Origin: Bacillota bacterium
GTDB taxonomy: Bacteria; Bacillota; JAAYKD01
Assembly: GCA_963666425.2 (NCBI GenBank)
Contig: OY762825.2
Location: 1,056,001 to 1,120,000, forward strand
Direction: 5' to 3'
DNA length: 64,000 nt
The translations under genes were made by a program, and so were the position numbers. Below, piece by piece: positions 1-64,000 of the stretch. Under the pieces are notes generated by a model. That model saw only the letters and a program-made list of their open reading frames with translations, had not been told where the DNA came from and did no database searches. Each line of letters begins with the position of its first letter. Positions within the stretch are counted from its first letter, which is position 1.

Positions 1-989
1 GCAGAGCCCAGATAACCAGCCAGTTCGAGGGGATTTTTTCTCAATGCAGAGCGCTTCATGCGGCGTGCCCCGGTGTGCTCCGCTACGCGGCGGACGATTT
101 TAGCGGGGACTCTGGTCAGAACCATCATACCGGCATCAGTAAAAGCCTCTTCTGCCAGCGCGTGAATGCCCTTATCCGTTAGTATCACATTGACACCCAG
201 ATCAATGATTTTCTGTATAGCAGTTCTGAACTCATTCTGCAGTTCCATGTAGCGCGCAAAACCGCTTTCGGTTGCTAAGGCTTCTTCACCCAGCTCTTCC
301 GGTTCCAAAGCATCATCAAACAGCATAATTTTCGCGTTTCGGATCTGATGCGGCATCTCTTTGCTGACCGGTTCTTTTTCGACGATGATTCCTAAAAAGA
401 CTTCATTGTTGGCGCCTTCTTTGGCAAGAATCATCTCGGCTAATTTAAAAGCCGGATCCTTCAGTTTATCGGCTCCCACCAGACAGGCAGCTTCCACCGC
501 CAAATCGGCGATATCTTCATGTTCTCTGCCGGCTACCAAGGCGACGTTTTTCAAAATCTGTCGATCCATATTATCCAGCGGACGGCTGTGTTGTTCGATG
601 GAAGCAATCGCCTGCCTGACACCAAAACGCACTCCGTCGATCACACGGGCAATCGGCACCCCCTTGAGCACTTGTTCGGCACCTTGGCTGATCAAAGCGC
701 TGGCAATGATGGTTGCGGTGGTTGTGCCGTCGCCGATTTCCTCCTGCTGCGCTTTGGCCACATTGATCAATAAACGGGCGGCAGGGTGTGTCACATCCAT
801 TTTTTCCAAAATGGTAACCCCGGCATTGGTAATCAGAACGTCACCATAGCGATCGACCAGCATAGTATCCAGACCTTTCGGTCCGATGGTTCCTTCCACA
901 GCAGAAGCGATGGCGCGGATGGCGGCAGCATTGTTCATTAATGCGGATAACTTTTCTTCGCCTTCACGGCCTTGTGTTGTGTTTGCCAT
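1..989 (-). CDS. Thermosome-like (group III) chaperonin, TCP-1/cpn60 family; 3' end runs off the window
   Basis: Manual translation from ATG at 989: MANTTQGREGEEKLSALMNNAAAIRAIASAVEGTIGPKGLDTMLVDRYGDVLITNAGVTILEKMDVTHPAARLLINVAKAQQEEIGDGTTTA. It has GPKG and GDGTTT motifs plus the group II-like HPAA motif, and lies directly downstream of hrcA. Absent from the ORF track because it is truncated. Confidence 0.92.
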   Translation of the reverse strand, partial: MANTTQGREGEEKLSALMNNAAAIRAIASAVEGTIGPKGLDTMLVDRYGDVLITNAGVTILEKMDVTHPAARLLINVAKAQQEEIGDGTTTATIIASALISQGAEQVLKGVPIARVIDGVRFGVRQAIASIEQHSRPLDNMDRQILKNVALVAGREHEDIADLAVEAACLVGADKLKDPAFKLAEMILAKEGANNEVFLGIIVEKEPVSKEMPHQIRNAKIMLFDDALEPEELGEEALATESGFARYMELQNEFRTAIQKIIDLGVNVILTDKGIHALAEEAFTDAGMMVLTRVPAKIVRRVAEHTGARRMKRSALRKNPLELAGYLGS

Positions 990-1004
990 AGTCACAAAAC
1001 TCCT

Positions 1005-2033
1005 TTAGCCTTTGGTAAATACTTCCGATAATAGTTTGCTGACTTCCCGAACAGCAGCAACCGCTCTGGCATAATCCATGCGGGTCGGGCCTAAGACACC
1101 AACCCAGCCCATCGGCTGACCGTTCCATTTATAGACCGCGGTGACTAAACTGCAGTTCTCTACTTCCTGCATTTGATTTTCCGAACCGATCGTGACCTGA
1201 ACCTGATCGGTTTGCTGCAAATTACCCAGCAGATGCTTCATATATTCGCGATGATCCAGCAGCTGAAGGATACCGCGCACCTGCTTGATGTCCTGAAATT
1301 CTGGCTGCCCCAGCATTCTGGAGGCACCGCCCAGATATAAATCACTCTGATGCTCACCCAGCAAAACCTGCTGAATCAAGTCGAGGACCTGATCGAATTG
1401 GCTGATTTTCTGACCGACATCAGCTCTCACTTGGCTGATTCCGGCCTTTAACATTTGATTCCAGGTGACATTGTGGAATTTCTGATTGATATAGTTCGTA
1501 ATATTGTCCAAGTCATTCTGATCGATATTCGGAGGCAGGGCAATCATGCGGTTGGCCACCAGGCCATTTTCTGCGACCACCACAGCCAAAGCCTGACCCG
1601 CTTGGATTTCAATCATTTGTAGTTTATTCAAGCGGCTGGACTGCGGCTGCGGTCCGGAAGCCATCGCCATATAATCGGTCAGAGAAGCCAGTAAATGAGC
1701 CGATTGCTGAATGACATTCTCCAAGACCTGAGCCTGCTGCTGATAACCTTGGCGAATGGCTTTGATTTCCTCGGGGGAAACCGCCACCTCGTCCAGCAAA
1801 TGATCAACATAAAAGCGATAACCGTTCTCCGAAGGGATTCTTCCAGCGGAAGTATGCGGCTGCTGTAAAAAGCCCATCTCTTCCAAATCCGCCATTTCAT
1901 TGCGAATGGTTGCGGCGCTGACATTAAAAATGTATCGTCTGGCAATCGTCCGTGAACCCACAGGTTCCGCCGTCAGGATATAGTCGCGCACAATCGCTTG
2001 CAGTATACGCCTCTTGCGTTCATCCAATTCCAT
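1005..2033 (-). CDS. hrcA: Heat-inducible transcription repressor HrcA
   Basis: PVGSRTI..SAATIRNEMADLEEMG..PHTSAGRIPS and GPTRMDY motifs; CIRCE upstream. Confidence 0.97.
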   Translation of the reverse strand: MELDERKRRILQAIVRDYILTAEPVGSRTIARRYIFNVSAATIRNEMADLEEMGFLQQPHTSAGRIPSENGYRFYVDHLLDEVAVSPEEIKAIRQGYQQQAQVLENVIQQSAHLLASLTDYMAMASGPQPQSSRLNKLQMIEIQAGQALAVVVAENGLVANRMIALPPNIDQNDLDNITNYINQKFHNVTWNQMLKAGISQVRADVGQKISQFDQVLDLIQQVLLGEHQSDLYLGGASRMLGQPEFQDIKQVRGILQLLDHREYMKHLLGNLQQTDQVQVTIGSENQMQEVENCSLVTAVYKWNGQPMGWVGVLGPTRMDYARAVAAVREVSKLLSEVFTKG

Positions 2034-2079
2034 TCAGCTCACCTCTGCCTTCTTTTTACGATGCGGTACTTTTACCTGC

Positions 2080-2106
2080 TTAGCACTCTCAAGCATCGAG
2101 TGCTAA
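2080..2106. promoter_or_regulatory. CIRCE element (HrcA operator)
   Basis: TTAGCACTC-tcaagcatc-GAGTGCTAA, a perfect match to TTAGCACTC-N9-GAGTGCTAA. Confidence 0.97.
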
Positions 2107-2113
2107 CAAGGAA

Positions 2114-2142
2114 AAGATACACCTTACAGAAGAAATTGTCAA
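2114..2142 (-). promoter_or_regulatory. Sigma-A promoter of the hrcA operon
   Basis: Minus strand TTGACA-17 nt-TATCTT immediately upstream of CIRCE. Confidence 0.7.
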
Positions 2143-2160
2143 GCAGAAAAACAAAAAACG

Positions 2161-3324
2161 TCAGGAAAGGTCAAAGTCTTTTTCGTCCGGGAGAAAACGC
2201 AGGAAAACTTGATTACCCAGCGGGATTCCGCGGCTCGTTAAAGCAATTCTATCGCCGTCTTTTCTGATCCAACCCTGCTCAGTGCAGAAGGCGATTGCCT
2301 CCTGATAGTATTGTAAAAAGTCAATTTGAAAACGGTGATTCAGCTCGGAAACCGAGATTCCTTGCAGGGTGCGCAAACCTAACATGACCGTCTCTCCCAA
2401 TTCGATCGCGCGGGTTGTATATTCATTTTCAGCAATACAGGGTTGATGGTATTGCTGCCAAGCGCGGATATAGCGCTCGACGTCCGCTACATGAGAAAAC
2501 CGATGTTTGTCCAGATAAGAAAAAGCTGCCGCACCTAGACCAAGGTAGGTTTGATTATGCCAGTAGATCAGGTTGTGTTGGCATTCCGCACCGGGCACGG
2601 CAAAATTAGAGATTTCGTATTGCTGCAGCCCGGCTTTTTCGGTCAGTATCGCTGCCAGCTGCATCATCTGCAGCTGCTCTTCTTCTTCCGGCAATTGCAA
2701 TTTGCCTTCTGCCAGCAGACGGCCGAACGGCGTCTGCTCTTCTACAATCAAATTATACAGGGAAAGGTGCGGCGGCTGAAACTGCAAGGCTTTGTTCAAT
2801 GTTTCACGCCAGTCCGCCAGTGTCTGACCGGGCAGCCCATAGATCAGATCCATGCTCCAGTTCTGCAGTCCGCTGTTTTTTAAATCCAGAATGGTTTGCT
2901 CTGCTTCTTCGGCTGTGTGACAGCGTCCCATTGCCTGCAGTAAGTGCGGCTGAAAAGACTGAACGCCTAAACTCAGGCGATTGATGCCTCGCCGCCGAAT
3001 GAGCGAGATTTTTTTCGGGGTCAGGCTGCCTGGATTTGCTTCCATTGATTTTTCCGCACCCTGGTGAAAGCTGAAATTTTGTTCAATCAAATCGAACAAG
3101 CGTTCCAATTCTGCTGTTTCTAAAATAGAAGGCGTACCGCCGCCGATAAACAGCGTATCAAAGACAACACCCTGCAGTCTTTGATCCCTGGCGTACCAGG
3201 CTGCTTCCTCTGCTAAGGCAGAGAGATAGCGCTCCCGCTGCGTTCGGCAGGTCGGGATCGAATAGAAATCGCAATATTGACACTTGCTCTGACAAAAAGG
3301 AATATGAAGATAGAGACCAATCAT
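2161..3324 (-). CDS. hemW: Radical SAM heme chaperone HemW (HemN-like)
   Basis: LYLHIPFCQSKCQYCDF, FIGGGTPS, YEISNF, HNLIYW; lepA-hemW-hrcA synteny; start moved to the ATG at 3324 after a GAGGTG RBS. Confidence 0.92.
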   Translation of the reverse strand: MIGLYLHIPFCQSKCQYCDFYSIPTCRTQRERYLSALAEEAAWYARDQRLQGVVFDTLFIGGGTPSILETAELERLFDLIEQNFSFHQGAEKSMEANPGSLTPKKISLIRRRGINRLSLGVQSFQPHLLQAMGRCHTAEEAEQTILDLKNSGLQNWSMDLIYGLPGQTLADWRETLNKALQFQPPHLSLYNLIVEEQTPFGRLLAEGKLQLPEEEEQLQMMQLAAILTEKAGLQQYEISNFAVPGAECQHNLIYWHNQTYLGLGAAAFSYLDKHRFSHVADVERYIRAWQQYHQPCIAENEYTTRAIELGETVMLGLRTLQGISVSELNHRFQIDFLQYYQEAIAFCTEQGWIRKDGDRIALTSRGIPLGNQVFLRFLPDEKDFDLS

Positions 3325-3391
3325 CTGCTTCACCTCAATAGAAAAGCTGCGCCGGTCAGTCGTTTTCACACCTCCCGGCACAGCCATGCTC

Positions 3392-5194
3392 TTATTTGTC
3401 AATCTTTAAAACAGCCATAAATGCTTCCTGAGGCAATTCCACATTACCTACCATCCGCATCCGCTTTTTACCTTCTTTTTGTTTCTCCAGCAATTTGCGT
3501 TTTCGGCTGATGTCGCCGCCGTAACATTTGGCCAATACATCCTTGCGATAGGCGGATATGGTTTCCCTGGCGACAATTTTATTGCCCAAAGCCGCTTGAA
3601 TGGGGATTTCAAACTGCTGGCGCGGGATCACCTTGCGCAGACGTTCACAAATTGCCCGCCCACGCGGCACCGCTTTGTCTTTGTGTACGATCACTGCCAG
3701 CGCATCGACCGGATCTCCGCTGACCAGAATATCCATTTTCACCAAGTCTGCTTCCTGATAACCGATGAATTCATAATCCAGCGAAGCATAGCCTTTGGTG
3801 CGTGATTTTAATTGATCGAAAAAGTCGTAGATAATTTCGGACAGAGGCAAGGAATAATAGAGTTCCACCCGGTTGGCATCAATATAGTCCATGTGATCAT
3901 AAACACCGCGCCGGTCGCGTACCAATTCCATAATAGCGCCAATATATGCCTCCGGTGCAAAAATGCTGGCTCTGACATACGGCTCTTCGATCTTTTCGAT
4001 TTCGGTTGGCTGCGGCACCATAGAAGGGTTATCCAAGCGCACGACTTCACCGTTGGTTTTTGTGATCTGATAGATGACGGTCGGCGCCGTGGTGATGATA
4101 TCGATATTAGCATGGCGTTCCAAACGCTCCTGCACAATTTCCAGATGGAGCAAGCCTAAAAAGCCACAGCGAAAGCCAAATCCCAGGGCGGCAGAGGTTT
4201 CCGGTTCAAAACTAAGCGAAGCATCGTTCAGCTGTAATTTTTCCAGAGCATCCCGCAAATTGGGAAACTCGCTGGTCTCGGTGGGATAGATGCCGCAAAA
4301 GACCATGGAAGTTGCTTTGCGATAGCCGGGCAGCGACTGCGCCGCCGGATTTTCCGCATTGGTAATCGTATCACCAACCCGGGTATCCTGCACGCTGCGG
4401 ATGGTCGCTGTGACATAACCAACTTCTCCTGCCCGCAGCATGGGCAGCGATTGCATATTCGGTCGGAAATCGCCGACATCGTTGACTTCATAAATTTTAC
4501 CGGTCGCCATAAAGAGGATCTTCATGCCCGATTTGATGACGCCTTGCATCACCCGGATATAACAGATGACACCGCGGTAATTATCATAAAAGGAATCAAA
4601 AATCATCGCCTGCAGCGGCCCGTCGACGTCCCCTTGCGGCGGAGGTACCAATTGAACGATTTGTTCTAAAATTTCCGGGATGCCGGTGCCATCCTTGGCC
4701 GAAGCCAGGACCGCATTGGAGCAATCCAAACCGATCACATCTTCGATTTGTTTTTTCACCCGCTCCGGTTCGGCGCTGGGCAGATCGATTTTATTGATGA
4801 CCGGTATGATTTCCAGATTATGATCCAAGGCCAAATAGCAATTGGCTAAGGTCTGTGCCTCAATGCCCTGCGATGCATCCACAACCAAAATAGCGCCTTC
4901 ACAAGCCGCCAGAGAGCGGGAGACTTCGTAATTAAAGTCCACATGTCCCGGGGTATCAATCAGATTTAACTGATAGGTTTTGCCATCTTTTGCTTTATAA
5001 TCAAGCCGCACGGCATGCAGCTTGATGGTAATGCCTCTCTCCCGTTCCAGATCCATTTGATCCAGTACCTGGTCTTCCATTTCGCGCAGGGACAGCGTGC
5101 CGGTCGCTTCAATTAAGCGGTCGGCCAGCGTCGATTTGCCATGGTCGATATGTGCAACAATGCAGAAATTACGAATCAGATTCATATAGTTCAC
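3392..5194 (-). CDS. lepA: Translation elongation factor 4 (LepA)
   Basis: [54 protein letters not shown]. Confidence 0.98.
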
Positions 5195-5221
5195 AAAATA
5201 TCCTGCCTTCCAATCTACAAG

Positions 5222-5845
5222 CTAGCGCCGCATGCCGCTGCGTAAAATACTCAAGAGATAATCCAGTTGATTGATGAAGCTATTTTCGTCTGGTATACCA
5301 ATCACCGGCTCAGACAAAGTGAAGTCCTGCAGATTGACCATCAGATGATTGATCAGTCTGCCCATTAATTCCACCGGTACGTCACGGCGTAATTCGCCGC
5401 GCGCGATGGCTTGTTCTATCATATGTTCGTAATAATCAATGCCTTCCACTGCATATCTCAATCCGATCACATCCTGCAGTCCGGCACCTTCCATACGAAC
5501 TCTGCGTAAAAAAGCTGCTTCTGTGGGATGGGTTTGAGCAAAATCCATGATCAGTCTGCCCTGAACTTTCAGGAGAATAAAAAAATCGAGTCTGCCGACC
5601 GGACGAATCTCCTGAAACCTTTTTTGGGCAAAGGCAGCTTGTATCCCGGCTACTTGATCCAGCACACTCAAATAAAGCTGCTTTTTATCTTCGAAGTGAT
5701 GATAAAAACTGCCTTTCGATACCTTTGATTTTTTCAAAATTTCGTTGATCGAAGCAGTTTCATAACTGTGTGCCGCAAATTCTTCGAGCGCTTCATGGTA
5801 TAATTGTTCCTCATTCTTAATCTTGCTCATCTCTTCTGCCGGCAT
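5222..5845 (-). CDS. TetR/AcrR family transcriptional regulator
   Basis: N-terminal HTH SINEILKKSKVSKGSFYHHFEDK. Confidence 0.9.
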   Translation of the reverse strand: MPAEEMSKIKNEEQLYHEALEEFAAHSYETASINEILKKSKVSKGSFYHHFEDKKQLYLSVLDQVAGIQAAFAQKRFQEIRPVGRLDFFILLKVQGRLIMDFAQTHPTEAAFLRRVRMEGAGLQDVIGLRYAVEGIDYYEHMIEQAIARGELRRDVPVELMGRLINHLMVNLQDFTLSEPVIGIPDENSFINQLDYLLSILRSGMRR

Positions 5846-6193
5846 ACAGGAACCTCCTCGTGCACTGATTTCTAGTGCTATTGTTAGTCATGTTGCATTA
5901 TATCACCTTTCGAGAATAGATGCTATCCCTCATGTTCTAAAGTTGCGAGATTTTTGCAAAACTTTGAAAAGCAAAGCGGATTTCTACAGTAGAGGGCCTT
6001 CTAGCCGCACTAAACAAAGATTCAGAAACAACTGCCTCTTTATCGCTTTGCTTCAGAAAAATACAGGCAAAAGTAGCAATACTCCTTGCAAATTGAAAAC
6101 AGGCGTGTTACAATATCTGAGTGCTATTTATCCTATAAAACTGCTGCCTCGCTGTTTTTGGATAGAACTGAAATAATGAAGGAGGTGAGACGC

Positions 6194-6466
6194 ATGGCCA
6201 ATAATAAATCTGCCATCAAGCGCGTGAAAATCACCGCCAAGAAAACTGCTCGGAACAATATTATTCGTTCCAAAGTTCGGAATTCCATCCGTAAGTTTAG
6301 AATCGCTGTCACAAGCGAAGTGGAGAACAAGGATGTCATTTTGAAGAATGCTATCAGCCAGATTGATAAAGCAGTTTCCAAAGGCATTTTACACAAGAAC
6401 AACGCCGCCCGCAAAAAATCACGCTTAACCAAGCGACTCAACAAAGTTACCGCACCCGTAGTCTAG
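6194..6466 (+). CDS. rpsT: 30S ribosomal protein S20
   Basis: MANNKSAIKRVK..IDKAVSKGILHKNNAARKKSRL; GGAGGTG RBS before ATG 6194. Confidence 0.97.
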   Translation: MANNKSAIKRVKITAKKTARNNIIRSKVRNSIRKFRIAVTSEVENKDVILKNAISQIDKAVSKGILHKNNAARKKSRLTKRLNKVTAPVV

Positions 6467-6514
6467 GCTTCTGCTTTGACTGAGTCGGTATTTGTTTGCT
6501 TTGCATAAAATAAT

Positions 6515-6568
6515 AACGCTCTGTGCTGTTAAAGAGGAACCTCTTCAACCGCGGAGCGTTTTATTTTT
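6515..6568. terminator. Hairpin between convergent rpsT and holA
   Basis: AACGCTCtGtG..GAGG-aa-CCTC..CGCGGAGCGTT followed by a T-rich tract. Confidence 0.6.
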
Positions 6569-6592
6569 GTACAAAAATAATACCCTACCGAC

Positions 6593-7630
6593 TCAGTGAA
6601 TTTTAGCAAGAAAAGAGCCCACCAACATTTCCAAAGCGATTTGTTTTTCCAGTTTCCCGGTCAATACCGCTTCTTCTTTTTCCACCACTTCCGCTAAAAG
6701 TTGATAAAGGTCTTCCCTCTGGAATTTCGAGGCGCTAAAGGAGATTCGCTTAATCGCAAAAGGTCTGACTCCCAACGCTTCTGCCATCTGATTTTCGCCA
6801 GTTTTCTGCTGTTGCCATTCCTTTACCCGCAGGATTTGGCGCAGCTGATAGCGTACCAGAGCCAATAATCTGACCGGATCTTCTCCGCGCCGCAGCATTT
6901 CACTCAATAAGTCCATGGCTTTGGCGCCTTGCTTGGCGGTAATCAGATCCATCAGCTCAAAAACATTGGTTTCCGCAGAAGCAGCCAAATAAGGTAAGGC
7001 TTCTTTTAATAGAATCGCTTTGGCCGGCGAAAAAAGCAGCGACAGTTTCTCCACTTCCTGCTCGGCAATACCAACTTGACTGCCGGCTAAATTAACCAGA
7101 TATTCAAGTAAACCGTAATCGGCTTTTAATTGATGCGCAGCAAAAAAATCCTGCACGGTGCGCAGCATATCGTCCCGCCTTAAGACCGGACATTCCACTG
7201 CTTTTGCTAAGGGAAGCAACAGCTTCGTGAATTTTCTTCTTTTATCAAGACTGCCGTAACCGCAAAGCACCAGAATATTGCCGCCATTGGTCAGCAGATC
7301 CAGCCAGGCTTTTTCTTCACTCCCGTTGTCCGAGCTTGGCTCGGTAGTTTCCTCTTCGTTTTTATTTTTCCCTTTTAGTAAACGGAAATTTTCAATAAAA
7401 ACGATCTTCTCCCCTCCCAGCAAGCTGACCTGAAGCTGTTCTTCCAATTCAGGTAGGTGCAGATCACTGCCGTTCAGTGTGACCAGATTATATTCTTGTT
7501 CCTCTTTTGGCACCAAGTCGGATAACATCTGTTTGCAGCGCTGGACCTGCCAATAGTCTTCCCCGTAAATCAGATATAAATTGGCAATTTCCCCTTGCTT
7601 CAATTCGTTCTTTAATTGTCTCCAGTCCAT
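6593..7630 (-). CDS. holA: DNA polymerase III delta subunit
   Basis: LYLIYGED N-terminus; comEC-holA-rpsT synteny. Confidence 0.9.
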   Translation of the reverse strand: MDWRQLKNELKQGEIANLYLIYGEDYWQVQRCKQMLSDLVPKEEQEYNLVTLNGSDLHLPELEEQLQVSLLGGEKIVFIENFRLLKGKNKNEEETTEPSSDNGSEEKAWLDLLTNGGNILVLCGYGSLDKRRKFTKLLLPLAKAVECPVLRRDDMLRTVQDFFAAHQLKADYGLLEYLVNLAGSQVGIAEQEVEKLSLLFSPAKAILLKEALPYLAASAETNVFELMDLITAKQGAKAMDLLSEMLRRGEDPVRLLALVRYQLRQILRVKEWQQQKTGENQMAEALGVRPFAIKRISFSASKFQREDLYQLLAEVVEKEEAVLTGKLEKQIALEMLVGSFLAKIH

Positions 7631-7690
7631 TGCAGCTCACCTCTTTTTAACTTAGTTCGCAACAGGAGCTGCGTTATCCTGCCGTCGTGC

Positions 7691-10060
7691 TCATTCTTCC
7701 GGGTGACAGACCGTCACAGTCCACTGCTTGCCGTCGCTGCGCAGCCGCATCGCGCCGACCTGATTCGTAGCATAGACTGCCGCAGCAGCGTTGGTTAAGC
7801 GATTGACAGTTTCCTCTGCCGGATGACCATAGCGGTTATCACGTCCGGCTGAAATGACTGCAATGCTTGGCTGCCAGGCAGCCAGCAGCTGACTGGAACT
7901 GGAACTGCTGCCGCCGTGATGGGCAACTTTCAGCACAACTGCAGTTTTTTCTGCTGCGACGGTCGCCAGCAATTGCTGCTCGGCAGCTGTCTCGATATCC
8001 CCGGTCAGCCAAATCACCGTCTCGCCATACTGCAGACGCAGTACAACCGAATCATCATTGCCGCCATCCCGACTCACCCCGCAGAGCCTGACTTCGATCT
8101 GACATTGTTTGGCAATTTGGATCTGATCCCCCTTGGTCAGCATAATCTGTTGATCTGCCTTGATCATGCTCAGCCATTGCTGCAGATCTTGCGGCAACTT
8201 GGTGTTCTCAGGCAAGGCGTGCAGAAATAAACGAAAGGGAAACGCCTGATTGACTTGAATCAGCCCCTGATAGTGATCGCCATGCGCATGAGTCAGCAGA
8301 ACAACATCCAAGCGCTGGATCCCCTGACGGCGCAGGAACGGTACCACTGCCTTTTTCCCCACGTTGCTTTCACCGGTGGCAGAACCACCGCCATCTATCA
8401 GCATCGTATGTCCATCGGGGAAACGGAAAAAGAGCGCCTCTCCCTGACCAACATCGAGCATTACCATTTCCATCGCATACGGCCAAGGATGCCAAATCCA
8501 GAGCATTACTGTTGTGACTGCCGCAGCGGCAACTGCTTTTCTGCTGATTTTAGGATTGCTAAACGGCCAAACGGTCAGCAGCAATAAAACAGCATAACTG
8601 GCTGCCACAGCCAGCCAACCGGGTGTGGCAATATTATAAGCGGCAAAGGGCAATCCGGCAAAAAAACCACCGATTTTGATCAGCACCCCAATATAGAGGT
8701 GCGCGATGGCATAAGCCCATGCCGCAGCAGCCGGTCCCAGCGGAGTCAGACAGATTAACAGTAAGACCAAGAAGGGAGCCGGCAGAATGAAAACAGCGAA
8801 AACTAAATTACTGAGCGGAGCAATCAAAGAAATCTGATTGAATAATTGAATACCCAGCGGCAACACTGCCGTCTGCGCTGCCAATGTCACAGCCAAAGTT
8901 AACGCGACCGGCTTGGGTAAGTGCAGCCTCAGCTGCAAACCATGAGCAAAGCGAGCAGACCATAGCAAGATACCGGCTACCGCAGCAAAGGATAATTGAA
9001 ATCCAGCTTCATAAAGAATAAACGGGTTTTGCAGACAAAGCAGCAAAGCGGTGAGCGCCAGCAAGGAAGGCCATTGCGTTCTGCGCAGGATTAACCTAGC
9101 CAGTAAGGCGAGAATGATCATCGTTCCCGCTCTTAAGACAGAATCTTCCAAACCGGTCAGCAGCATAAAAAAGAGGACAGCCAGCACGGAGAGGCCATAT
9201 TCCAGGTTCAGCGAGAGCGGCAGCCGGCGCAGCAGCCAACGAATCCCCGCTAAAAAGATGACAACATTACCGCCCGAAACAGCCAGCAAATGCAATAATC
9301 CCACCACTTGAAAGGAATCATACCATTCTTCTGGCAATTCATCCGTCACACCGATGGTCAATCCCAACAAGAAAGCCGCCTGCTCCGGCTGCAGATAGCT
9401 GCGGCCATTGGCTTGGATTTCAGTCATTTGCCGGTAAATGCTGCGGCGGATCTGCCAAATCAAACGGATCAAAGAAACCTGAGCCGCTGGCTGCAGTGAG
9501 GACAACCCCGTTTTGGTCACGTAAATTCTGCCAATGATGCCGCGTCTGTGATTTTGCAGCTGCCAATCGGGATCACCAAAATTGTAACGGCCGCTATTAA
9601 CGGATAACTTGCCTTCTGCCTGCAGGAAATCTCCGGGTGCTGGCTGCAGCGTGATACCCGCCTCAAAATAAACCTGTAATCTGCCCGGTATCATCTCTTT
9701 TTTTTGATTATGGCTGATGGTCAGCTCACTCAAACTCAAGCACCAGGCACCTTGGTCATCCTGCAGCGGAAATCCGTCGACACAGCCGCTGATCTCTACT
9801 GTTTCACCTTGCCAGGACTCTTCCAGACTGGCAGGCAGCATAACTGCACGTATTGTTGTAAAGCAGAAGCCGCTGAACAAAGCGAGCGCTGCCAGCAGCG
9901 GCAGCAACTGTCGAGCGTGCTGCCGTAGGTACCAGGCGATCAGCAAGGAAACTCCGATCACTGCCAGCGGCAGCCAGACCGCTCCCCAAGTACAGCCCTG
10001 CAGAAGAATGCCGCCGGTAAACCCAACAGCAAGCCAAAAAATAACGGTCTGCCGCATCAT
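7691..10060 (-). CDS. comEC: DNA uptake channel ComEC/Rec2
   Basis: GLLHLLAVSGGN competence domain, GFQLSF, C-terminal MBL domain LDVGQGE/THAHGDH/KVAHHG/NRYGHP. Confidence 0.95.
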   Translation of the reverse strand: MMRQTVIFWLAVGFTGGILLQGCTWGAVWLPLAVIGVSLLIAWYLRQHARQLLPLLAALALFSGFCFTTIRAVMLPASLEESWQGETVEISGCVDGFPLQDDQGAWCLSLSELTISHNQKKEMIPGRLQVYFEAGITLQPAPGDFLQAEGKLSVNSGRYNFGDPDWQLQNHRRGIIGRIYVTKTGLSSLQPAAQVSLIRLIWQIRRSIYRQMTEIQANGRSYLQPEQAAFLLGLTIGVTDELPEEWYDSFQVVGLLHLLAVSGGNVVIFLAGIRWLLRRLPLSLNLEYGLSVLAVLFFMLLTGLEDSVLRAGTMIILALLARLILRRTQWPSLLALTALLLCLQNPFILYEAGFQLSFAAVAGILLWSARFAHGLQLRLHLPKPVALTLAVTLAAQTAVLPLGIQLFNQISLIAPLSNLVFAVFILPAPFLVLLLICLTPLGPAAAAWAYAIAHLYIGVLIKIGGFFAGLPFAAYNIATPGWLAVAASYAVLLLLTVWPFSNPKISRKAVAAAAVTTVMLWIWHPWPYAMEMVMLDVGQGEALFFRFPDGHTMLIDGGGSATGESNVGKKAVVPFLRRQGIQRLDVVLLTHAHGDHYQGLIQVNQAFPFRLFLHALPENTKLPQDLQQWLSMIKADQQIMLTKGDQIQIAKQCQIEVRLCGVSRDGGNDDSVVLRLQYGETVIWLTGDIETAAEQQLLATVAAEKTAVVLKVAHHGGSSSSSSQLLAAWQPSIAVISAGRDNRYGHPAEETVNRLTNAAAAVYATNQVGAMRLRSDGKQWTVTVCHPEE

Positions 10061-10686
10061 TGCACTGTAATGGAAGCAGCAATGGCAGCATAAATACCGT
10101 TTCCGATCCCGGCAACCAGCATAATCTCTTCTGTTTTTTGGAAATTACCGTTCTTTTCCCGATAAGCGATAATCGCCTTGGCGCGAACCTCGCCAATTTG
10201 TGGCAAAGTTGCCAGCGTTTCGGCATCTGCCAGATTAATATTCACCTTGCCATCCGAAGTGATTTGCCTGCCGGCTGTGTCTTTTGCCGCCGTTTCTCCG
10301 ATAGAGGGAACGTAATAACGCTGACCATCCTCTAAAATGGCAGCGAGATTGATCTGATCCAAATCCGCCGCCTCGGTTTCACCCCCGGCCATTGTAATCG
10401 CTTCACCCAAACGGCTGCCGCCAGCCAGCCGCAGCAACCCGGGCTGCCTGACCGCTCCGGCCAGATGCACAACAATTTCGCCTGCTTCTGCGGTTTGGCC
10501 ACCCTGCTTGTCGGTAGCTGTTGGCGCGGTCATTTCCTTTCCCGCTCCAACCTCATTCTTCGTCAGACTTGGGATAACAGCCGGCTGCACTGCTGCTGCA
10601 TTCCACCACCAGAGACCGCCAGCGGAGATGAGGAGACCGCAGAGCAGACCTAAAAGCATCCCTTGCCGCAACGATAATCGATTCAT
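10057..10686 (-). CDS. comEA: Competence DNA receptor ComEA
   Basis: N-terminal TM, SLBB (VHLAGAVRQPG), HhH domain KVNINLAD..LPQIGEVRAKAII. Confidence 0.93.
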   Translation of the reverse strand: MNRLSLRQGMLLGLLCGLLISAGGLWWWNAAAVQPAVIPSLTKNEVGAGKEMTAPTATDKQGGQTAEAGEIVVHLAGAVRQPGLLRLAGGSRLGEAITMAGGETEAADLDQINLAAILEDGQRYYVPSIGETAAKDTAGRQITSDGKVNINLADAETLATLPQIGEVRAKAIIAYREKNGNFQKTEEIMLVAGIGNGIYAAIAASITVQ

Positions 10687-10824
10687 CCATCATCACCTCC
10701 TCTCAGACGTAAGTATGGATATCATTTCCAGAATAAATAGAATAAATCCTGCTGTAATTAAGAATAAATCAGAAAAAAAACAGACCTTTTTTGTAAAGGC
10801 CTGTTGCTGTTCTTTTTAACACGT

Positions 10825-11787
10825 TTATCTGACTACTGTTTTGCGAATCATCATGGCATAACCGCGGTGCATAGAAAACCGTTCATAATAACTTTGCAGC
10901 GCTTCGTCGCAGACGAGATCAATCGAAGACAGCTGGCGAAGCTGATCCAGCATGCTCAGCAGCAAACGGCTGCCGATCCCGTGTCGCTGCGCATCCGGCA
11001 GTACTTCCAACAACGGCAGAAAAGCAAAGCGAACCCCATCGGATAATGCATTGACCAAGCCAACCGCTTTCATGGTGTGGAAGTCCAGTGCCAAAACGAA
11101 CCGATAACTATTTTGCAGAATTCTCAATAATTCTTCCCCAGTCAGCGGCTGCTGCCAACCCAGACAAAACCCATTCAACTGCTCCGCTGTGATATCGTTT
11201 AAATCGGTTTGATATTGCAGGATAGGATATTGAGCGTATTTTTGCAAAAAAGCAGAGACATCCAACTGGAAGGTCAGGGCATCATAACTCTTGCCATCAA
11301 CCTTGCGCAGATCAACCAGGCGTTCGCACTCATAGAAACCGATTTTCTCTGCCAAGGCAATCATCGCCAGATTACCGGACCAGGTTTGACTATAAATTTC
11401 CGTGATACCATTTCTTAAAAAATAGTGGATCAGCATCAGATAAGCCAGCGAACCCAAGCCTCGTTTCCGATCAGCCGGCAGCGGGATATCGATGCCAATG
11501 GCCGGCTTGCCATTTTCCATCAGATAAGAGCTGACCCAACCGATATGCCTGTTTTCCGGTAAGTAAAGTTCGAAGCGGGTTCGCTGTTCTGTCAGCGGCT
11601 GCCGCAGCCTTTTTTGATATAATTCGGTCAGGGCTTTTGTATCCAATGGTTCATCCCATTCCCAAGGCGCGTCCCAATTCATCCATTCGGTCTCGCTCGT
11701 ATACCAACGGACATAATCCTCAATATCAGGCAAATCAATATCTTTCAGGATCAATCGATCTGTGACTAGCTGCAGCATTGAACCCAC
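10825..11787 (-). CDS. Tandem GNAT N-acetyltransferase (RimJ/RimL-like fused to a second GNAT)
   Basis: Two acetyl-CoA motifs, RKRGLG..TWSGNLAMIALAEKIGF and QRHGIGSRLL..YYERF. Confidence 0.8.
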   Translation of the reverse strand: MGSMLQLVTDRLILKDIDLPDIEDYVRWYTSETEWMNWDAPWEWDEPLDTKALTELYQKRLRQPLTEQRTRFELYLPENRHIGWVSSYLMENGKPAIGIDIPLPADRKRGLGSLAYLMLIHYFLRNGITEIYSQTWSGNLAMIALAEKIGFYECERLVDLRKVDGKSYDALTFQLDVSAFLQKYAQYPILQYQTDLNDITAEQLNGFCLGWQQPLTGEELLRILQNSYRFVLALDFHTMKAVGLVNALSDGVRFAFLPLLEVLPDAQRHGIGSRLLLSMLDQLRQLSSIDLVCDEALQSYYERFSMHRGYAMMIRKTVVR

Positions 11788-12212
11788 ACCCTTTCCAGAA
11801 GATCACGCTCGCTCCGTTCCCGTTTTGATCTTTCCGGATCAGCAGAGAAAAGATTTTGAGATACGCTCTCTTGATTCTGTTGTTATTTTATGCTGGATAC
11901 AGCAGAAAAGCAAGCTTTTTCTGCTTTTTTTCTTTTAGTCTGGCCTTTTTTATCCGCAGTTCTGCGAATGTGCATTCCCTGCTTCGCTTGTTTTCTTTCT
12001 CCGGGATATTGTTGAATCTCTGCTCTTTATCAGCTGCAAACAGGCTGGCTTCATTGTTGATCTGCCAAATTATGCCCGTGATAACACTCTCTCTTAATTC
12101 CTTGTAATCCTGTCAGAATTAAGTCTTTTTTTTTCGTACAGCTTATGATATACTACCGTTACAAGCACCTCTGGATTTTTTTACCGGGGTGATAAAAAAC
12201 AAGGAGTGATTG

Positions 12213-12416
12213 ATGATGATTACAAAAGAAATCGGTATTGTTGAATTGGTAGAGAAATATCCTGCCGCCGCTATGATTTTAATGCAAGCTGGGATGGGCT
12301 GCCTGGGCTGTGCCGCTGCTCATTTTGAAACATTGGAACAAGGCTGCGCTGCTCATGGAATTGACGCTGACGCCTTGGTTAAGACCCTGAATGAAGAATT
12401 GGGCTTAGCTAAATAA
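12213..12416 (+). CDS. DUF1858 (hybrid-cluster-associated redox disulfide) domain protein
   Basis: ITKE..IVELVEKYP..GMGCLGC..ETLEQGCAAHGID; AAGGAG RBS. Confidence 0.88.
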   Translation: MMITKEIGIVELVEKYPAAAMILMQAGMGCLGCAAAHFETLEQGCAAHGIDADALVKTLNEELGLAK

Positions 12417-12421
12417 ATCCG

Positions 12422-12465
12422 AAAAAAACAGGATAGGTTGAAATATCAACCTGTCCTGTTTTTTT
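12422..12465. terminator. Bidirectional intrinsic terminator
   Basis: AAAAAAACAGGATAGGTTGA-aata-TCAACCTGTCCTGTTTTTTT. Confidence 0.85.
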
Positions 12466-12517
12466 ATCGAGTAAAGCCGTAAAACCCCTTGTTTTCGCTA
12501 TGAAAAGTGTCCATTTG

Positions 12518-13282
12518 CTATATTTGCAGGCTGAAATGCTCGAAAGCAAAACTACCGCTGCCTTGCTTCAATTTTCCGGTCTCTGCCAACCAATCAAAAG
12601 CCTGATCGATCTCAATAATCAAGGAAGGCTCAATCGCAAGACGATGATGTGCCGGTAAAACCCGTCTGATTGACAACTGCCGCACTCTCCGGATCGATTG
12701 ACGGAACAACAAAGGGTCCGTGCTGGGATAAAAAGCATACAATGTCCCGCTATAAATCAAATCACCGGAGTAGAGATACTGACGCTCCGCTTCGTAGAGA
12801 CAGAGATGACCCGGCGAGTGGCCCGGTGTATGCAGCACCTCTACCCTTCTGCCGCCAAGCTCGAGCGTAGTCCGATCCTGCAGCAGCAAGGTTGGCGGAC
12901 CTTGAAAAATCCGAAACAGCTCAGGCTGAAATTCCGGCGGGAAATCACAGGGTTCGCGCAGTAAACCGGCTTTCACGGCCGATAAAGGCAACGGGAAGGC
13001 TCCATTCAGCCATGCTGCTTCCGCTGGATGTACTGCCAGCTCGGAAAAGTAGCGATGTCCGCCAATATGATCCCAATGCACATGCGAGGTAACAACCAGG
13101 ATCGGCAAATCGGTCAGACGGTCGACCACCTCTTTGATGTTGGCTACCCCTAAACCGGTATCAAAGAGCAGGCACTTTTGCTGACCGATTAAAAGATAAC
13201 AATGGGTTTCTTCCCAATGCTTGTTTTCACTGATCACAAAGGTAGCAGCGTCGATCTGCTCTACGGTAAACCAGTCACTCAT
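12518..13282 (-). CDS. MBL-fold metallo-hydrolase
   Basis: SHVHWDHIGG, HTPGHSPGH, SGD, PAH. Confidence 0.9.
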   Translation of the reverse strand: MSDWFTVEQIDAATFVISENKHWEETHCYLLIGQQKCLLFDTGLGVANIKEVVDRLTDLPILVVTSHVHWDHIGGHRYFSELAVHPAEAAWLNGAFPLPLSAVKAGLLREPCDFPPEFQPELFRIFQGPPTLLLQDRTTLELGGRRVEVLHTPGHSPGHLCLYEAERQYLYSGDLIYSGTLYAFYPSTDPLLFRQSIRRVRQLSIRRVLPAHHRLAIEPSLIIEIDQAFDWLAETGKLKQGSGSFAFEHFSLQI

Positions 13283-14024
13283 GTTTTTCCTCTTGCTCTT
13301 TCCTGCCCAGCCAGATCAAACCCTGCGCTAAGCGATTGGGGATTTCTTTAAAATGCCCGCCGTCCTGCCATTGCAGCAGCGTCTCTTTGATTCTGGGATC
13401 CGCTGCCAGCATCTGTGCTGCCTGACGGGTTGCTTCTCCTACCGCAGCCAAGCGTGGACTGCGGGTTTTTTCTTCACCGCGTCCCAAGCTCAGGTAAAGC
13501 CGCGAATTTGCCCGGATAGCATGGGTTTTCATATAATCCAGCCAACCTTCATACCACAGGGATCCGGAACAGCAAGCAGCTGCTGCAAAAGCATCCGTTT
13601 GATACAAAGCCCAAAAAGCCATCAAACCGGCCAGAGAATAACCCAGCAGCGCATTGTGTTCCGGATCCGTCCGGACCGGATAAGTCTGCTCCACTTTGGC
13701 TTTTAAAACAGTCAGCAGCCAGTGTAGGGTCTGATCCGCTTGACCGGGGAAGGCAGCTTCCGATTTAAAAACAGCCTCGGCCGGCCAGGGTGAAAAATCA
13801 AACTGATGCTTTGTATCGGCAAACGTCACCACCAGAAAGGGTTGACAAATTCCATCTGTCACAGCAGCTTCCACGATCTGCATGATCTCCGTTAATTCCG
13901 CGACTGATTCTCCACCCGAGACAGCGTAGACTGCCGCGTATTTTTTTCCCGGTTCGCTGCCGGCAGGAAGATAGACAAAACAGGGGATCTCGTTGATTTG
14001 CATCGTTTCGATTGTGCCGTTCAT
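13275..14024 (-). CDS. Alpha/beta hydrolase (putative esterase)
   Basis: GYSLAG nucleophile elbow, SGSLW, GGHF; start taken at MNGTIE after a GAGGT RBS. Confidence 0.85.
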   Translation of the reverse strand: MNGTIETMQINEIPCFVYLPAGSEPGKKYAAVYAVSGGESVAELTEIMQIVEAAVTDGICQPFLVVTFADTKHQFDFSPWPAEAVFKSEAAFPGQADQTLHWLLTVLKAKVEQTYPVRTDPEHNALLGYSLAGLMAFWALYQTDAFAAAACCSGSLWYEGWLDYMKTHAIRANSRLYLSLGRGEEKTRSPRLAAVGEATRQAAQMLAADPRIKETLLQWQDGGHFKEIPNRLAQGLIWLGRKEQEEKHE

Positions 14025-14199
14025 CTGCCCTACCTCTTTTCTTGCATTGCTGCAGCTTTCTAAAATAACACTTAATTCCAATAGCCCGCGCTTTTTCTCG
14101 CAGGAGTAAAAAGAAAGCCTGATGCGTTTTGCTCGTGACCAGCAAGTCAAGCTGCCGATCTGTTTGCCGTATCACATCAGGCTTACCTTCGCTTGCAGA

Positions 14200-15228
14200 C
14201 TAGACTAAATAAGCCTGCAGCAATTTAAACGTATTAACCAGCCCGTCGATATGGCTGCGTTCGTAGCCATGTGAGGCATAGACACCCGGACCGATTAAGC
14301 CATGGCGCACATCAAAACCGGCGCGCAGCGTGACTTCCACATCGGAGCCGTACATTGGATAAACATCTAAGGCATAATCCGCCCCGGCTCTTTTGGCGGC
14401 AGCGATCAATTCATTGGTCAGCGCATAATGGTAGACGCCGCCGGAATCTTTCGGGCAGATAGAAACCATACGTTCAGTGCATTTCAAACCACTGCCCACA
14501 CAGCCCATATCGACTGAGATCACATCTTCGATGCAGTCGGGAATACCGGCAGCGCCGCCATGACCGATCTCCTCAAACATGGTAAAACTGAGCCAGACAT
14601 TGCGGTTGGGGATCAATTTCTCATCGGCATAGTATTTTGCTAAGGTCAACAACACGGCGGAAGAGGCTTTATCATCCAGGAAACGACTCTTGATGTAGCC
14701 TTTTTTTGTCACTGTAAAGCGCGGATTCAAAGCAATAAAATCACCGTTTTGAATGCCCAAATCTTCCACCTCTTTGGCGGTCGCCACAAATTCATCGAGC
14801 AGAACTTCGATGTTTGCCTTAAAATCGCGGGGATCGTTGACTTTGGGATTGACGTGCACAGAGGCATTGGCAATTTGCAGGGTGCCTTCGTATTCCCTGC
14901 CGTCGCGTGTGATCACAGTGACCTGTTCGGTTTCGGTGTTATTCGGATTAAGACCGCCGATGTTGGCGAGCATCAAACCGCCGTTTGATTTGATACTGGC
15001 TACCACGCCGCCCAAGGTATCAACATGACCGAACAGCATCAGAGGAGAACCACTGCCGCCTAAATCGACATTCACGCCGCCTTTGCGCAGCGTATTCGGC
15101 TGGTAGCCCATTGCCTGCAATTCATTACAGAGGAAGGCCGTGATTTCTTTTGTGTAACCGGAAGGGCTCTTGATGGCCAGCATCCGCTCCAGAACATCCA
15201 ACATATAATCAATATACTTCTGCTCCAT
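14200..15228 (-). CDS. M42 family metallo-aminopeptidase
   Basis: SPSGYT, GHVDTLG, SRFLDDK, EEIGHG, ASHGYER; start MEQKY after AGGAGG. Confidence 0.9.
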   Translation of the reverse strand: MEQKYIDYMLDVLERMLAIKSPSGYTKEITAFLCNELQAMGYQPNTLRKGGVNVDLGGSGSPLMLFGHVDTLGGVVASIKSNGGLMLANIGGLNPNNTETEQVTVITRDGREYEGTLQIANASVHVNPKVNDPRDFKANIEVLLDEFVATAKEVEDLGIQNGDFIALNPRFTVTKKGYIKSRFLDDKASSAVLLTLAKYYADEKLIPNRNVWLSFTMFEEIGHGGAAGIPDCIEDVISVDMGCVGSGLKCTERMVSICPKDSGGVYHYALTNELIAAAKRAGADYALDVYPMYGSDVEVTLRAGFDVRHGLIGPGVYASHGYERSHIDGLVNTFKLLQAYLV

Positions 15229-15522
15229 TTTCATCCTCCTAAAAAATTCAGTGTCTGCCGATATTGTAGCACCGGCAGAAATGATTGTAAAGGATTCGGA
15301 CGAGAAAAGCTGGAAAGCAAGACAAGTTGCCGCAGCTGCCGGGTCCTGTTTTCTCCATGTGGGATAGAAATTATCTGTCTTTTTGATCGATTGCCTCTTG
15401 ACGCGCAGGCGCTGATCGTGTTTACTATAGGATAAGAATCCCATCAAACCGCAAGAGAACACTGCTGCAGAGCAATCCCGAAAAGTTAGCATAACTAAAA
15501 GCAAGCGCAAGGAGTGATTTTT

Positions 15523-16683
15523 TTGAAGATCAAAGCTTTTCAAGTGGAAGAATGGATGAATGCCTATGAAGCAGACGCGCGTTACAATATTGCGGAAACC
15601 TGTGTTGACTCCCTTTCACTGGATGAACTGTTTCTGCTGACCGGTGAAAACAAACAAACCTTTCTCAACGAATTATGCGCCCGCCGTTTGACGTATGGTG
15701 ATATTTTTGGTGCACCGGCTTTCAAAACGGGCATTGCCCGACTCTATCAAAGCATTACTCCCCAGCAAATCATCACGACCCATGGCGCTGCCGGTGCCAA
15801 TCATCATGTCTTCTACTCATTGCTGCAGCCGGGAGACCGTGTCGTCTGCGTCATGCCGACTTATCAGCAGCTCTATTCCATTCCCGAATCGTACGGTGCT
15901 GATGTTCAGCTTCTGCAGCTCAATATGCAGGATGGCTTTCTGCCCGATTTGGCTCAACTGCGCCGCCTGGCAATCCCCGGCACCAAAATGATTTGTTTAA
16001 ACAATCCCAACAATCCAACCGGGGCTTTGATTCCACCTGAACTGCTGCGGGAAATTATTGAAATCGCGCGTCGCGTGGATGCTTATATTCTCTGCGATGA
16101 AGTCTATCGCGGTCTGACCCAAACCGACTGTGAGGTTGAATCAATTGCCGATCTTTATGAAAAAGGCATCAGTGTCAGCAGTATGTCAAAGGTTTTTTCT
16201 CTGGCTGGGCTCCGTTTGGGTTGGATTGCCAGCAAAGATCCGGAAGTACTGGCTGCTTGCTTATCGCACCGCGATTATAATCTGATCAGCTGCAGCATCC
16301 TGGATGAGGCGGTGGCAGGTTTAGCATTAAAGCACGCAGATCGGATCCTGGCGCGCAATCAAGCCATCGTGCGGGAGAATCTCGATCTATTGGATGCTTG
16401 GCTGGCAAATCAGCCGCACCTGCACTATTGTAAGCCGCAGGCAGGTACCACCGCGCTGCTTTATTATGATTTTGCTCTGCCTTCTTACGATTTCTGCCAA
16501 GCAATGTATGACAGCACCGGCGCCTTTGTCACGCCCGGTGATTGTTTTGCCGAAGCGCACTGCCTGCGGATCGGTTATGCCTGCGATAAAAAAACGCTGC
16601 AAGACGGTCTGCAGGCAATGGCTGCTTATTTGCAGCATCTGGAAAAATCCAACACTCCTTTGCTAGCCGCACTCTGCTCTTGA
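15523..16683 (+). CDS. PLP-dependent aminotransferase class I/II
   Basis: NNPNNPTG, CDEVY, SMSKVFSLAGLRLGW; TTG start after AAGGAG. Confidence 0.92.
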   Translation: MKIKAFQVEEWMNAYEADARYNIAETCVDSLSLDELFLLTGENKQTFLNELCARRLTYGDIFGAPAFKTGIARLYQSITPQQIITTHGAAGANHHVFYSLLQPGDRVVCVMPTYQQLYSIPESYGADVQLLQLNMQDGFLPDLAQLRRLAIPGTKMICLNNPNNPTGALIPPELLREIIEIARRVDAYILCDEVYRGLTQTDCEVESIADLYEKGISVSSMSKVFSLAGLRLGWIASKDPEVLAACLSHRDYNLISCSILDEAVAGLALKHADRILARNQAIVRENLDLLDAWLANQPHLHYCKPQAGTTALLYYDFALPSYDFCQAMYDSTGAFVTPGDCFAEAHCLRIGYACDKKTLQDGLQAMAAYLQHLEKSNTPLLAALCS

Positions 16684-16689
16684 TCCGGC

Positions 16690-16738
16690 AAAAAGGCGGT
16701 CTCTTTGGTTCATAAAAACCAAAGGGACCGCCTCTTTT
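16690..16738. terminator. Bidirectional intrinsic terminator
   Basis: AAAAAGGCGGTCtCTTTGGTT..AACCAAAGGGACCGCCTCTTTT between convergent genes. Confidence 0.8.
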
Positions 16739-16753
16739 GTAGTTTTTGTCTCG

Positions 16754-17803
16754 CTAGATACCCATAGCAATGAGTATTTGATACAAATATCCCATTAGGA
16801 TCCCACCCACTAAAATGAAACCGATATATAAACCAATCACTCTTTTTTTCATAAACGTCGTGATCCCGGTTATCACCCAAAGACTGGTAGCTGGCCCAGT
16901 GATCATAAACGCCATCATCGCACCGGCTCCGGCTCCACCATCCATCAGCGCTTTAATGAGCGGGATTGCGCCGGCTCCACTGACATAAAGAGGCAGACCA
17001 ATCAACGCAGCCAGCGGAACGGAAAATATACTTTCACTGCTGAATAGAGTAATTATAAAAGAAGTAGGTACAAACGATTGAACCAGATAACCCAATGCTA
17101 CAAAGATTACAAAGTAAAAAAGGATCTGTTTCAATCCCACCTCAAGCAATGCTTGTCCAACTTCCTTTACTTTGAGTCTCTGCCAAAAGTTCAAAGTAGG
17201 CTCTGTATTCACCAATGGAATTACGTTGGTATCGAAGGAAGCCGTGCTGCATCCGCAGGTATTTTCTGCACTGATTTGCTCCAATGCTAAGGCAGAAGCA
17301 GAACAAGCACACGCCTTCACATTTGATTTCATAGAAAACCGCAATTGATTATCCAGAAAATGTGTTTTTTGCTCAATGATATGGGTCAAGCCACCTGAAA
17401 TCAGACCAATCAGGAGAGAAGCGACGGCTAGAGCATTGGCAAACTTAAAATCGAGTATACCGGCAATCATGATATAAGTGTCGGGGCTCATCAAGGGGGA
17501 AGAAGTCAGAAAAGCCATAATCGGCCCCCAAGGCAGCGCAGTCGATAACAGTCCAATGACGACTGCCATGGTACCACAGGCACACAACGGGGTAAAAGCA
17601 CCAAAAGCAACACTGGCAAGAATAGAGACTCTGGGCTTTTTGAGTAACATCTGTTTGAGTTTCTCAGAGTCAAGGTAGACTTTCATCAGTGCTGCTATCA
17701 AGATAGCAAAACTCAATGGGAGCCAATTGTGATACAGGTTTGTGACTACCGCTGTCAATGTGTCCGTCAATAGTCCCGGTAAATAGTCAATAAATTCTTT
17801 CAT
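16754..17803 (-). CDS. ArsP/DUF318-family permease with Cys-rich central loop
   Basis: FTPLCACG, FLTSSPL, GLPLY, GPATS motifs; ACAC and TCGC in the loop. Confidence 0.85.
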   Translation of the reverse strand: MKEFIDYLPGLLTDTLTAVVTNLYHNWLPLSFAILIAALMKVYLDSEKLKQMLLKKPRVSILASVAFGAFTPLCACGTMAVVIGLLSTALPWGPIMAFLTSSPLMSPDTYIMIAGILDFKFANALAVASLLIGLISGGLTHIIEQKTHFLDNQLRFSMKSNVKACACSASALALEQISAENTCGCSTASFDTNVIPLVNTEPTLNFWQRLKVKEVGQALLEVGLKQILFYFVIFVALGYLVQSFVPTSFIITLFSSESIFSVPLAALIGLPLYVSGAGAIPLIKALMDGGAGAGAMMAFMITGPATSLWVITGITTFMKKRVIGLYIGFILVGGILMGYLYQILIAMGI

Positions 17804-17898
17804 TTCTTATCCATCTCCTAATTTATGATTGATCTTCATATATTAAGACGATGAAAGATTTGAAAAGACGCAAAACAAAAGAAAGATTAATTGCGGCC

Positions 17899-18471
17899 CT
17901 AGCCGCAGCAACAGCAGGGTTTTGGATAATAATTGATGATTGAACCATATCTGTCCAACTCAAAGTGGCAGCATTTCAGCAGACTATCCTTCAGCATTTG
18001 CCGTGCCCGTTGGACCCGTGTTTTGGCGCCTGAAACAGAAATCCCTAACTTTTCAGCCAGTTTGACCTGTGACCAACCCTGAAATTCTACGGATGTGAGA
18101 GCCTCCGCATATTTCTCCGGCAGCATTGCAATTCTTTCCTTCAGACCTGATCCAATCGCCTGCGCCGGGTTTTCTTCTATTATTTCATCTGAGGTAAGGA
18201 GTTGTTTTTCATATTCCGGTGTCAACTCATCTAGGTAGTCCAGCTTTATTTTTTGTTTGCGATAGTAATCGATAATTGTATTTCTGGCAATTTGGAATAC
18301 CCAACTGCGAATTGTCCTGCTGTCCTGCGGTGTGTTGATTTTTCTATGAATTTTTAAAAATACTTCCTGCAAGAGATCTTCCGCAGCGGAAGAATCGGCA
18401 ACCCTATAAGCAATGAAACGTTCAATTTCACCGCTGAACTCCTGCCAAATTCGCTCTGTATCGTATTCCAT
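17899..18471 (-). CDS. sigZ: ECF sigma factor, SigZ-like
   Basis: AEDLLQEVFLKI, WVFQIARNTIIDYYRK, GISVSGAKTRVQRAR, C-terminal CCHFELDRYG. Confidence 0.85.
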   Translation of the reverse strand: MEYDTERIWQEFSGEIERFIAYRVADSSAAEDLLQEVFLKIHRKINTPQDSRTIRSWVFQIARNTIIDYYRKQKIKLDYLDELTPEYEKQLLTSDEIIEENPAQAIGSGLKERIAMLPEKYAEALTSVEFQGWSQVKLAEKLGISVSGAKTRVQRARQMLKDSLLKCCHFELDRYGSIINYYPKPCCCCG

Positions 18472-18597
18472 CTGTAATCCTCCTAACAAATCACAAATTT
18501 AAATTGCCACTATGCTCTTTTTTATTATTGGTGTCTGTGTCATTGGTCCCAAGCTGACGAGATTCGGCCATCGGATTTCTCCGATGTTCTGAGTCTG

Positions 18598-20130
18598 TTA
18601 TCCACCGATATGGATGACTTGATCCGCCCAATTCCGATAAAACGATTCTTCATGCGAAACTAAAATAATATTGCCTTGCCAACGCATGAGTTCGTTCTTC
18701 AATTCATCCTTTGCATCCGCATCCAGATGATTGGTCGGTTCATCTAAGATTAATAGGTTCGACTTTGTCAGCATTAAAATACAAAGTTTGACACGGGATT
18801 GCTCTCCGCCGCTTAAAGAAGAAATCGGCTGGATCACACTTTTGGCTTGAATACCGCACTGTGCCAGATGTTTTCTGATTTGACTGGCAGAGAGTTGGCT
18901 GTATCTTTCGGCGATAATCTGCACCGGAGTCTGCTTTGGATTAGCCCAGACCAGATCCTGTTCATAATAGCCGATTTTCATGGTATCGGAAAATTTGAAA
19001 TCGCCGGACAAGGAAGGTATTTGTTTGATCAATGTCTTAATCAAGGTTGATTTACCGATGCCATTAAAACCGGTAATCACAACTTTTTGGCCTGCCGCTA
19101 CCATAAAATTCATCTTCGGTAAGAGAGGATTGGTATAACCAATTTCCAAATCTCTCACAACCAATGCCTTTTGTGTGGTAACCGGCAGTGAAGCAAATTG
19201 AAAATTCGGTTTCGCCAGTACTTTAGGCGGATCGATTACCTCGATTCGGTCCAGTTGCTTCTGACGACCTCGCGCCATTTTAGCGGTAGATGCCCTTGCC
19301 TTGTTTTTGGAAATGTATTCTTCGAATTTTTTGATCTGCACTTGCTGAGACTGGAATTCACGAACATAACTTTCCCGCTTAATGTCCTTCAGCTGCAAAA
19401 ATTTGTTGAAGTTGCCGTTGTACTTGGTCAGCATGCCAAATTCGATATCGCAGATGCAATTCGTCACGAGATCCAGAAAATCGAAATCATGAGAAATAAC
19501 GATAAAAGCACCTTCAAATTCCTTGAGATAGCCGGAAAACCACTCCACATGCTCTTTGTCCAGAAAATTGGTCGGCTCGTCCAGCAGCAAGACATCCGGT
19601 TTTTCCAATAAAAGTTTGGCTAAAATCACCTTTGCTCTTTGACCGCCGCTCAGCTGACATAAGATACTGTCCATACCCAAGGCGATGATGCCTAAGCCGT
19701 TCGCTACCTTCATGATCACAGTTTCTATTTCATAGAAACCTTGATTTTCTAAAATCTCCTGCAGTTTCGCTGTTTTGTCAATCAATTCTTCGCTGTTGTC
19801 GATCGTCATGCTCTCATACAATTCAATGAGTTTTGATTCAGTCTGAAAAAGCTCCTGAAAGGCAGTCTTTAAATACTCAAACACCGTCACATTATTGTCT
19901 ATTTTGGCATATTGATCCAAATAACCATATTTCATATTGCGTTGCCAGCTGATTCTGCCATGATCCGGGACGATACTGCCAGTGATAATATTGAAAAGCG
20001 TTGTTTTACCTGTACCATTATGACCGACAATCCCCATATGCTCACCCTTAAAAAGTTCAAAGGATGCATTTTTATACAAAACGTTTTCGCCAAAGGAATG
20101 CGATATGTCTATTACATCTAATAATCCCAT
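18598..20130 (-). CDS. ABC-F ATPase (YfmM-like, ribosome-associated)
   Basis: Two ABC domains (GHNGTGKT/LSGGQ/LLDEPTN and GFNGIGKS/LSGGE/LDEPTNHLD), no TM segments. Confidence 0.9.
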   Translation of the reverse strand: MGLLDVIDISHSFGENVLYKNASFELFKGEHMGIVGHNGTGKTTLFNIITGSIVPDHGRISWQRNMKYGYLDQYAKIDNNVTVFEYLKTAFQELFQTESKLIELYESMTIDNSEELIDKTAKLQEILENQGFYEIETVIMKVANGLGIIALGMDSILCQLSGGQRAKVILAKLLLEKPDVLLLDEPTNFLDKEHVEWFSGYLKEFEGAFIVISHDFDFLDLVTNCICDIEFGMLTKYNGNFNKFLQLKDIKRESYVREFQSQQVQIKKFEEYISKNKARASTAKMARGRQKQLDRIEVIDPPKVLAKPNFQFASLPVTTQKALVVRDLEIGYTNPLLPKMNFMVAAGQKVVITGFNGIGKSTLIKTLIKQIPSLSGDFKFSDTMKIGYYEQDLVWANPKQTPVQIIAERYSQLSASQIRKHLAQCGIQAKSVIQPISSLSGGEQSRVKLCILMLTKSNLLILDEPTNHLDADAKDELKNELMRWQGNIILVSHEESFYRNWADQVIHIGG

Positions 20131-20645
20131 ACTCTTTTATTAATTCTCCTGTTATCTTAGTTACGCCTGCTCTTACCTTCTCTGCCAGCGGTCTGACGAA
20201 AAAAGCTCAAAGACTGATTTTTTTTAGATCAGTTGATGAGCTCTCGGCTGTCTGATCTGCTTTATACGGTATCCCCGCAATGCTGTCGCCTTTGCTTTCA
20301 TTTTTTACGGCAGCAATCATCTCGAAGCAATCGACGGTTTCAAGTCTTTCAATCAGGTGAGTCATAAACGTTTTGTAAGTATAGCAGAATTATGGAAAAT
20401 AAGCAAACAGAAAAATTATAGAGCAACGCACCGCTTTTATCGCCGGATGCAAACAAACTTCCTCCTGCTTTAGGATAGAAACGAATCGATCGCTGCAGAA
20501 ATCTTACTCATGATTTGTTGTTTTGCTGACTTCTGAAATTTTCTTACGGTGAGGAATGTCAAACGTTTATAATAATACAATTGACTAATAGAGAAGATTC
20601 CGATAGAATATATTTCATATAGTAAAATATACGGTAAAGGAAATA

Positions 20646-22127
20646 ATGAAATTGGCAAATGAAACCAACTTCTCAATCCCCCCTTCAGAATCGGAAGATA
20701 CCTCCTCTTCTGAACAAGTGATTCAGAAAAAAAACTTTTGGCGTGACCTTCTGCAAGGCTTAAAAACTCCCCTGCCTGCTGATTTGCCTGCCAAGGAAAT
20801 CTCACAAAAAGTCATCAGCATCGCCTGGCCGGCTTTGGTGGAGTCTTTTCTCATCCAGTTGGTTAGCATGGTCAGCACCATGATGGTAGGCGGCGTAGGG
20901 ACTTGGGCTATTGCCGCAATCGGCTATTGCACCCAGCCTCGTTTTCTGATATTAGCTATCTTTCAAGCCTTCAATACCGGCAGTACGGCTTTAATTGCCC
21001 GTGCGAAAGGAGCCGGTCATGAAGAAGATGCCAATGTGATCATGCATCAATCTCTCTTACTTTCCTTCGGTGCTTCGCTGGTCATGGGCAGCTTGGGTTA
21101 TTTATTTGCTACTCCCATGGTCGTCTTTATGGGTGCCAATGAACCGGCAACCATAGCTGCGGCAACGACTTATATGCGTGTCTTAATGCTGACTTTTCCT
21201 GCCAATGCTATAACTTTGGCAGCCACCGCCTGCCTACGCGGCATTGGCCGCACAAAAATCTCCATGACTTACAACATTGCCGCGAATTTGGTTAATGTGG
21301 CGGTTGGTTATGTCTTTATCAATGGTCACTTCGGCATGCCTGCGCTGGGGATTACAGGTGCCGCTCTTGGCATGGCGACCGGGCAAATCGTTTCTCTGGT
21401 AATCGCATTGTTTGCTTTAATTAACGGTTCCGATATGCTGCGGTTACGTTTCAAAATGCTTTTCCAAATCGTACCCCGTATCTTAAAAGGTGTATTGAGT
21501 ATAGGTTCTCCCGCCATGCTGGAACAATTGTTCATGCGTTCCGGTCAAATCATGTTTTCCATTGTGGTGGCTTCACTAGGAACCGATGCATTTGCAACGC
21601 ATACAATCGCCAATAATATCTTCTCAATGTCCATGATGATCGGACAATGCTTCGGTATTTCTGCCACTTCACTGATTGGACAGTCGTTAGGAAAAAAACG
21701 TCCCGATCATGGCAAGGCTTATGTGCAGCAATGCCGCCGTTATTCCATGCTGGTCTCGATGGGTTTGGCTGCCGCTTTCTTTCTATTCGGTAAAAATCTA
21801 ATGGGTATGTATACGGACGAAGCCGTCGTCATTGCCCAAGGCGCTGTCCTCTTAAGGATTGTGGCGGTCATCCAGCCGCTGCAATCATCGCAAATGGTTC
21901 TCTCCGGAGCCTTAAGAGGTGCCGGTGATACCAAAGCAGTCGCTATTTCTGCTTTTACCGGCATTGTCATTGTGCGTCCTATTGTGTCTTATATCATGGT
22001 ATATCTGCTCGGTGCCGGGTTGAATGGTGTTTGGCTGGCGATCGTTTTTGACCAGTGTATCCGTTCCGCTTATACCATGTGGCGTTTTTCTTCCGATCGA
22101 TGGAAAGACATCAAAGTAGCTATCTAG
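20646..22127 (+). CDS. MATE family efflux transporter
   Basis: Many TM segments, LRGIGRTK/LRGAGDTK repeats, GITGAALG. Confidence 0.92.
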   Translation: MKLANETNFSIPPSESEDTSSSEQVIQKKNFWRDLLQGLKTPLPADLPAKEISQKVISIAWPALVESFLIQLVSMVSTMMVGGVGTWAIAAIGYCTQPRFLILAIFQAFNTGSTALIARAKGAGHEEDANVIMHQSLLLSFGASLVMGSLGYLFATPMVVFMGANEPATIAAATTYMRVLMLTFPANAITLAATACLRGIGRTKISMTYNIAANLVNVAVGYVFINGHFGMPALGITGAALGMATGQIVSLVIALFALINGSDMLRLRFKMLFQIVPRILKGVLSIGSPAMLEQLFMRSGQIMFSIVVASLGTDAFATHTIANNIFSMSMMIGQCFGISATSLIGQSLGKKRPDHGKAYVQQCRRYSMLVSMGLAAAFFLFGKNLMGMYTDEAVVIAQGAVLLRIVAVIQPLQSSQMVLSGALRGAGDTKAVAISAFTGIVIVRPIVSYIMVYLLGAGLNGVWLAIVFDQCIRSAYTMWRFSSDRWKDIKVAI

Positions 22128-22129
22128 AT

Positions 22130-22184
22130 AAGAAAAATGAACGAGGAGTTGGGGTAAAAAACCCGACTCCTCGTTCATTTTTCT
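22130..22184. terminator. Bidirectional intrinsic terminator
   Basis: AAGAAAAATGAACGAGGAGTTGGG..CCCGACTCCTCGTTCATTTTTCTT long inverted repeat. Confidence 0.85.
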
Positions 22185-22204
22185 TGATTTTATCTTGGCT
22201 GTAT

Positions 22205-22939
22205 TCAAACGATGATCTTGCGCTGACCAAAAAGACCTTTGCGGATGGCAAGTGAATAAAGGTAGGGATAGGTCTTTTGCAGATTACGCATGGATTCGAC
22301 CCATTCGATCAGTAGTTTTTGGAAAGCGCGCTGGATATCCAGGTTCAAGTGCTGAAGGTCAGAAGCAGGCAGTGTCGTTAAAGATTCCCGGCTATGCAAC
22401 TCGTCATAGACATGATAGAGCGACCAAAGCAATTCTGTAAAGCGATCATGCTCCACCAGATTCGCATTTTCAAAGAGCCGCAGCAGGTCGTCTTTCTTCT
22501 TGAACAAAATCTGATGCAAGACCGGCAAATCATCAGTTTGGGCATCGGCTTTCAGCGGATATTGATTTAGATACAGAATTAGCTTGTTAAAATCCTGATC
22601 CTGCCAACCCACCTGCAATGCCAGCTTATCTGTAATTTCATTCAGATTCATGATGGAACCGCGAAATGCTTGGATCAATTCGATACCTGTCTCGGCATAA
22701 AATTCATTGATCACAACGCTGACTCGATTTAATTTTGCCTGATGCTCCCGCCGGATCAGCACCGCATTCATCCCTAACGTAACCAGCAAAACGCTGATCG
22801 GCAGAAATGCCATATCCTGCAGAAGATAAAACATGGTTTCATCGGGACGATGGAAAATGGTAATCTGACAGAGATAAATCACGACCGAGAAAACGATCAA
22901 AAAAAACACGAGTGCATTGGTTTGTAGATTCCGCTTCAC
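22205..22939 (-). CDS. Hypothetical membrane protein (2 N-terminal TM)
   Basis: 244-aa ORF with AGGAG RBS; no motif confidently recognised. Confidence 0.7.
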   Translation of the reverse strand: MKRNLQTNALVFFLIVFSVVIYLCQITIFHRPDETMFYLLQDMAFLPISVLLVTLGMNAVLIRREHQAKLNRVSVVINEFYAETGIELIQAFRGSIMNLNEITDKLALQVGWQDQDFNKLILYLNQYPLKADAQTDDLPVLHQILFKKKDDLLRLFENANLVEHDRFTELLWSLYHVYDELHSRESLTTLPASDLQHLNLDIQRAFQKLLIEWVESMRNLQKTYPYLYSLAIRKGLFGQRKIIV

Positions 22940-23084
22940 TTGCTGCTCCTTCCTGCATCAGAACGAATTTTCAAAGTGTCAAACTTCATTTGAGAATTGC
23001 AGATTACCGTTCATCATAGGATTCTCAGACAAATCTATCCTTCGATTCAGTGTTGATTTCTTCTTGTGACCTGACTGTTTCAAA

Positions 23085-23978
23085 TCAACCAGGAAACCCT
23101 TCCGCATCAAATCGCCTGCGATAGCCGCATTTTCTGCAAAGATCTTCGACGGCTTCTTTTCTGGTAAAACCATCAAACAAATTCTTTGATCTTTTGCTTT
23201 CAATGATTTCCGCAAAAGGTTTTTCCTTTATATTGCCCAAATTGATCACACCCTCGCCATCGAGGCAGCATGGCAACACTGTGCCATCAACCAATATCGC
23301 CGCTTGTCGGCGCAGTCCAAAACAAAATCCTGTCCTGCTCTCTTCGGTTAAAGCGAGATCCGGCCAAATGAACTGATACTCCTGATTGAGATAGATTCTT
23401 TCAGCCAGTTGAATGTTTTTATGCGAAATAACCGTTTCCCGAATTGGTTCCGACAACGAAAATTCTTCTTCAATCCAAGCGAGCAGCTCCTGATTCAGCC
23501 TTTCCTCAGTATCGGCCGTTTGGTTTTCTCCCAGATTCCACAAGCGAAGAGAAACAAAAAGCTTGGTTTTTTGCATCGCTGCTTTGCTAAAAGAAAAAAT
23601 CTGCGCCATATATTCTGCTTTGTTCTGCCTGCTGTCCTTTTGACCTGTGCTATGCAAGGAAAAATTGATCTGCCGCAGAGCTGGTTTCGTCAGAAGCAAT
23701 TCCTGCACCTGACCAATCAGTGTTCCGTTGGTCGTCAGGTTAACCTGAAAGCCCTTTTCCTGGCAGAGATCCAGGAACTGTCCGAGTTCCGGATGCAGCA
23801 GCGGTTCTCCTTTCACATGGAAATAAAGCGAATCGGTATAGGCTTTGATTTGCTCCAAGATGGCAGCAAAGGTTGCGTAACTCATAAATTCTGCTTTGCG
23901 GCCGGTGCGTGGACAGAAATCACAGGCGAGATTGCAGACGTTGGTGATTTCAATATAGATTTTCTTAAATCTTTTCAA
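23085..23978 (-). CDS. Radical SAM/SPASM(Twitch) domain protein
   Basis: CNLACDFC, GEPLLHP, TTNGT, C-terminal C..GTVLPCC..LGNI..CRKC. Confidence 0.9.
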   Translation of the reverse strand: MKRFKKIYIEITNVCNLACDFCPRTGRKAEFMSYATFAAILEQIKAYTDSLYFHVKGEPLLHPELGQFLDLCQEKGFQVNLTTNGTLIGQVQELLLTKPALRQINFSLHSTGQKDSRQNKAEYMAQIFSFSKAAMQKTKLFVSLRLWNLGENQTADTEERLNQELLAWIEEEFSLSEPIRETVISHKNIQLAERIYLNQEYQFIWPDLALTEESRTGFCFGLRRQAAILVDGTVLPCCLDGEGVINLGNIKEKPFAEIIESKRSKNLFDGFTRKEAVEDLCRKCGYRRRFDAEGFPG

Positions 23979-24026
23979 TTACGCCTCCCCGCGTCAGATT
24001 GCCCACATTCAGTCAGTTCGCTTGCA

Positions 24027-24707
24027 CTATTCTTTCAAAATACTGCTTTTAGGAAAAGACGCTGCCTCGTTTCGATTTTCTCTCTTAGAATAGCCGAGGT
24101 GTGAATGTGCCACAACCCCGTCCCCTTGGCACATGTACTTTTTGCCGAATTCCGCATGTGCTAGGGCGGAATACTTTTGCACGAATTGGCTTTTAGCCTG
24201 CGTATAACCATCCCGATTATGCTCGTATTGTTTCCAGAGGCCCAGTTTTAACTGTGCATATTCTTCTGCAATTGCCGGATGGGCAAGCAGATAATCCCGA
24301 AAATACAATTCATCCCAGTCTGCATAATAACGGACATGAAGATGAAACACCCGCTCGGCAAAGCCGTTTTGGGTGTAGCCCTGATTGAATTCAAGCCGGA
24401 GTTCAGGTTGATCTTCGGACAACATCAGTATCCAGCCTGCCTGAAGCAGCTGATCTTTCAGCTCTGTTAAGTTACAGCTTCGGTCCACTTCCAGTAAGAT
24501 ATCGATAGTCGGTTTGGAGATCAATCCCGGAACTGCGCTGCTGCCAATGTGATTGATACGGATAATTGGAATCCCGGTCAAATTGTTCCTGATCTCTTCT
24601 TCTTTTGCCAGGTACCATGCTCGGTAAGCCGGATTATGATCCTTTAGTATGATCGGAAACAGTTGCCATAGTTCCTGCAAAGACAATTCAGACAATGGTT
24701 TTCCCAT
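24027..24707 (-). CDS. GrpB (UPF0157) family protein
   Basis: HIGSSAVPGLISKPTIDILL, HLHVR, FRDYL, YTQAK. Confidence 0.88.
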   Translation of the reverse strand: MGKPLSELSLQELWQLFPIILKDHNPAYRAWYLAKEEEIRNNLTGIPIIRINHIGSSAVPGLISKPTIDILLEVDRSCNLTELKDQLLQAGWILMLSEDQPELRLEFNQGYTQNGFAERVFHLHVRYYADWDELYFRDYLLAHPAIAEEYAQLKLGLWKQYEHNRDGYTQAKSQFVQKYSALAHAEFGKKYMCQGDGVVAHSHLGYSKRENRNEAASFPKSSILKE

Positions 24708-24781
24708 CGTTACCTTTCTCCTCGCTGTGGTTGACCGCAAAACGGCCATAGTTAATAAAGTTTGTTTTTGAATTTGCTGAA

Positions 24782-25246
24782 CTAAAAGACGATATCTACG
24801 ATAAAATCTTCCCGATCGGCTGTTGCTTTTTGAAAGTCCAGGCGATACTTATAGTTGTTGGCAAAGACAAGCGCATCTGTTGGCGTGATTTTCAGAATAC
24901 AGGTGTTTGCATCGGTTTCATCCACATGCTGATCGTAAAATGCGGAAAATACCTGCTTTAATTCATTGCGCAACCTCAAGTTTTCTGCTTTCAGGGGGTG
25001 TCCCAGATTTTCACCTTCACCATGCGCTACGAAAAGATGATAGCAGAGGGCAACAGAGGGATTGCGCGCAATTTCCTGCATTTTTCTGCTCAAAGCATAG
25101 GTCGTGATGTAAAAAGCACCTGCTTTGTAATAGGCGTTGATGTTGCGGACATTTGCTTTGCCGTCGTTGACAGTAGCAAGCGACATCACCGTATCTTGGC
25201 CAAATTGTTCAGACATGACTGTGAGTGCTTCCTTAAAATAAGCCAT
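24782..25246 (-). CDS. Pyridoxamine 5'-phosphate oxidase-like FMN-binding protein
   Basis: MSLATV..NVR..FYITTYALSRKMQEIARNPSVA. Confidence 0.82.
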   Translation of the reverse strand: MAYFKEALTVMSEQFGQDTVMSLATVNDGKANVRNINAYYKAGAFYITTYALSRKMQEIARNPSVALCYHLFVAHGEGENLGHPLKAENLRLRNELKQVFSAFYDQHVDETDANTCILKITPTDALVFANNYKYRLDFQKATADREDFIVDIVF

Positions 25247-25299
25247 CTGTTTTCTCCTTTGCTGGAATTGCAGCAACAAAGTACTGAGCAGCACTTTAT

Positions 25300-25815
25300 T
25301 TAGCTGCCGCGTTTCACCGAAAATAGTAAATGCGGCATATCTACACCGCGATAATGTTTCACGAATTTCTTGGCAAGGGTCATCCCATTGCGGATGGCTA
25401 CCATTTGAGAAGCGATGTTGGTATCGCGGATGATCGAAAAAACCTCATCGGCGTTTAGTTGTTCAAAAGCGTATTTTTTGCAGGCAATCGCCGCTTCGGA
25501 AGCATAACCCTGATGCCAATAGGCTTTTTGCAATAAGTAACCGATTTCAAGGATTTGCTCTCCTTCGCAGTCCTGCATGCTCAGCCCACATTGGCCAATC
25601 ATCTCATTGGTTGCTTTCAAAATAACCGCCCATAAACCAAAGCCATTTTCTTGATAACGCTTCAATTGTCTGTCAAGCCATTGCTGCGCTTCTTCATCTG
25701 TGAAAGCACCTTCATAAGCAACCATCACTTCTTCATCCTGCAGTATTTTACACAAGGCAGGATAGTCCGCTTGCTGCATTTCCCTCAAAGCTAGTCTTGC
25801 TGTTTCTAAAATCAT
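25300..25815 (-). CDS. GNAT N-acetyltransferase (RimJ/RimL family)
   Basis: LETARLALR, EIGY..YWHQGYASEAA, NIASQ. Confidence 0.9.
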   Translation of the reverse strand: MILETARLALREMQQADYPALCKILQDEEVMVAYEGAFTDEEAQQWLDRQLKRYQENGFGLWAVILKATNEMIGQCGLSMQDCEGEQILEIGYLLQKAYWHQGYASEAAIACKKYAFEQLNADEVFSIIRDTNIASQMVAIRNGMTLAKKFVKHYRGVDMPHLLFSVKRGS

Positions 25816-26194
25816 TCTGCACCTCCCAATAAAAATAATTCTGCATCATGATTATCTCGTATTTCCTATAAATTTATCATATTAAAATGCAAGAGTCAAT
25901 GCTGTTTCTGTATGTTTCTGCTTTTTAAAACCGCGCAGATTGCAATAGCAAGTTGCAATAGTCCTGAATTAGCAATGACTTATGGTAGAACGATATGGGA
26001 TTTCTAAGTTCGGGTTTTCACCCTCTCTCCGTAATCACATATCGATGGCCGCCGGTCAAGTGGTGTAAATTCGGTCAAGTTTTTTTCAAACATTTCTTCC
26101 GGAGTATGGTAACACAGAATCTTTCATGGCAAAGCGCTATAATGGTCTAGGAAAACTCGACAAAAAGAGAGCATGAAGATGATGAACCTGCTAT

Positions 26195-26484
26195 AAGGCA
26201 GCCAATTTACCAGTCACGATTACACCGACTTTCTAAAAGCCAACCAGATTCAGATCAGCATGGATGGTAAAGGCCGCTGGGCAGACAATATTTTAATAGA
26301 ACGTTGGTTCCGCATGCTGAAATATGAAAGGGTTTATCTGAAAGAGTATCTCAACATAAGAGAAGCCAGGCAACAAATAGCTGCTTTTATCTATACCTAC
26401 AATTACGAGCGCTTGCACTCCGCCTTGGACTACCAAGCGCCTGCAAAAGTTTACCAGCCGGTTCTATTGAAAAAAAGCACCTGA
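26195..26484 (+). mobile_element. IS3-family transposase OrfB C-terminal fragment (pseudogene)
   Basis: GSQFTSHDYTDFLKANQIQISMDGKGRWADNILIERWFRMLKYE..YNYERLHSALDYQAP; N-terminal part missing. Confidence 0.85.
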
Positions 26485-26640
26485 TCCACCGCCGACCTTG
26501 ACCCTGCCAGTTTCTCTAAAAGGTCAGCCCTGTTTTCCATGGTTACATAACCTCCAGTTATTGATCAAGTAAAATTTAAAAATTCAAGATCTCAATTTCA
26601 TTGGCGTGCGCTCAATCTTGATCTGTATAACTACGACAAG

Positions 26641-28293
26641 TCAATTGATAATCATAAACTGAAAGCCCTTTTCTCTGAATAATGTAACGCAGGCATCCAC
26701 GACTGCGCAGTCATATTTTTTTCCTCTGTATAAAGAGATTTCTTCTAGTGCAGCATCAATACCCAAAGCCGGTCTATAGGGCCGGTGTGAAGTCATTGCA
26801 TCTACTACATCCGCTACAGCCAATATCCTGCTCTCGAGGATGATTTGCTCTCCTACAAGCTTTTGCGGATAGCCGGAACCATCCAGACGTTCATGATGCT
26901 GATGAATCATCTCGAGTACCTGTGGCGGGAAATCAATTTCCTTGACGATTTCATAGCCAGATTCAGCGTGGGTCTGCAAGACTTGATACTCAAGAGTGGA
27001 TATTTTGCCAGGCTTGTTGAGAATATCGGAAGCGACGCTGATTTTGCCAATGTCATGGATCAGAGCACCGCTTGAAATATTGCTGATTTTCTCGTCTGAC
27101 AGTCCCAACTCTTGGGCGATTGCGCAAGCCAGTTCTGCCACTTTTCTTTGATGCCCTGCAGTGTAAACGTCCTTCAATTCACTAATCTTTGAGATAGCTC
27201 CGATGGTCTGGCTAAGTCTGAGAACCAGTGATTGGTTCATTTTTCTAAGTTGCTGGTCTCTATTTACAATTTCGCTGTTCATTTTCTCAAAATCGCCGCC
27301 AAGAATTTGGAGCTCGCGAAATTTCTGTGGGCTTAAGCTGAGGTCATAATTACCTGCTGCAATTTTATTGGATTGTCTGGAAAATTCCAATATGGAGGTG
27401 GATATGGATTTTGATTTTACAAAAAAGAAAACGGACAAACCAAGAATTAAAAACGCAAAAACATACAGTAGATTATTAATACTTGTTATTGGTTTGGAAA
27501 TATAATCCATAGATGTATATATGGCAACATACCATTTAAATGTATCTAGATATACAATATTGACCAATGCGTTTTCTTTATCGGATCTGTAAGATCCCGT
27601 TTTATCCTCAATAGACTTCTGAATAAGAGGAAATTCATCATTAACGTCTCGCCGCGAAATGACTGATTGATTATAATAGGTTAAATACGTTCCCCTTTCA
27701 TCCATGACTGTAAGCTTCGTACTATCTCCCATATATTCGGCGAAATTCGTGAATATTTCGCTGATTTTATTGGCATCCATATAAATTACCAATATTTGAT
27801 CACCCATTTTTTGAGAAAGAGTAATGACCGGTTCTCCTGTAAAAAAAAATGTAAAAATCTTTGACCAGTATATTTCACCATTCGGCTTGACATTTTTATA
27901 GAATGTCTCACCGGATCTGTCCATGCCCTCTGAATCAAATTTGTTGGGTACAGAATGAGTAACGGTTCCGCTCTGGTCAGTGATCTCAATAGCCATAATG
28001 AACTCACTGGAGTTTACACTATAACTCAAAAATTGTTCAATATTTTTCTCCAAAACGATTTCTGAGATAAGTATGCTCTGGATTTCGCGTGCTTGATGCT
28101 CTTGATCAAACATACGCTGCTGTAAGTTATTCGTGATCCCCTGAACCATGATCCGACCATTCTGAATGGCGCTGCTGTTAAGTTGGGCGGAAATAACATT
28201 ATTAATGATGGCTACGATGAAGATGAATACAAGAAGCGTTGACAGCGTATTCAAATATAGTACACTTACTATCGACTTACTTTGCTTCATCAT
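26641..28293 (-). CDS. Membrane HD-GYP phosphodiesterase (TM-Cache-like-TM-HAMP-HD-GYP)
   Basis: Two TM segments flank an extracellular domain with YWSKIF..TGEPVITLS; YTAGHQ, ALIHDIGKI, HHERLDGSGYP, HRPYR. Confidence 0.9.
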   Translation of the reverse strand: MMKQSKSIVSVLYLNTLSTLLVFIFIVAIINNVISAQLNSSAIQNGRIMVQGITNNLQQRMFDQEHQAREIQSILISEIVLEKNIEQFLSYSVNSSEFIMAIEITDQSGTVTHSVPNKFDSEGMDRSGETFYKNVKPNGEIYWSKIFTFFFTGEPVITLSQKMGDQILVIYMDANKISEIFTNFAEYMGDSTKLTVMDERGTYLTYYNQSVISRRDVNDEFPLIQKSIEDKTGSYRSDKENALVNIVYLDTFKWYVAIYTSMDYISKPITSINNLLYVFAFLILGLSVFFFVKSKSISTSILEFSRQSNKIAAGNYDLSLSPQKFRELQILGGDFEKMNSEIVNRDQQLRKMNQSLVLRLSQTIGAISKISELKDVYTAGHQRKVAELACAIAQELGLSDEKISNISSGALIHDIGKISVASDILNKPGKISTLEYQVLQTHAESGYEIVKEIDFPPQVLEMIHQHHERLDGSGYPQKLVGEQIILESRILAVADVVDAMTSHRPYRPALGIDAALEEISLYRGKKYDCAVVDACVTLFREKGFQFMIIN

Positions 28294-29461
28294 AGTCAGC
28301 TCCCTCCGTCATGATGAATTCACCGTCCTTAATGGTATACGAGTAACAGTCTCGAATTATATCTCCGCTTGCAGTAAACGAGATGAAATCCTGAAGGCCC
28401 TCGAAGTTCTTCTTTGTAAGTATATATTCAATTAATTGATCCGGTTCCGTAATATTTGTTTTCATCATCGCCTCAGCCAATACCGTAACCGCCTCATATG
28501 AAAACATGGATGAGAAATTTGGATGACTCCCGAAGATCTGAATATATTTATCGACAAAATCAAGATATTTCCGGTCATTCGTATTCGTTTTAAAAAAGTT
28601 TACCAAATGTGCACCTTCAATGGATTTGCCACCGTGTTCGAGCAGGTCACTGGTCATTGCCCACGAAGGCAGATAAAAAGCAAGGTAGAAGTTGTTCTTA
28701 TAGAAACTCTGACTAAGGAAAGACACATTATCTGCACCCGATATAACAAACACGGCCTCGGCGCCTGAATCCCGGATATTTTTTAACAATACGTATGAAT
28801 CTATAGATTCCACAATAAATTCTTCATCTAAGACGACTTGGCCGCCTAAAGCCACATAGTCTATTATGAATTGATTTTTAAGGCCCTCAGAGAAAAGAAG
28901 ATTTGACCCATCGTACAAAACTGCTGCCTTGTGAATGTTGTTCTCTATCATGTCTTCGGCAATTTTTCGAGCCTGCTCTTTGTTGGAAGGAATCATACGC
29001 AAAAAGTAATCATCTATATCGGACAGATATTCGGCGGAAATAGTAGGACTAAGCATTAGAATTTTCTTTTCATTAACATAGGGTATGGTAAGCTCAGCCA
29101 TATCACTTGTCATATGACCTATGATAACTTTAATGTCTTCTTTATTAAATTCCTGATCGACTTCAAGAGCTGTTTCTTTATCATTCTTGTCGTCTTTTAT
29201 GACGAGCTTAATGAGTCGGCCGTTGACTCCGCCCGATTCATTGATTTCATCAACTGCTAGCTTTGCACCGTTTCTACTAGAAACACCTAGTTCCGAATTG
29301 GCACCTGAAAGAGAAGCGGTAAAGCCAATCTGTATCGAATCTGCATGTCCGTATGAGGTTACAAGCACGTAAGCCACAACACAAATCAGTAAAACAAAAA
29401 CCAGTATACTGGCAAAGCCAAGACTTTTTTTGGAGGATAGCTTCATATTTTTAAACCACAT
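28277..29461 (-). CDS. Solute-binding protein, LivJ-like (type 1 periplasmic binding fold)
   Basis: IGFTASLSG..GAKLAVDEINESGGVNGRLIKLVIKDD; overlaps the HD-GYP start. Confidence 0.88.
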   Translation of the reverse strand: MWFKNMKLSSKKSLGFASILVFVLLICVVAYVLVTSYGHADSIQIGFTASLSGANSELGVSSRNGAKLAVDEINESGGVNGRLIKLVIKDDKNDKETALEVDQEFNKEDIKVIIGHMTSDMAELTIPYVNEKKILMLSPTISAEYLSDIDDYFLRMIPSNKEQARKIAEDMIENNIHKAAVLYDGSNLLFSEGLKNQFIIDYVALGGQVVLDEEFIVESIDSYVLLKNIRDSGAEAVFVISGADNVSFLSQSFYKNNFYLAFYLPSWAMTSDLLEHGGKSIEGAHLVNFFKTNTNDRKYLDFVDKYIQIFGSHPNFSSMFSYEAVTVLAEAMMKTNITEPDQLIEYILTKKNFEGLQDFISFTASGDIIRDCYSYTIKDGEFIMTEGADYDEAK

Positions 29462-29593
29462 ATCTTCATCTCCTATGATGATTTTCAAAAATCAGAATTG
29501 GTGCTGTCACTGTTCTTAAAACAATGGTGCTATTAACTTATAATGATCTGTAAAATCTCTTAAAACAAGAGCATGAAGACACTGAACCTGCTG

Positions 29594-29993
29594 TGATGAA
29601 ACCAAAGAAAAGAACGCAGAACGAAGAGAAGAATATGCAGCGACCTATGTTAACAGAGATCATTTTGGATGCATTGTTCCAGTGTGGCAAGGCACCTATG
29701 TTGAGAGGGCACCTCACTTCCACAGCTTCATAACGTGAACGGTGGGCTGCTGCACACATGAATCCGCTATTAGTTTACTGTGAGTTGTTTATTCCCCATT
29801 CTTTTGTGTGAAATGTTACTATATCACTCTAAAATTCTCTCTTGGTAATAAAATACCTTTCATTATGAATTTTATAATTATCGAACGGGTTCATTGGAAA
29901 CGGTCAAAAACCTAACCCACACCTTCAACACGAATGACCCTAAGGGAACCTATCAACCACTCACATCTTTAACGATTTCCTCTAGGGGTGTGC
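29594..29993. repeat. ~400-bp direct repeat, copy 1 (other copy 34231-34631)
   Basis: Shared identical core GCACCTATGTTGAGAGGGCACCTCACTTCCACAGCTTCATAACGTGAACGGTG; alignable throughout. Confidence 0.92.
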
Positions 29994-29996
29994 AAA

Positions 29997-30861
29997 ATCG
30001 GGTAGGAAGCTATCCATAAATTGGATAGTCGACCTTCCACAGCACCGTACGTACCGTTCAGTGTACGGCGCTTCCTCAGTTACAAAATTATCAACTTGTA
30101 ACAGTCTGTGAAAAGTATAGTAACCGGCTCATAGAAAGCGCTTGTTAGAGAGAGCACGGCATAGAATTGGGCTATGGGCTGTTCGCCAATAGCTCTTGCT
30201 TGTATTTGTCCACATCCATGCCAGCTCAGTTTTGATTCCAAGATGAACCAGCTGAGTGTAGCGTGTTTTCGCTCGCTTCCATCGCTTCCCGGTGACCGGC
30301 TTCTTGTCCACTCATCCAGGTCTACTACATAATGGTAGCCCTCGCTTAGGTTGTCTTGACACTTTCTTAGTGCATCATGGGTGCCTCGCTTCGGTCGAAA
30401 ACCATAACTGTTCATCTACTCCGCCCTCGCCTTTATTGTGTTTCACTTGTTTGTAGGCGTGGTTCAGATTATCCGGCGTCTGGATTTGTTCCAGCAATCC
30501 GTTCTCAGTTTGTCTTGTGTCGGTGATGTCTGTTTCTATCGTCCTTGGCAGCTGACACGCTTCCGCATACTTTCCCCGTTCCGTGAGATCTCCCACGGTA
30601 AGATGCGTTACTTTTCTCCCATAGATCCGCCGTATATATACCCTAGTATCTGGGTAGTGATTTGAATTTCGTCTTGTTTGGCAGACTCGTCCTACTTTGA
30701 GTGCCTGATACGGTTCGTGTTCCTCGGACTGGGAGTTTGCTCATCACGTTTCCTTCAGATTCCGCCTCGCGATGGACACCCTTGCGCTTGGCTAATGGTT
30801 GGCTACTACCTACCCCCACAGCGGACTTTCACCGCCTTGTTCCGCACCATGCGTGGCGCAC
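29997..30861 (-). mobile_element. Class IIC group II intron with internally deleted RT ORF
   Basis: 5' GTGCGCCACGCATGG directly after an intrinsic terminator; domain V/VI GAAGCGCCGTACACTGAACGGTACGTACGGTGCT..CCTACCCGAT at the 3' end; RT remnants NLNHAYKQVKHNKGEGGVD, SYGFRPKRGTHDAL, and a domain X tail. Confidence 0.9.
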
Positions 30862-30862
30862 C

Positions 30863-30910
30863 AAAAAAGCGGTAAATAAGCTTGTTTTTAGCCTGTTTAC
30901 CGCTTTTTTT
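30863..30910 (-). terminator. Intrinsic terminator; target site of the IIC intron
   Basis: AAAAAAGCGGTAAAtAaGC..GCcTgTTTACCGCTTTTTT. Confidence 0.85.
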
Positions 30911-31089
30911 GATTTAGTGCGAATGATTTGTTTCAGTTTTGAGGATATGAAGGTTTGGTGTGCAGCAATTTCGAGTTGGCAGGGTAGTGGTTTTGTATAT
31001 GTGAATTTGCTCTGGGTAAGTGGCATCTTTGCATCGTGATCAGCATCTTTGGTACAGCACTCGATGTTGATTTATATAAAAATGACAAA

Positions 31090-34000
31090 TCAATTGTTAA
31101 TCTTAAACTGAAAACCTTTTTCTCTGAATAATGCAACGCAAGCATCTACGACTTCGCGGTCGTATTTTTTCCCTCTGTGCAAAGAAATTTCTTCTAGTGC
31201 AGCATCAATACCCAAAGCCATTCTATAGGGACGATGCGATGTCATAGCCTCAACGACATCTGCTACAGCCAATATTCTGCTCTCGAGGATAATTTGATCC
31301 CCCGCAAGCTTTTGCGGATAACCGGAACCATCCAGACGTTCATGATGCTGATGAATCATCTCGAGTACCTGTGGCGGGAAATCAATTTCCTTGACGATTT
31401 CATAGCCGGATTCAGCGTGGGTCTGTAGGATTTGATACTCAAGATTGGATATTTTGCCAGGTTTGTTGAGAATATCGGAAGCGATATTGATTTTGCCGAT
31501 ATCATGGATCAAGGCTCCGCTTGCGATATTGCTGACCCTCTCATCTGAAAGTCCCAACTCTTTGGCGATTGCGCAGGATAGTTCTGCCACTTTTCTTTGA
31601 TGTCCTGCTGTGTAAACATCCCTCAATTCACCAATCTTTGAAATAGCTTTGATTGTCTTGTCAAGCCTGTGAGCCAATGATTCGTTCATTACTCTGAGTA
31701 TATCCTCGGATTTCTTTTGCGCTGTAATATCTTGCACGACTCCTAATATCCCAACAACATCACCGTCTCGGTTATATAGTGGCGCACTCTGATCTCGTGC
31801 CCATCCGGATTTCTCGGTTTCTGAGACACTAAAGTAAAAATCGCACTCATCAAGTTTATGACCATTTAATGCCATTTCTAAATTGTTAATGAGCCCAGTT
31901 CCATCAAGCCAATTGAAAACCTCTCCCGCGTTGCGTCCAATCACCTCTTTCGCTAAGACTCCAGATAACTTCTCCATGAACGGATTCCATATTTTATAAC
32001 GCAACTCAGTATCGTATACAATAATCCCATTACTCACAGAATTGATAATATCTTGATTGAACTTCAGTGATTCTTCAAGATTTTCATGAGCTTTTGTTCG
32101 TTCCGTGATATCTGAAAAAGTTACAAGACTAGCCCATGTTTCCCCTTTCTCGTTGGTTATTGGTGTACCGAAGATCTCAAACAAGACTTCTGTACCATCG
32201 GGGCGTTCAACCACTATATCGTCAATATATGACTTCTTACCTTCCATCCCTTTGATGATGGGCCTCTCTTCAGTCGGATATGAGTCAGCGGAGCCTTTCT
32301 TATGCGCCTTCATGACTTCAGCGAAATTCTCTTTGTTGATATCGGGGAATATTCCTCTGCCTAGCAATTTTTTTGCCATTTCGTTTGTTAAAAGTGGCTT
32401 GCCATCAATAGCATCCACCATGAAAACGCCAACGGGGAGAACATTTAATAGCGAGGACATAATCTCATTTTGCCTTTTAACATCTTCTTCGTATTGTTTT
32501 CGCTCGCTAATATCCTGGGTTGCTCCCCAGAGAGCAGTAATGTTGCCGAACGTATCTTTTATAGCCTCGCCCCGCACCCACATCCAGCCATTCGATTCGT
32601 CTGCTTTTATTGTCTTGAGTTCCAGTTCGTATGGGATTCCTAAGGTTCTTGTTTTCTCAAGTGATGACGATAGTATATCCCAACTTTCCGGCGTAAATAA
32701 CTTCATATGCTCTGTGTAAGGAGGTGGTGGATTTGTTGGATCAAATCCATACATTTTGTAAAGTTCTTTCGACCATACAACTTGATTTGTCTCTAAATTT
32801 AACCTCCATGTTCCAATGTGAGCAATGCGCTGCGACTCAATTAGTTCTTCATTTTGCTGATTTAATCGTTCTTCAGTCAGCTTCCTCTTGGTAATATCCG
32901 TAAAAACGGTTGCAAATTGTTTAGGTTTCGGAGAATATGCAATTACCTCGTAATATTTATCCAGCTCACTAGAGTAATTTTCAAAATTTAATGATTCACC
33001 TGTCATGGCAACTTTACCATACTTTTCTATCCAGGATTGCTCTGTTCCCGGTAGAACTTCCAGTACGGTTTTTCCGATAATATTCTCGCGTTTGAGTCCA
33101 GTCAGTTCTTCGAACCCATGGTTCACATCCATGAATCGGTAGTCAATCACCTTTTCATCTTCATCCAAGATAACCTCATGCACTGCAAGCCCCTGTGTCA
33201 TCTGAGTGATGAGCAGCCTGTAATTCTCTTCGCTCTGCTGCAATGATTTTTGTGTAATCATTCTATCTGTGATATCAATAATAGAGGTCATATAATATAA
33301 AGGTCTTCCATCCGTATCCCTTCGTATTGATGTTTGCAAATCAGCCCACAAAATAGAGCCATCCTTTTTAATATACCTTTTGGTTATATGCATTGAATCT
33401 ATCTTGCCGGAAATAATTTCAGACGTTTTCTTCTCAATAAATTCAACATCGTCAGGATGCGTTATTTCCTGCCATTTTTTACTTTTAAGTTCATTTTCGC
33501 TATAACCAAGCATTGCACACATCGACTTGTTTACTTGTAACTCTCCCGAAGGCAGCGTAAGTGAGTTTCCTATTAGCGAATTGTCAAAAATGTATTTAAA
33601 TTTTCCCTCGCTTTCTTGCCTGGCTTTGTTTTCTATAGTCAGCTCTTGTGTTTTCTTTAAATCCAATTCGGCAAGCCGTTTATTTTCGTCCCGTCTGTAT
33701 ATACTCGCATTTCTAATTTTGACCATCGCCTGTATCTGCGCAGTCAGATCATAAATATCAATTGGTTTTGCAATAAAAGCCTCTGCACCACATTTTAGCG
33801 CGCGGATTCGATTTTCTTTATCCCCTTTTAAAGCGGTTATAAAAACTATGGGGATTTCTTTTAATTCTTCGTCTTCTTTTAGTTTGCAGCACACCTCAAA
33901 ACCGTCCATTTTAGGCATTACAATATCTAGAAGGATGACATCGGGATTTTCTTTTTTTGCCATCTCGATCCCTTGTATACCGCTAAGTGCCTGGAAAACT

Positions 34001-34098
34001 GTGGATTCAGGAAAAGCTTCTTTAATGAGTACTTTTAAAGCTGTCAGGTTGTCTTGCATATTATCGACTAATAGAATTTTAATATTACTATTTTCCAT
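31090..34098 (-). CDS. REC-multi-PAS-HD-GYP phosphodiesterase
   Basis: N-terminal REC (ILLVDN, DVILLDIVMPKMDG, FIAKP), five PAS/PAC repeats ending DIT/DIS, intact HDIGK and HHERLDGSGYP. Confidence 0.93.
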   Translation of the reverse strand: MENSNIKILLVDNMQDNLTALKVLIKEAFPESTVFQALSGIQGIEMAKKENPDVILLDIVMPKMDGFEVCCKLKEDEELKEIPIVFITALKGDKENRIRALKCGAEAFIAKPIDIYDLTAQIQAMVKIRNASIYRRDENKRLAELDLKKTQELTIENKARQESEGKFKYIFDNSLIGNSLTLPSGELQVNKSMCAMLGYSENELKSKKWQEITHPDDVEFIEKKTSEIISGKIDSMHITKRYIKKDGSILWADLQTSIRRDTDGRPLYYMTSIIDITDRMITQKSLQQSEENYRLLITQMTQGLAVHEVILDEDEKVIDYRFMDVNHGFEELTGLKRENIIGKTVLEVLPGTEQSWIEKYGKVAMTGESLNFENYSSELDKYYEVIAYSPKPKQFATVFTDITKRKLTEERLNQQNEELIESQRIAHIGTWRLNLETNQVVWSKELYKMYGFDPTNPPPPYTEHMKLFTPESWDILSSSLEKTRTLGIPYELELKTIKADESNGWMWVRGEAIKDTFGNITALWGATQDISERKQYEEDVKRQNEIMSSLLNVLPVGVFMVDAIDGKPLLTNEMAKKLLGRGIFPDINKENFAEVMKAHKKGSADSYPTEERPIIKGMEGKKSYIDDIVVERPDGTEVLFEIFGTPITNEKGETWASLVTFSDITERTKAHENLEESLKFNQDIINSVSNGIIVYDTELRYKIWNPFMEKLSGVLAKEVIGRNAGEVFNWLDGTGLINNLEMALNGHKLDECDFYFSVSETEKSGWARDQSAPLYNRDGDVVGILGVVQDITAQKKSEDILRVMNESLAHRLDKTIKAISKIGELRDVYTAGHQRKVAELSCAIAKELGLSDERVSNIASGALIHDIGKINIASDILNKPGKISNLEYQILQTHAESGYEIVKEIDFPPQVLEMIHQHHERLDGSGYPQKLAGDQIILESRILAVADVVEAMTSHRPYRMALGIDAALEEISLHRGKKYDREVVDACVALFREKGFQFKINN

Positions 34099-34230
34099 AA
34101 GGCACCTCGCTTATTACCTAAAAACTTATTTTCTATGATTAGTTTTGCATGAAAAGCGTTGAATCCATGTGATAAAATGGCTTCACGGTCATGACCCATG
34201 GCACTGACCGTCAGAGCGATAATTGATACA

Positions 34231-34631
34231 TGATGAAGCCAAAGAAAAGAAGGCAGAACGAAGAGAAGAATAGGCAGCGCCATGTGTTTACAGAGGTCAT
34301 TCCGGATGCATGTTCCATTGTGGCAAAGCACCTATGTTGAGAGGGCACCTCACTTCCACAGCTTCATAACGTGAACGGTGAGCTGCTGCACACATGAATC
34401 CGCTATTCGTTTTCTGTGAGCTGTTTATTCCCTGTTCATTTTTGTGAAATGTTACTATATCACTCTAAAGTTCTCTCTTGGTAACTAAATACCTTTCATA
34501 ATGGTTTTTAATTATCGAATTGGTTCATTGGAAACAGTAAAAATCTATTCATTCCACACACTCAACGCGCGTGACCTGAGGGTAACCTATCAACGGTTCA
34601 CGTCTTTTAACGATTCCTCTAGGGGGTGTGC
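34231..34631. repeat. ~400-bp direct repeat, copy 2
   Basis: Aligns with 29594-29993. Confidence 0.92.
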
Positions 34632-34739
34632 CGAAATTCTACAGAACAGGTATTATTTCAACGAGAACCTCTCTTCTCTATCCCGTACCATAAAAAAAAC
34701 GTGCCTTCAAAGCGGAATTTATCGCCTTAAAAGAACGAA

Positions 34740-34840
34740 TGAAATGCCGACTTCGTCGGCGTGAAGTTTCGGCTGTGCCGAAATGAAGTGTTTGCCTTGC
34801 AAACATGAAGTTCATTGTTCCGCTAACGCGGAACAATGAG
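34740..34840. repeat. 22-bp-period array of palindromes separated by TGAA(G/A)T
   Basis: TGAA at 34740, 34762, 34784 and 34806, each followed by a different perfect hairpin. Confidence 0.85.
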
Positions 34841-34886
34841 TTAAAAAAATCGATTATTCGTCCGCAGACAAATAATCGATTTTTTT

Positions 34887-34975
<89 letters not shown>

Positions 34976-35146
34976 ATATTTAAATCTTGCACATTGTAGC
35001 ATAGTCGACTGGTAAAGTCAAGATTGCCAAAGCGATCTGTCCGCTCAAAAAGCCACTTAGAATTTGCTTAGAAAAGGGATCCGCCAAATCAAAGAATTCA
35101 ACGGATCCCTACTGTCGCTCGATAAAAAATACCGAAAGCATCCTCT

Positions 35147-35207
35147 TGGAACAGGGGCACAGCCGCGCTCTAGAAAAAAACTGGAACAGGGGCACAGCCG
35201 CGCTCTA
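35147..35207. repeat. 26-bp perfect direct repeat x2
   Basis: TGGAACAGGGGCACAGCCGCGCTCTA at 35147 and 35182. Confidence 0.9.
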
Positions 35208-35208
35208 A

Positions 35209-35583
35209 CTAAACTTCTGCGATGGCTTCCACTTCTACTAAGCAGCCATAATGCAGCTCGCCGCAGGGCACCACCATCCGAGCCGGTTTGTGTTCGCCAA
35301 AAAAGCGGCCATATTCCAGATTCATCGCATCCCACATGCTAACATCCGGCAAATAGACGCGGCACATTACCACATCCGCCGGCTGCAAACCGGCTGCCTG
35401 CAGGACTAAATTCAAATTCTGCAGAGCCTGACGTGTTTCGGGCCCGATGCCGCCTGCCGGTTTCTGTCCGCTGGCGGGATCGCGTGAGAGCTGACCGGAA
35501 ATGTAGAGCGTCTTGCCGCTGATCATCCCCGGCGTATAGAATCCGGGTTTCGCTTGCGAAAATTCCGTCTGTATCAATTGCAT
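35209..35583 (-). CDS. RidA/YjgF family protein
   Basis: LYISGQL, QALQNL..VL, FFGEHKPAR, LVEVEAIA; start at MQLIQ. Confidence 0.9.
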   Translation of the reverse strand: MQLIQTEFSQAKPGFYTPGMISGKTLYISGQLSRDPASGQKPAGGIGPETRQALQNLNLVLQAAGLQPADVVMCRVYLPDVSMWDAMNLEYGRFFGEHKPARMVVPCGELHYGCLVEVEAIAEV

Positions 35584-35638
35584 TTCAATCACCTTTCTCT
35601 CTGAATTTCCTTTACGGCATCGCATGGCTGCCGTATTT

Positions 35639-36916
35639 TTAAAGCATCGTCTTGCCGCCCATATAGACGCGCAGCGCTTCCGGTATTCTGACATTGCCGT
35701 CTGCCTGCACGTTATTCTCCAAAAAAGCAATCAGCATCCGCGGCGGCGCCACCACGGTGTTGTTGAGGGTATGGGCAAAATAATTGCCGCTTTCTTTGCT
35801 TCTGATTCTGATCCCCAAGCGGCGGGCCTGTGCATCACCAAGATTGGAGCAGCTGCCCACTTCGAAGTATTTCTGCTGTCTGGGAGACCAGGCTTCCACA
35901 TCGATACTTTTCACTTTTAAATCTGCCAGATCGCCGGAACAGCATTCCAAAGTGCGAACGGGAATATCCAGAGAACGGAAGAAAGCAACCGTGTTTTCAT
36001 AGAGGGTTTTAAACCAGGTTTGGCTGTCTTCCGGTTTGCAAACCACGATCATTTCCTGCTTCTCGAATTGATGCACCCGATAAACGCCGCGTTCTTCAAT
36101 CCCATGCGCACCAACTTCTTTGCGGAAGCAAGGCGAATAACTGGTGAATTTCTGCGGCAGCTCTTCTTCGTCCAAAATGGTATCGATGAATTTGCCAATC
36201 ATGGAGTGTTCGCTGGTACCGATCAGGTACAAATCCTCTCCTTCGATCTTATACATCATGTTCTCCATTTCGGTAAAGCTCATCACACCGGTAACGACGC
36301 TGCTGTGGATCATAAAAGGAGGAATACAATAGGTAAAGCCACGATCGATCATAAAATCGCGGGCATAAGAAAGCACTGCCGAATGCAGGCGGGCAATGTT
36401 GCCTTGCAGATAATAGAAGCCGGAACCGGCAGTTTTTCGGGCAGCATCGAGATCGAGACCCTGAAAGTGTTCCATAATCTCTACATGATACGGGACTTCA
36501 AAATCGGGAACAAACGCCTCGCCAAAACGCTCAATTTCCACATTTTCGCTGTCATCTTTGCCAATGGGCACCGTAGCGTCGATGATATTGGGGATCACCA
36601 GCATGCGTTCGCGGATCTCCAAAGGCAGCCGCTCTTCCAGCTCTTTCAATTCTTCCAGTTCGCGGGCAATATCGGCTACCAGAGCTTTGCTCTGCTCCGC
36701 CTCTTCCCGTTTGCCTTGCACCATTAATTTGCCGATTTCTTTACTAACCGAGTTGCGCTGACTGCGCAGGTAATCTGCTCTGGTTTTAGCATCACGCAAG
36801 CGAAGGTCCAGTTCAACTACTTCATCCACTAAATGCAGTTTATGCGCCTGGAACTTTTTTTGGATATTCTGTTTTACAAGTTCTGGACTGGTTCGAATCA
36901 ATCGGATATCAATCAT
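35639..36916 (-). CDS. serS: Serine--tRNA ligase
   Basis: LIGTSEH, CFRKEVG, YRVHQFEKQE, EVGSCSN, HTLNNT. Confidence 0.97.
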   Translation of the reverse strand: MIDIRLIRTSPELVKQNIQKKFQAHKLHLVDEVVELDLRLRDAKTRADYLRSQRNSVSKEIGKLMVQGKREEAEQSKALVADIARELEELKELEERLPLEIRERMLVIPNIIDATVPIGKDDSENVEIERFGEAFVPDFEVPYHVEIMEHFQGLDLDAARKTAGSGFYYLQGNIARLHSAVLSYARDFMIDRGFTYCIPPFMIHSSVVTGVMSFTEMENMMYKIEGEDLYLIGTSEHSMIGKFIDTILDEEELPQKFTSYSPCFRKEVGAHGIEERGVYRVHQFEKQEMIVVCKPEDSQTWFKTLYENTVAFFRSLDIPVRTLECCSGDLADLKVKSIDVEAWSPRQQKYFEVGSCSNLGDAQARRLGIRIRSKESGNYFAHTLNNTVVAPPRMLIAFLENNVQADGNVRIPEALRVYMGGKTML

Positions 36917-37073
36917 AATCTGTCAGCTCCTTACGATTTTTCTAGATAAATCAGTTTTGATTTCATTGACATTTGTTGGGAACGCACGGGTCCGTATCAA
37001 TGTCATGTTAAAATAAAAAATGTTTTACTACCCCCTTCTTCAGCAGAAACCGGATGGTCTGTGAAAGAGATAT

Positions 37074-37300
37074 AAAAAAAGCTCTTTCACACCATACGAA
37101 ACGTATGGGACGAAAGAACTCCGCGTTGCCACCCAAATTGCCGGTCTAAAAACCGACCACTCAATCGTATGATAAAGGATACGAACCTGCGGCTTATCAC
37201 CGTTTGCTCAAAAAGTGGATAGACTCTTGCTCTTACCGGTTTACACCAACCACCGGCTCTCTGCGTAGCGCAAGGAATCATTGCTTTTCTCATTGCTGAT
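37074..37300 (-). promoter_or_regulatory. T-box riboswitch (Ser) leader
   Basis: AGAGAGCCGGTGGTTGGTGTAAACCGG stem I, TCC specifier, AATTTGGGTGGCAACGCG T-box, terminator with T-run; upstream of serS. Confidence 0.92.
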
Positions 37301-37583
37301 TTTATTCTATTGTTTTATTTATTATAAACCGGAACCAGAAAAAATGCAAGAGAAAGATAAAAACCTGTCCGCTTCGGCTTGGCAGCGGGTCACTTTTTCT
37401 GTCATTCATTTTCTATGCTGTATTGGAGAATAGAAATGAATTTTACGTGAAAACCACCAGAATGATTTGAATATTCATCTGAAATATGATATGCTAAGAT
37501 TGTATTTTTATTTGACTTTCAGTTTCATTTCAGCAAACATTGTTAAGATGATTCAGTAAAAAAATATAAGAGGTGAGCATTTC

Positions 37584-38279
37584 ATGAAGAGTATTGTTTT
37601 AATTGTTGATGACGATCCCAACATTCGTGAACTGTTGGAATTGTATCTGGAAAAAGAAGGTTATGATTGTCACCATGCAGCCGATGGTGACGAAGCGATC
37701 GCCAAAGCGAAATTGCTGCAACCTGCTTTGATCCTGCTGGATATCATGCTGCCCAAGAAGGATGGCTGGCAAGTCTGCCGGGAAATCCGCAAATCGCTCT
37801 CGACGCCAATCATTATGATCACTGCCAAGGGAGAGGAACCCGACAAAGTGACGGGTTTAGAAATTGGAGCAGATGATTATGTGACCAAACCTTTCAGCAC
37901 GAAGGAATTGATGGCTAGAATCAAGGCGGTCATGCGCCGGAGTCAAAAGCTAGAGATGAATGAGCCGGAAGAAGAGATGAGCTTTGGCAATCTCTATATG
38001 AATATGACGCAGCGTTTGATCACAGTCAACAGCATTGCGGTCAATCTGACTCCCAAAGAAACCGAACTGCTTTGGTTTTTGGCTAAAAATGTGAACCACG
38101 TTTACAGCCGGGAACAACTGCTGGAAAATGTTTGGGGTTATGAGTATTTCGGCGATGCGCGGACTGTGGATGTACATGTCAAGCGTTTGAGAGAAAAATT
38201 GAATATAGCCGAACCGGAAGGATGGCTGATTAAGACCGTCTGGGGTGTTGGCTATAAGTTTGAGGTGAGCGAAGCGTGA
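37584..38279 (+). CDS. OmpR-family response regulator
   Basis: IVDDD, LLDIMLP, GADDYVTKPF, RTVDVHVKRLREK, TVWGVGYKF. Confidence 0.95.
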   Translation: MKSIVLIVDDDPNIRELLELYLEKEGYDCHHAADGDEAIAKAKLLQPALILLDIMLPKKDGWQVCREIRKSLSTPIIMITAKGEEPDKVTGLEIGADDYVTKPFSTKELMARIKAVMRRSQKLEMNEPEEEMSFGNLYMNMTQRLITVNSIAVNLTPKETELLWFLAKNVNHVYSREQLLENVWGYEYFGDARTVDVHVKRLREKLNIAEPEGWLIKTVWGVGYKFEVSEA

Positions 38280-40102
38280 AAAAACTGCATATCCGCAGTT
38301 TATTCAAAAAACTCTTTCTCAGCTTTGTTTTAGTTGCCCTCGTCACGGTTTTTTCTTTGGGCGTGTTTCTGCCGAGTCAATTATCGAATTACTTGACAGA
38401 GAACGCCCGCAGCCGCTTGGAGGAAGAAGCCCGTCTGATTATCCCATCGATCAGCATTTTTTTCAGTGGACGGATCAGTTTTGATGCCATGCAGCAAATA
38501 CTCACCACCATCGAATACTTCTCCAGTGCGCAAGTTTTTCTAACCGACCGTAACGGTCAGATCCTGGTCACCAGCGCCGGTTATGACATGAATGTCCGGG
38601 GGCAATTAATTGGTGAGGATGAGTTGTTCGATCTGTTGCAAAATAACCAATTCTCCCGGCAAGGCTACAATCCGCGTCTGGCTACCTATGCCTTGACGCT
38701 GGCTTTTCCGATTCGACAGCAAACTGCCGAGCAAGTGTCCATCGTCGGCAGCTTGTATCTGGAAACGCCGCTGGATGTGATTGGCGCTTCTTCTGCCATC
38801 ATTCAAAAACAAGCTTTGGTCATTGTCCTGATCAGTTTCATGCTTGCTTTGATCTTGGCCTACATCTTTTCCCGGCATATCGCTGAACCATTGTATGCGC
38901 TGACAGTCGCTGCCCAATCGATGGCGCGCGGAAATTACGCCATCACAATCCCCTATGATGAAGATGATGAAATCGGTGACTTAATCGAAAGCTTTAACAA
39001 CCTTTCGTACTCGCTGCAAAAGAGCATCGATTCTTTGCTGACCGAAAAAGGGCGAATGGAAAACCTGCTCCGCTCACTAACGGAAGGTGTCATTGCCACT
39101 GAGAATAATGAAACCGTTGTTTTATTTAATCCAGCCGCCCAGCAGTTGCTGGCGATCCCGCTCGACGAAAACCCCAATGGCAGAAAATTAAGTGCCTTAC
39201 ACCTCCCGGAAGAACTTTATCGATTGATGTCAGAAGATTCCACCAGTATCATTACAAAAATCATGCCTTTCAGCAACGAACGTTTTGTGGCCGTGACTGT
39301 TTCTCCCGTCTTGGACCGGTTGGGACGTTTTACCGGCCATGTAACGGTGCTGCAGGATATTACAGAAGCGCATACATTGGAATTGCAGCGAAAAGCGTTT
39401 GTCGCCAATGTATCCCACGAGCTGCGTACACCACTGACCTCGATCCGCGGTTTTGTTGAAGGCATCCTGGATGATACGATTCCCCTGGAATCCTCTCCGC
39501 GTTATTTGAATATCATTCATAAAGAAACCATTCGTCTCACCAAACTGATTCAGGATTTATTGGAGCTTTCTTTTATCGAATCCGGTCAAATCAAACTTCA
39601 TCGCGAATGTGTGCCGCTCCTGCCCCTACTGAGTCGTTTGGCGATGCAATGCAAGAGTGCTACCGGCAAAGAAAGCCAGCTATTTACGGTGCGTTTTGAT
39701 ATAGCCGAACCCGCCGTTTGGGCTGACCCTGACAGACTGGAACAAATTCTAATCAACCTGATTTCCAACGCTTCCAAATTCACACCATCAAACGGTACAA
39801 TTCAGATCATCGGTGTCAGTGTCGATCAGAAAATGGAAATCACGATTCAAGACAGCGGTCCCGGGATTGCTGCCGAAGATCTGCCTTATATTTGGGATAG
39901 ATTCTACAAAGCAGACCATTCCCGCAGCAAAGAGGGCACCGGTCTTGGTCTATCCATCGTGCGTTCCCTGATTGAAGCGCACGAAGAAAAAATTGGTGTC
40001 AACAATGATCCTTTGGGTGGCTGCTGCTTCACCTTTACGATGCCAATCTGTTTTGGCAGCGGCGAAGACGATTTTAACAATGAAGAAACGAATACAGAAT
40101 AA
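38276..40102 (+). CDS. Sensor histidine kinase (TM-HAMP-PAS-HisKA-HATPase; ResE/WalK-like)
   Basis: NVSHELRTPLT, NLISNA, DSGPGI, GTGLGLSI. Confidence 0.95.
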   Translation: MKKLHIRSLFKKLFLSFVLVALVTVFSLGVFLPSQLSNYLTENARSRLEEEARLIIPSISIFFSGRISFDAMQQILTTIEYFSSAQVFLTDRNGQILVTSAGYDMNVRGQLIGEDELFDLLQNNQFSRQGYNPRLATYALTLAFPIRQQTAEQVSIVGSLYLETPLDVIGASSAIIQKQALVIVLISFMLALILAYIFSRHIAEPLYALTVAAQSMARGNYAITIPYDEDDEIGDLIESFNNLSYSLQKSIDSLLTEKGRMENLLRSLTEGVIATENNETVVLFNPAAQQLLAIPLDENPNGRKLSALHLPEELYRLMSEDSTSIITKIMPFSNERFVAVTVSPVLDRLGRFTGHVTVLQDITEAHTLELQRKAFVANVSHELRTPLTSIRGFVEGILDDTIPLESSPRYLNIIHKETIRLTKLIQDLLELSFIESGQIKLHRECVPLLPLLSRLAMQCKSATGKESQLFTVRFDIAEPAVWADPDRLEQILINLISNASKFTPSNGTIQIIGVSVDQKMEITIQDSGPGIAAEDLPYIWDRFYKADHSRSKEGTGLGLSIVRSLIEAHEEKIGVNNDPLGGCCFTFTMPICFGSGEDDFNNEETNTE

Positions 40103-40160
40103 ATCAGCAGCTTACCAATGCTTGCCGTTCAGATGCAATTTGCTTGCTTTGTATTCACAG

Positions 40161-40375
40161 AGGGGCTGTAGCAAAACAAAAAATCGCTACAGTTCCTTTT
40201 TGCTGCTCCAGTATCATTTTTCACAAACAAAAGCAAGCTAATACGAAAAATAGCAGATAAAAATAGAAAGGTCAGACAAAATATCACCCAACTACAGGAG
40301 ATATTCTGGTTTTTACTATGCTTAAGCCGTAATTTTTTGGATAATTGTCGGTGCGATTTTGTTGAATCTTGTTGC
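40161..40375 (-). mobile_element. IS1182-family 3'-end remnant (inverted copy of 41914-42133)
   Basis: About 215 bp, reverse complement of the right copy; terminus GGGGCTGTAGCAAAA; encodes NKIQQNRT. Confidence 0.75.
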
Positions 40376-40621
40376 TTGTTTCTGCCCTAAGGCCTTCTCG
40401 TCTCACTAATTTGTAGTTTCGTACCCATTGGCAAAAGGATGATTCACCTATCCCGCATTCTTTGCCCATTCTGCTTGGCTTCCTTCTCCGGCTAGATACG
40501 CTTCTACAGTTTTGATCTTTTCTTCTGATGTTGCTATTGTTTTGTACATAATATATGCTCCCCATGGTGTAGTCTCGAACTTTTTGTTATTTCGAGTGTC
40601 TACTTTATGGGGAGCAGTTCA
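40376..40621 (-). mobile_element. IS3-family left end with frameshifted OrfA fragment
   Basis: Terminal IR TGAACTGCTCCCCATAAAGTAGACA followed by HTH remnant GIGESSFCQWVRNY. Confidence 0.7.
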
Positions 40622-40696
40622 TTTCGCAGCCACTTTTAGGTTGATAATCGAAAGAGATGCGGCAGATAAGACAACACCCCCGTCGCCCCGGAACAC

Positions 40697-41542
40697 TCAC
40701 TTAAAACTGCCGGCGAACTGATCCAGATTTGCCCAACCGTGGACTCTAACCCTGGGGATCAAGAATTGGTTGTCTTCGGGGGTGGCTAAACCATAAGAAA
40801 CGATAACCGCCGAAGTATAACCGGCCTCTTTCACCAACTGCTGTGTAATTTCACTGTGAGCGCCGCTGGGATAACAGAAGGATTTTACCGATATATTCAA
40901 TTTTTCTTCCAGCTTTTTTTTGGAATCACTGATTTCCAGTTTCTGATTCTCGCTACTCGTTACCCTTAAATCCAGGTGATGCTTTGTATGGCTGCCGATC
41001 TCAATGCCTGCGTTTGCCAGCGTTTTCGTTTCCTCCCAAGTAAGGTAATTGGATCGGTCCAGAAATTCGGTCACCACATAAACGGTACCTGTAAAGTCAA
41101 ACTCCTTCATAATGGGCCATGCTTGCTTATAAAAGGAAGCATAACCATCATCAAATGTCAAAACTACCGTTTTGGCGGGGATTTTTCTGTTGGCCAGCAT
41201 TTCCTCAGCATCGGACATTATAGCCGTATGATACCCGTTATCGGATAAATATTTCATCTGGGCTCTGAAATTTTCCACCGATACATAAAGACTGTTGGAG
41301 CCGGTTCCAATTTCATGATACATGAAGATCGGAATTGAAGTTCCGGTGTATTCAATGGGCGGCATAGCATTCTCATGGTTATTGGTGAATTTCATTTTAC
41401 AGATGAAATAGATAGAGGCAAACAGAATTGCCAAAATTGTAAGAGAGAAAAGAAACCGTAGAAGACGCTTGCTCTTTCGATTGTTCTTCTTCTTGCCCGT
41501 AGATCCCAATGCTTGTCTCTCTGCCATTGCCACATCTCGCAT
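40697..41542 (-). CDS. Polysaccharide deacetylase (CE4/NodB, membrane-anchored)
   Basis: PIFMYH, LTFDDGY, GSHTKHH, FCYPSG, IPRV. Confidence 0.92.
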   Translation of the reverse strand: MRDVAMAERQALGSTGKKKNNRKSKRLLRFLFSLTILAILFASIYFICKMKFTNNHENAMPPIEYTGTSIPIFMYHEIGTGSNSLYVSVENFRAQMKYLSDNGYHTAIMSDAEEMLANRKIPAKTVVLTFDDGYASFYKQAWPIMKEFDFTGTVYVVTEFLDRSNYLTWEETKTLANAGIEIGSHTKHHLDLRVTSSENQKLEISDSKKKLEEKLNISVKSFCYPSGAHSEITQQLVKEAGYTSAVIVSYGLATPEDNQFLIPRVRVHGWANLDQFAGSFK

Positions 41543-41819
41543 TCTTGATTAAAAATTACTTATGCATCATCTCTATTCGCCAATGCAACAGAGAATACCG
41601 GATACGCAAGCATTATACCCCAAATGAGCACCGAACGCAATCAGAGTTTCGGTTTAGATGAGCCTGTGTGAATCTGTTGTTTTACTGTATTCCTAAAATC
41701 TTTCGCGATTCGGATCCTGGGTGTTAAAGCCCCTCTTCTCCACCCCTGACATTCATCCTAACGTTTCGGTGCAGCCTAGAGCTTCATAACTAAAGTCAGG
41801 TTCTCCGAGAAGAGGTTAA

Positions 41820-42133
41820 CCACAACTTTCGTCAGTTCCTGCTCCGCAGCAATAAAAAGGTTTTGGCAGAGGCTCTTTTTAGTGGTAATGGGCTACCGCA
41901 TCAACAAATTGCACAACAAGATTCAACAAAATCGCACCGGCAGACAATTGTTTAAAAAACTTACGGCTTAACAATAGTAAAAATCAGAATATTTCCTGTT
42001 TTGGAGTGAGATTTTGTCTGACCTTTCTATTTTTGTCTGCTATTTTTCATATTAGCTTGTTTTTCGTTTGTGGAAAACGGGACTGTAGCAAAAAAAAGGG
42101 ACTGTAGCAATTTTTGTTTTGCTACAGTCCCTG
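41820..42133 (+). mobile_element. IS1182-family transposase C-terminal remnant and right end
   Basis: Translates to HNFRQFLLRSNKKVLAEALLVVMGYRINKLHNKIQQNRTGRQLFKKLTA*; ends TTTTGCTACAGTCCCT. Confidence 0.75.
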
Positions 42134-42245
42134 CTTATATGCAGAATAGACCAATAGGTTCAATAGCTGCAGTTATCCGCTGCCAGCTGATGCGATACAA
42201 ATTCGTGAGCAGTATCATATTAAACTATCTAGTCTATAGGTGTGT

Positions 42246-45080
<2,835 letters not shown>

Positions 45081-45091
<11 letters not shown>

Positions 45092-45851
45092 AGTTTTTCT
45101 CCGCTTTGGTGATAATGCTCAAGAATTCTTCAGCCATTAAACAGGCTCCACCCACCAAAGCCCCATCAATCTCCGGCTGCAGCATATACTCAAGAATATT
45201 ACCGGCTTTCACGCTGCCTCCATAGAGAATCCGAATTTCTGCAGCCCAGCGATTGCCAAATACGCTGGCACAAGCTTCGCGAATAGCCGCAATCATTGCA
45301 TTTGCCATGGAAGCGCTGCAATTCTTGCCGGTTCCAATCGCCCAAATTGGTTCGTAAGCGATAATTATCTGCTCCGGCTTCAATTCAGCTAAATCACCGA
45401 TGACGTGAACCACTTGGTTTATGACAAATTGCGTCGCTTTACCAGCCTCCCGAATCGCAAGGCTTTCACCTACACAGAGCACAGGTACCAGCTCGCTGGC
45501 TAACGCCGCCTTTACTTTCTCCTGCACAAAGTCATCCGTTTCTGCCAGGAGTGTTCGGCGCTCGCTATGCCCAACCAATACATATTGACAACCGGCTGCT
45601 TTCAGCATGGGGGCTGAAATTTCGCCTGTATAAGCACCCGAATCGACCGGATAAACATTTTGCGCTCCGATTGACCAGTTCGTCTTGGGCAGGATCAGCG
45701 CAGACTGTGGAATCATCAGGTAGGGAGGGCAAATCACCGCTTCTACTTGGCCGGACAATTCAGCCGCAGCCAAGGCTTGCAAAAGATCAAGCGCTGACGT
45801 TGCAGCAGGATTCATTTTCCAGTTTCCGATAATCAAAGGCTTTCTCATCAT
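45081..45851 (-). CDS. tpiA: Triosephosphate isomerase
   Basis: GNWKMN, GHSERR, AYEPIWAIGTG, YGGSV. Confidence 0.98.
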
Positions 45852-45857
45852 AACACC

Positions 45858-47039
45858 TTAACGATCCAGCAGACAGGCGACACCGGGCAGAATCTTACCT
45901 TCTAAAAATTCTAGAGAGGCTCCGCCACCGGTAGAAATATGCGTCATAGCGGCTGCAAAACCAGCTTTTTCGACGGCGGCAGCAGAATCGCCTCCACCAA
46001 TAATGGAAATAGCAGAGGATTCTGCAATTGCTTTCGCAACAGCAAAGGTGCCGGCAGAGAATTGATCAATTTCAAACACACCCATCGGTCCGTTCCAAAT
46101 CACCGTTCCGGCATGAGCTAAAACCTGAGCAAAGGAAGCTACTGTGAGTGGACCGATATCGAGTGCCATTTCATTGTCAGCGATCGCATTTGGCAAGACC
46201 ACTCTGGCTACAGCATCAGCCGATAGCGCGGTCGCCACGACCAAATCCTGCGGCAGCATTAACGCTACTTTTTTCTCCACTGCTTTGGCCATAATCTCCT
46301 GGGCTACTTCTACTTTGTCCGCTTCCACCAGAGAAGCCCCCATCCTGATTCCTTTGGCCAAGAGGAACGTATTCGCCATGCCGCCACCAATGATCAATCC
46401 ATCCACCTTATCAAGCAAGTTCATCAAGACAGCAATTTTATCTGATACTTTTGCTCCCCCAATCACTGCAATAAAAGGCCGCTTGGGCTGTTCCAGCGCC
46501 ATACCCAAATACTCCAGTTCCTTCTCCATTAAAAGCCCGGCACCGGCAGGCAGATACTTTGCTACCCCAACCGTAGTAGCATGAGCACGATGGGCAGCAC
46601 CAAAGGCATCATTGATAAAAAGATCAGCATAAGAAGCCAACTCTTGAGCCAAGGCGTCTTCATTCAGTTCCTCACCAGGATGAAAACGACTGTTCTCCAA
46701 TAAAAGCACTTCGCCGGATTTTAAGTCAGCTGTAGCTTGTTTTGCGATTGGACCCACAAATTCCCGACAATATTGCACCGGCAGTTTCAGCAGTTCTTCC
46801 AGTCGTTCAGCAATTTTATTTAGACGATATTTTTCATTGATTTTCCCCTTCGGACGTCCAAAATGGCTGGTAAGGATAACGGCAGCGTGATGCTCCAGTA
46901 AATACTGTATGGTAGGTAAAGCGCCACGGATTCTGGCATCATTGCTGATTTCACCCTGCTCATCGGTCGGAACATTAAAGTCCACTCTCACCAAAACCTT
47001 TTTTCCAGTTACATCAAAATCACGAACTGTTTTTTTCAA
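45858..47039 (-). CDS. pgk: Phosphoglycerate kinase
   Basis: RVDFNVP, GGAKVSDK, HISTGGGASLE. Confidence 0.98.
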   Translation of the reverse strand: MKKTVRDFDVTGKKVLVRVDFNVPTDEQGEISNDARIRGALPTIQYLLEHHAAVILTSHFGRPKGKINEKYRLNKIAERLEELLKLPVQYCREFVGPIAKQATADLKSGEVLLLENSRFHPGEELNEDALAQELASYADLFINDAFGAAHRAHATTVGVAKYLPAGAGLLMEKELEYLGMALEQPKRPFIAVIGGAKVSDKIAVLMNLLDKVDGLIIGGGMANTFLLAKGIRMGASLVEADKVEVAQEIMAKAVEKKVALMLPQDLVVATALSADAVARVVLPNAIADNEMALDIGPLTVASFAQVLAHAGTVIWNGPMGVFEIDQFSAGTFAVAKAIAESSAISIIGGGDSAAAVEKAGFAAAMTHISTGGGASLEFLEGKILPGVACLLDR

Positions 47040-47165
47040 AACGATTAATCCTCCTTACTGAAGTTTAAAAAACAAAGCGGCTCCTGCATAAGCCGCCTTG
47101 TCCTTATTTCTTACTGCTTCACCGCTAAAGTAAAATCCGCTCTCTCTGGCCGCGGTACGTCAATC

Positions 47166-48170
47166 TTATAAACCTTGGCGGGCAATAAAGGCAGCCATGT
47201 CGCATAAACGGCAGGTATAACCCCATTCATTATCATACCAAGCCAGCACTTTCACTTGATTGCTGCCCATAACCATCGTTAAAGGTGCATCGACAATCGC
47301 ACTGTAATTGGTACCTTTCAGATCGATGGAAACGATCGGATCGTGACTGACCGTCAAAATACCTTTCATCTCGCCCGCAGCAGCTTCTTCAAAAGCCGCA
47401 TTGACGGATTCTACGCTGACAGGTTTTAGGGTATCCACTACCAAATCGACAATAGAAACAGTAGGAGTGGGAACGCGCAAAGCTAAACCATCCATCTTTC
47501 CCTTTAACACAGGTAAGACGGAGGCCAGCGCTTTTGTAGCACCACTGGTCGTTGGAATGATGGATAGGGCTGCAGCACGGGCTCTTCTTAAATCCTTATG
47601 AGACTTATCCAAGATATTCTGATCATTGGTATAAGAGTGAATCGTAGTCATAAAACCTTTTTCAATTCCGAATTTATCCTGCAGCACTTTCGCTACCGGA
47701 GCTAAACAGTTGGTAGTGCAGGATGCATTGGAAATGAGATAATGATTTTTAGGATCATACATCTCTTCGTTGACTCCCATTACCAAAGTGACATCCTCAT
47801 GCTTGCCGGGTGCCGATAAAAGAACTTTCTTTACGCCAACTTGCTGATATAAAAGCGCCTTTTGCTTCTCCGTAAATTTACCGGTACAATCGATCACCAA
47901 TTCAACGCCTAAATCCGCCCAAGGTAAATTCTGAGGTTCTTTTTCTTGCGAATAACGGATTTCTTTATGATTGATGATCATCATGTTAGGTTTCGTTTCA
48001 ACTGTACCATTCCATGTACCATAGCTGGAATCATACTTAAATAAATAAGCTGAACTCTCAACCGGACCGTTGCTGTTGATGGCAACCAGTTGAATATCCG
48101 AACTGTCTACCAGCATGCGAGTTGCCAGACGTCCTATTCGTCCAAAACCGTTGATGGCGACTTTAACCAT
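47166..48170 (-). CDS. gap: Type I glyceraldehyde-3-phosphate dehydrogenase
   Basis: INGFGRIGR, SNASCTTNCLAP, WYDNEWGY. Confidence 0.98.
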   Translation of the reverse strand: MVKVAINGFGRIGRLATRMLVDSSDIQLVAINSNGPVESSAYLFKYDSSYGTWNGTVETKPNMMIINHKEIRYSQEKEPQNLPWADLGVELVIDCTGKFTEKQKALLYQQVGVKKVLLSAPGKHEDVTLVMGVNEEMYDPKNHYLISNASCTTNCLAPVAKVLQDKFGIEKGFMTTIHSYTNDQNILDKSHKDLRRARAAALSIIPTTSGATKALASVLPVLKGKMDGLALRVPTPTVSIVDLVVDTLKPVSVESVNAAFEEAAAGEMKGILTVSHDPIVSIDLKGTNYSAIVDAPLTMVMGSNQVKVLAWYDNEWGYTCRLCDMAAFIARQGL

Positions 48171-48382
48171 AGTGAATAACCCCTTTCTGATTGTGAAATG
48201 AACTATATTATATCAATTCGCTTTTTAGTAGTAAAATCCTCTTTTCAAAACGTATAATGTACTGTATATTCGAGTTGGGATATGCATTCTTTTAGGGTTA
48301 TGACATCATAAATAATATAAACCTCAGATAAAATCTTTGCAGGATAGATAACAGAAGAGAAAATTGCTGTTTTTTGTACAAT

Positions 48383-48423
48383 AAAAAACTGTCCTGCTTT
48401 TATAAAAAGCAGGACAGTTTTTT
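48383..48423 (-). terminator. Terminator of membrane operon copy 1
   Basis: AAAAACTGTCCTGCTTTT-ata-AAAAGCAGGACAGTTTTT directly after the stop codon. Confidence 0.85.
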
Positions 48424-48426
48424 GAA

Positions 48427-49074
48427 TTATACCTTTAGCAAATGGAGCCAATCACCAAACAGGAAGGTCAAACGACCGATCAACAGAGAAATACGAGCCA
48501 TAACGGTATTACCGAATGATGCGCCGAAGCCGATCATAATCGCGATACGGCCCCAATTGGCTGCATATTTGAAAACACCTTTGCGTTCGATCGTAAAGAA
48601 GAAGTAAATCAGAACGCCAAGAACAATCGTGACAAAGAGTATATTGTTGAAACTGTTCCAAATATCCAAACTGCCTTTGGTCATCACAACCAACGGTTTG
48701 ATGGACTGGGTCATCTGGGTGAAGAACGGGATAACCTGACGAGCGGATAACACCAAAGCGGCGTTATAACCAATCCAAAAGGCCATCGGGATACGAGCGA
48801 TCCAAGCATACGGACGATACATATTGAAGTAAATCAAAAGACCGATAACCATCGGGATAATTTCCCACCAAGTGCCGGCTGTCGGCATCGAGGTGATGGC
48901 AGGTTTTACGGTGTTGTTCCAGGTGGTAACAATACCATGTGCCGCAGAGGTACCAACATACAGATGCTCGGCAATACGATAAATCGGATTTTCTTTATAC
49001 AGTATCGAAAACAACATCAGGGTTACTAAGGCAGAAAGCCAATTTCCCAGTGTCGGAGTTAAAATAGCTTGCAT
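48427..49074 (-). CDS. Uncharacterised polytopic membrane protein (subunit D, copy 1)
   Basis: 215 aa from MQAIL after GGAGGTG; about 6 hydrophobic segments; paralog at 52497. Confidence 0.85.
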   Translation of the reverse strand: MQAILTPTLGNWLSALVTLMLFSILYKENPIYRIAEHLYVGTSAAHGIVTTWNNTVKPAITSMPTAGTWWEIIPMVIGLLIYFNMYRPYAWIARIPMAFWIGYNAALVLSARQVIPFFTQMTQSIKPLVVMTKGSLDIWNSFNNILFVTIVLGVLIYFFFTIERKGVFKYAANWGRIAIMIGFGASFGNTVMARISLLIGRLTFLFGDWLHLLKV

Positions 49075-49093
49075 TATGAAAGTCACCTCCTAA

Positions 49094-49930
49094 TTATTTT
49101 ACTTCTCCTGCTTTTCTCGCTGCGAAGTAACCAATATTACCCAAAATCAAGAACAGAATGATAACAACATGTCCCATTGATTGAGAGTCCATACCGCCAG
49201 TAGCAGCACCCAATTTTCCGGCAATTTTCTCTAAATAGGCAGCACCGGAAAGTCCGGAGACATTACCTTTGAGTAAGCCGGCTTGATAGTAATTGGTCAT
49301 CGTCGGAGTATTGACAGCCACAGAGGAACTAACGATTGGAACACTCTCAGTGGAATTCCATTGTTGAATCCAGGCGGTCGGACCGGGATCGCCGGAATTG
49401 AAAGTAACAACACAGGTAAAGTCTTTTGCCTTGGTTACATTCTTCATCATTGGGATTGTAGTTAATTTAGCACCGTTGGCATCAACACCGCCATTGCAGG
49501 CGCCATATAAGTCAGTTCTGGACTGTTCCAAGAAAGACTGATAGCTTGGCTGATAACCAAGGTTGCAATAATCAACGCCATATTCGGCCTTGTATTCGGT
49601 AGTAATCGGATCTCCCCAGATCTTGGCAAAGCTATTTCCTTCAGCCCATAAAGCGATAAAATAAACTTTGTGGCCAAGTTCAAATGATTTTCTCACCAAA
49701 ACATCAAAAGCCGGTTTTAATTCGGTAATACCGGAAGCAGATGTGTCGAGAGAATACAATATCTTAGATCCTGCAGGCAAACTGGTTATGTAGTCGTAGG
49801 CTGCTTGGGTTGGTTCATCGGAAGGAACCGGCAAACCCAAAGGATAAAACATGGGAATGGCAATTGCCAGAACCATGATGATATACAGAACACGACGGTC
49901 GATCCCCATTAATCTTTTATACCACGGCAT
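49094..49930 (-). CDS. Uncharacterised protein, TM-soluble domain-TM (subunit C, copy 1)
   Basis: 278 aa, AGGAGG RBS; paralog at 53164. Confidence 0.85.
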   Translation of the reverse strand: MPWYKRLMGIDRRVLYIIMVLAIAIPMFYPLGLPVPSDEPTQAAYDYITSLPAGSKILYSLDTSASGITELKPAFDVLVRKSFELGHKVYFIALWAEGNSFAKIWGDPITTEYKAEYGVDYCNLGYQPSYQSFLEQSRTDLYGACNGGVDANGAKLTTIPMMKNVTKAKDFTCVVTFNSGDPGPTAWIQQWNSTESVPIVSSSVAVNTPTMTNYYQAGLLKGNVSGLSGAAYLEKIAGKLGAATGGMDSQSMGHVVIILFLILGNIGYFAARKAGEVK

Positions 49931-49968
49931 ATTGATTGTGCCTCCTTTTTGTTATTACAGCGAGTCGA

Positions 49969-50592
49969 TTATTCTGCCATATAACCACGTTCGATACCGA
50001 ACAGGTTACGAGCACCTTGTGCGAATGCACCAAGAGCTACACCAAGAGAAACGGCACGAATTACCGGTGTGTTGAAGTAGTTCATGATCCAAACTTTCGC
50101 CTGCGGTAAAACAGGTGAAATCGCAGAACCAATGGATGTGCCGCCCAACATTACGATGCAGGCAGATAAGAGAAGCGCTGTCGCTTCCAAACTGCGAGCG
50201 CGGAATGCACGGTAGGCTGCTGAGCCAATATAGAAGCACAGCAATGCAAAAACGGTGGAACCGCCGGTTACAGCAGTGTTCTGGTAGAACCAGTTATAAG
50301 TAACACTGTTATGGCCGCCCGGTAAAGTAACGCCCAAAACCATCAACAAGACAAAACCAAAGATCAGAATCAGACTGTTAATCCAGCCGTCGCGTCTACG
50401 GGCAACTCTGTGCCAATGCACACGCATCAAGGAAATACCACCCAAAGCAATGGCCGTTGCGACGGACAAAGTCTGGCTGCGAACCAAATAGTTCTGAACT
50501 AATGTGTTGAAAGCCGGTGAAATGAAGATATCTTTTAGTATAACGATCAAACCAGTCACCAATGTGATTACCATCGGCAATGTTCTACGCAT
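49969..50592 (-). CDS. Uncharacterised polytopic membrane protein (subunit B, copy 1)
   Basis: 207 aa, about 6 hydrophobic segments, SAAYRAFRARS motif. Confidence 0.85.
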   Translation of the reverse strand: MRRTLPMVITLVTGLIVILKDIFISPAFNTLVQNYLVRSQTLSVATAIALGGISLMRVHWHRVARRRDGWINSLILIFGFVLLMVLGVTLPGGHNSVTYNWFYQNTAVTGGSTVFALLCFYIGSAAYRAFRARSLEATALLLSACIVMLGGTSIGSAISPVLPQAKVWIMNYFNTPVIRAVSLGVALGAFAQGARNLFGIERGYMAE

Positions 50593-50621
50593 AGATTACA
50601 CCTCCTGTTGTTAGTTTCTCT

Positions 50622-51476
50622 TTAATACAGTTTCAATAAATCCATGATCACATTCGTTTTCACGCCTGTGAAGGAACCAATCGTTGCCGCGATAACGCCG
50701 AGAACGATGATGATCAAGGTGAATTGTTTTCCCCAGTCCTGAACGACAATAGTTGCCAAGCGGACTCTGTCCTGACCTAAGTAAGCACCGGCAACGTAGA
50801 TTTCTTCACCAATCAAGCAATAGTCGCAAGCAACGATGAAGAAAGGAGTCTGGCTGGTAGAACTGGTAGCTGCGACCTGAATCGCGCCTGCCTGGTTGCC
50901 GGCTTCGGCGAATACCAAAGATTCAGCATAGAACAGACCGAACATAACCAGAGCAGCAACGCCTTCACGGTTCATGATACCGACTACGCCGGCGGCATAA
51001 CCGAATTGGTCATTGGTTAAGAAACGAACATCATCTTCACGATACGCATCCGGTTTGCCCACTTCAAAATAAGCGGCGCGAACAACGGATTCGGTAATCG
51101 GCTGGACAGACGGTGTACGGTTGCAGACGATCATACGAGCGTCGTATTTCGCAATCAATTTGGCGACATGGCCCAATACGTTGAAAGAGGCTAAGGTATC
51201 AGCAGAGGTTAAGTCACCAATACCAGGGCTATACAGAACGGGACGGCCCATTTCTGTTGCACGGCCAACTACTTCGTCAACGGCATCCAAACCGGCAATC
51301 CGGCGAACCTTCGGAATCGCACCTCCGGTGCGGGCTTTCTTTACCATGAGCAGCAGTGCCGCAACATAAATGATCAAGAAAAGTGTAGATGACAAACCGA
51401 GATTTCCATTGCTGTACAGCCATTTGGAAAAGAACGGTTTGATTGAAGTTGCAATATTTTGCATAAACGGTGTCAT
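50622..51476 (-). CDS. DUF6754-like protein (subunit A, copy 1)
   Basis: 284 aa from MTPFM after AGGAGGTG; RRIAGLDAVDEVVGRATEMGRP and PFF..ACDY.LIGEEIY.AGAYL motifs as I recall them for DUF6754. Confidence 0.8.
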   Translation of the reverse strand: MTPFMQNIATSIKPFFSKWLYSNGNLGLSSTLFLIIYVAALLLMVKKARTGGAIPKVRRIAGLDAVDEVVGRATEMGRPVLYSPGIGDLTSADTLASFNVLGHVAKLIAKYDARMIVCNRTPSVQPITESVVRAAYFEVGKPDAYREDDVRFLTNDQFGYAAGVVGIMNREGVAALVMFGLFYAESLVFAEAGNQAGAIQVAATSSTSQTPFFIVACDYCLIGEEIYVAGAYLGQDRVRLATIVVQDWGKQFTLIIIVLGVIAATIGSFTGVKTNVIMDLLKLY

Positions 51477-51758
51477 AAGTTTGCACCTCCTGTAAGATTT
51501 TACAATGTATTGAATAAAATAAACAGATGATAACATGATATACTGGAAAGTTTGAAAGAGAATTTTTGTTTGATCAATGCCGCCTTTACTTTCACCTCCC
51601 TGACAACACGTCTGTATGCGATTTTCAAAAACAATAATAAGATCGGCAATTTAGAAAATATCTACCAATTTTATGAATTGTTTTTGATACTTAGATAAAT
51701 ATGACGCAACCATGAATTTTCTACAATGATTTACGCAGCAATATCTAAGAACGCGCTT

Positions 51759-51787
51759 ATAATAAGCCATAAATCAAAATCTGTCAA
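51759..51787 (-). promoter_or_regulatory. Sigma-A promoter of operon copy 1
   Basis: TTGACA-17 nt-TATTAT. Confidence 0.65.
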
Positions 51788-52421
51788 ACTATTTTTTTCA
51801 AATTTTCTGCCATCTTTTATTTAATCTTTGTGAAACGCCTAAAACCTTCATATTCATTCAATATATTTGATTTATGAGAATTATTGCTCTTTTACATAAA
51901 ATATTCATAATATTTTAGCTATTTTATTCACATTAAGCGGTTACTGTTTTCGAATTTTTCGATATACTTCATTTCATTTTAAAAGATTTATATTCGTTTC
52001 ATGTCACCATATGATCCGAAAAAATGTTTATTATCAATATTTTGTAATAACTATGATATTTACGCGTGAATATATGCTTTAAATTGATAGTAGCATCAAA
52101 TTGATAGAATTTGATTATTTACCTCTAGATGGCAAATTCTCAATAATATATTAAGACAACAGCTACAAAGTAAAAACATGTTGCTGTTGTTCGCTTTTTC
52201 TGCTTTAACAGACTCATTCGTTGAGCAAACCGATGATATCTACAATAAATTAATAGCAAAATCACTATTCGCATTGGATAAATCGTATTTGTCCACTAAA
52301 AAACCAGATTAAGACCCGAACTGGTTTTTTCATAAGCCAATCAGACAAGTAAAACGATATTTGCTTTATCCTTCAGACTTTTTCAATCGTTTCTCCTGTC
52401 TGGTGAGTAACAGTACAACAT

Positions 52422-52469
52422 AAAAAAGCCCCTTAATCAAAAGATTGCTCTTTTAACTAAGGGGTTTTT
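52422..52469 (-). terminator. Terminator of membrane operon copy 2
   Basis: AAAAAAGCCCCTTA..AAAAGA..TCTTTT..TAAGGGGTTTTT. Confidence 0.75.
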
Positions 52470-52496
52470 GATCATTTAATGCTGCAATTTACTCGA

Positions 52497-53144
52497 TTAT
52501 ACTTTCAGTAAATGGAGCCAGTCGCCAAACAGGAACGTCAAACGACCGATTAATAAGGAAATACGAGCCATAACGGTATTACCGAATGATGCGCCAAAAC
52601 CGATCATGATAGCGATACGGCCCCAGTTGGCTGCATATTTGAAAACACCTTTGCGCTCGATGGTAAAGAAGAAGTAAATCAAAACACCCAAGACAATGGT
52701 GACAAAGAGGATATTGTTGAAGCTCAACCACCAGTCAAAATTACCCTTTGTCATTACAACCAATGGTTTGATGGACTGGGTCATCTGGGTGAAGAACGGA
52801 ATAACCTGACGGGCGGATAACACCAAAGCGGCGTTATAACCAATCCAGAAGGCCATCGGAATACGGGCAATCCAGGCATACGGACGATACATGTTGAAGT
52901 AAATCAAAAGTCCGATTACCATCGGGATAATTTCCCACCAGGTGCCGGCTGTCGGCATCGAGGTAATGGCAGGCTTTACGGTGTTGTTCCAAGTAGTGAC
53001 AATACCATGAGCCGCTGAGGTGCCAACATATAGATGCTCTGCAATACGGTAAATCGGATTTTCTTTATACAGTATGGAAAACAACATCAGGGTTATTAAG
53101 GCCGAGAGCCAATTTCCCAGTGTTGGAGTAAGGATAGCTGCCAT
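52497..53144 (-). CDS. Uncharacterised polytopic membrane protein (subunit D, copy 2)
   Basis: 215 aa; 6 substitutions versus copy 1. Confidence 0.85.
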   Translation of the reverse strand: MAAILTPTLGNWLSALITLMLFSILYKENPIYRIAEHLYVGTSAAHGIVTTWNNTVKPAITSMPTAGTWWEIIPMVIGLLIYFNMYRPYAWIARIPMAFWIGYNAALVLSARQVIPFFTQMTQSIKPLVVMTKGNFDWWLSFNNILFVTIVLGVLIYFFFTIERKGVFKYAANWGRIAIMIGFGASFGNTVMARISLLIGRLTFLFGDWLHLLKV

Positions 53145-53163
53145 TTTTCAAGTCACCTCCTGT

Positions 53164-54000
53164 TTATTTAACCGCGCCTGCTTTTCTGGCTGCGAAGTAA
53201 CCAATGTTACCCAAGACTAAGAACAGAATAATAATGACATGGCCCATCGATTGTGAGTCCATACCACCGGTAGCGGATCCTAATTTGCCGGATAATTTCT
53301 CAATATAAGCAGCGCCGGCTAAACCGCCGACATTACCTTTCAGTAAACCGGCTTGGAAATAATTCTCCATGGTCGGTGTGGATACTGAGGTGCAGGCTGA
53401 AAGGATCGGAACACTTTCGGTTGCATTCCACTGTTGAATCCAAGCGGTCGGACCGGGATCACCGGTGTTGTAAGACATAACAGCGTCAAAATCTTTTGCT
53501 TTTGTTACGTTCTTCATCATCGGGAAGGTGCTCAGCTTGGCGCCGTTGGCATCAATGCCACCGTTGCAGGCAGTATACAAATCTGTTCTGGATTGCTCCA
53601 ACCAAGATTGATAACTGACCATGTAACCTAATTTAATATAGTTCACACCGTAAACAGCCTTATATTCCTCGGCAATTGGGTCCATCCAGATAGAACCAAG
53701 GTTATTGCCCTCAGCCCATAAAGCCATAATAAATACATTATGACCTAATTCAAAAGACCTTCTGGCCAGAACATCTGCGGTCGGTTTTAATTCAGTTAAG
53801 CCGGATGCAGATAAGTCAAAGGAATACAGTACATTCGATCCTGCTGGCAGGTTGGAAATATAATCCCAAGTAGACTGAGTGGCAGCATCAGGCGGTACCG
53901 GCAAACCTATCGGGGAAAACATGGGAAAGGTAATCCCGACGGCTAAAATAATGTATAGAATACGACGGTCAATCCCCATTAATCTTTTATACCACGGCAT
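53164..54000 (-). CDS. Uncharacterised protein, TM-soluble domain-TM (subunit C, copy 2)
   Basis: 278 aa from MPWYK; about 72 substitutions versus copy 1. Confidence 0.85.
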   Translation of the reverse strand: MPWYKRLMGIDRRILYIILAVGITFPMFSPIGLPVPPDAATQSTWDYISNLPAGSNVLYSFDLSASGLTELKPTADVLARRSFELGHNVFIMALWAEGNNLGSIWMDPIAEEYKAVYGVNYIKLGYMVSYQSWLEQSRTDLYTACNGGIDANGAKLSTFPMMKNVTKAKDFDAVMSYNTGDPGPTAWIQQWNATESVPILSACTSVSTPTMENYFQAGLLKGNVGGLAGAAYIEKLSGKLGSATGGMDSQSMGHVIIILFLVLGNIGYFAARKAGAVK

Positions 54001-54035
54001 ATTGATTGTGCCTCCTTTCATTTGTAAACGAGCAC

Positions 54036-54659
54036 TTATTCTGCCATATAACCACGTTCGATACCGAACAGGTTACGAGCACCTTGTGCGAATGCACCAA
54101 GAGCTACACCAAGAGAAACGGCACGGATTACCGGTGTATTGAAGTAGTTCATGATCCATACTTTAATCTGCGGTAAAGCCGGAGAAATCGCAGAACCAAT
54201 GGATGTGCCGCCCAACATTACAAAACAGGCAGATAAGAGAAGCGCTGTCGCTTCCAAGCTGCGGGCGCGGAATGCACGGTAGGCTGCCGAACCAATGTAG
54301 AAGCACAATAAAGAGAAAACAGTGGAACCGCCCGACACGGCAGTATTCTGATAGAACCAGTTATAAGTAACACTGTTATGGCCGCCCGGTAAAGTAACGC
54401 CCAGAACCATCAACAAGACAAAACCAAAAATCAGAATAACGCTGTTGATCCAGCCGTCACGTCTGCGGGTAACTCTGTGCCAATGCACACGCATCAAGGA
54501 AATACCACCCAAAGCAATGGCCGTTGCGACGGACAAAGTCTGGCTGCGAACCAAATACTGCTGAACTAAAGTATTGAAGGTTGGGGAAATAAAGATATCC
54601 TTCAGTATAACGATGATACCAGTCACCAATGTGATTACCATCGGCAATGTTCTACGCAT
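54036..54659 (-). CDS. Uncharacterised polytopic membrane protein (subunit B, copy 2)
   Basis: 207 aa; 10 substitutions versus copy 1. Confidence 0.85.
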   Translation of the reverse strand: MRRTLPMVITLVTGIIVILKDIFISPTFNTLVQQYLVRSQTLSVATAIALGGISLMRVHWHRVTRRRDGWINSVILIFGFVLLMVLGVTLPGGHNSVTYNWFYQNTAVSGGSTVFSLLCFYIGSAAYRAFRARSLEATALLLSACFVMLGGTSIGSAISPALPQIKVWIMNYFNTPVIRAVSLGVALGAFAQGARNLFGIERGYMAE

Positions 54660-54688
54660 AGATTACACCTCCTGTTGTTAGTTTCTCT

Positions 54689-55543
54689 TTAATACAGTTT
54701 CAATAAATCCATGATCACATTCGTTTTCACGCCTGTGAAGGAACCAATCGTTGCCGCGATAACGCCAAGTACGATGATGATCAAGGTGAATTGTTTTCCC
54801 CAGTCCTGAACGACAATAGTTGCCAAGCGGACTCTGTCCTGACCTAAGTAAGCACCGGCAACGTAGATTTCTTCACCAATCAAGCAATAGTCGCAAGCAA
54901 CGATGAAGAAAGGAGTCTGGCTGGTGGAACTTGTAGCTGCGACCTGAATCGCGCCTGCCTGGTTGCCGGCTTCGGCGAATACCAAAGATTCAGCATAGAA
55001 CAGACCGAACATAACCAGAGCAGCAACGCCTTCACGGTTCATGATACCGACTACGCCGGCGGCATAACCGAATTGGTCATTGGTTAAGAAACGAACATCA
55101 TCTTCACGATACGCATCCGGTTTGCCCACTTCAAAATAAGCGGCGCGAACAACGGATTCGGTAATCGGCTGGACAGACGGTGTACGGTTGCAGACGATCA
55201 TACGAGCGTCGTATTTCGCAATCAATTTGGCGACATGGCCCAATACGTTGAAAGAGGCTAAGGTATCAGCAGAGGTTAAGTCGCCAATACCAGGGCTATA
55301 CAGAACGGGACGGCCCATTTCTGTTGCACGGCCAACTACTTCGTCAACGGCATCCAAACCGGCAATCCGGCGAACTTTCGGAATCGTGCCACCGGTCCGG
55401 GCTTGCTTTACCATGAGCAGCAGCGCCGCAACATAAACAATCAAAAAGAGTGTAGATGACAAACCGAGATTTCCATTGCTGTACAGCCATTTGGAAAAGA
55501 ACGGTTTGATTGAAGTTGCAATATTTTGCATAAACGGTGTCAT
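54689..55543 (-). CDS. DUF6754-like protein (subunit A, copy 2)
   Basis: 284 aa; 3 substitutions versus copy 1. Confidence 0.8.
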   Translation of the reverse strand: MTPFMQNIATSIKPFFSKWLYSNGNLGLSSTLFLIVYVAALLLMVKQARTGGTIPKVRRIAGLDAVDEVVGRATEMGRPVLYSPGIGDLTSADTLASFNVLGHVAKLIAKYDARMIVCNRTPSVQPITESVVRAAYFEVGKPDAYREDDVRFLTNDQFGYAAGVVGIMNREGVAALVMFGLFYAESLVFAEAGNQAGAIQVAATSSTSQTPFFIVACDYCLIGEEIYVAGAYLGQDRVRLATIVVQDWGKQFTLIIIVLGVIAATIGSFTGVKTNVIMDLLKLY

Positions 55544-55784
55544 AAGTTTGCACCTCCTGTATGTTTCAAATGATATGTTTTGAATCTGTTTGTTGTGTCT
55601 TTCCCGAACCATGAATAAAATAGAATGAATAAAGATTCCACTGTTGGTAAAAGCGCTTCCATTTCGTTATTTTGCTGCATACCCCCTTTTTTACCGCATC
55701 GCAATTTGTCTGATTTTACAATGCTATGCTACTTTTTGAGATTATTAGAGCAAACGGGAAAAAACTTATAACAAAACTAGCTTC

Positions 55785-55813
55785 ATTTTATACAAGTGCT
55801 CGATTTTTGTCAA
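55785..55813 (-). promoter_or_regulatory. Sigma-A promoter of operon copy 2
   Basis: TTGACA-17 nt-TAAAAT. Confidence 0.65.
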
Positions 55814-56454
55814 GAAGAAAAACTAGCTAAATTCCCATTTTCCTTTATAATGTTTTTGTAGAGTAACCAATTTCCGCACTTATTTTTACCATATATTCTG
55901 ATCCGAAAGCTGAATATTTATTATAATATTCAGGTATTTAAATTACTGACCTTGCTTTCAGCTATTTCATTCTAGTTTTAAGAGAGAATTAACAAATTGA
56001 TACCTTATAAGACATATTAAATTATATTTGTTTGAGAAAACTATCACAATTATGCGTAATGCACCATGTGTTTGTTAAGTATTTTTAATTCTTAACAAAT
56101 TAAAAGTATATTCCAGCAATATTTGCCTATTTTTTCTAAAATTAAACTTATAATTCCATATTTTCCCGCACTATATTTTTTTTCAATTACTTCTCATTAC
56201 TCTTTTTTAAGACTATTTAACCTGTTATTTCGATTGATCTATTTTACTCTTCTTGGAATGAATCCGGTCGAGAATTACTAAACAAATACAAAGACCGACA
56301 ACATACCGCAAACAAAATGCGGGATTCTCATTCCAAGCGATACTTCCTTCACTGAAAAGGTTACAGATTCTCACTATTTCATGACATCGGACAGCTTATT
56401 GCTAGCGTTATTATCTGGCGATTCCCTTTTGAACAGAGCAGCTTTTCAGAGTAT

Positions 56455-56493
56455 AAAAAACCCGCAGATGCAGCTTTTTTCAGCATCTGCGGA
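56455..56493 (-). terminator. Intrinsic terminator after the glutaredoxin-like gene
   Basis: AAAAAAcCCGCAGATGC..GCATCTGCGG. Confidence 0.8.
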
Positions 56494-56507
56494 TAAAATC
56501 GATCTGA

Positions 56508-56783
56508 TTAATTTTTTAGAACTGACAGATCAGTTGGCAATTCAAGATAATATTCTGCTTGGTCACCATCATCGACAGCGATCATCGGAATTCCCACTCT
56601 GCCTGCGCCGCGTATTTCTGCATACAGTTTTAATGTATCTCGTAGTTTTAAAAATTCCTTCAACGGTTTCATACCGGAAGTGATATCAACATATTCGAAT
56701 TCAATCGCATTTTGGGAAAGAACCTCTTTCACCTTGGGGCAGCCGGGTCAGAAACTGCTGCCGAAGACTTTGATTTTTTTCAT
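56508..56783 (-). CDS. Glutaredoxin-like selenoprotein (UPGC motif, Sec12)
   Basis: ATG 56783 after an AAGGAGG RBS gives MKKIKVFGSSF-UGA-PGCPKVKEVLSQNAIEFEYVDIT..RVGIP; in-frame TGA at 56748-56750. Confidence 0.85.
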
Positions 56784-57001
56784 AGACAAATCCTCCTTAT
56801 CCATTCTTTTATTATCAATATTTTGAATACTGATTCTCTTTCTCACTTCGTTTTTCTCCTACCTGTTTCCTTCCTTACAGGCAAGTATCTGCAGCGATTG
56901 ATCAAAAAAATCAAACTGCGAAATTAGGCGAGGAATACTATGAAAAACTTGCTTTCTTGTAGTAAAAAGATTATGATAGGGCAATAAGGAGGGATATATG
57001 C

Positions 57002-58276
57002 ATGCTAACAAAGAATTTCGCTTTAAAACTGTTCAACGGTTTTTCCATCCAACGCTGGAATGATATGGCCCGCTCCGCAGAACTAACAGAAATGGACAAC
57101 AGCAGTTTAAAAATGATGACAGCCTATCTGATCGGTCATGTCGAAATCGAAGCACAAAAGCAAAACGGTGTTACTCTGCAGGTAGATTGGCAGGAGATCA
57201 TTTATGCCAGTTTTTTTGATCTTCTGAGAAAAATCGCCCTTTCTGATATTAAATCCAGTGTTCATCACCGTATCCGCAATCAATATCCCGAGGAGTTCCG
57301 GAAACTGAATTATTGGGTTCTTGATCAATATAAAACAATCTTAGGTGACCTTGACCAAGAATTGCTGCAGCGATTTGCCGCTTATCTCACAGATGAACAT
57401 CCCTTAAAGCCAATGGAGGCTAGCATTCTCAGTGCCGCCCACGATTATGCAACCTATCGTGAATTTGAGCTGATTAAATTAGTCAATGTTTCTTCACCGC
57501 AGCTCTACTCAATCGAACAGCAATTGAATGCTGAAATGCAGAGCCATTTACAACTAAAGGGAATGCAGATGCTGGTGACCCGACAAAAATTGTATGAATT
57601 ACTCCTGAGATTGGAGCAGCTTCGTTTTCAAGTACGCTGGAGTCACACAGAACGCATACCGCGCACGACTGTTCTAGGTCATTCGATGCTGGTAGCCTGC
57701 TTTGCCATGCTGCTGACACGTCAGTTGCCCGATTTCCCAAAAATTCAGCAACCCGGCCGGATGATTTACAGCAATTTCTTTGCCGGACTTTTCCATGACC
57801 TGCCGGAAAGTGTGATTCGCGATATCGTTTCTCCGGTCAAGCGTGCTACCGTCAATCTGCCTGAGATAGTGAAAGAAATCGAAGACAGCATCGTGCGGGA
57901 AGAGCTTTATCCTTTGATGGGCGATTACCGCTTCAAAGATGAATTGATTGCTTATACCAGCCAGGAATTCCAAGATCGCCTGATCTTTGGTGCTACTCCC
58001 AATACGCAGCCGGTTTTACTGACAGCGGATCAATTTGAAAAATTACTTTTACAACCGCCAACGCTCGGATTGCCCGTCATGGGTTCTCTGATCGGCTTGT
58101 GCGATGAATATGCCGCTTATCTGGAAGCCTACCAATCGATCGATCACGGCATCAGCTCGAACTATCTGCGGCAAGCAGCCACTCATATTCGGCAGGATCT
58201 GAGCGCAGGACCGGAAATCGGTGGGTTGCCTGTCCGGAAATTGTTCGAAGGCTTTAAAGCATTCGACCTTGAATAA
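57002..58276 (+). CDS. HD-domain protein (two YfbR-like HD repeats, the N-terminal one degenerate)
   Basis: IQRWND..SDIKS first repeat; QVRWS..VLGHS..LFHDLPE..RDIVSPVK second repeat. Confidence 0.82.
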   Translation: MLTKNFALKLFNGFSIQRWNDMARSAELTEMDNSSLKMMTAYLIGHVEIEAQKQNGVTLQVDWQEIIYASFFDLLRKIALSDIKSSVHHRIRNQYPEEFRKLNYWVLDQYKTILGDLDQELLQRFAAYLTDEHPLKPMEASILSAAHDYATYREFELIKLVNVSSPQLYSIEQQLNAEMQSHLQLKGMQMLVTRQKLYELLLRLEQLRFQVRWSHTERIPRTTVLGHSMLVACFAMLLTRQLPDFPKIQQPGRMIYSNFFAGLFHDLPESVIRDIVSPVKRATVNLPEIVKEIEDSIVREELYPLMGDYRFKDELIAYTSQEFQDRLIFGATPNTQPVLLTADQFEKLLLQPPTLGLPVMGSLIGLCDEYAAYLEAYQSIDHGISSNYLRQAATHIRQDLSAGPEIGGLPVRKLFEGFKAFDLE

Positions 58277-58474
58277 CAAGAGAATCTTCATAAGAGAAGG
58301 GAGCTGGCAAGCACGTCCGTCAAACCAACCGATGCCGGTAAAAAAACCGGATCTCAACCAAAAAAAATCTTCGCAGGATGGAAGCAAAAACGGAAGCAGC
58401 ACAAGGAACCCTCCTCTGAAAAAACATCCGGTATCCCAAACAGCGTCTCAAAGCAACGCAGTGTCAATCTCAGT

Positions 58475-60622
58475 ATGCGAAAGTTTAAAAATGGCCGCGG
58501 CAAATGGGTCTTGCTCAGCTTTGCTTTGCTCTTCGCAGCACTGATCGGGCGTATCGCCTGGATCAATTTTGCACCTACTCCACACAGTGGTGAAGCTTTG
58601 CGGGAGGAAGCTTCCGATACCTGGCAACATTCTCAAACAATCAATCCCATCCGCGGCGATATTTTCGATCGAAACGGAAAAACCCTGGCGCTCAGCGCGC
58701 AAGCAGAGACGATTGAGGTCATCCCCGAACTCATTGCTGCTTTAGAATCTTATGATACGGATAGCAAAGGGAATTATCTGAAACCGTTTCAGAGTATAGA
58801 GAGTCTGGCTGCGAAATTATCCGTTATTCTGGAAATGGATTGGCAGGATGTTTTCGATTGTCTCACTTCCAGTCAGGCTCAGCTTTACCTCTGCCGCCAA
58901 ATTTCCACCGAAAAAGCGGATGCGGTGCGCGCTTTGCGCATGCAGGGAATTACCTTTCTCTATGAACCCAAACGATATTACCCGCTGGATAATTTCGCTT
59001 CTACCTTCATGGGTTTTGTCGGGACAGACAATCATGGTCTTTCCGGTCTGGAATTTTGGTATGATGATCAATTATACGGCAAAGCCGGTAATGCGGTGGT
59101 GGTTCAAAGCAGCGACGGCAGCGCCATCCCGCTTTACAATAATCAAGTGGTTGCTGCCGTCGACGGTAATGATTTGATCCTGACAATTGATGAACAGCTG
59201 CAATCCATACTGGAGCGGGAATTAAGTTCTGCTGTCACGGAAAACAAAGCCGCTTCCGGCGGCGGAATCATTATGGATCCCTATACCGGCGAAATTCTGG
59301 CGATGGCGTCCATGCCAAATTTTGATTTGAACCATTTTGGTGAAGCTGATCCGAATTTATGGAACAATCCCCTGGTTTCTGATGCATTTGAACCCGGCTC
59401 CACCTTTAAGATCATTACCTGTCTGGCTGCGCTGAGCAATAATGTCGCCAGCGAAACGAGCTATTTTGAGGATCCGGGTTATTATATCGTCGCAGGGGAA
59501 AAGATCCAAAACTGGGACAAGGGTTCTAGTCACGGCACCTTCAGCTTATTGGATGGTATGCGTAATTCAAGCAATGTGATCTTGGGTCAGCTCGGTCTGC
59601 GCTTAGGCGCCAAGAAACTGATCTCATTCCAGGAATTAATGGGCTTCGGCTCTCTCACAGGGATTGATTTTCCCGGTGAAACTGCCGGGGTATTGTTCGA
59701 CCCCGATTCTATTCGTGATGTGGAATTATTCACGGCGGCATTTGGCCAAGGTCCCTCCGTTACACCGATTCAGCAGTTGAATGCCATCAATGCGATTGTC
59801 AACGGCGGCCAGTTGCTGCAGCCTCATCTGGTGAAAGCACAAATTGATGCCGAAGGAAGCAGAACCGATACCCCCACAAAAATAATCCGGGAGGTAGCCT
59901 CTGCTTCCGTCATGGAACGCATGCGGGATATCTTGATTTATGTTTTAAATGCGCCCGGTTCGAAAGGCGCTTCCGACAGTTATCTGCTGGCTGGGAAAAC
60001 CGGAACCGCCAATAAGCTAAACGGCGAGACCGGCGGTTATTACGAAGATAAGTACATCGCGTCTACCATTGGCTTTGCTCCGGCAAAGGAAGCCATTTAC
60101 TCGATCTATGTCTATCTCGATGATCCCAAGGGACCCAATGGCTATTATGGCGGTCAGACTGCCGCACCAATGTTCCGTAAAATTGCCGAAGCAGCGCTGG
60201 AATATGCGGGTTATCTGCCGGGAGATGTAACAGAAGCAGAAGTTACTGCCGCTTCGGAGGTCACAGTAGCCGAGCTGATTGGCAAGACGAAAGCGGAGCT
60301 TGCTGCACTGCTGTTGAACAGTAAAGCCGTGATCAGTTATATCGGCAGCGGCGATGTGACCGTTGCGCAGTATCCCGCCGCCGGCAGCACCATCTCAGCC
60401 GGTCAGGCACTGCATCTTTATATGCTGCCGTCTCTTCCTGCTGATCCAACAAAAACAGTAGTCCCTAATTTCAGCGGTCAGAACTTAAGAGAAATCTCCT
60501 CGGTCTGCGACCAACTCGGTTTAGTCCTCGTCAGCAAAGGCAGCGGTATCTGCAGTGAACAATCGGTTGCAGCCGGTACAACCGTCAGTAAGGGCAGCAG
60601 TATTCAGGTCACCTTCTCCTAA
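58475..60622 (+). CDS. Class B penicillin-binding protein (FtsI/SpoVD-like) with PASTA domains
   Basis: RGDIFDRNG, RYYP, EPGSTFK (SxxK), SSN, GKTGT; two C-terminal PASTA-like repeats; start uncertain. Confidence 0.92.
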   Translation: MRKFKNGRGKWVLLSFALLFAALIGRIAWINFAPTPHSGEALREEASDTWQHSQTINPIRGDIFDRNGKTLALSAQAETIEVIPELIAALESYDTDSKGNYLKPFQSIESLAAKLSVILEMDWQDVFDCLTSSQAQLYLCRQISTEKADAVRALRMQGITFLYEPKRYYPLDNFASTFMGFVGTDNHGLSGLEFWYDDQLYGKAGNAVVVQSSDGSAIPLYNNQVVAAVDGNDLILTIDEQLQSILERELSSAVTENKAASGGGIIMDPYTGEILAMASMPNFDLNHFGEADPNLWNNPLVSDAFEPGSTFKIITCLAALSNNVASETSYFEDPGYYIVAGEKIQNWDKGSSHGTFSLLDGMRNSSNVILGQLGLRLGAKKLISFQELMGFGSLTGIDFPGETAGVLFDPDSIRDVELFTAAFGQGPSVTPIQQLNAINAIVNGGQLLQPHLVKAQIDAEGSRTDTPTKIIREVASASVMERMRDILIYVLNAPGSKGASDSYLLAGKTGTANKLNGETGGYYEDKYIASTIGFAPAKEAIYSIYVYLDDPKGPNGYYGGQTAAPMFRKIAEAALEYAGYLPGDVTEAEVTAASEVTVAELIGKTKAELAALLLNSKAVISYIGSGDVTVAQYPAAGSTISAGQALHLYMLPSLPADPTKTVVPNFSGQNLREISSVCDQLGLVLVSKGSGICSEQSVAAGTTVSKGSSIQVTFS

Positions 60623-60718
60623 AACAACAGGAGTCACAGCGCACCACTTACTGCGATCCATACGATTTTGCTTCACCATTCTGATTCTGCTATAAAGAAG
60701 ATTTTACATTTGCAGCTG

Positions 60719-60747
60719 TTGACAATGTCAAAATATGCTAGTATAAT
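60719..60747 (+). promoter_or_regulatory. Consensus sigma-A promoter of the gcv operon
   Basis: TTGACA-17 nt-TATAAT. Confidence 0.85.
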
Positions 60748-60767
60748 TATACTCAATTGAATAGAGA

Positions 60768-61022
60768 TCGTAGGAAAAATTCGAGAGAGACTGCAGCATC
60801 AGAAGGTTTCCGGTAAGGAAACCTTCAGCAGAGCCGAAGGGGAATTGCGAATAGCTCTCAGGCAAAAGAATCGAATTTGGACGATACTTCGGAAAGTCAT
60901 TGGGTTGACGCCGACGAAGCAATCAAACTCCGGATTAAAACTGCCTTAGGGTAACGTTTGGAGCAAGAGAATCTTTCAGGCAGAATTACGGAGGCATGCT
61001 ATTAGGCATGCCTCCGTTTTTT
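60768..61022 (+). promoter_or_regulatory. Tandem glycine riboswitch with terminator
   Basis: Aptamer 1 GAGAGAC..GCCGAAGGGG..CTCTCAGGC; aptamer 2 CGGAAAG..CGCCGACGAAGCAA..CTTTCAGGC; terminator ACGGAGGCATGC..GCATGCCTCCGTTTTTT; upstream of gcvT. Confidence 0.9.
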
Positions 61023-61056
61023 ATATGCAAATATAATATGAAGTGAGGGAAAATCA

Positions 61057-62175
61057 ATGGAAAAGAAAACACCTCTGTATGACTGCCATCTGGCAGCCGG
61101 CGGCAAACCTGTGCCTTTCGCCGGTTATTTACTGCCGATTCAGTATGCTACCGGCATTATTACGGAGCATATGGCGGTCCGCAAACAGGCGGGCTTATTC
61201 GACGTTTCCCATATGGGAGAAGTGATTTACAGCGGCAGGGATGCCGTAAAAAACCTGAATCATCTGCTGACCAATGATGTTGCGTTACTGCGCTATGGTG
61301 AAATCTGTTACAGCCCGATGTGCAATACAGAAGGCGGCTTTGTGGACGATCTGATCGCTTATAAACTGGACGATGAGAAATATATGCTGGTCGTCAATGC
61401 TTCCAATCGTGAAAAAGATGTTGCCTGGATGCAAGAACATCTTTTTGGCGACGTTCAATTCGAAGATATTTCCGACAGTATGGCGGAACTAGCACTGCAA
61501 GGTCCTAATTCCACCGCTATCTTAGCCAAACTGACAGATGCTGCTGCTCTGCTCGTCGGCAATTATACCTTCAAAGAAAACATCCTGCTCAACGGCATTT
61601 CCTGTCTCGTCTCTGTCACCGGCTATACCGGTGAGATGGGTTATGAAATTTATCTTGATAATGCAGATGCCGCCGAGGTTTGGAATTTGCTGCTGGCAGC
61701 CGGCAAAGAACTGGGTTTGATTCCCTGTGGCTTAGGCAGCCGTGATACGCTGCGTTTGGAAGCAGGCATGCCGCTATACGGCCATGAAATGGATGAGAGG
61801 ATCACTCCTTTGGAAATCGGCCTGAGCTATTTTGTCCACCTGGAAAAAGAGGGTGGTTTTCTGGGTAAAGAGGCCATGCTCGCCAAAAAGCCCTACGCAA
61901 ACAAGCGTGTTGGTCTCAAGGTAAACGGCCGCGGCATCGTCCGTGAACAGGAAAAGATTTTCATCGGTGATCAAGAGATCGGTATTACAACATCCGGAAC
62001 CTATTCTCCTTATTTCAGCTGCGGCCTCGCCATGGCTCGAATCAATAAAAAATACGGTAAAATCGGCACTCTGGTCGATGTTGAAGTACGCGGCAGACGC
62101 ATTGCCGCAGAAATTGTAGCGCTGCCTTTCTATAAGCGAAACCAGACAACAGCATCCGCTTCTCCCTTAAAATAA
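61057..62175 (+). CDS. gcvT: Glycine cleavage system aminomethyltransferase T
   Basis: KTPLY, LFDVSHMGE, TGYTGEMGYE, RDTLRLEAG. Confidence 0.97.
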   Translation: MEKKTPLYDCHLAAGGKPVPFAGYLLPIQYATGIITEHMAVRKQAGLFDVSHMGEVIYSGRDAVKNLNHLLTNDVALLRYGEICYSPMCNTEGGFVDDLIAYKLDDEKYMLVVNASNREKDVAWMQEHLFGDVQFEDISDSMAELALQGPNSTAILAKLTDAAALLVGNYTFKENILLNGISCLVSVTGYTGEMGYEIYLDNADAAEVWNLLLAAGKELGLIPCGLGSRDTLRLEAGMPLYGHEMDERITPLEIGLSYFVHLEKEGGFLGKEAMLAKKPYANKRVGLKVNGRGIVREQEKIFIGDQEIGITTSGTYSPYFSCGLAMARINKKYGKIGTLVDVEVRGRRIAAEIVALPFYKRNQTTASASPLK

Positions 62176-62223
62176 ACGCACATCTGGCGTTTATCAATAA
62201 AATTCAATAGGAGGTCAATCAAC

Positions 62224-62610
62224 ATGAACATTCCCCAAAATTTACTCTACAGCAAATCTCACGAGTGGGTCTTATTCTTGGATGAAACCACAGTGCGCAT
62301 CGGGATCACCAATACGGCGCAGCAATTACTTGGCGATTTGGTCTACATCAATCTGCCTGAAGTTGGCGACGCAGTTGTCAGCGGTGAAACCTTCGCCGAT
62401 GTGGAAAGCGTAAAAGCGGTTTCCGATATCTTCTCCCCTGTGACCGGTGAAGTCTCAGCTGTCAACGAAGAATTGAAGGATAACCCTCAATTCATGAACA
62501 GCGCTCCCTACGAATCCTGGTTGATTGAAGTCAAAAACCTCAGCGACCGGGAGGCATTGCTGAATGCGGAGCAATATGCTAAAATCTGTGCAGAGGAGGA
62601 GGGGCACTAA
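62224..62610 (+). CDS. gcvH: Glycine cleavage system H protein
   Basis: SHEWV, lipoyl site VESVKAVSD. Confidence 0.97.
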   Translation: MNIPQNLLYSKSHEWVLFLDETTVRIGITNTAQQLLGDLVYINLPEVGDAVVSGETFADVESVKAVSDIFSPVTGEVSAVNEELKDNPQFMNSAPYESWLIEVKNLSDREALLNAEQYAKICAEEEGH

Positions 62611-62613
62611 ACT

Positions 62614-63933
62614 ATGTCCTACATTCCTTCCAGCTTAAAGGAGCGTCAGGAAATGCTGCAGACGGTTGGAGTCCAGACAACCGATGATCTGTTTGCGGTT
62701 GTTCCCTCTGCTCTGAAAATCAAGCAATTGCAGCTTCCCGGTGGGAAAAGTGAATTGGAAGTCAGCCAAATCATGCGAGAGATGGCCGGCAAAAATCGAG
62801 TGTTTTCCGCTATTTTCCAAGGTGCCGGCGCTTACCATCATTATATTCCGGCAATCGTCAAAAGCATTACCGCCAAAGAAAGCTTTCTCACTGCTTATAC
62901 GCCCTATCAAGCCGAAATCAGCCAGGGCATTTTGCAGTCCATTTTTGAATATCAAACGATGATTTGTGAACTGACCGGCATGGATGTATCCAATGCTTCC
63001 ATTTATGATGGAGCTTCGGCAGCCGCCGAGGCCATGACGATGTGCCGCGAACGCAAACGCGAACGCGTTCTGCTTTCCGCATCAGTCCTGCCAATGGTTC
63101 TGCAAACCATACAAACCTACTGCAACGGCAATGGCATGACGGTAGAATTGATCCCAGAAAAAAATGGTGTCACCGATCTGGCGGCTCTGGAAGCACTGCT
63201 GAATGAGCAGACCGCTTGTGTTTACCTGCAGCAGCCCAATTACTTTGGCCTGCTGGAACCGGCCGAAGCGATTGCAGCAGCCACACATCAGGCCGGAGCC
63301 AAATTTGTGCTGAGTGTCAATCCCATTGCCGCAGCCATTTTAAAAACGCCGCGGGACTGCGGCGCTGATATCGCCGTTGGCGAAGGGCAGCCGCTGGGTC
63401 TGCCGTTGGCCTTTGGCGGTCCTTATTTGGGCTTCATGGCTACGACCAATGCTTTGATCCGCAGACTGCCTGGTCGCATCGTCGGAGAAACCGTTGATCT
63501 CGCGGGTAAACGCGCGTTTGTTTTGACCCTGCAAGCCAGAGAGCAGCATATTCGCCGTGAAAAAGCCTCCTCCAACGTCTGTTCCAATCAAGCTTTATGC
63601 GCCTTGACTGCAGCCGTCTACTGCTCTGCCATGGGACCAACCGGTCTGCAGGAAGCTGCCTCACAATGTCATGCCAAAGCGCATTATGCTGCCCGGCAAA
63701 TATCCGCCATCCCAGGCTTTGCGCTGCGCTATCAAGGGGAATTCTTTCATGAATTCCTCACAGAAACCCCATACTGCGCTGAAACGATTTTGGCAAAACT
63801 GGCTGAGAAAGATATCTTAGGCGGCTATCCCGTTTCCGGCGGCATGCTCTGGTGTGTCACCGAAATGAATTCTAAGGCTCAAATTGATGCCTTGACCGCT
63901 GTTTTAAAGGAGGTCAGTTCAACATGCAATTAA
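62614..63933 (+). CDS. gcvPA: Glycine dehydrogenase subunit 1
   Basis: TAYTPYQAEISQG, FGGPYLG, REQHIRREKASSNVC. Confidence 0.97.
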   Translation: MSYIPSSLKERQEMLQTVGVQTTDDLFAVVPSALKIKQLQLPGGKSELEVSQIMREMAGKNRVFSAIFQGAGAYHHYIPAIVKSITAKESFLTAYTPYQAEISQGILQSIFEYQTMICELTGMDVSNASIYDGASAAAEAMTMCRERKRERVLLSASVLPMVLQTIQTYCNGNGMTVELIPEKNGVTDLAALEALLNEQTACVYLQQPNYFGLLEPAEAIAAATHQAGAKFVLSVNPIAAAILKTPRDCGADIAVGEGQPLGLPLAFGGPYLGFMATTNALIRRLPGRIVGETVDLAGKRAFVLTLQAREQHIRREKASSNVCSNQALCALTAAVYCSAMGPTGLQEAASQCHAKAHYAARQISAIPGFALRYQGEFFHEFLTETPYCAETILAKLAEKDILGGYPVSGGMLWCVTEMNSKAQIDALTAVLKEVSSTCN

Positions 63934-64000
63934 TTTTTGAACGCAGCCGTGCGGGCAGAAGCTGCTCCATCCTGCCTGCTTGTGATGTCGAAAAAACCGA
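63924..64000 (+). CDS. gcvPB: Glycine dehydrogenase subunit 2, N-terminus (partial)
   Basis: MQLIFERSRAGR after an AAGGAGG RBS, overlapping the gcvPA stop. Confidence 0.8.
   Translation, partial: MQLIFERSRAGRSCSILPACDVEKT

Follow-up and report, generated by a model that had tools for sequence, protein, structure and literature searches.

Two neighbouring four-gene operons, direct repeats of each other, lie on the minus strand of the 64-kb stretch of DNA analysed here (the window; all coordinates are positions within it). In a self-BLAST, 48426-51494 matches 52496-55561 with 87.6% identity, in an alignment of 3,069 bp that has 3 gaps.

The upstream copy starts from a candidate sigma70-like promoter (TTGACA-17-TAAAAT; 55785..55813, minus strand) that matches 11 of 12 consensus positions, joint best in the region. 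Its genes, all on the minus strand, encode A_54k (54689..55543; 284 aa), a DUF6754 (PF20539) protein by Pfam match, with a predicted transmembrane segment, cytoplasmic alpha/beta domain, and second transmembrane segment; B_54k (54036..54659; 207 aa), which has no Pfam match and six predicted transmembrane helices, N-terminus in; C_53k (53164..54000; 278 aa), with a predicted extracytoplasmic alpha/beta domain between two transmembrane segments; and D_52k (52497..53144; 215 aa), a polytopic membrane protein with predicted N-terminus out and the 52k-type outer loop. (Four D_52k helices were picked by script and two judged by eye.) An intrinsic terminator-like hairpin follows (52429..52464, minus strand), with a 16-pair stem and T run.

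The downstream copy, likewise on the minus strand, has its own promoter candidate (TTGACA-17-TATTAT; 51759..51787) and the genes for A_50k (50622..51476; DUF6754), B_50k (49969..50592), C_49k (49094..49930), and D_48k (48427..49074). An inverted repeat after D_48k (48383..48423), seen as an inverted self-BLAST match and absent from the terminator-scan list, is a probable terminator. Both promoter candidates are consensus matches only; 29 such sites were found, compared with 21.8 +/- 4.9 in shuffles.

The DNA upstream of the two copies is unrelated, and their flanks are distinct. Upstream of either copy there was no Rfam match, and a search for short repeats gave nothing convincing. Scans for two regulatory box patterns were also set aside: CodY-like boxes gave 5 matches, 7.2 being expected by chance, and the cre-like pattern was too lax, matching 82 times across the window when 2 mismatches were allowed (one site is 55648-55661).

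Unequal divergence of the four genes

Codon-by-codon comparison reproduces exactly the residue differences counted in the first-pass annotation: 3/284 in A, 10/207 in B, 72/278 in C (74.1% identity), and 6/215 in D, with no indels. Per-gene dS is 0.06 for A, 0.29 for B, 0.52 for D, and 1.39 for C. Differing synonymous codons number 13/271 in A, 32/186 in B, 91/193 in C, and 57/190 in D (chi2 123, p 1.6e-26). With a dS of 1.39 in C versus 0.24 in A, B, and D together, silent and replacement divergence both peak in C. Even with C set aside, the dS values of the other three genes are unequal (Fisher p 2e-5, 1e-13, and 0.004), so a single duplication date cannot explain them. That synonymous divergence follows the same gene pattern had been missed in the earlier reading.

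The copies share identical tracts of 350, 155, and 149 bp, some spanning gene borders, and the identical-run statistic was reached in 0 of 20,000 permutations. From the longest (50866..51215) we infer recent gene conversion. The 149-bp tract (50551..50699) runs across the A end, the spacer, and the B start, and a 47-bp tract (49902..49948) covers the C ribosome-binding site and first codons. The divergence island begins just past the latter: C codons 1-13 have dN 0 and dS 0.14. Because silent sites have diverged too, and because identical tracts cross gene borders, A, B, and D appear to have been homogenised by gene conversion. Recombination or conversion very probably accounts for the divergence pattern, and a history of tandem paralogous operons still exchanging DNA by gene conversion is strongly indicated.

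Of 3,910 operon pairs, the window pair has the most strongly negative residual for C (z -6.2). Where operons from different loci are 0.25-0.40 apart in C (15 pairs), the other distances are 0.08-0.37 (A), 0.09-0.37 (B), and 0.18-0.41 (D); in the window pair they are far lower (0.012, 0.051, and 0.020, respectively).

The earlier proposal that only C has diversified thus stands in that the C protein is an outlier, but not as faster protein evolution, since the silent sites diverge likewise. C has dN 0.18 and an omega (dN/dS) of 0.128 (CI 0.075-0.186), which shows purifying selection. Its 9.6-fold dN excess comes mostly from a 5.8-fold dS excess, and the C/ABD omega ratio of 1.65 (CI 0.83-3.1) is near the usual family ratio of 1.45. 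C is an old or imported island, not the product of fast protein evolution.

The first-pass annotation also argued against an assembly duplication, and rightly: the two copies sit in unrelated flanks, a separate promoter-like and terminator-like site accompanies each of them, and a protein 100% identical to C_49k occurs in cluster P0001. A subtler artefact would have reads from two strains, or collapsed repeats, producing chimeric copies, and the 350-bp identical tract and near-identical A genes are indeed repeats that assemblers can mis-resolve. This is very improbable: the copies differ at points throughout B, C, and D; their flanks are not alike; the C_49k protein turns up unchanged in another cluster; and A_54k is found on 3 contigs.

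Duplicates homogenised by conversion around an island of divergence have been described before. In the red/green opsins, as described in PMC3924837, adjacent duplicates are homogenised save for one region, with silent and replacement peaks, as is the case here. Unlike the island in that account, the one described here is a whole gene within a bacterial operon.

Origin and nature of the C island

C_53k has relatives at 93, 87, and 89% identity, yet its paralog C_49k stands at 74%. C_49k itself has no relative between 72% and 100% among 91 matches, and one identical cluster (P0001). Intermediate relatives might be expected if it were an old paralog retained in many lineages. Relative-rate counts for C_49k and C_53k are symmetric against all 10 deep outgroups (P0018-P0027; for example, 19 versus 21) and asymmetric against P0002 (65 versus 5). 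Identities and relative-rate counts suggest that orthologs are closer than paralogs in C, although the AU test does not reject a paralog clade: in maximum likelihood analysis neither a C_49k+C_53k clade (p-AU 0.62, likelihood 3.5 higher) nor a basal C_49k (p-AU 0.52) is rejected, so dating the split takes more than the protein tree.

That unrejected clade, together with the long C_49k branch (0.22-0.34), is what favours the history implied in the first-pass annotation, in which the operon duplicated recently and positive selection then rapidly changed C only. We regard this history as having very little chance of being correct: a dS of 1.39 (CI 1.0-2.2) in C versus 0.063 (CI 0.03-0.10) in A contradicts it, because positive selection does not lift dS about 20-fold over A. 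The low omega and the symmetric rates against deep outgroups likewise speak against it.

Family-wide, the four subunit trees largely agree across 87 operons, with 29-32 strong splits in common, and in 19 further paralog pairs, each from a single locus, C shows no excess, its ratio being the usual one (1.37 versus 1.32). To judge from these trees and ratios, C is not a routinely swapped module in the family.

A more serious alternative is neutral: a distant C allele entered one copy by double crossover in conserved flanks, or C, always the fastest of the subunits, drifted beyond the similarity that recombination needs, and the island now persists only because its divergence prevents conversion. 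The two complexes would then do the same job, differing mainly in regulation or dosage. Import naturally yields an interior island with converted flanks. Also consistent with this account are the lack of intermediate C_49k relatives; the ordinary omega and substitution type; the unrelated upstream regions; and the status of C as the least conserved subunit family-wide (mean identity over 3,916 pairs: A 52.5, B 40.1, C 35.7, and D 40.4%). PMC3924837 further holds that conversion rate depends on divergence. The same source treats an interior divergence island in a converted block as a sign that selection opposes conversion. In a neutral toy model (900 runs; guessed parameters, no import included), drift rarely gave a C-only island (1 of 47 single-gene islands, 41 of 47 being in the edge gene D). 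A first neutral simulation, with conversion set too low, produced no islands in 300 runs. Three C_49k changes at family-conserved motif positions (T204V, S207N, and L63T) are specific to it among 17 close sequences, and both D loop types recur in other lineages, neither of which favours neutrality. Overall we consider the neutral account somewhat unlikely.

The four sequence motifs quoted in the first-pass annotation as sites of C change are all present, but the clustering that it claimed for C is not borne out: no stretch of 10 residues contains more than 6 of the changes (permutation p=0.89), and changed residues sit side by side only slightly more often than by chance (25 pairs, p=0.03). 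Nor do the changes gather at a predicted cleft. They are conservative and favour beta-strands (17/34 versus 41/165, p=0.006), with no enrichment at strand C-terminal ends (15/48 versus 43/151, p=0.72), and are milder than in 49 comparable pairs (22% versus 33 +/- 4% negative BLOSUM). Because family conservation at strand C-ends is not above that at N-ends (p=0.6, 217 sequences), a cleft is not demonstrated.

Four of the six D changes fall at residues 135-140, in one loop as originally noted, which is more than chance would give (p=0.0004 for uniform placement; p=0.0013-0.0036 once sites are weighted by how variable they are among 43 close relatives), and the copy comparison shows no clear silent-divergence peak there. 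One relative (P0213, 93% to D_48k) has L136/I138/N140 and another (P0257, a fragment, 83-85%) has F136/W138/L140. The loop is predicted to lie outside the membrane, on the same side as the C soluble domain. Such predicted exposure of both variable parts would suit variation driven by outside attack, on a phage receptor or similar, rather than by a different solute. However, the conservative C changes favouring buried beta-strands, the omega of 0.13, and the absence of indels make this quite improbable.

Topology, family, and possible function

The alpha/beta domain of C is with good confidence predicted to lie outside the membrane; that of A is predicted to lie inside. The family-wide K/R load near the membrane is 7.0 on the A domain side and 3.6 on each short C terminus. 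B and D, about 210 aa each, have opposite predicted orientations, and about 12 of the 16 predicted helices sit in these two glycine-rich polytopic subunits. The C model is a single six-stranded alpha/beta domain, and the A and C models have helices and strands in the same order. Profile comparison detected no A-C or B-D homology (probability <5%, no better than reversed controls). Fold searches gave best Z scores of 9.8 for C (1kjn; rmsd 3.4, 139 aligned) and 10.3 for A (6zdz; rmsd 2.9, 136 aligned), all matches being generic Rossmann-like. Foldseek gave no match at E<=0.001; the ESM Atlas returned only unnamed clusters for C and nothing usable for B; and a PDB sequence search with A, B, C, D, and the GlmL-like protein and its partner (described below) found nothing significant (best E 0.047). 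Four-chain complex prediction scored 0.71 with C as partner, 0.00 and 0.00 with that partner replaced, and still 0.71 with A replaced; no contacts were returned, and the scores count neither way on binding.

Both A copies match DUF6754 strongly (E about 3e-90 to 4e-90; 302 bits versus a cut-off of 27), a Pfam family without assigned function; a literature search under DUF6754 or PF20539 found no paper on it. For B, C, and D, no match to a Pfam or NCBIfam family reached the cut-off. A GTDB scan kept 79 loci among 618 confirmed matches, the best of those listed being 55% identical to A. The loci listed come from Bacillota, many candidate phyla, and one archaeon; the ABCD order is complete in 71 of the 79, the other 8 being contig-end losses. 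The C family comprises 2,462 clusters at 50% identity. No A relative was found in a plasmid search.

Neighbouring genes offer some hints, as raw counts with no background control. A GlmL-like (PF13941) protein and/or a hybrid-motif partner lies near 23 of the 79 listed loci (17 of the 34 longer than 19 kb); the pair is absent from the 64-kb window. The protein resembles GlmL and Or-4 (PF13941, TIGR01319), accessory ATPases of B12 mutases, and flanks ABCD in 21 of the 79. Unlike them, it is longer (about 600 aa), is paired with a barrel-sandwich-hybrid protein, and scores far under the equivalog cut-offs (219-226 versus 475; 204-225 versus 600). Other neighbours are M20, M55, S58, C26, M14, and M54 peptidases, amidohydrolases, and asparaginases, which tentatively point to an amino-acid or peptide substrate.

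ABC, TRAP, and TTT importers have an outside soluble domain beside polytopic membrane subunits. ABCD shares this arrangement, along with multiple paralogous operons and, in P0381, tandem domains; unlike their two-lobed binding proteins, C consists of a single alpha/beta domain with a membrane anchor on either side. The many Rossmann-like fold matches of the C model include binding proteins (Z 8.2 and 7.7). With E values up to 1 allowed, none of the four proteins matched an ABC ATPase, BPD_transp_1, or Dct HMM, and neither an ABC ATPase nor a BPD_transp_1-type permease is a constant neighbour in the 79 loci listed. For TRAP, TTT, and ECF systems, the membrane subunits have no Pfam or NCBIfam match and no PDB sequence relative; HMM searches matched no transporter family to B or D. 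RnfA/RnfE and NqrD/NqrE are inverted six-helix pairs, which B and D recall in size and opposite predicted orientation, but no HMM matched, and no cysteine occupies an invariant or near-invariant column of B or D. Ktr/Trk RCK domains score Z 7.5-9.6, tied with unrelated Rossmann folds, with no TrkA or TrkH HMM match.

Whether ABCD is a transporter is, on balance, an even call. Alternatively, it could be a transmembrane signal transducer or membrane enzyme, with C sensing or acting outside and A relaying to the GlmL-like ATPase. This is consistent with alpha/beta domains of like topology on both membrane faces; fold neighbours that include nucleotide-binding enzymes and RCK domains (Z 8-10); and the many invariant polar residues of A. 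However, the helix-rich B and D subunits; the 13 of 71 loci (among the matches listed) that hold 2-3 highly divergent copies, a frequent feature of transporter paralogs; and the lack of a constant kinase or regulator neighbour in the 79 loci listed render it unlikely.

The best explanation overall, which we hold tentatively, joins history and function. On the historical side, which is strongly indicated, conversion has overwritten A and much of B time and again, and D as well but longer ago, while C from about codon 14 to its end long escaped conversion or was imported by recombination from a distant relative. On the functional side, the four proteins would work as a single membrane complex, in all likelihood importing a solute and belonging to a family not yet described: the solute would be met by the membrane-tethered outside domain of C plus the D outer loop; the membrane path would be formed by B and D; and the inside domain of A would couple to nucleotide, or to the GlmL-like ATPase and its barrel-sandwich partner. 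The C island and D loop would persist because conversion would erase a recognition difference between the complexes. The two copies may thus recognise different molecules through the predicted outside-facing C; a predicted difference in ligand or affinity is a tentative reading, and the original label of putative specificity subunit is plausible to about the same degree. More speculative, and rather improbable, is that ABCD is the membrane part of an undescribed, widespread importer class in which A and B face in and C and D out, the GlmL-like ATPase and partner drive or modify it, and selection keeps two C/D-loop specificity heads apart.

The conversion pattern itself is already known, but the system is large and uncharacterised, and this pair is an unusually clean way to find its ligand and test family function. 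Because A, B, and D are near-identical, any difference in uptake, binding, or growth maps to C plus six D residues; if the more speculative reading is true, nature has here already carried out a swap experiment, fitting two C/D-loop heads to a near-identical core. If instead the copies are equivalent, they give a clear warning that gene conversion can make subunits diverge unequally without any shift in function.

Features of relatives elsewhere bear on the predicted topology and on ABCD as one unit. A exceeds 330 aa in 60 of 87 operons, with signal-peptide-like starts seen by eye, and 2 of 5 A extensions tested have fn3 matches, 1 above cut-off. The same predicted outer loop of B carries FG-GAP repeats in one homolog and a C-like domain in another. 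Finally, P0435 is a natural C-D fusion with one extra transmembrane segment, and P0381 is a two-domain C.

Probable gene conversion between the twin operons

Two tandem copies of the A-B-C-D operon lie on the minus strand, copy 1 at 55543-52497 and copy 2 at 51476-48427, with 87.6% identity across 3,069 aligned bp. The residue differences counted in the first-pass annotation are exact (A, 3/284; B, 10/207; C, 72/278; D, 6/215), and the absence of indels that it noted for C extends to A, B, and D. The sequences preceding the two A genes are unrelated to each other; a top-scoring sigma70-like site and a 3' hairpin were found for each copy, both consensus matches only. A glycolytic gap-pgk-tpi-gpmI-eno cluster (42246-48170, minus strand; named from sequence) begins roughly 250 bp past D_48k, the D gene of copy 2, and does not recur beside ABCD in other loci among the best 79 of 618 matches.

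Silent divergence between the copies (dS, from codon counting with bootstrap intervals) is 0.063 (0.03-0.10) for A, 0.29 (0.20-0.40) for B, 0.52 (0.37-0.73) for D, and 1.39 (1.0-2.2) for C; the corresponding dN/dS values are 0.075, 0.10, 0.05, and 0.128. Silent divergence is unequal even among A, B, and D (p 2e-5 to 1e-13; B versus D, p 0.004). Tracts identical between the copies measure 350, 155, 149, 113, 92, 90, and 87 bp; one spans the A-B border, and another, of 47 bp, covers the first codons of C together with its ribosome-binding site. In 20,000 permutations the observed run statistic was never reached. Given these tracts and the unequal dS, a single duplication date is insufficient, whereas repeated gene conversion is sufficient: the history of the twin operons is very probably one of conversion around a divergent C island. 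The earlier statement that only C had diversified therefore stands for residues, where C far exceeds the other subunits, but not for mechanism, because silent sites diverged alongside (relative to pooled A, B, and D, dN is 9.6-fold and dS 5.8-fold higher, an omega ratio of only 1.65, 0.83-3.1). It is more accurate to say that A, B, and D were homogenised.

The C island and its origin

Subunit A belongs to DUF6754; no Pfam or NCBIfam family was found for B, C, or D. GTDB was scanned with an A alignment, and the best 79 of 618 confirmed matches were taken as loci. Among these, ABCD is complete and in that order in 71, the remaining eight being truncated at contig ends, and 13 loci carry two or three copies. 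Among the matches listed, conservation is lowest in C (identities averaged over 3,916 pairs: A, 52.5; B, 40.1; C, 35.7; D, 40.4%), and the C distance averages 1.45 times the mean ABD distance in 44 close between-locus pairs (range 0.73-2.36). For the window pair this ratio is 10.4, and its C residual is the most extreme of 3,910 pairs (z -6.2), which makes the pattern exceptional. Nineteen other same-locus pairs among the matches listed lack the C excess (median 1.37 versus 1.32), and subunit trees for 87 listed operons have 29-32 strong splits in common, of 32-38. The C-specific divergence is thus real and exceptional, and is not a family habit.

The two C proteins differ in their relatives. 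C_53k, from copy 1, has relatives in clusters P0002 (93%), P0004 (87%), and P0005 (89%); C_49k, from copy 2, matches one cluster identically, its next-best relatives reaching no more than 72% (91 hits). The two A paralogs share 98.9% identity; of the listed relatives, only P0093 (99.6% to A_50k) and the records identical to the paralogs are closer. Against P0002 the unique-residue counts are 65 versus 5, but against 10 deep outgroups they are equal (for example, 19 versus 21), so C_49k shows no speed-up. Likelihood tests reject neither a C_49k-C_53k clade (p-AU 0.62) nor a basal C_49k (p-AU 0.52). C_49k may be either an old duplicate or an imported allele. For the D loop, residues of the 48k type also occur in P0213 (93%) and those of the 52k type in P0257, a fragment (83-85%); at S14, A66, and F142, the paralogs agree with each other and differ from P0213 and most of 43 outgroups. 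These conflicting sites, with one sequence per loop type, appear to indicate recombination.

Why does the island persist? A review (PMC3924837) takes divergence peaks inside duplicates that undergo conversion to be a mark of selection, opsins being the demonstrated case, and states that conversion is itself dependent on divergence. A toy neutral simulation that omitted horizontal import yielded single-gene islands in 47 of 900 runs: 41 in D, the edge gene; four in A; one in B; and one in C. An interior C island is therefore unlikely from drift alone. Import, on the other hand, would create an interior island without selection. We consider a functional difference between the copies a tentative reading, somewhat short of an even prospect, and a neutral island less likely still.

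Subunit anatomy and the nature of the changes

The AlphaFold models of C (pLDDT 95) and A (pLDDT 85) are alike: in each, a six-stranded alpha/beta domain sits between two membrane helices. Homology between A and C was sought and not detected, and fold searches with both models returned generic Rossmann-like domains only. Family charge patterns place the A domain inside and the C domain outside, and predict six helices for B, the first starting inside; D is predicted to start outside, with loop 116-141 also outside and two of the D helices judged by eye. Independent indications from natural variants agree with this sidedness. Among the matches listed, A exceeds 330 aa in 60 of 87, in most cases because of an extension at the N-terminus whose start is signal-like (two of five extensions tested match fn3); one B (L075:10791-12569) carries FG-GAP repeats in an outer loop, and another (L025:1255-2598) a C-like domain in the same loop; and P0435, a natural C-D fusion, contains the one extra helix that it requires. 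(P0381 is a C with two tandem domains.) The fusion, together with the fixed gene order, suggests that ABCD forms one complex.

C is plausible as a specificity subunit; its changes mostly do not resemble a specificity switch. The clustering proposed in the first-pass annotation is absent along the chain (p 0.89), and on the predicted structure the strand C-terminal ends are not enriched (15/48 versus 43/151). Changes are enriched in strands (17/34 versus 41/165, p 0.006), are milder than those of 49 comparable pairs, and include eight of 19 residues in the TM1 region. Sixteen are found in C_49k alone, at sites that do not vary across 16 close relatives; five of these (L63T, C203S, T204V, S207N, and G225S), at the ends of strands 1, 5, and 6, adjoin family-conserved motifs and are post hoc candidates, the set not being significant. 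The loop cluster proposed for D is significant (p 0.0004-0.0036).

Neighbours, function, and other features of the window

The ABCD layout resembles that of a binding-protein-assisted transporter, but by sequence ABCD does not qualify as an ABC, TRAP/TTT/ECF, or Rnf/Nqr system. A literature search, outside subscription journals and supplements, found nothing on DUF6754, PF20539, or the system by description. The neighbour scan covered 120 selected neighbours and long subunit homologs, with no background control. Among the matches listed, the recurring neighbours are peptidases and amino-acid enzymes, namely M20 (six loci), C26 and M55 (three each), S58, amidohydrolases, M14, M54, and asparaginases, and homologs of the window's glycine-cleavage P gene (named from sequence and a glycine riboswitch, without an HMM) in seven loci. 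Our tentative reading is that ABCD imports amino acids or small peptides and that C is the subunit that would recognise them on the outside; the main rival is a signalling or enzymatic complex.

Among the best 79 of 618 matches, 21 loci have a GlmL-like PF13941 protein near ABCD and 19 have its barrel-sandwich-hybrid partner, across many phyla (either in 23, both in 17; 17 of 34 loci longer than 19 kb). The former scores far under the GlmL and Or-4 cut-offs, no solved structural relative was found for either protein, and the pair is absent from the 64-kb window; it is possibly the soluble part of the ABCD system. The proteins (about 600 and 375-460 aa) flank ABCD, often with two small genes, in L002, L003, L004, L005, L010, L018, and 17 other listed loci, with as many as three pairs per locus (L003).

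In the window, a tandem glycine riboswitch (60772-60993, plus strand) precedes gcvT-, gcvH-, and gcvPA-like genes (61057-63933, plus strand; named from sequence); genes like these lie beside ABCD in several other listed loci. Codon 12 of a glutaredoxin-like ORF (56508-56783, minus strand; Pfam Glutaredoxin, E 2.6e-8) is an in-frame TGA in a UxxC position, and the product is a probable selenoprotein; the fold of a small hairpin 3' of the TGA does not surpass that of shuffled sequences (z 0.36). A second duplicated stretch (26608-27250 and 31057-31699; 643 bp, 86.6%) encodes the C-terminal HD-GYP-like domains of two signalling proteins. Nearby are a group II intron domain match (30603-30776), a short reverse-transcriptase-like remnant ORF (30080-30415), and a 406-bp repeat common to the 29594-30776 stretch and 34231-34631, the latter near a tRNA (34890-34975). 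Finally, a 220-bp inverted repeat pair (40161-40374 and 41914-42132; 85%) encloses a polysaccharide-deacetylase-like gene, possibly forming a small mobile element.
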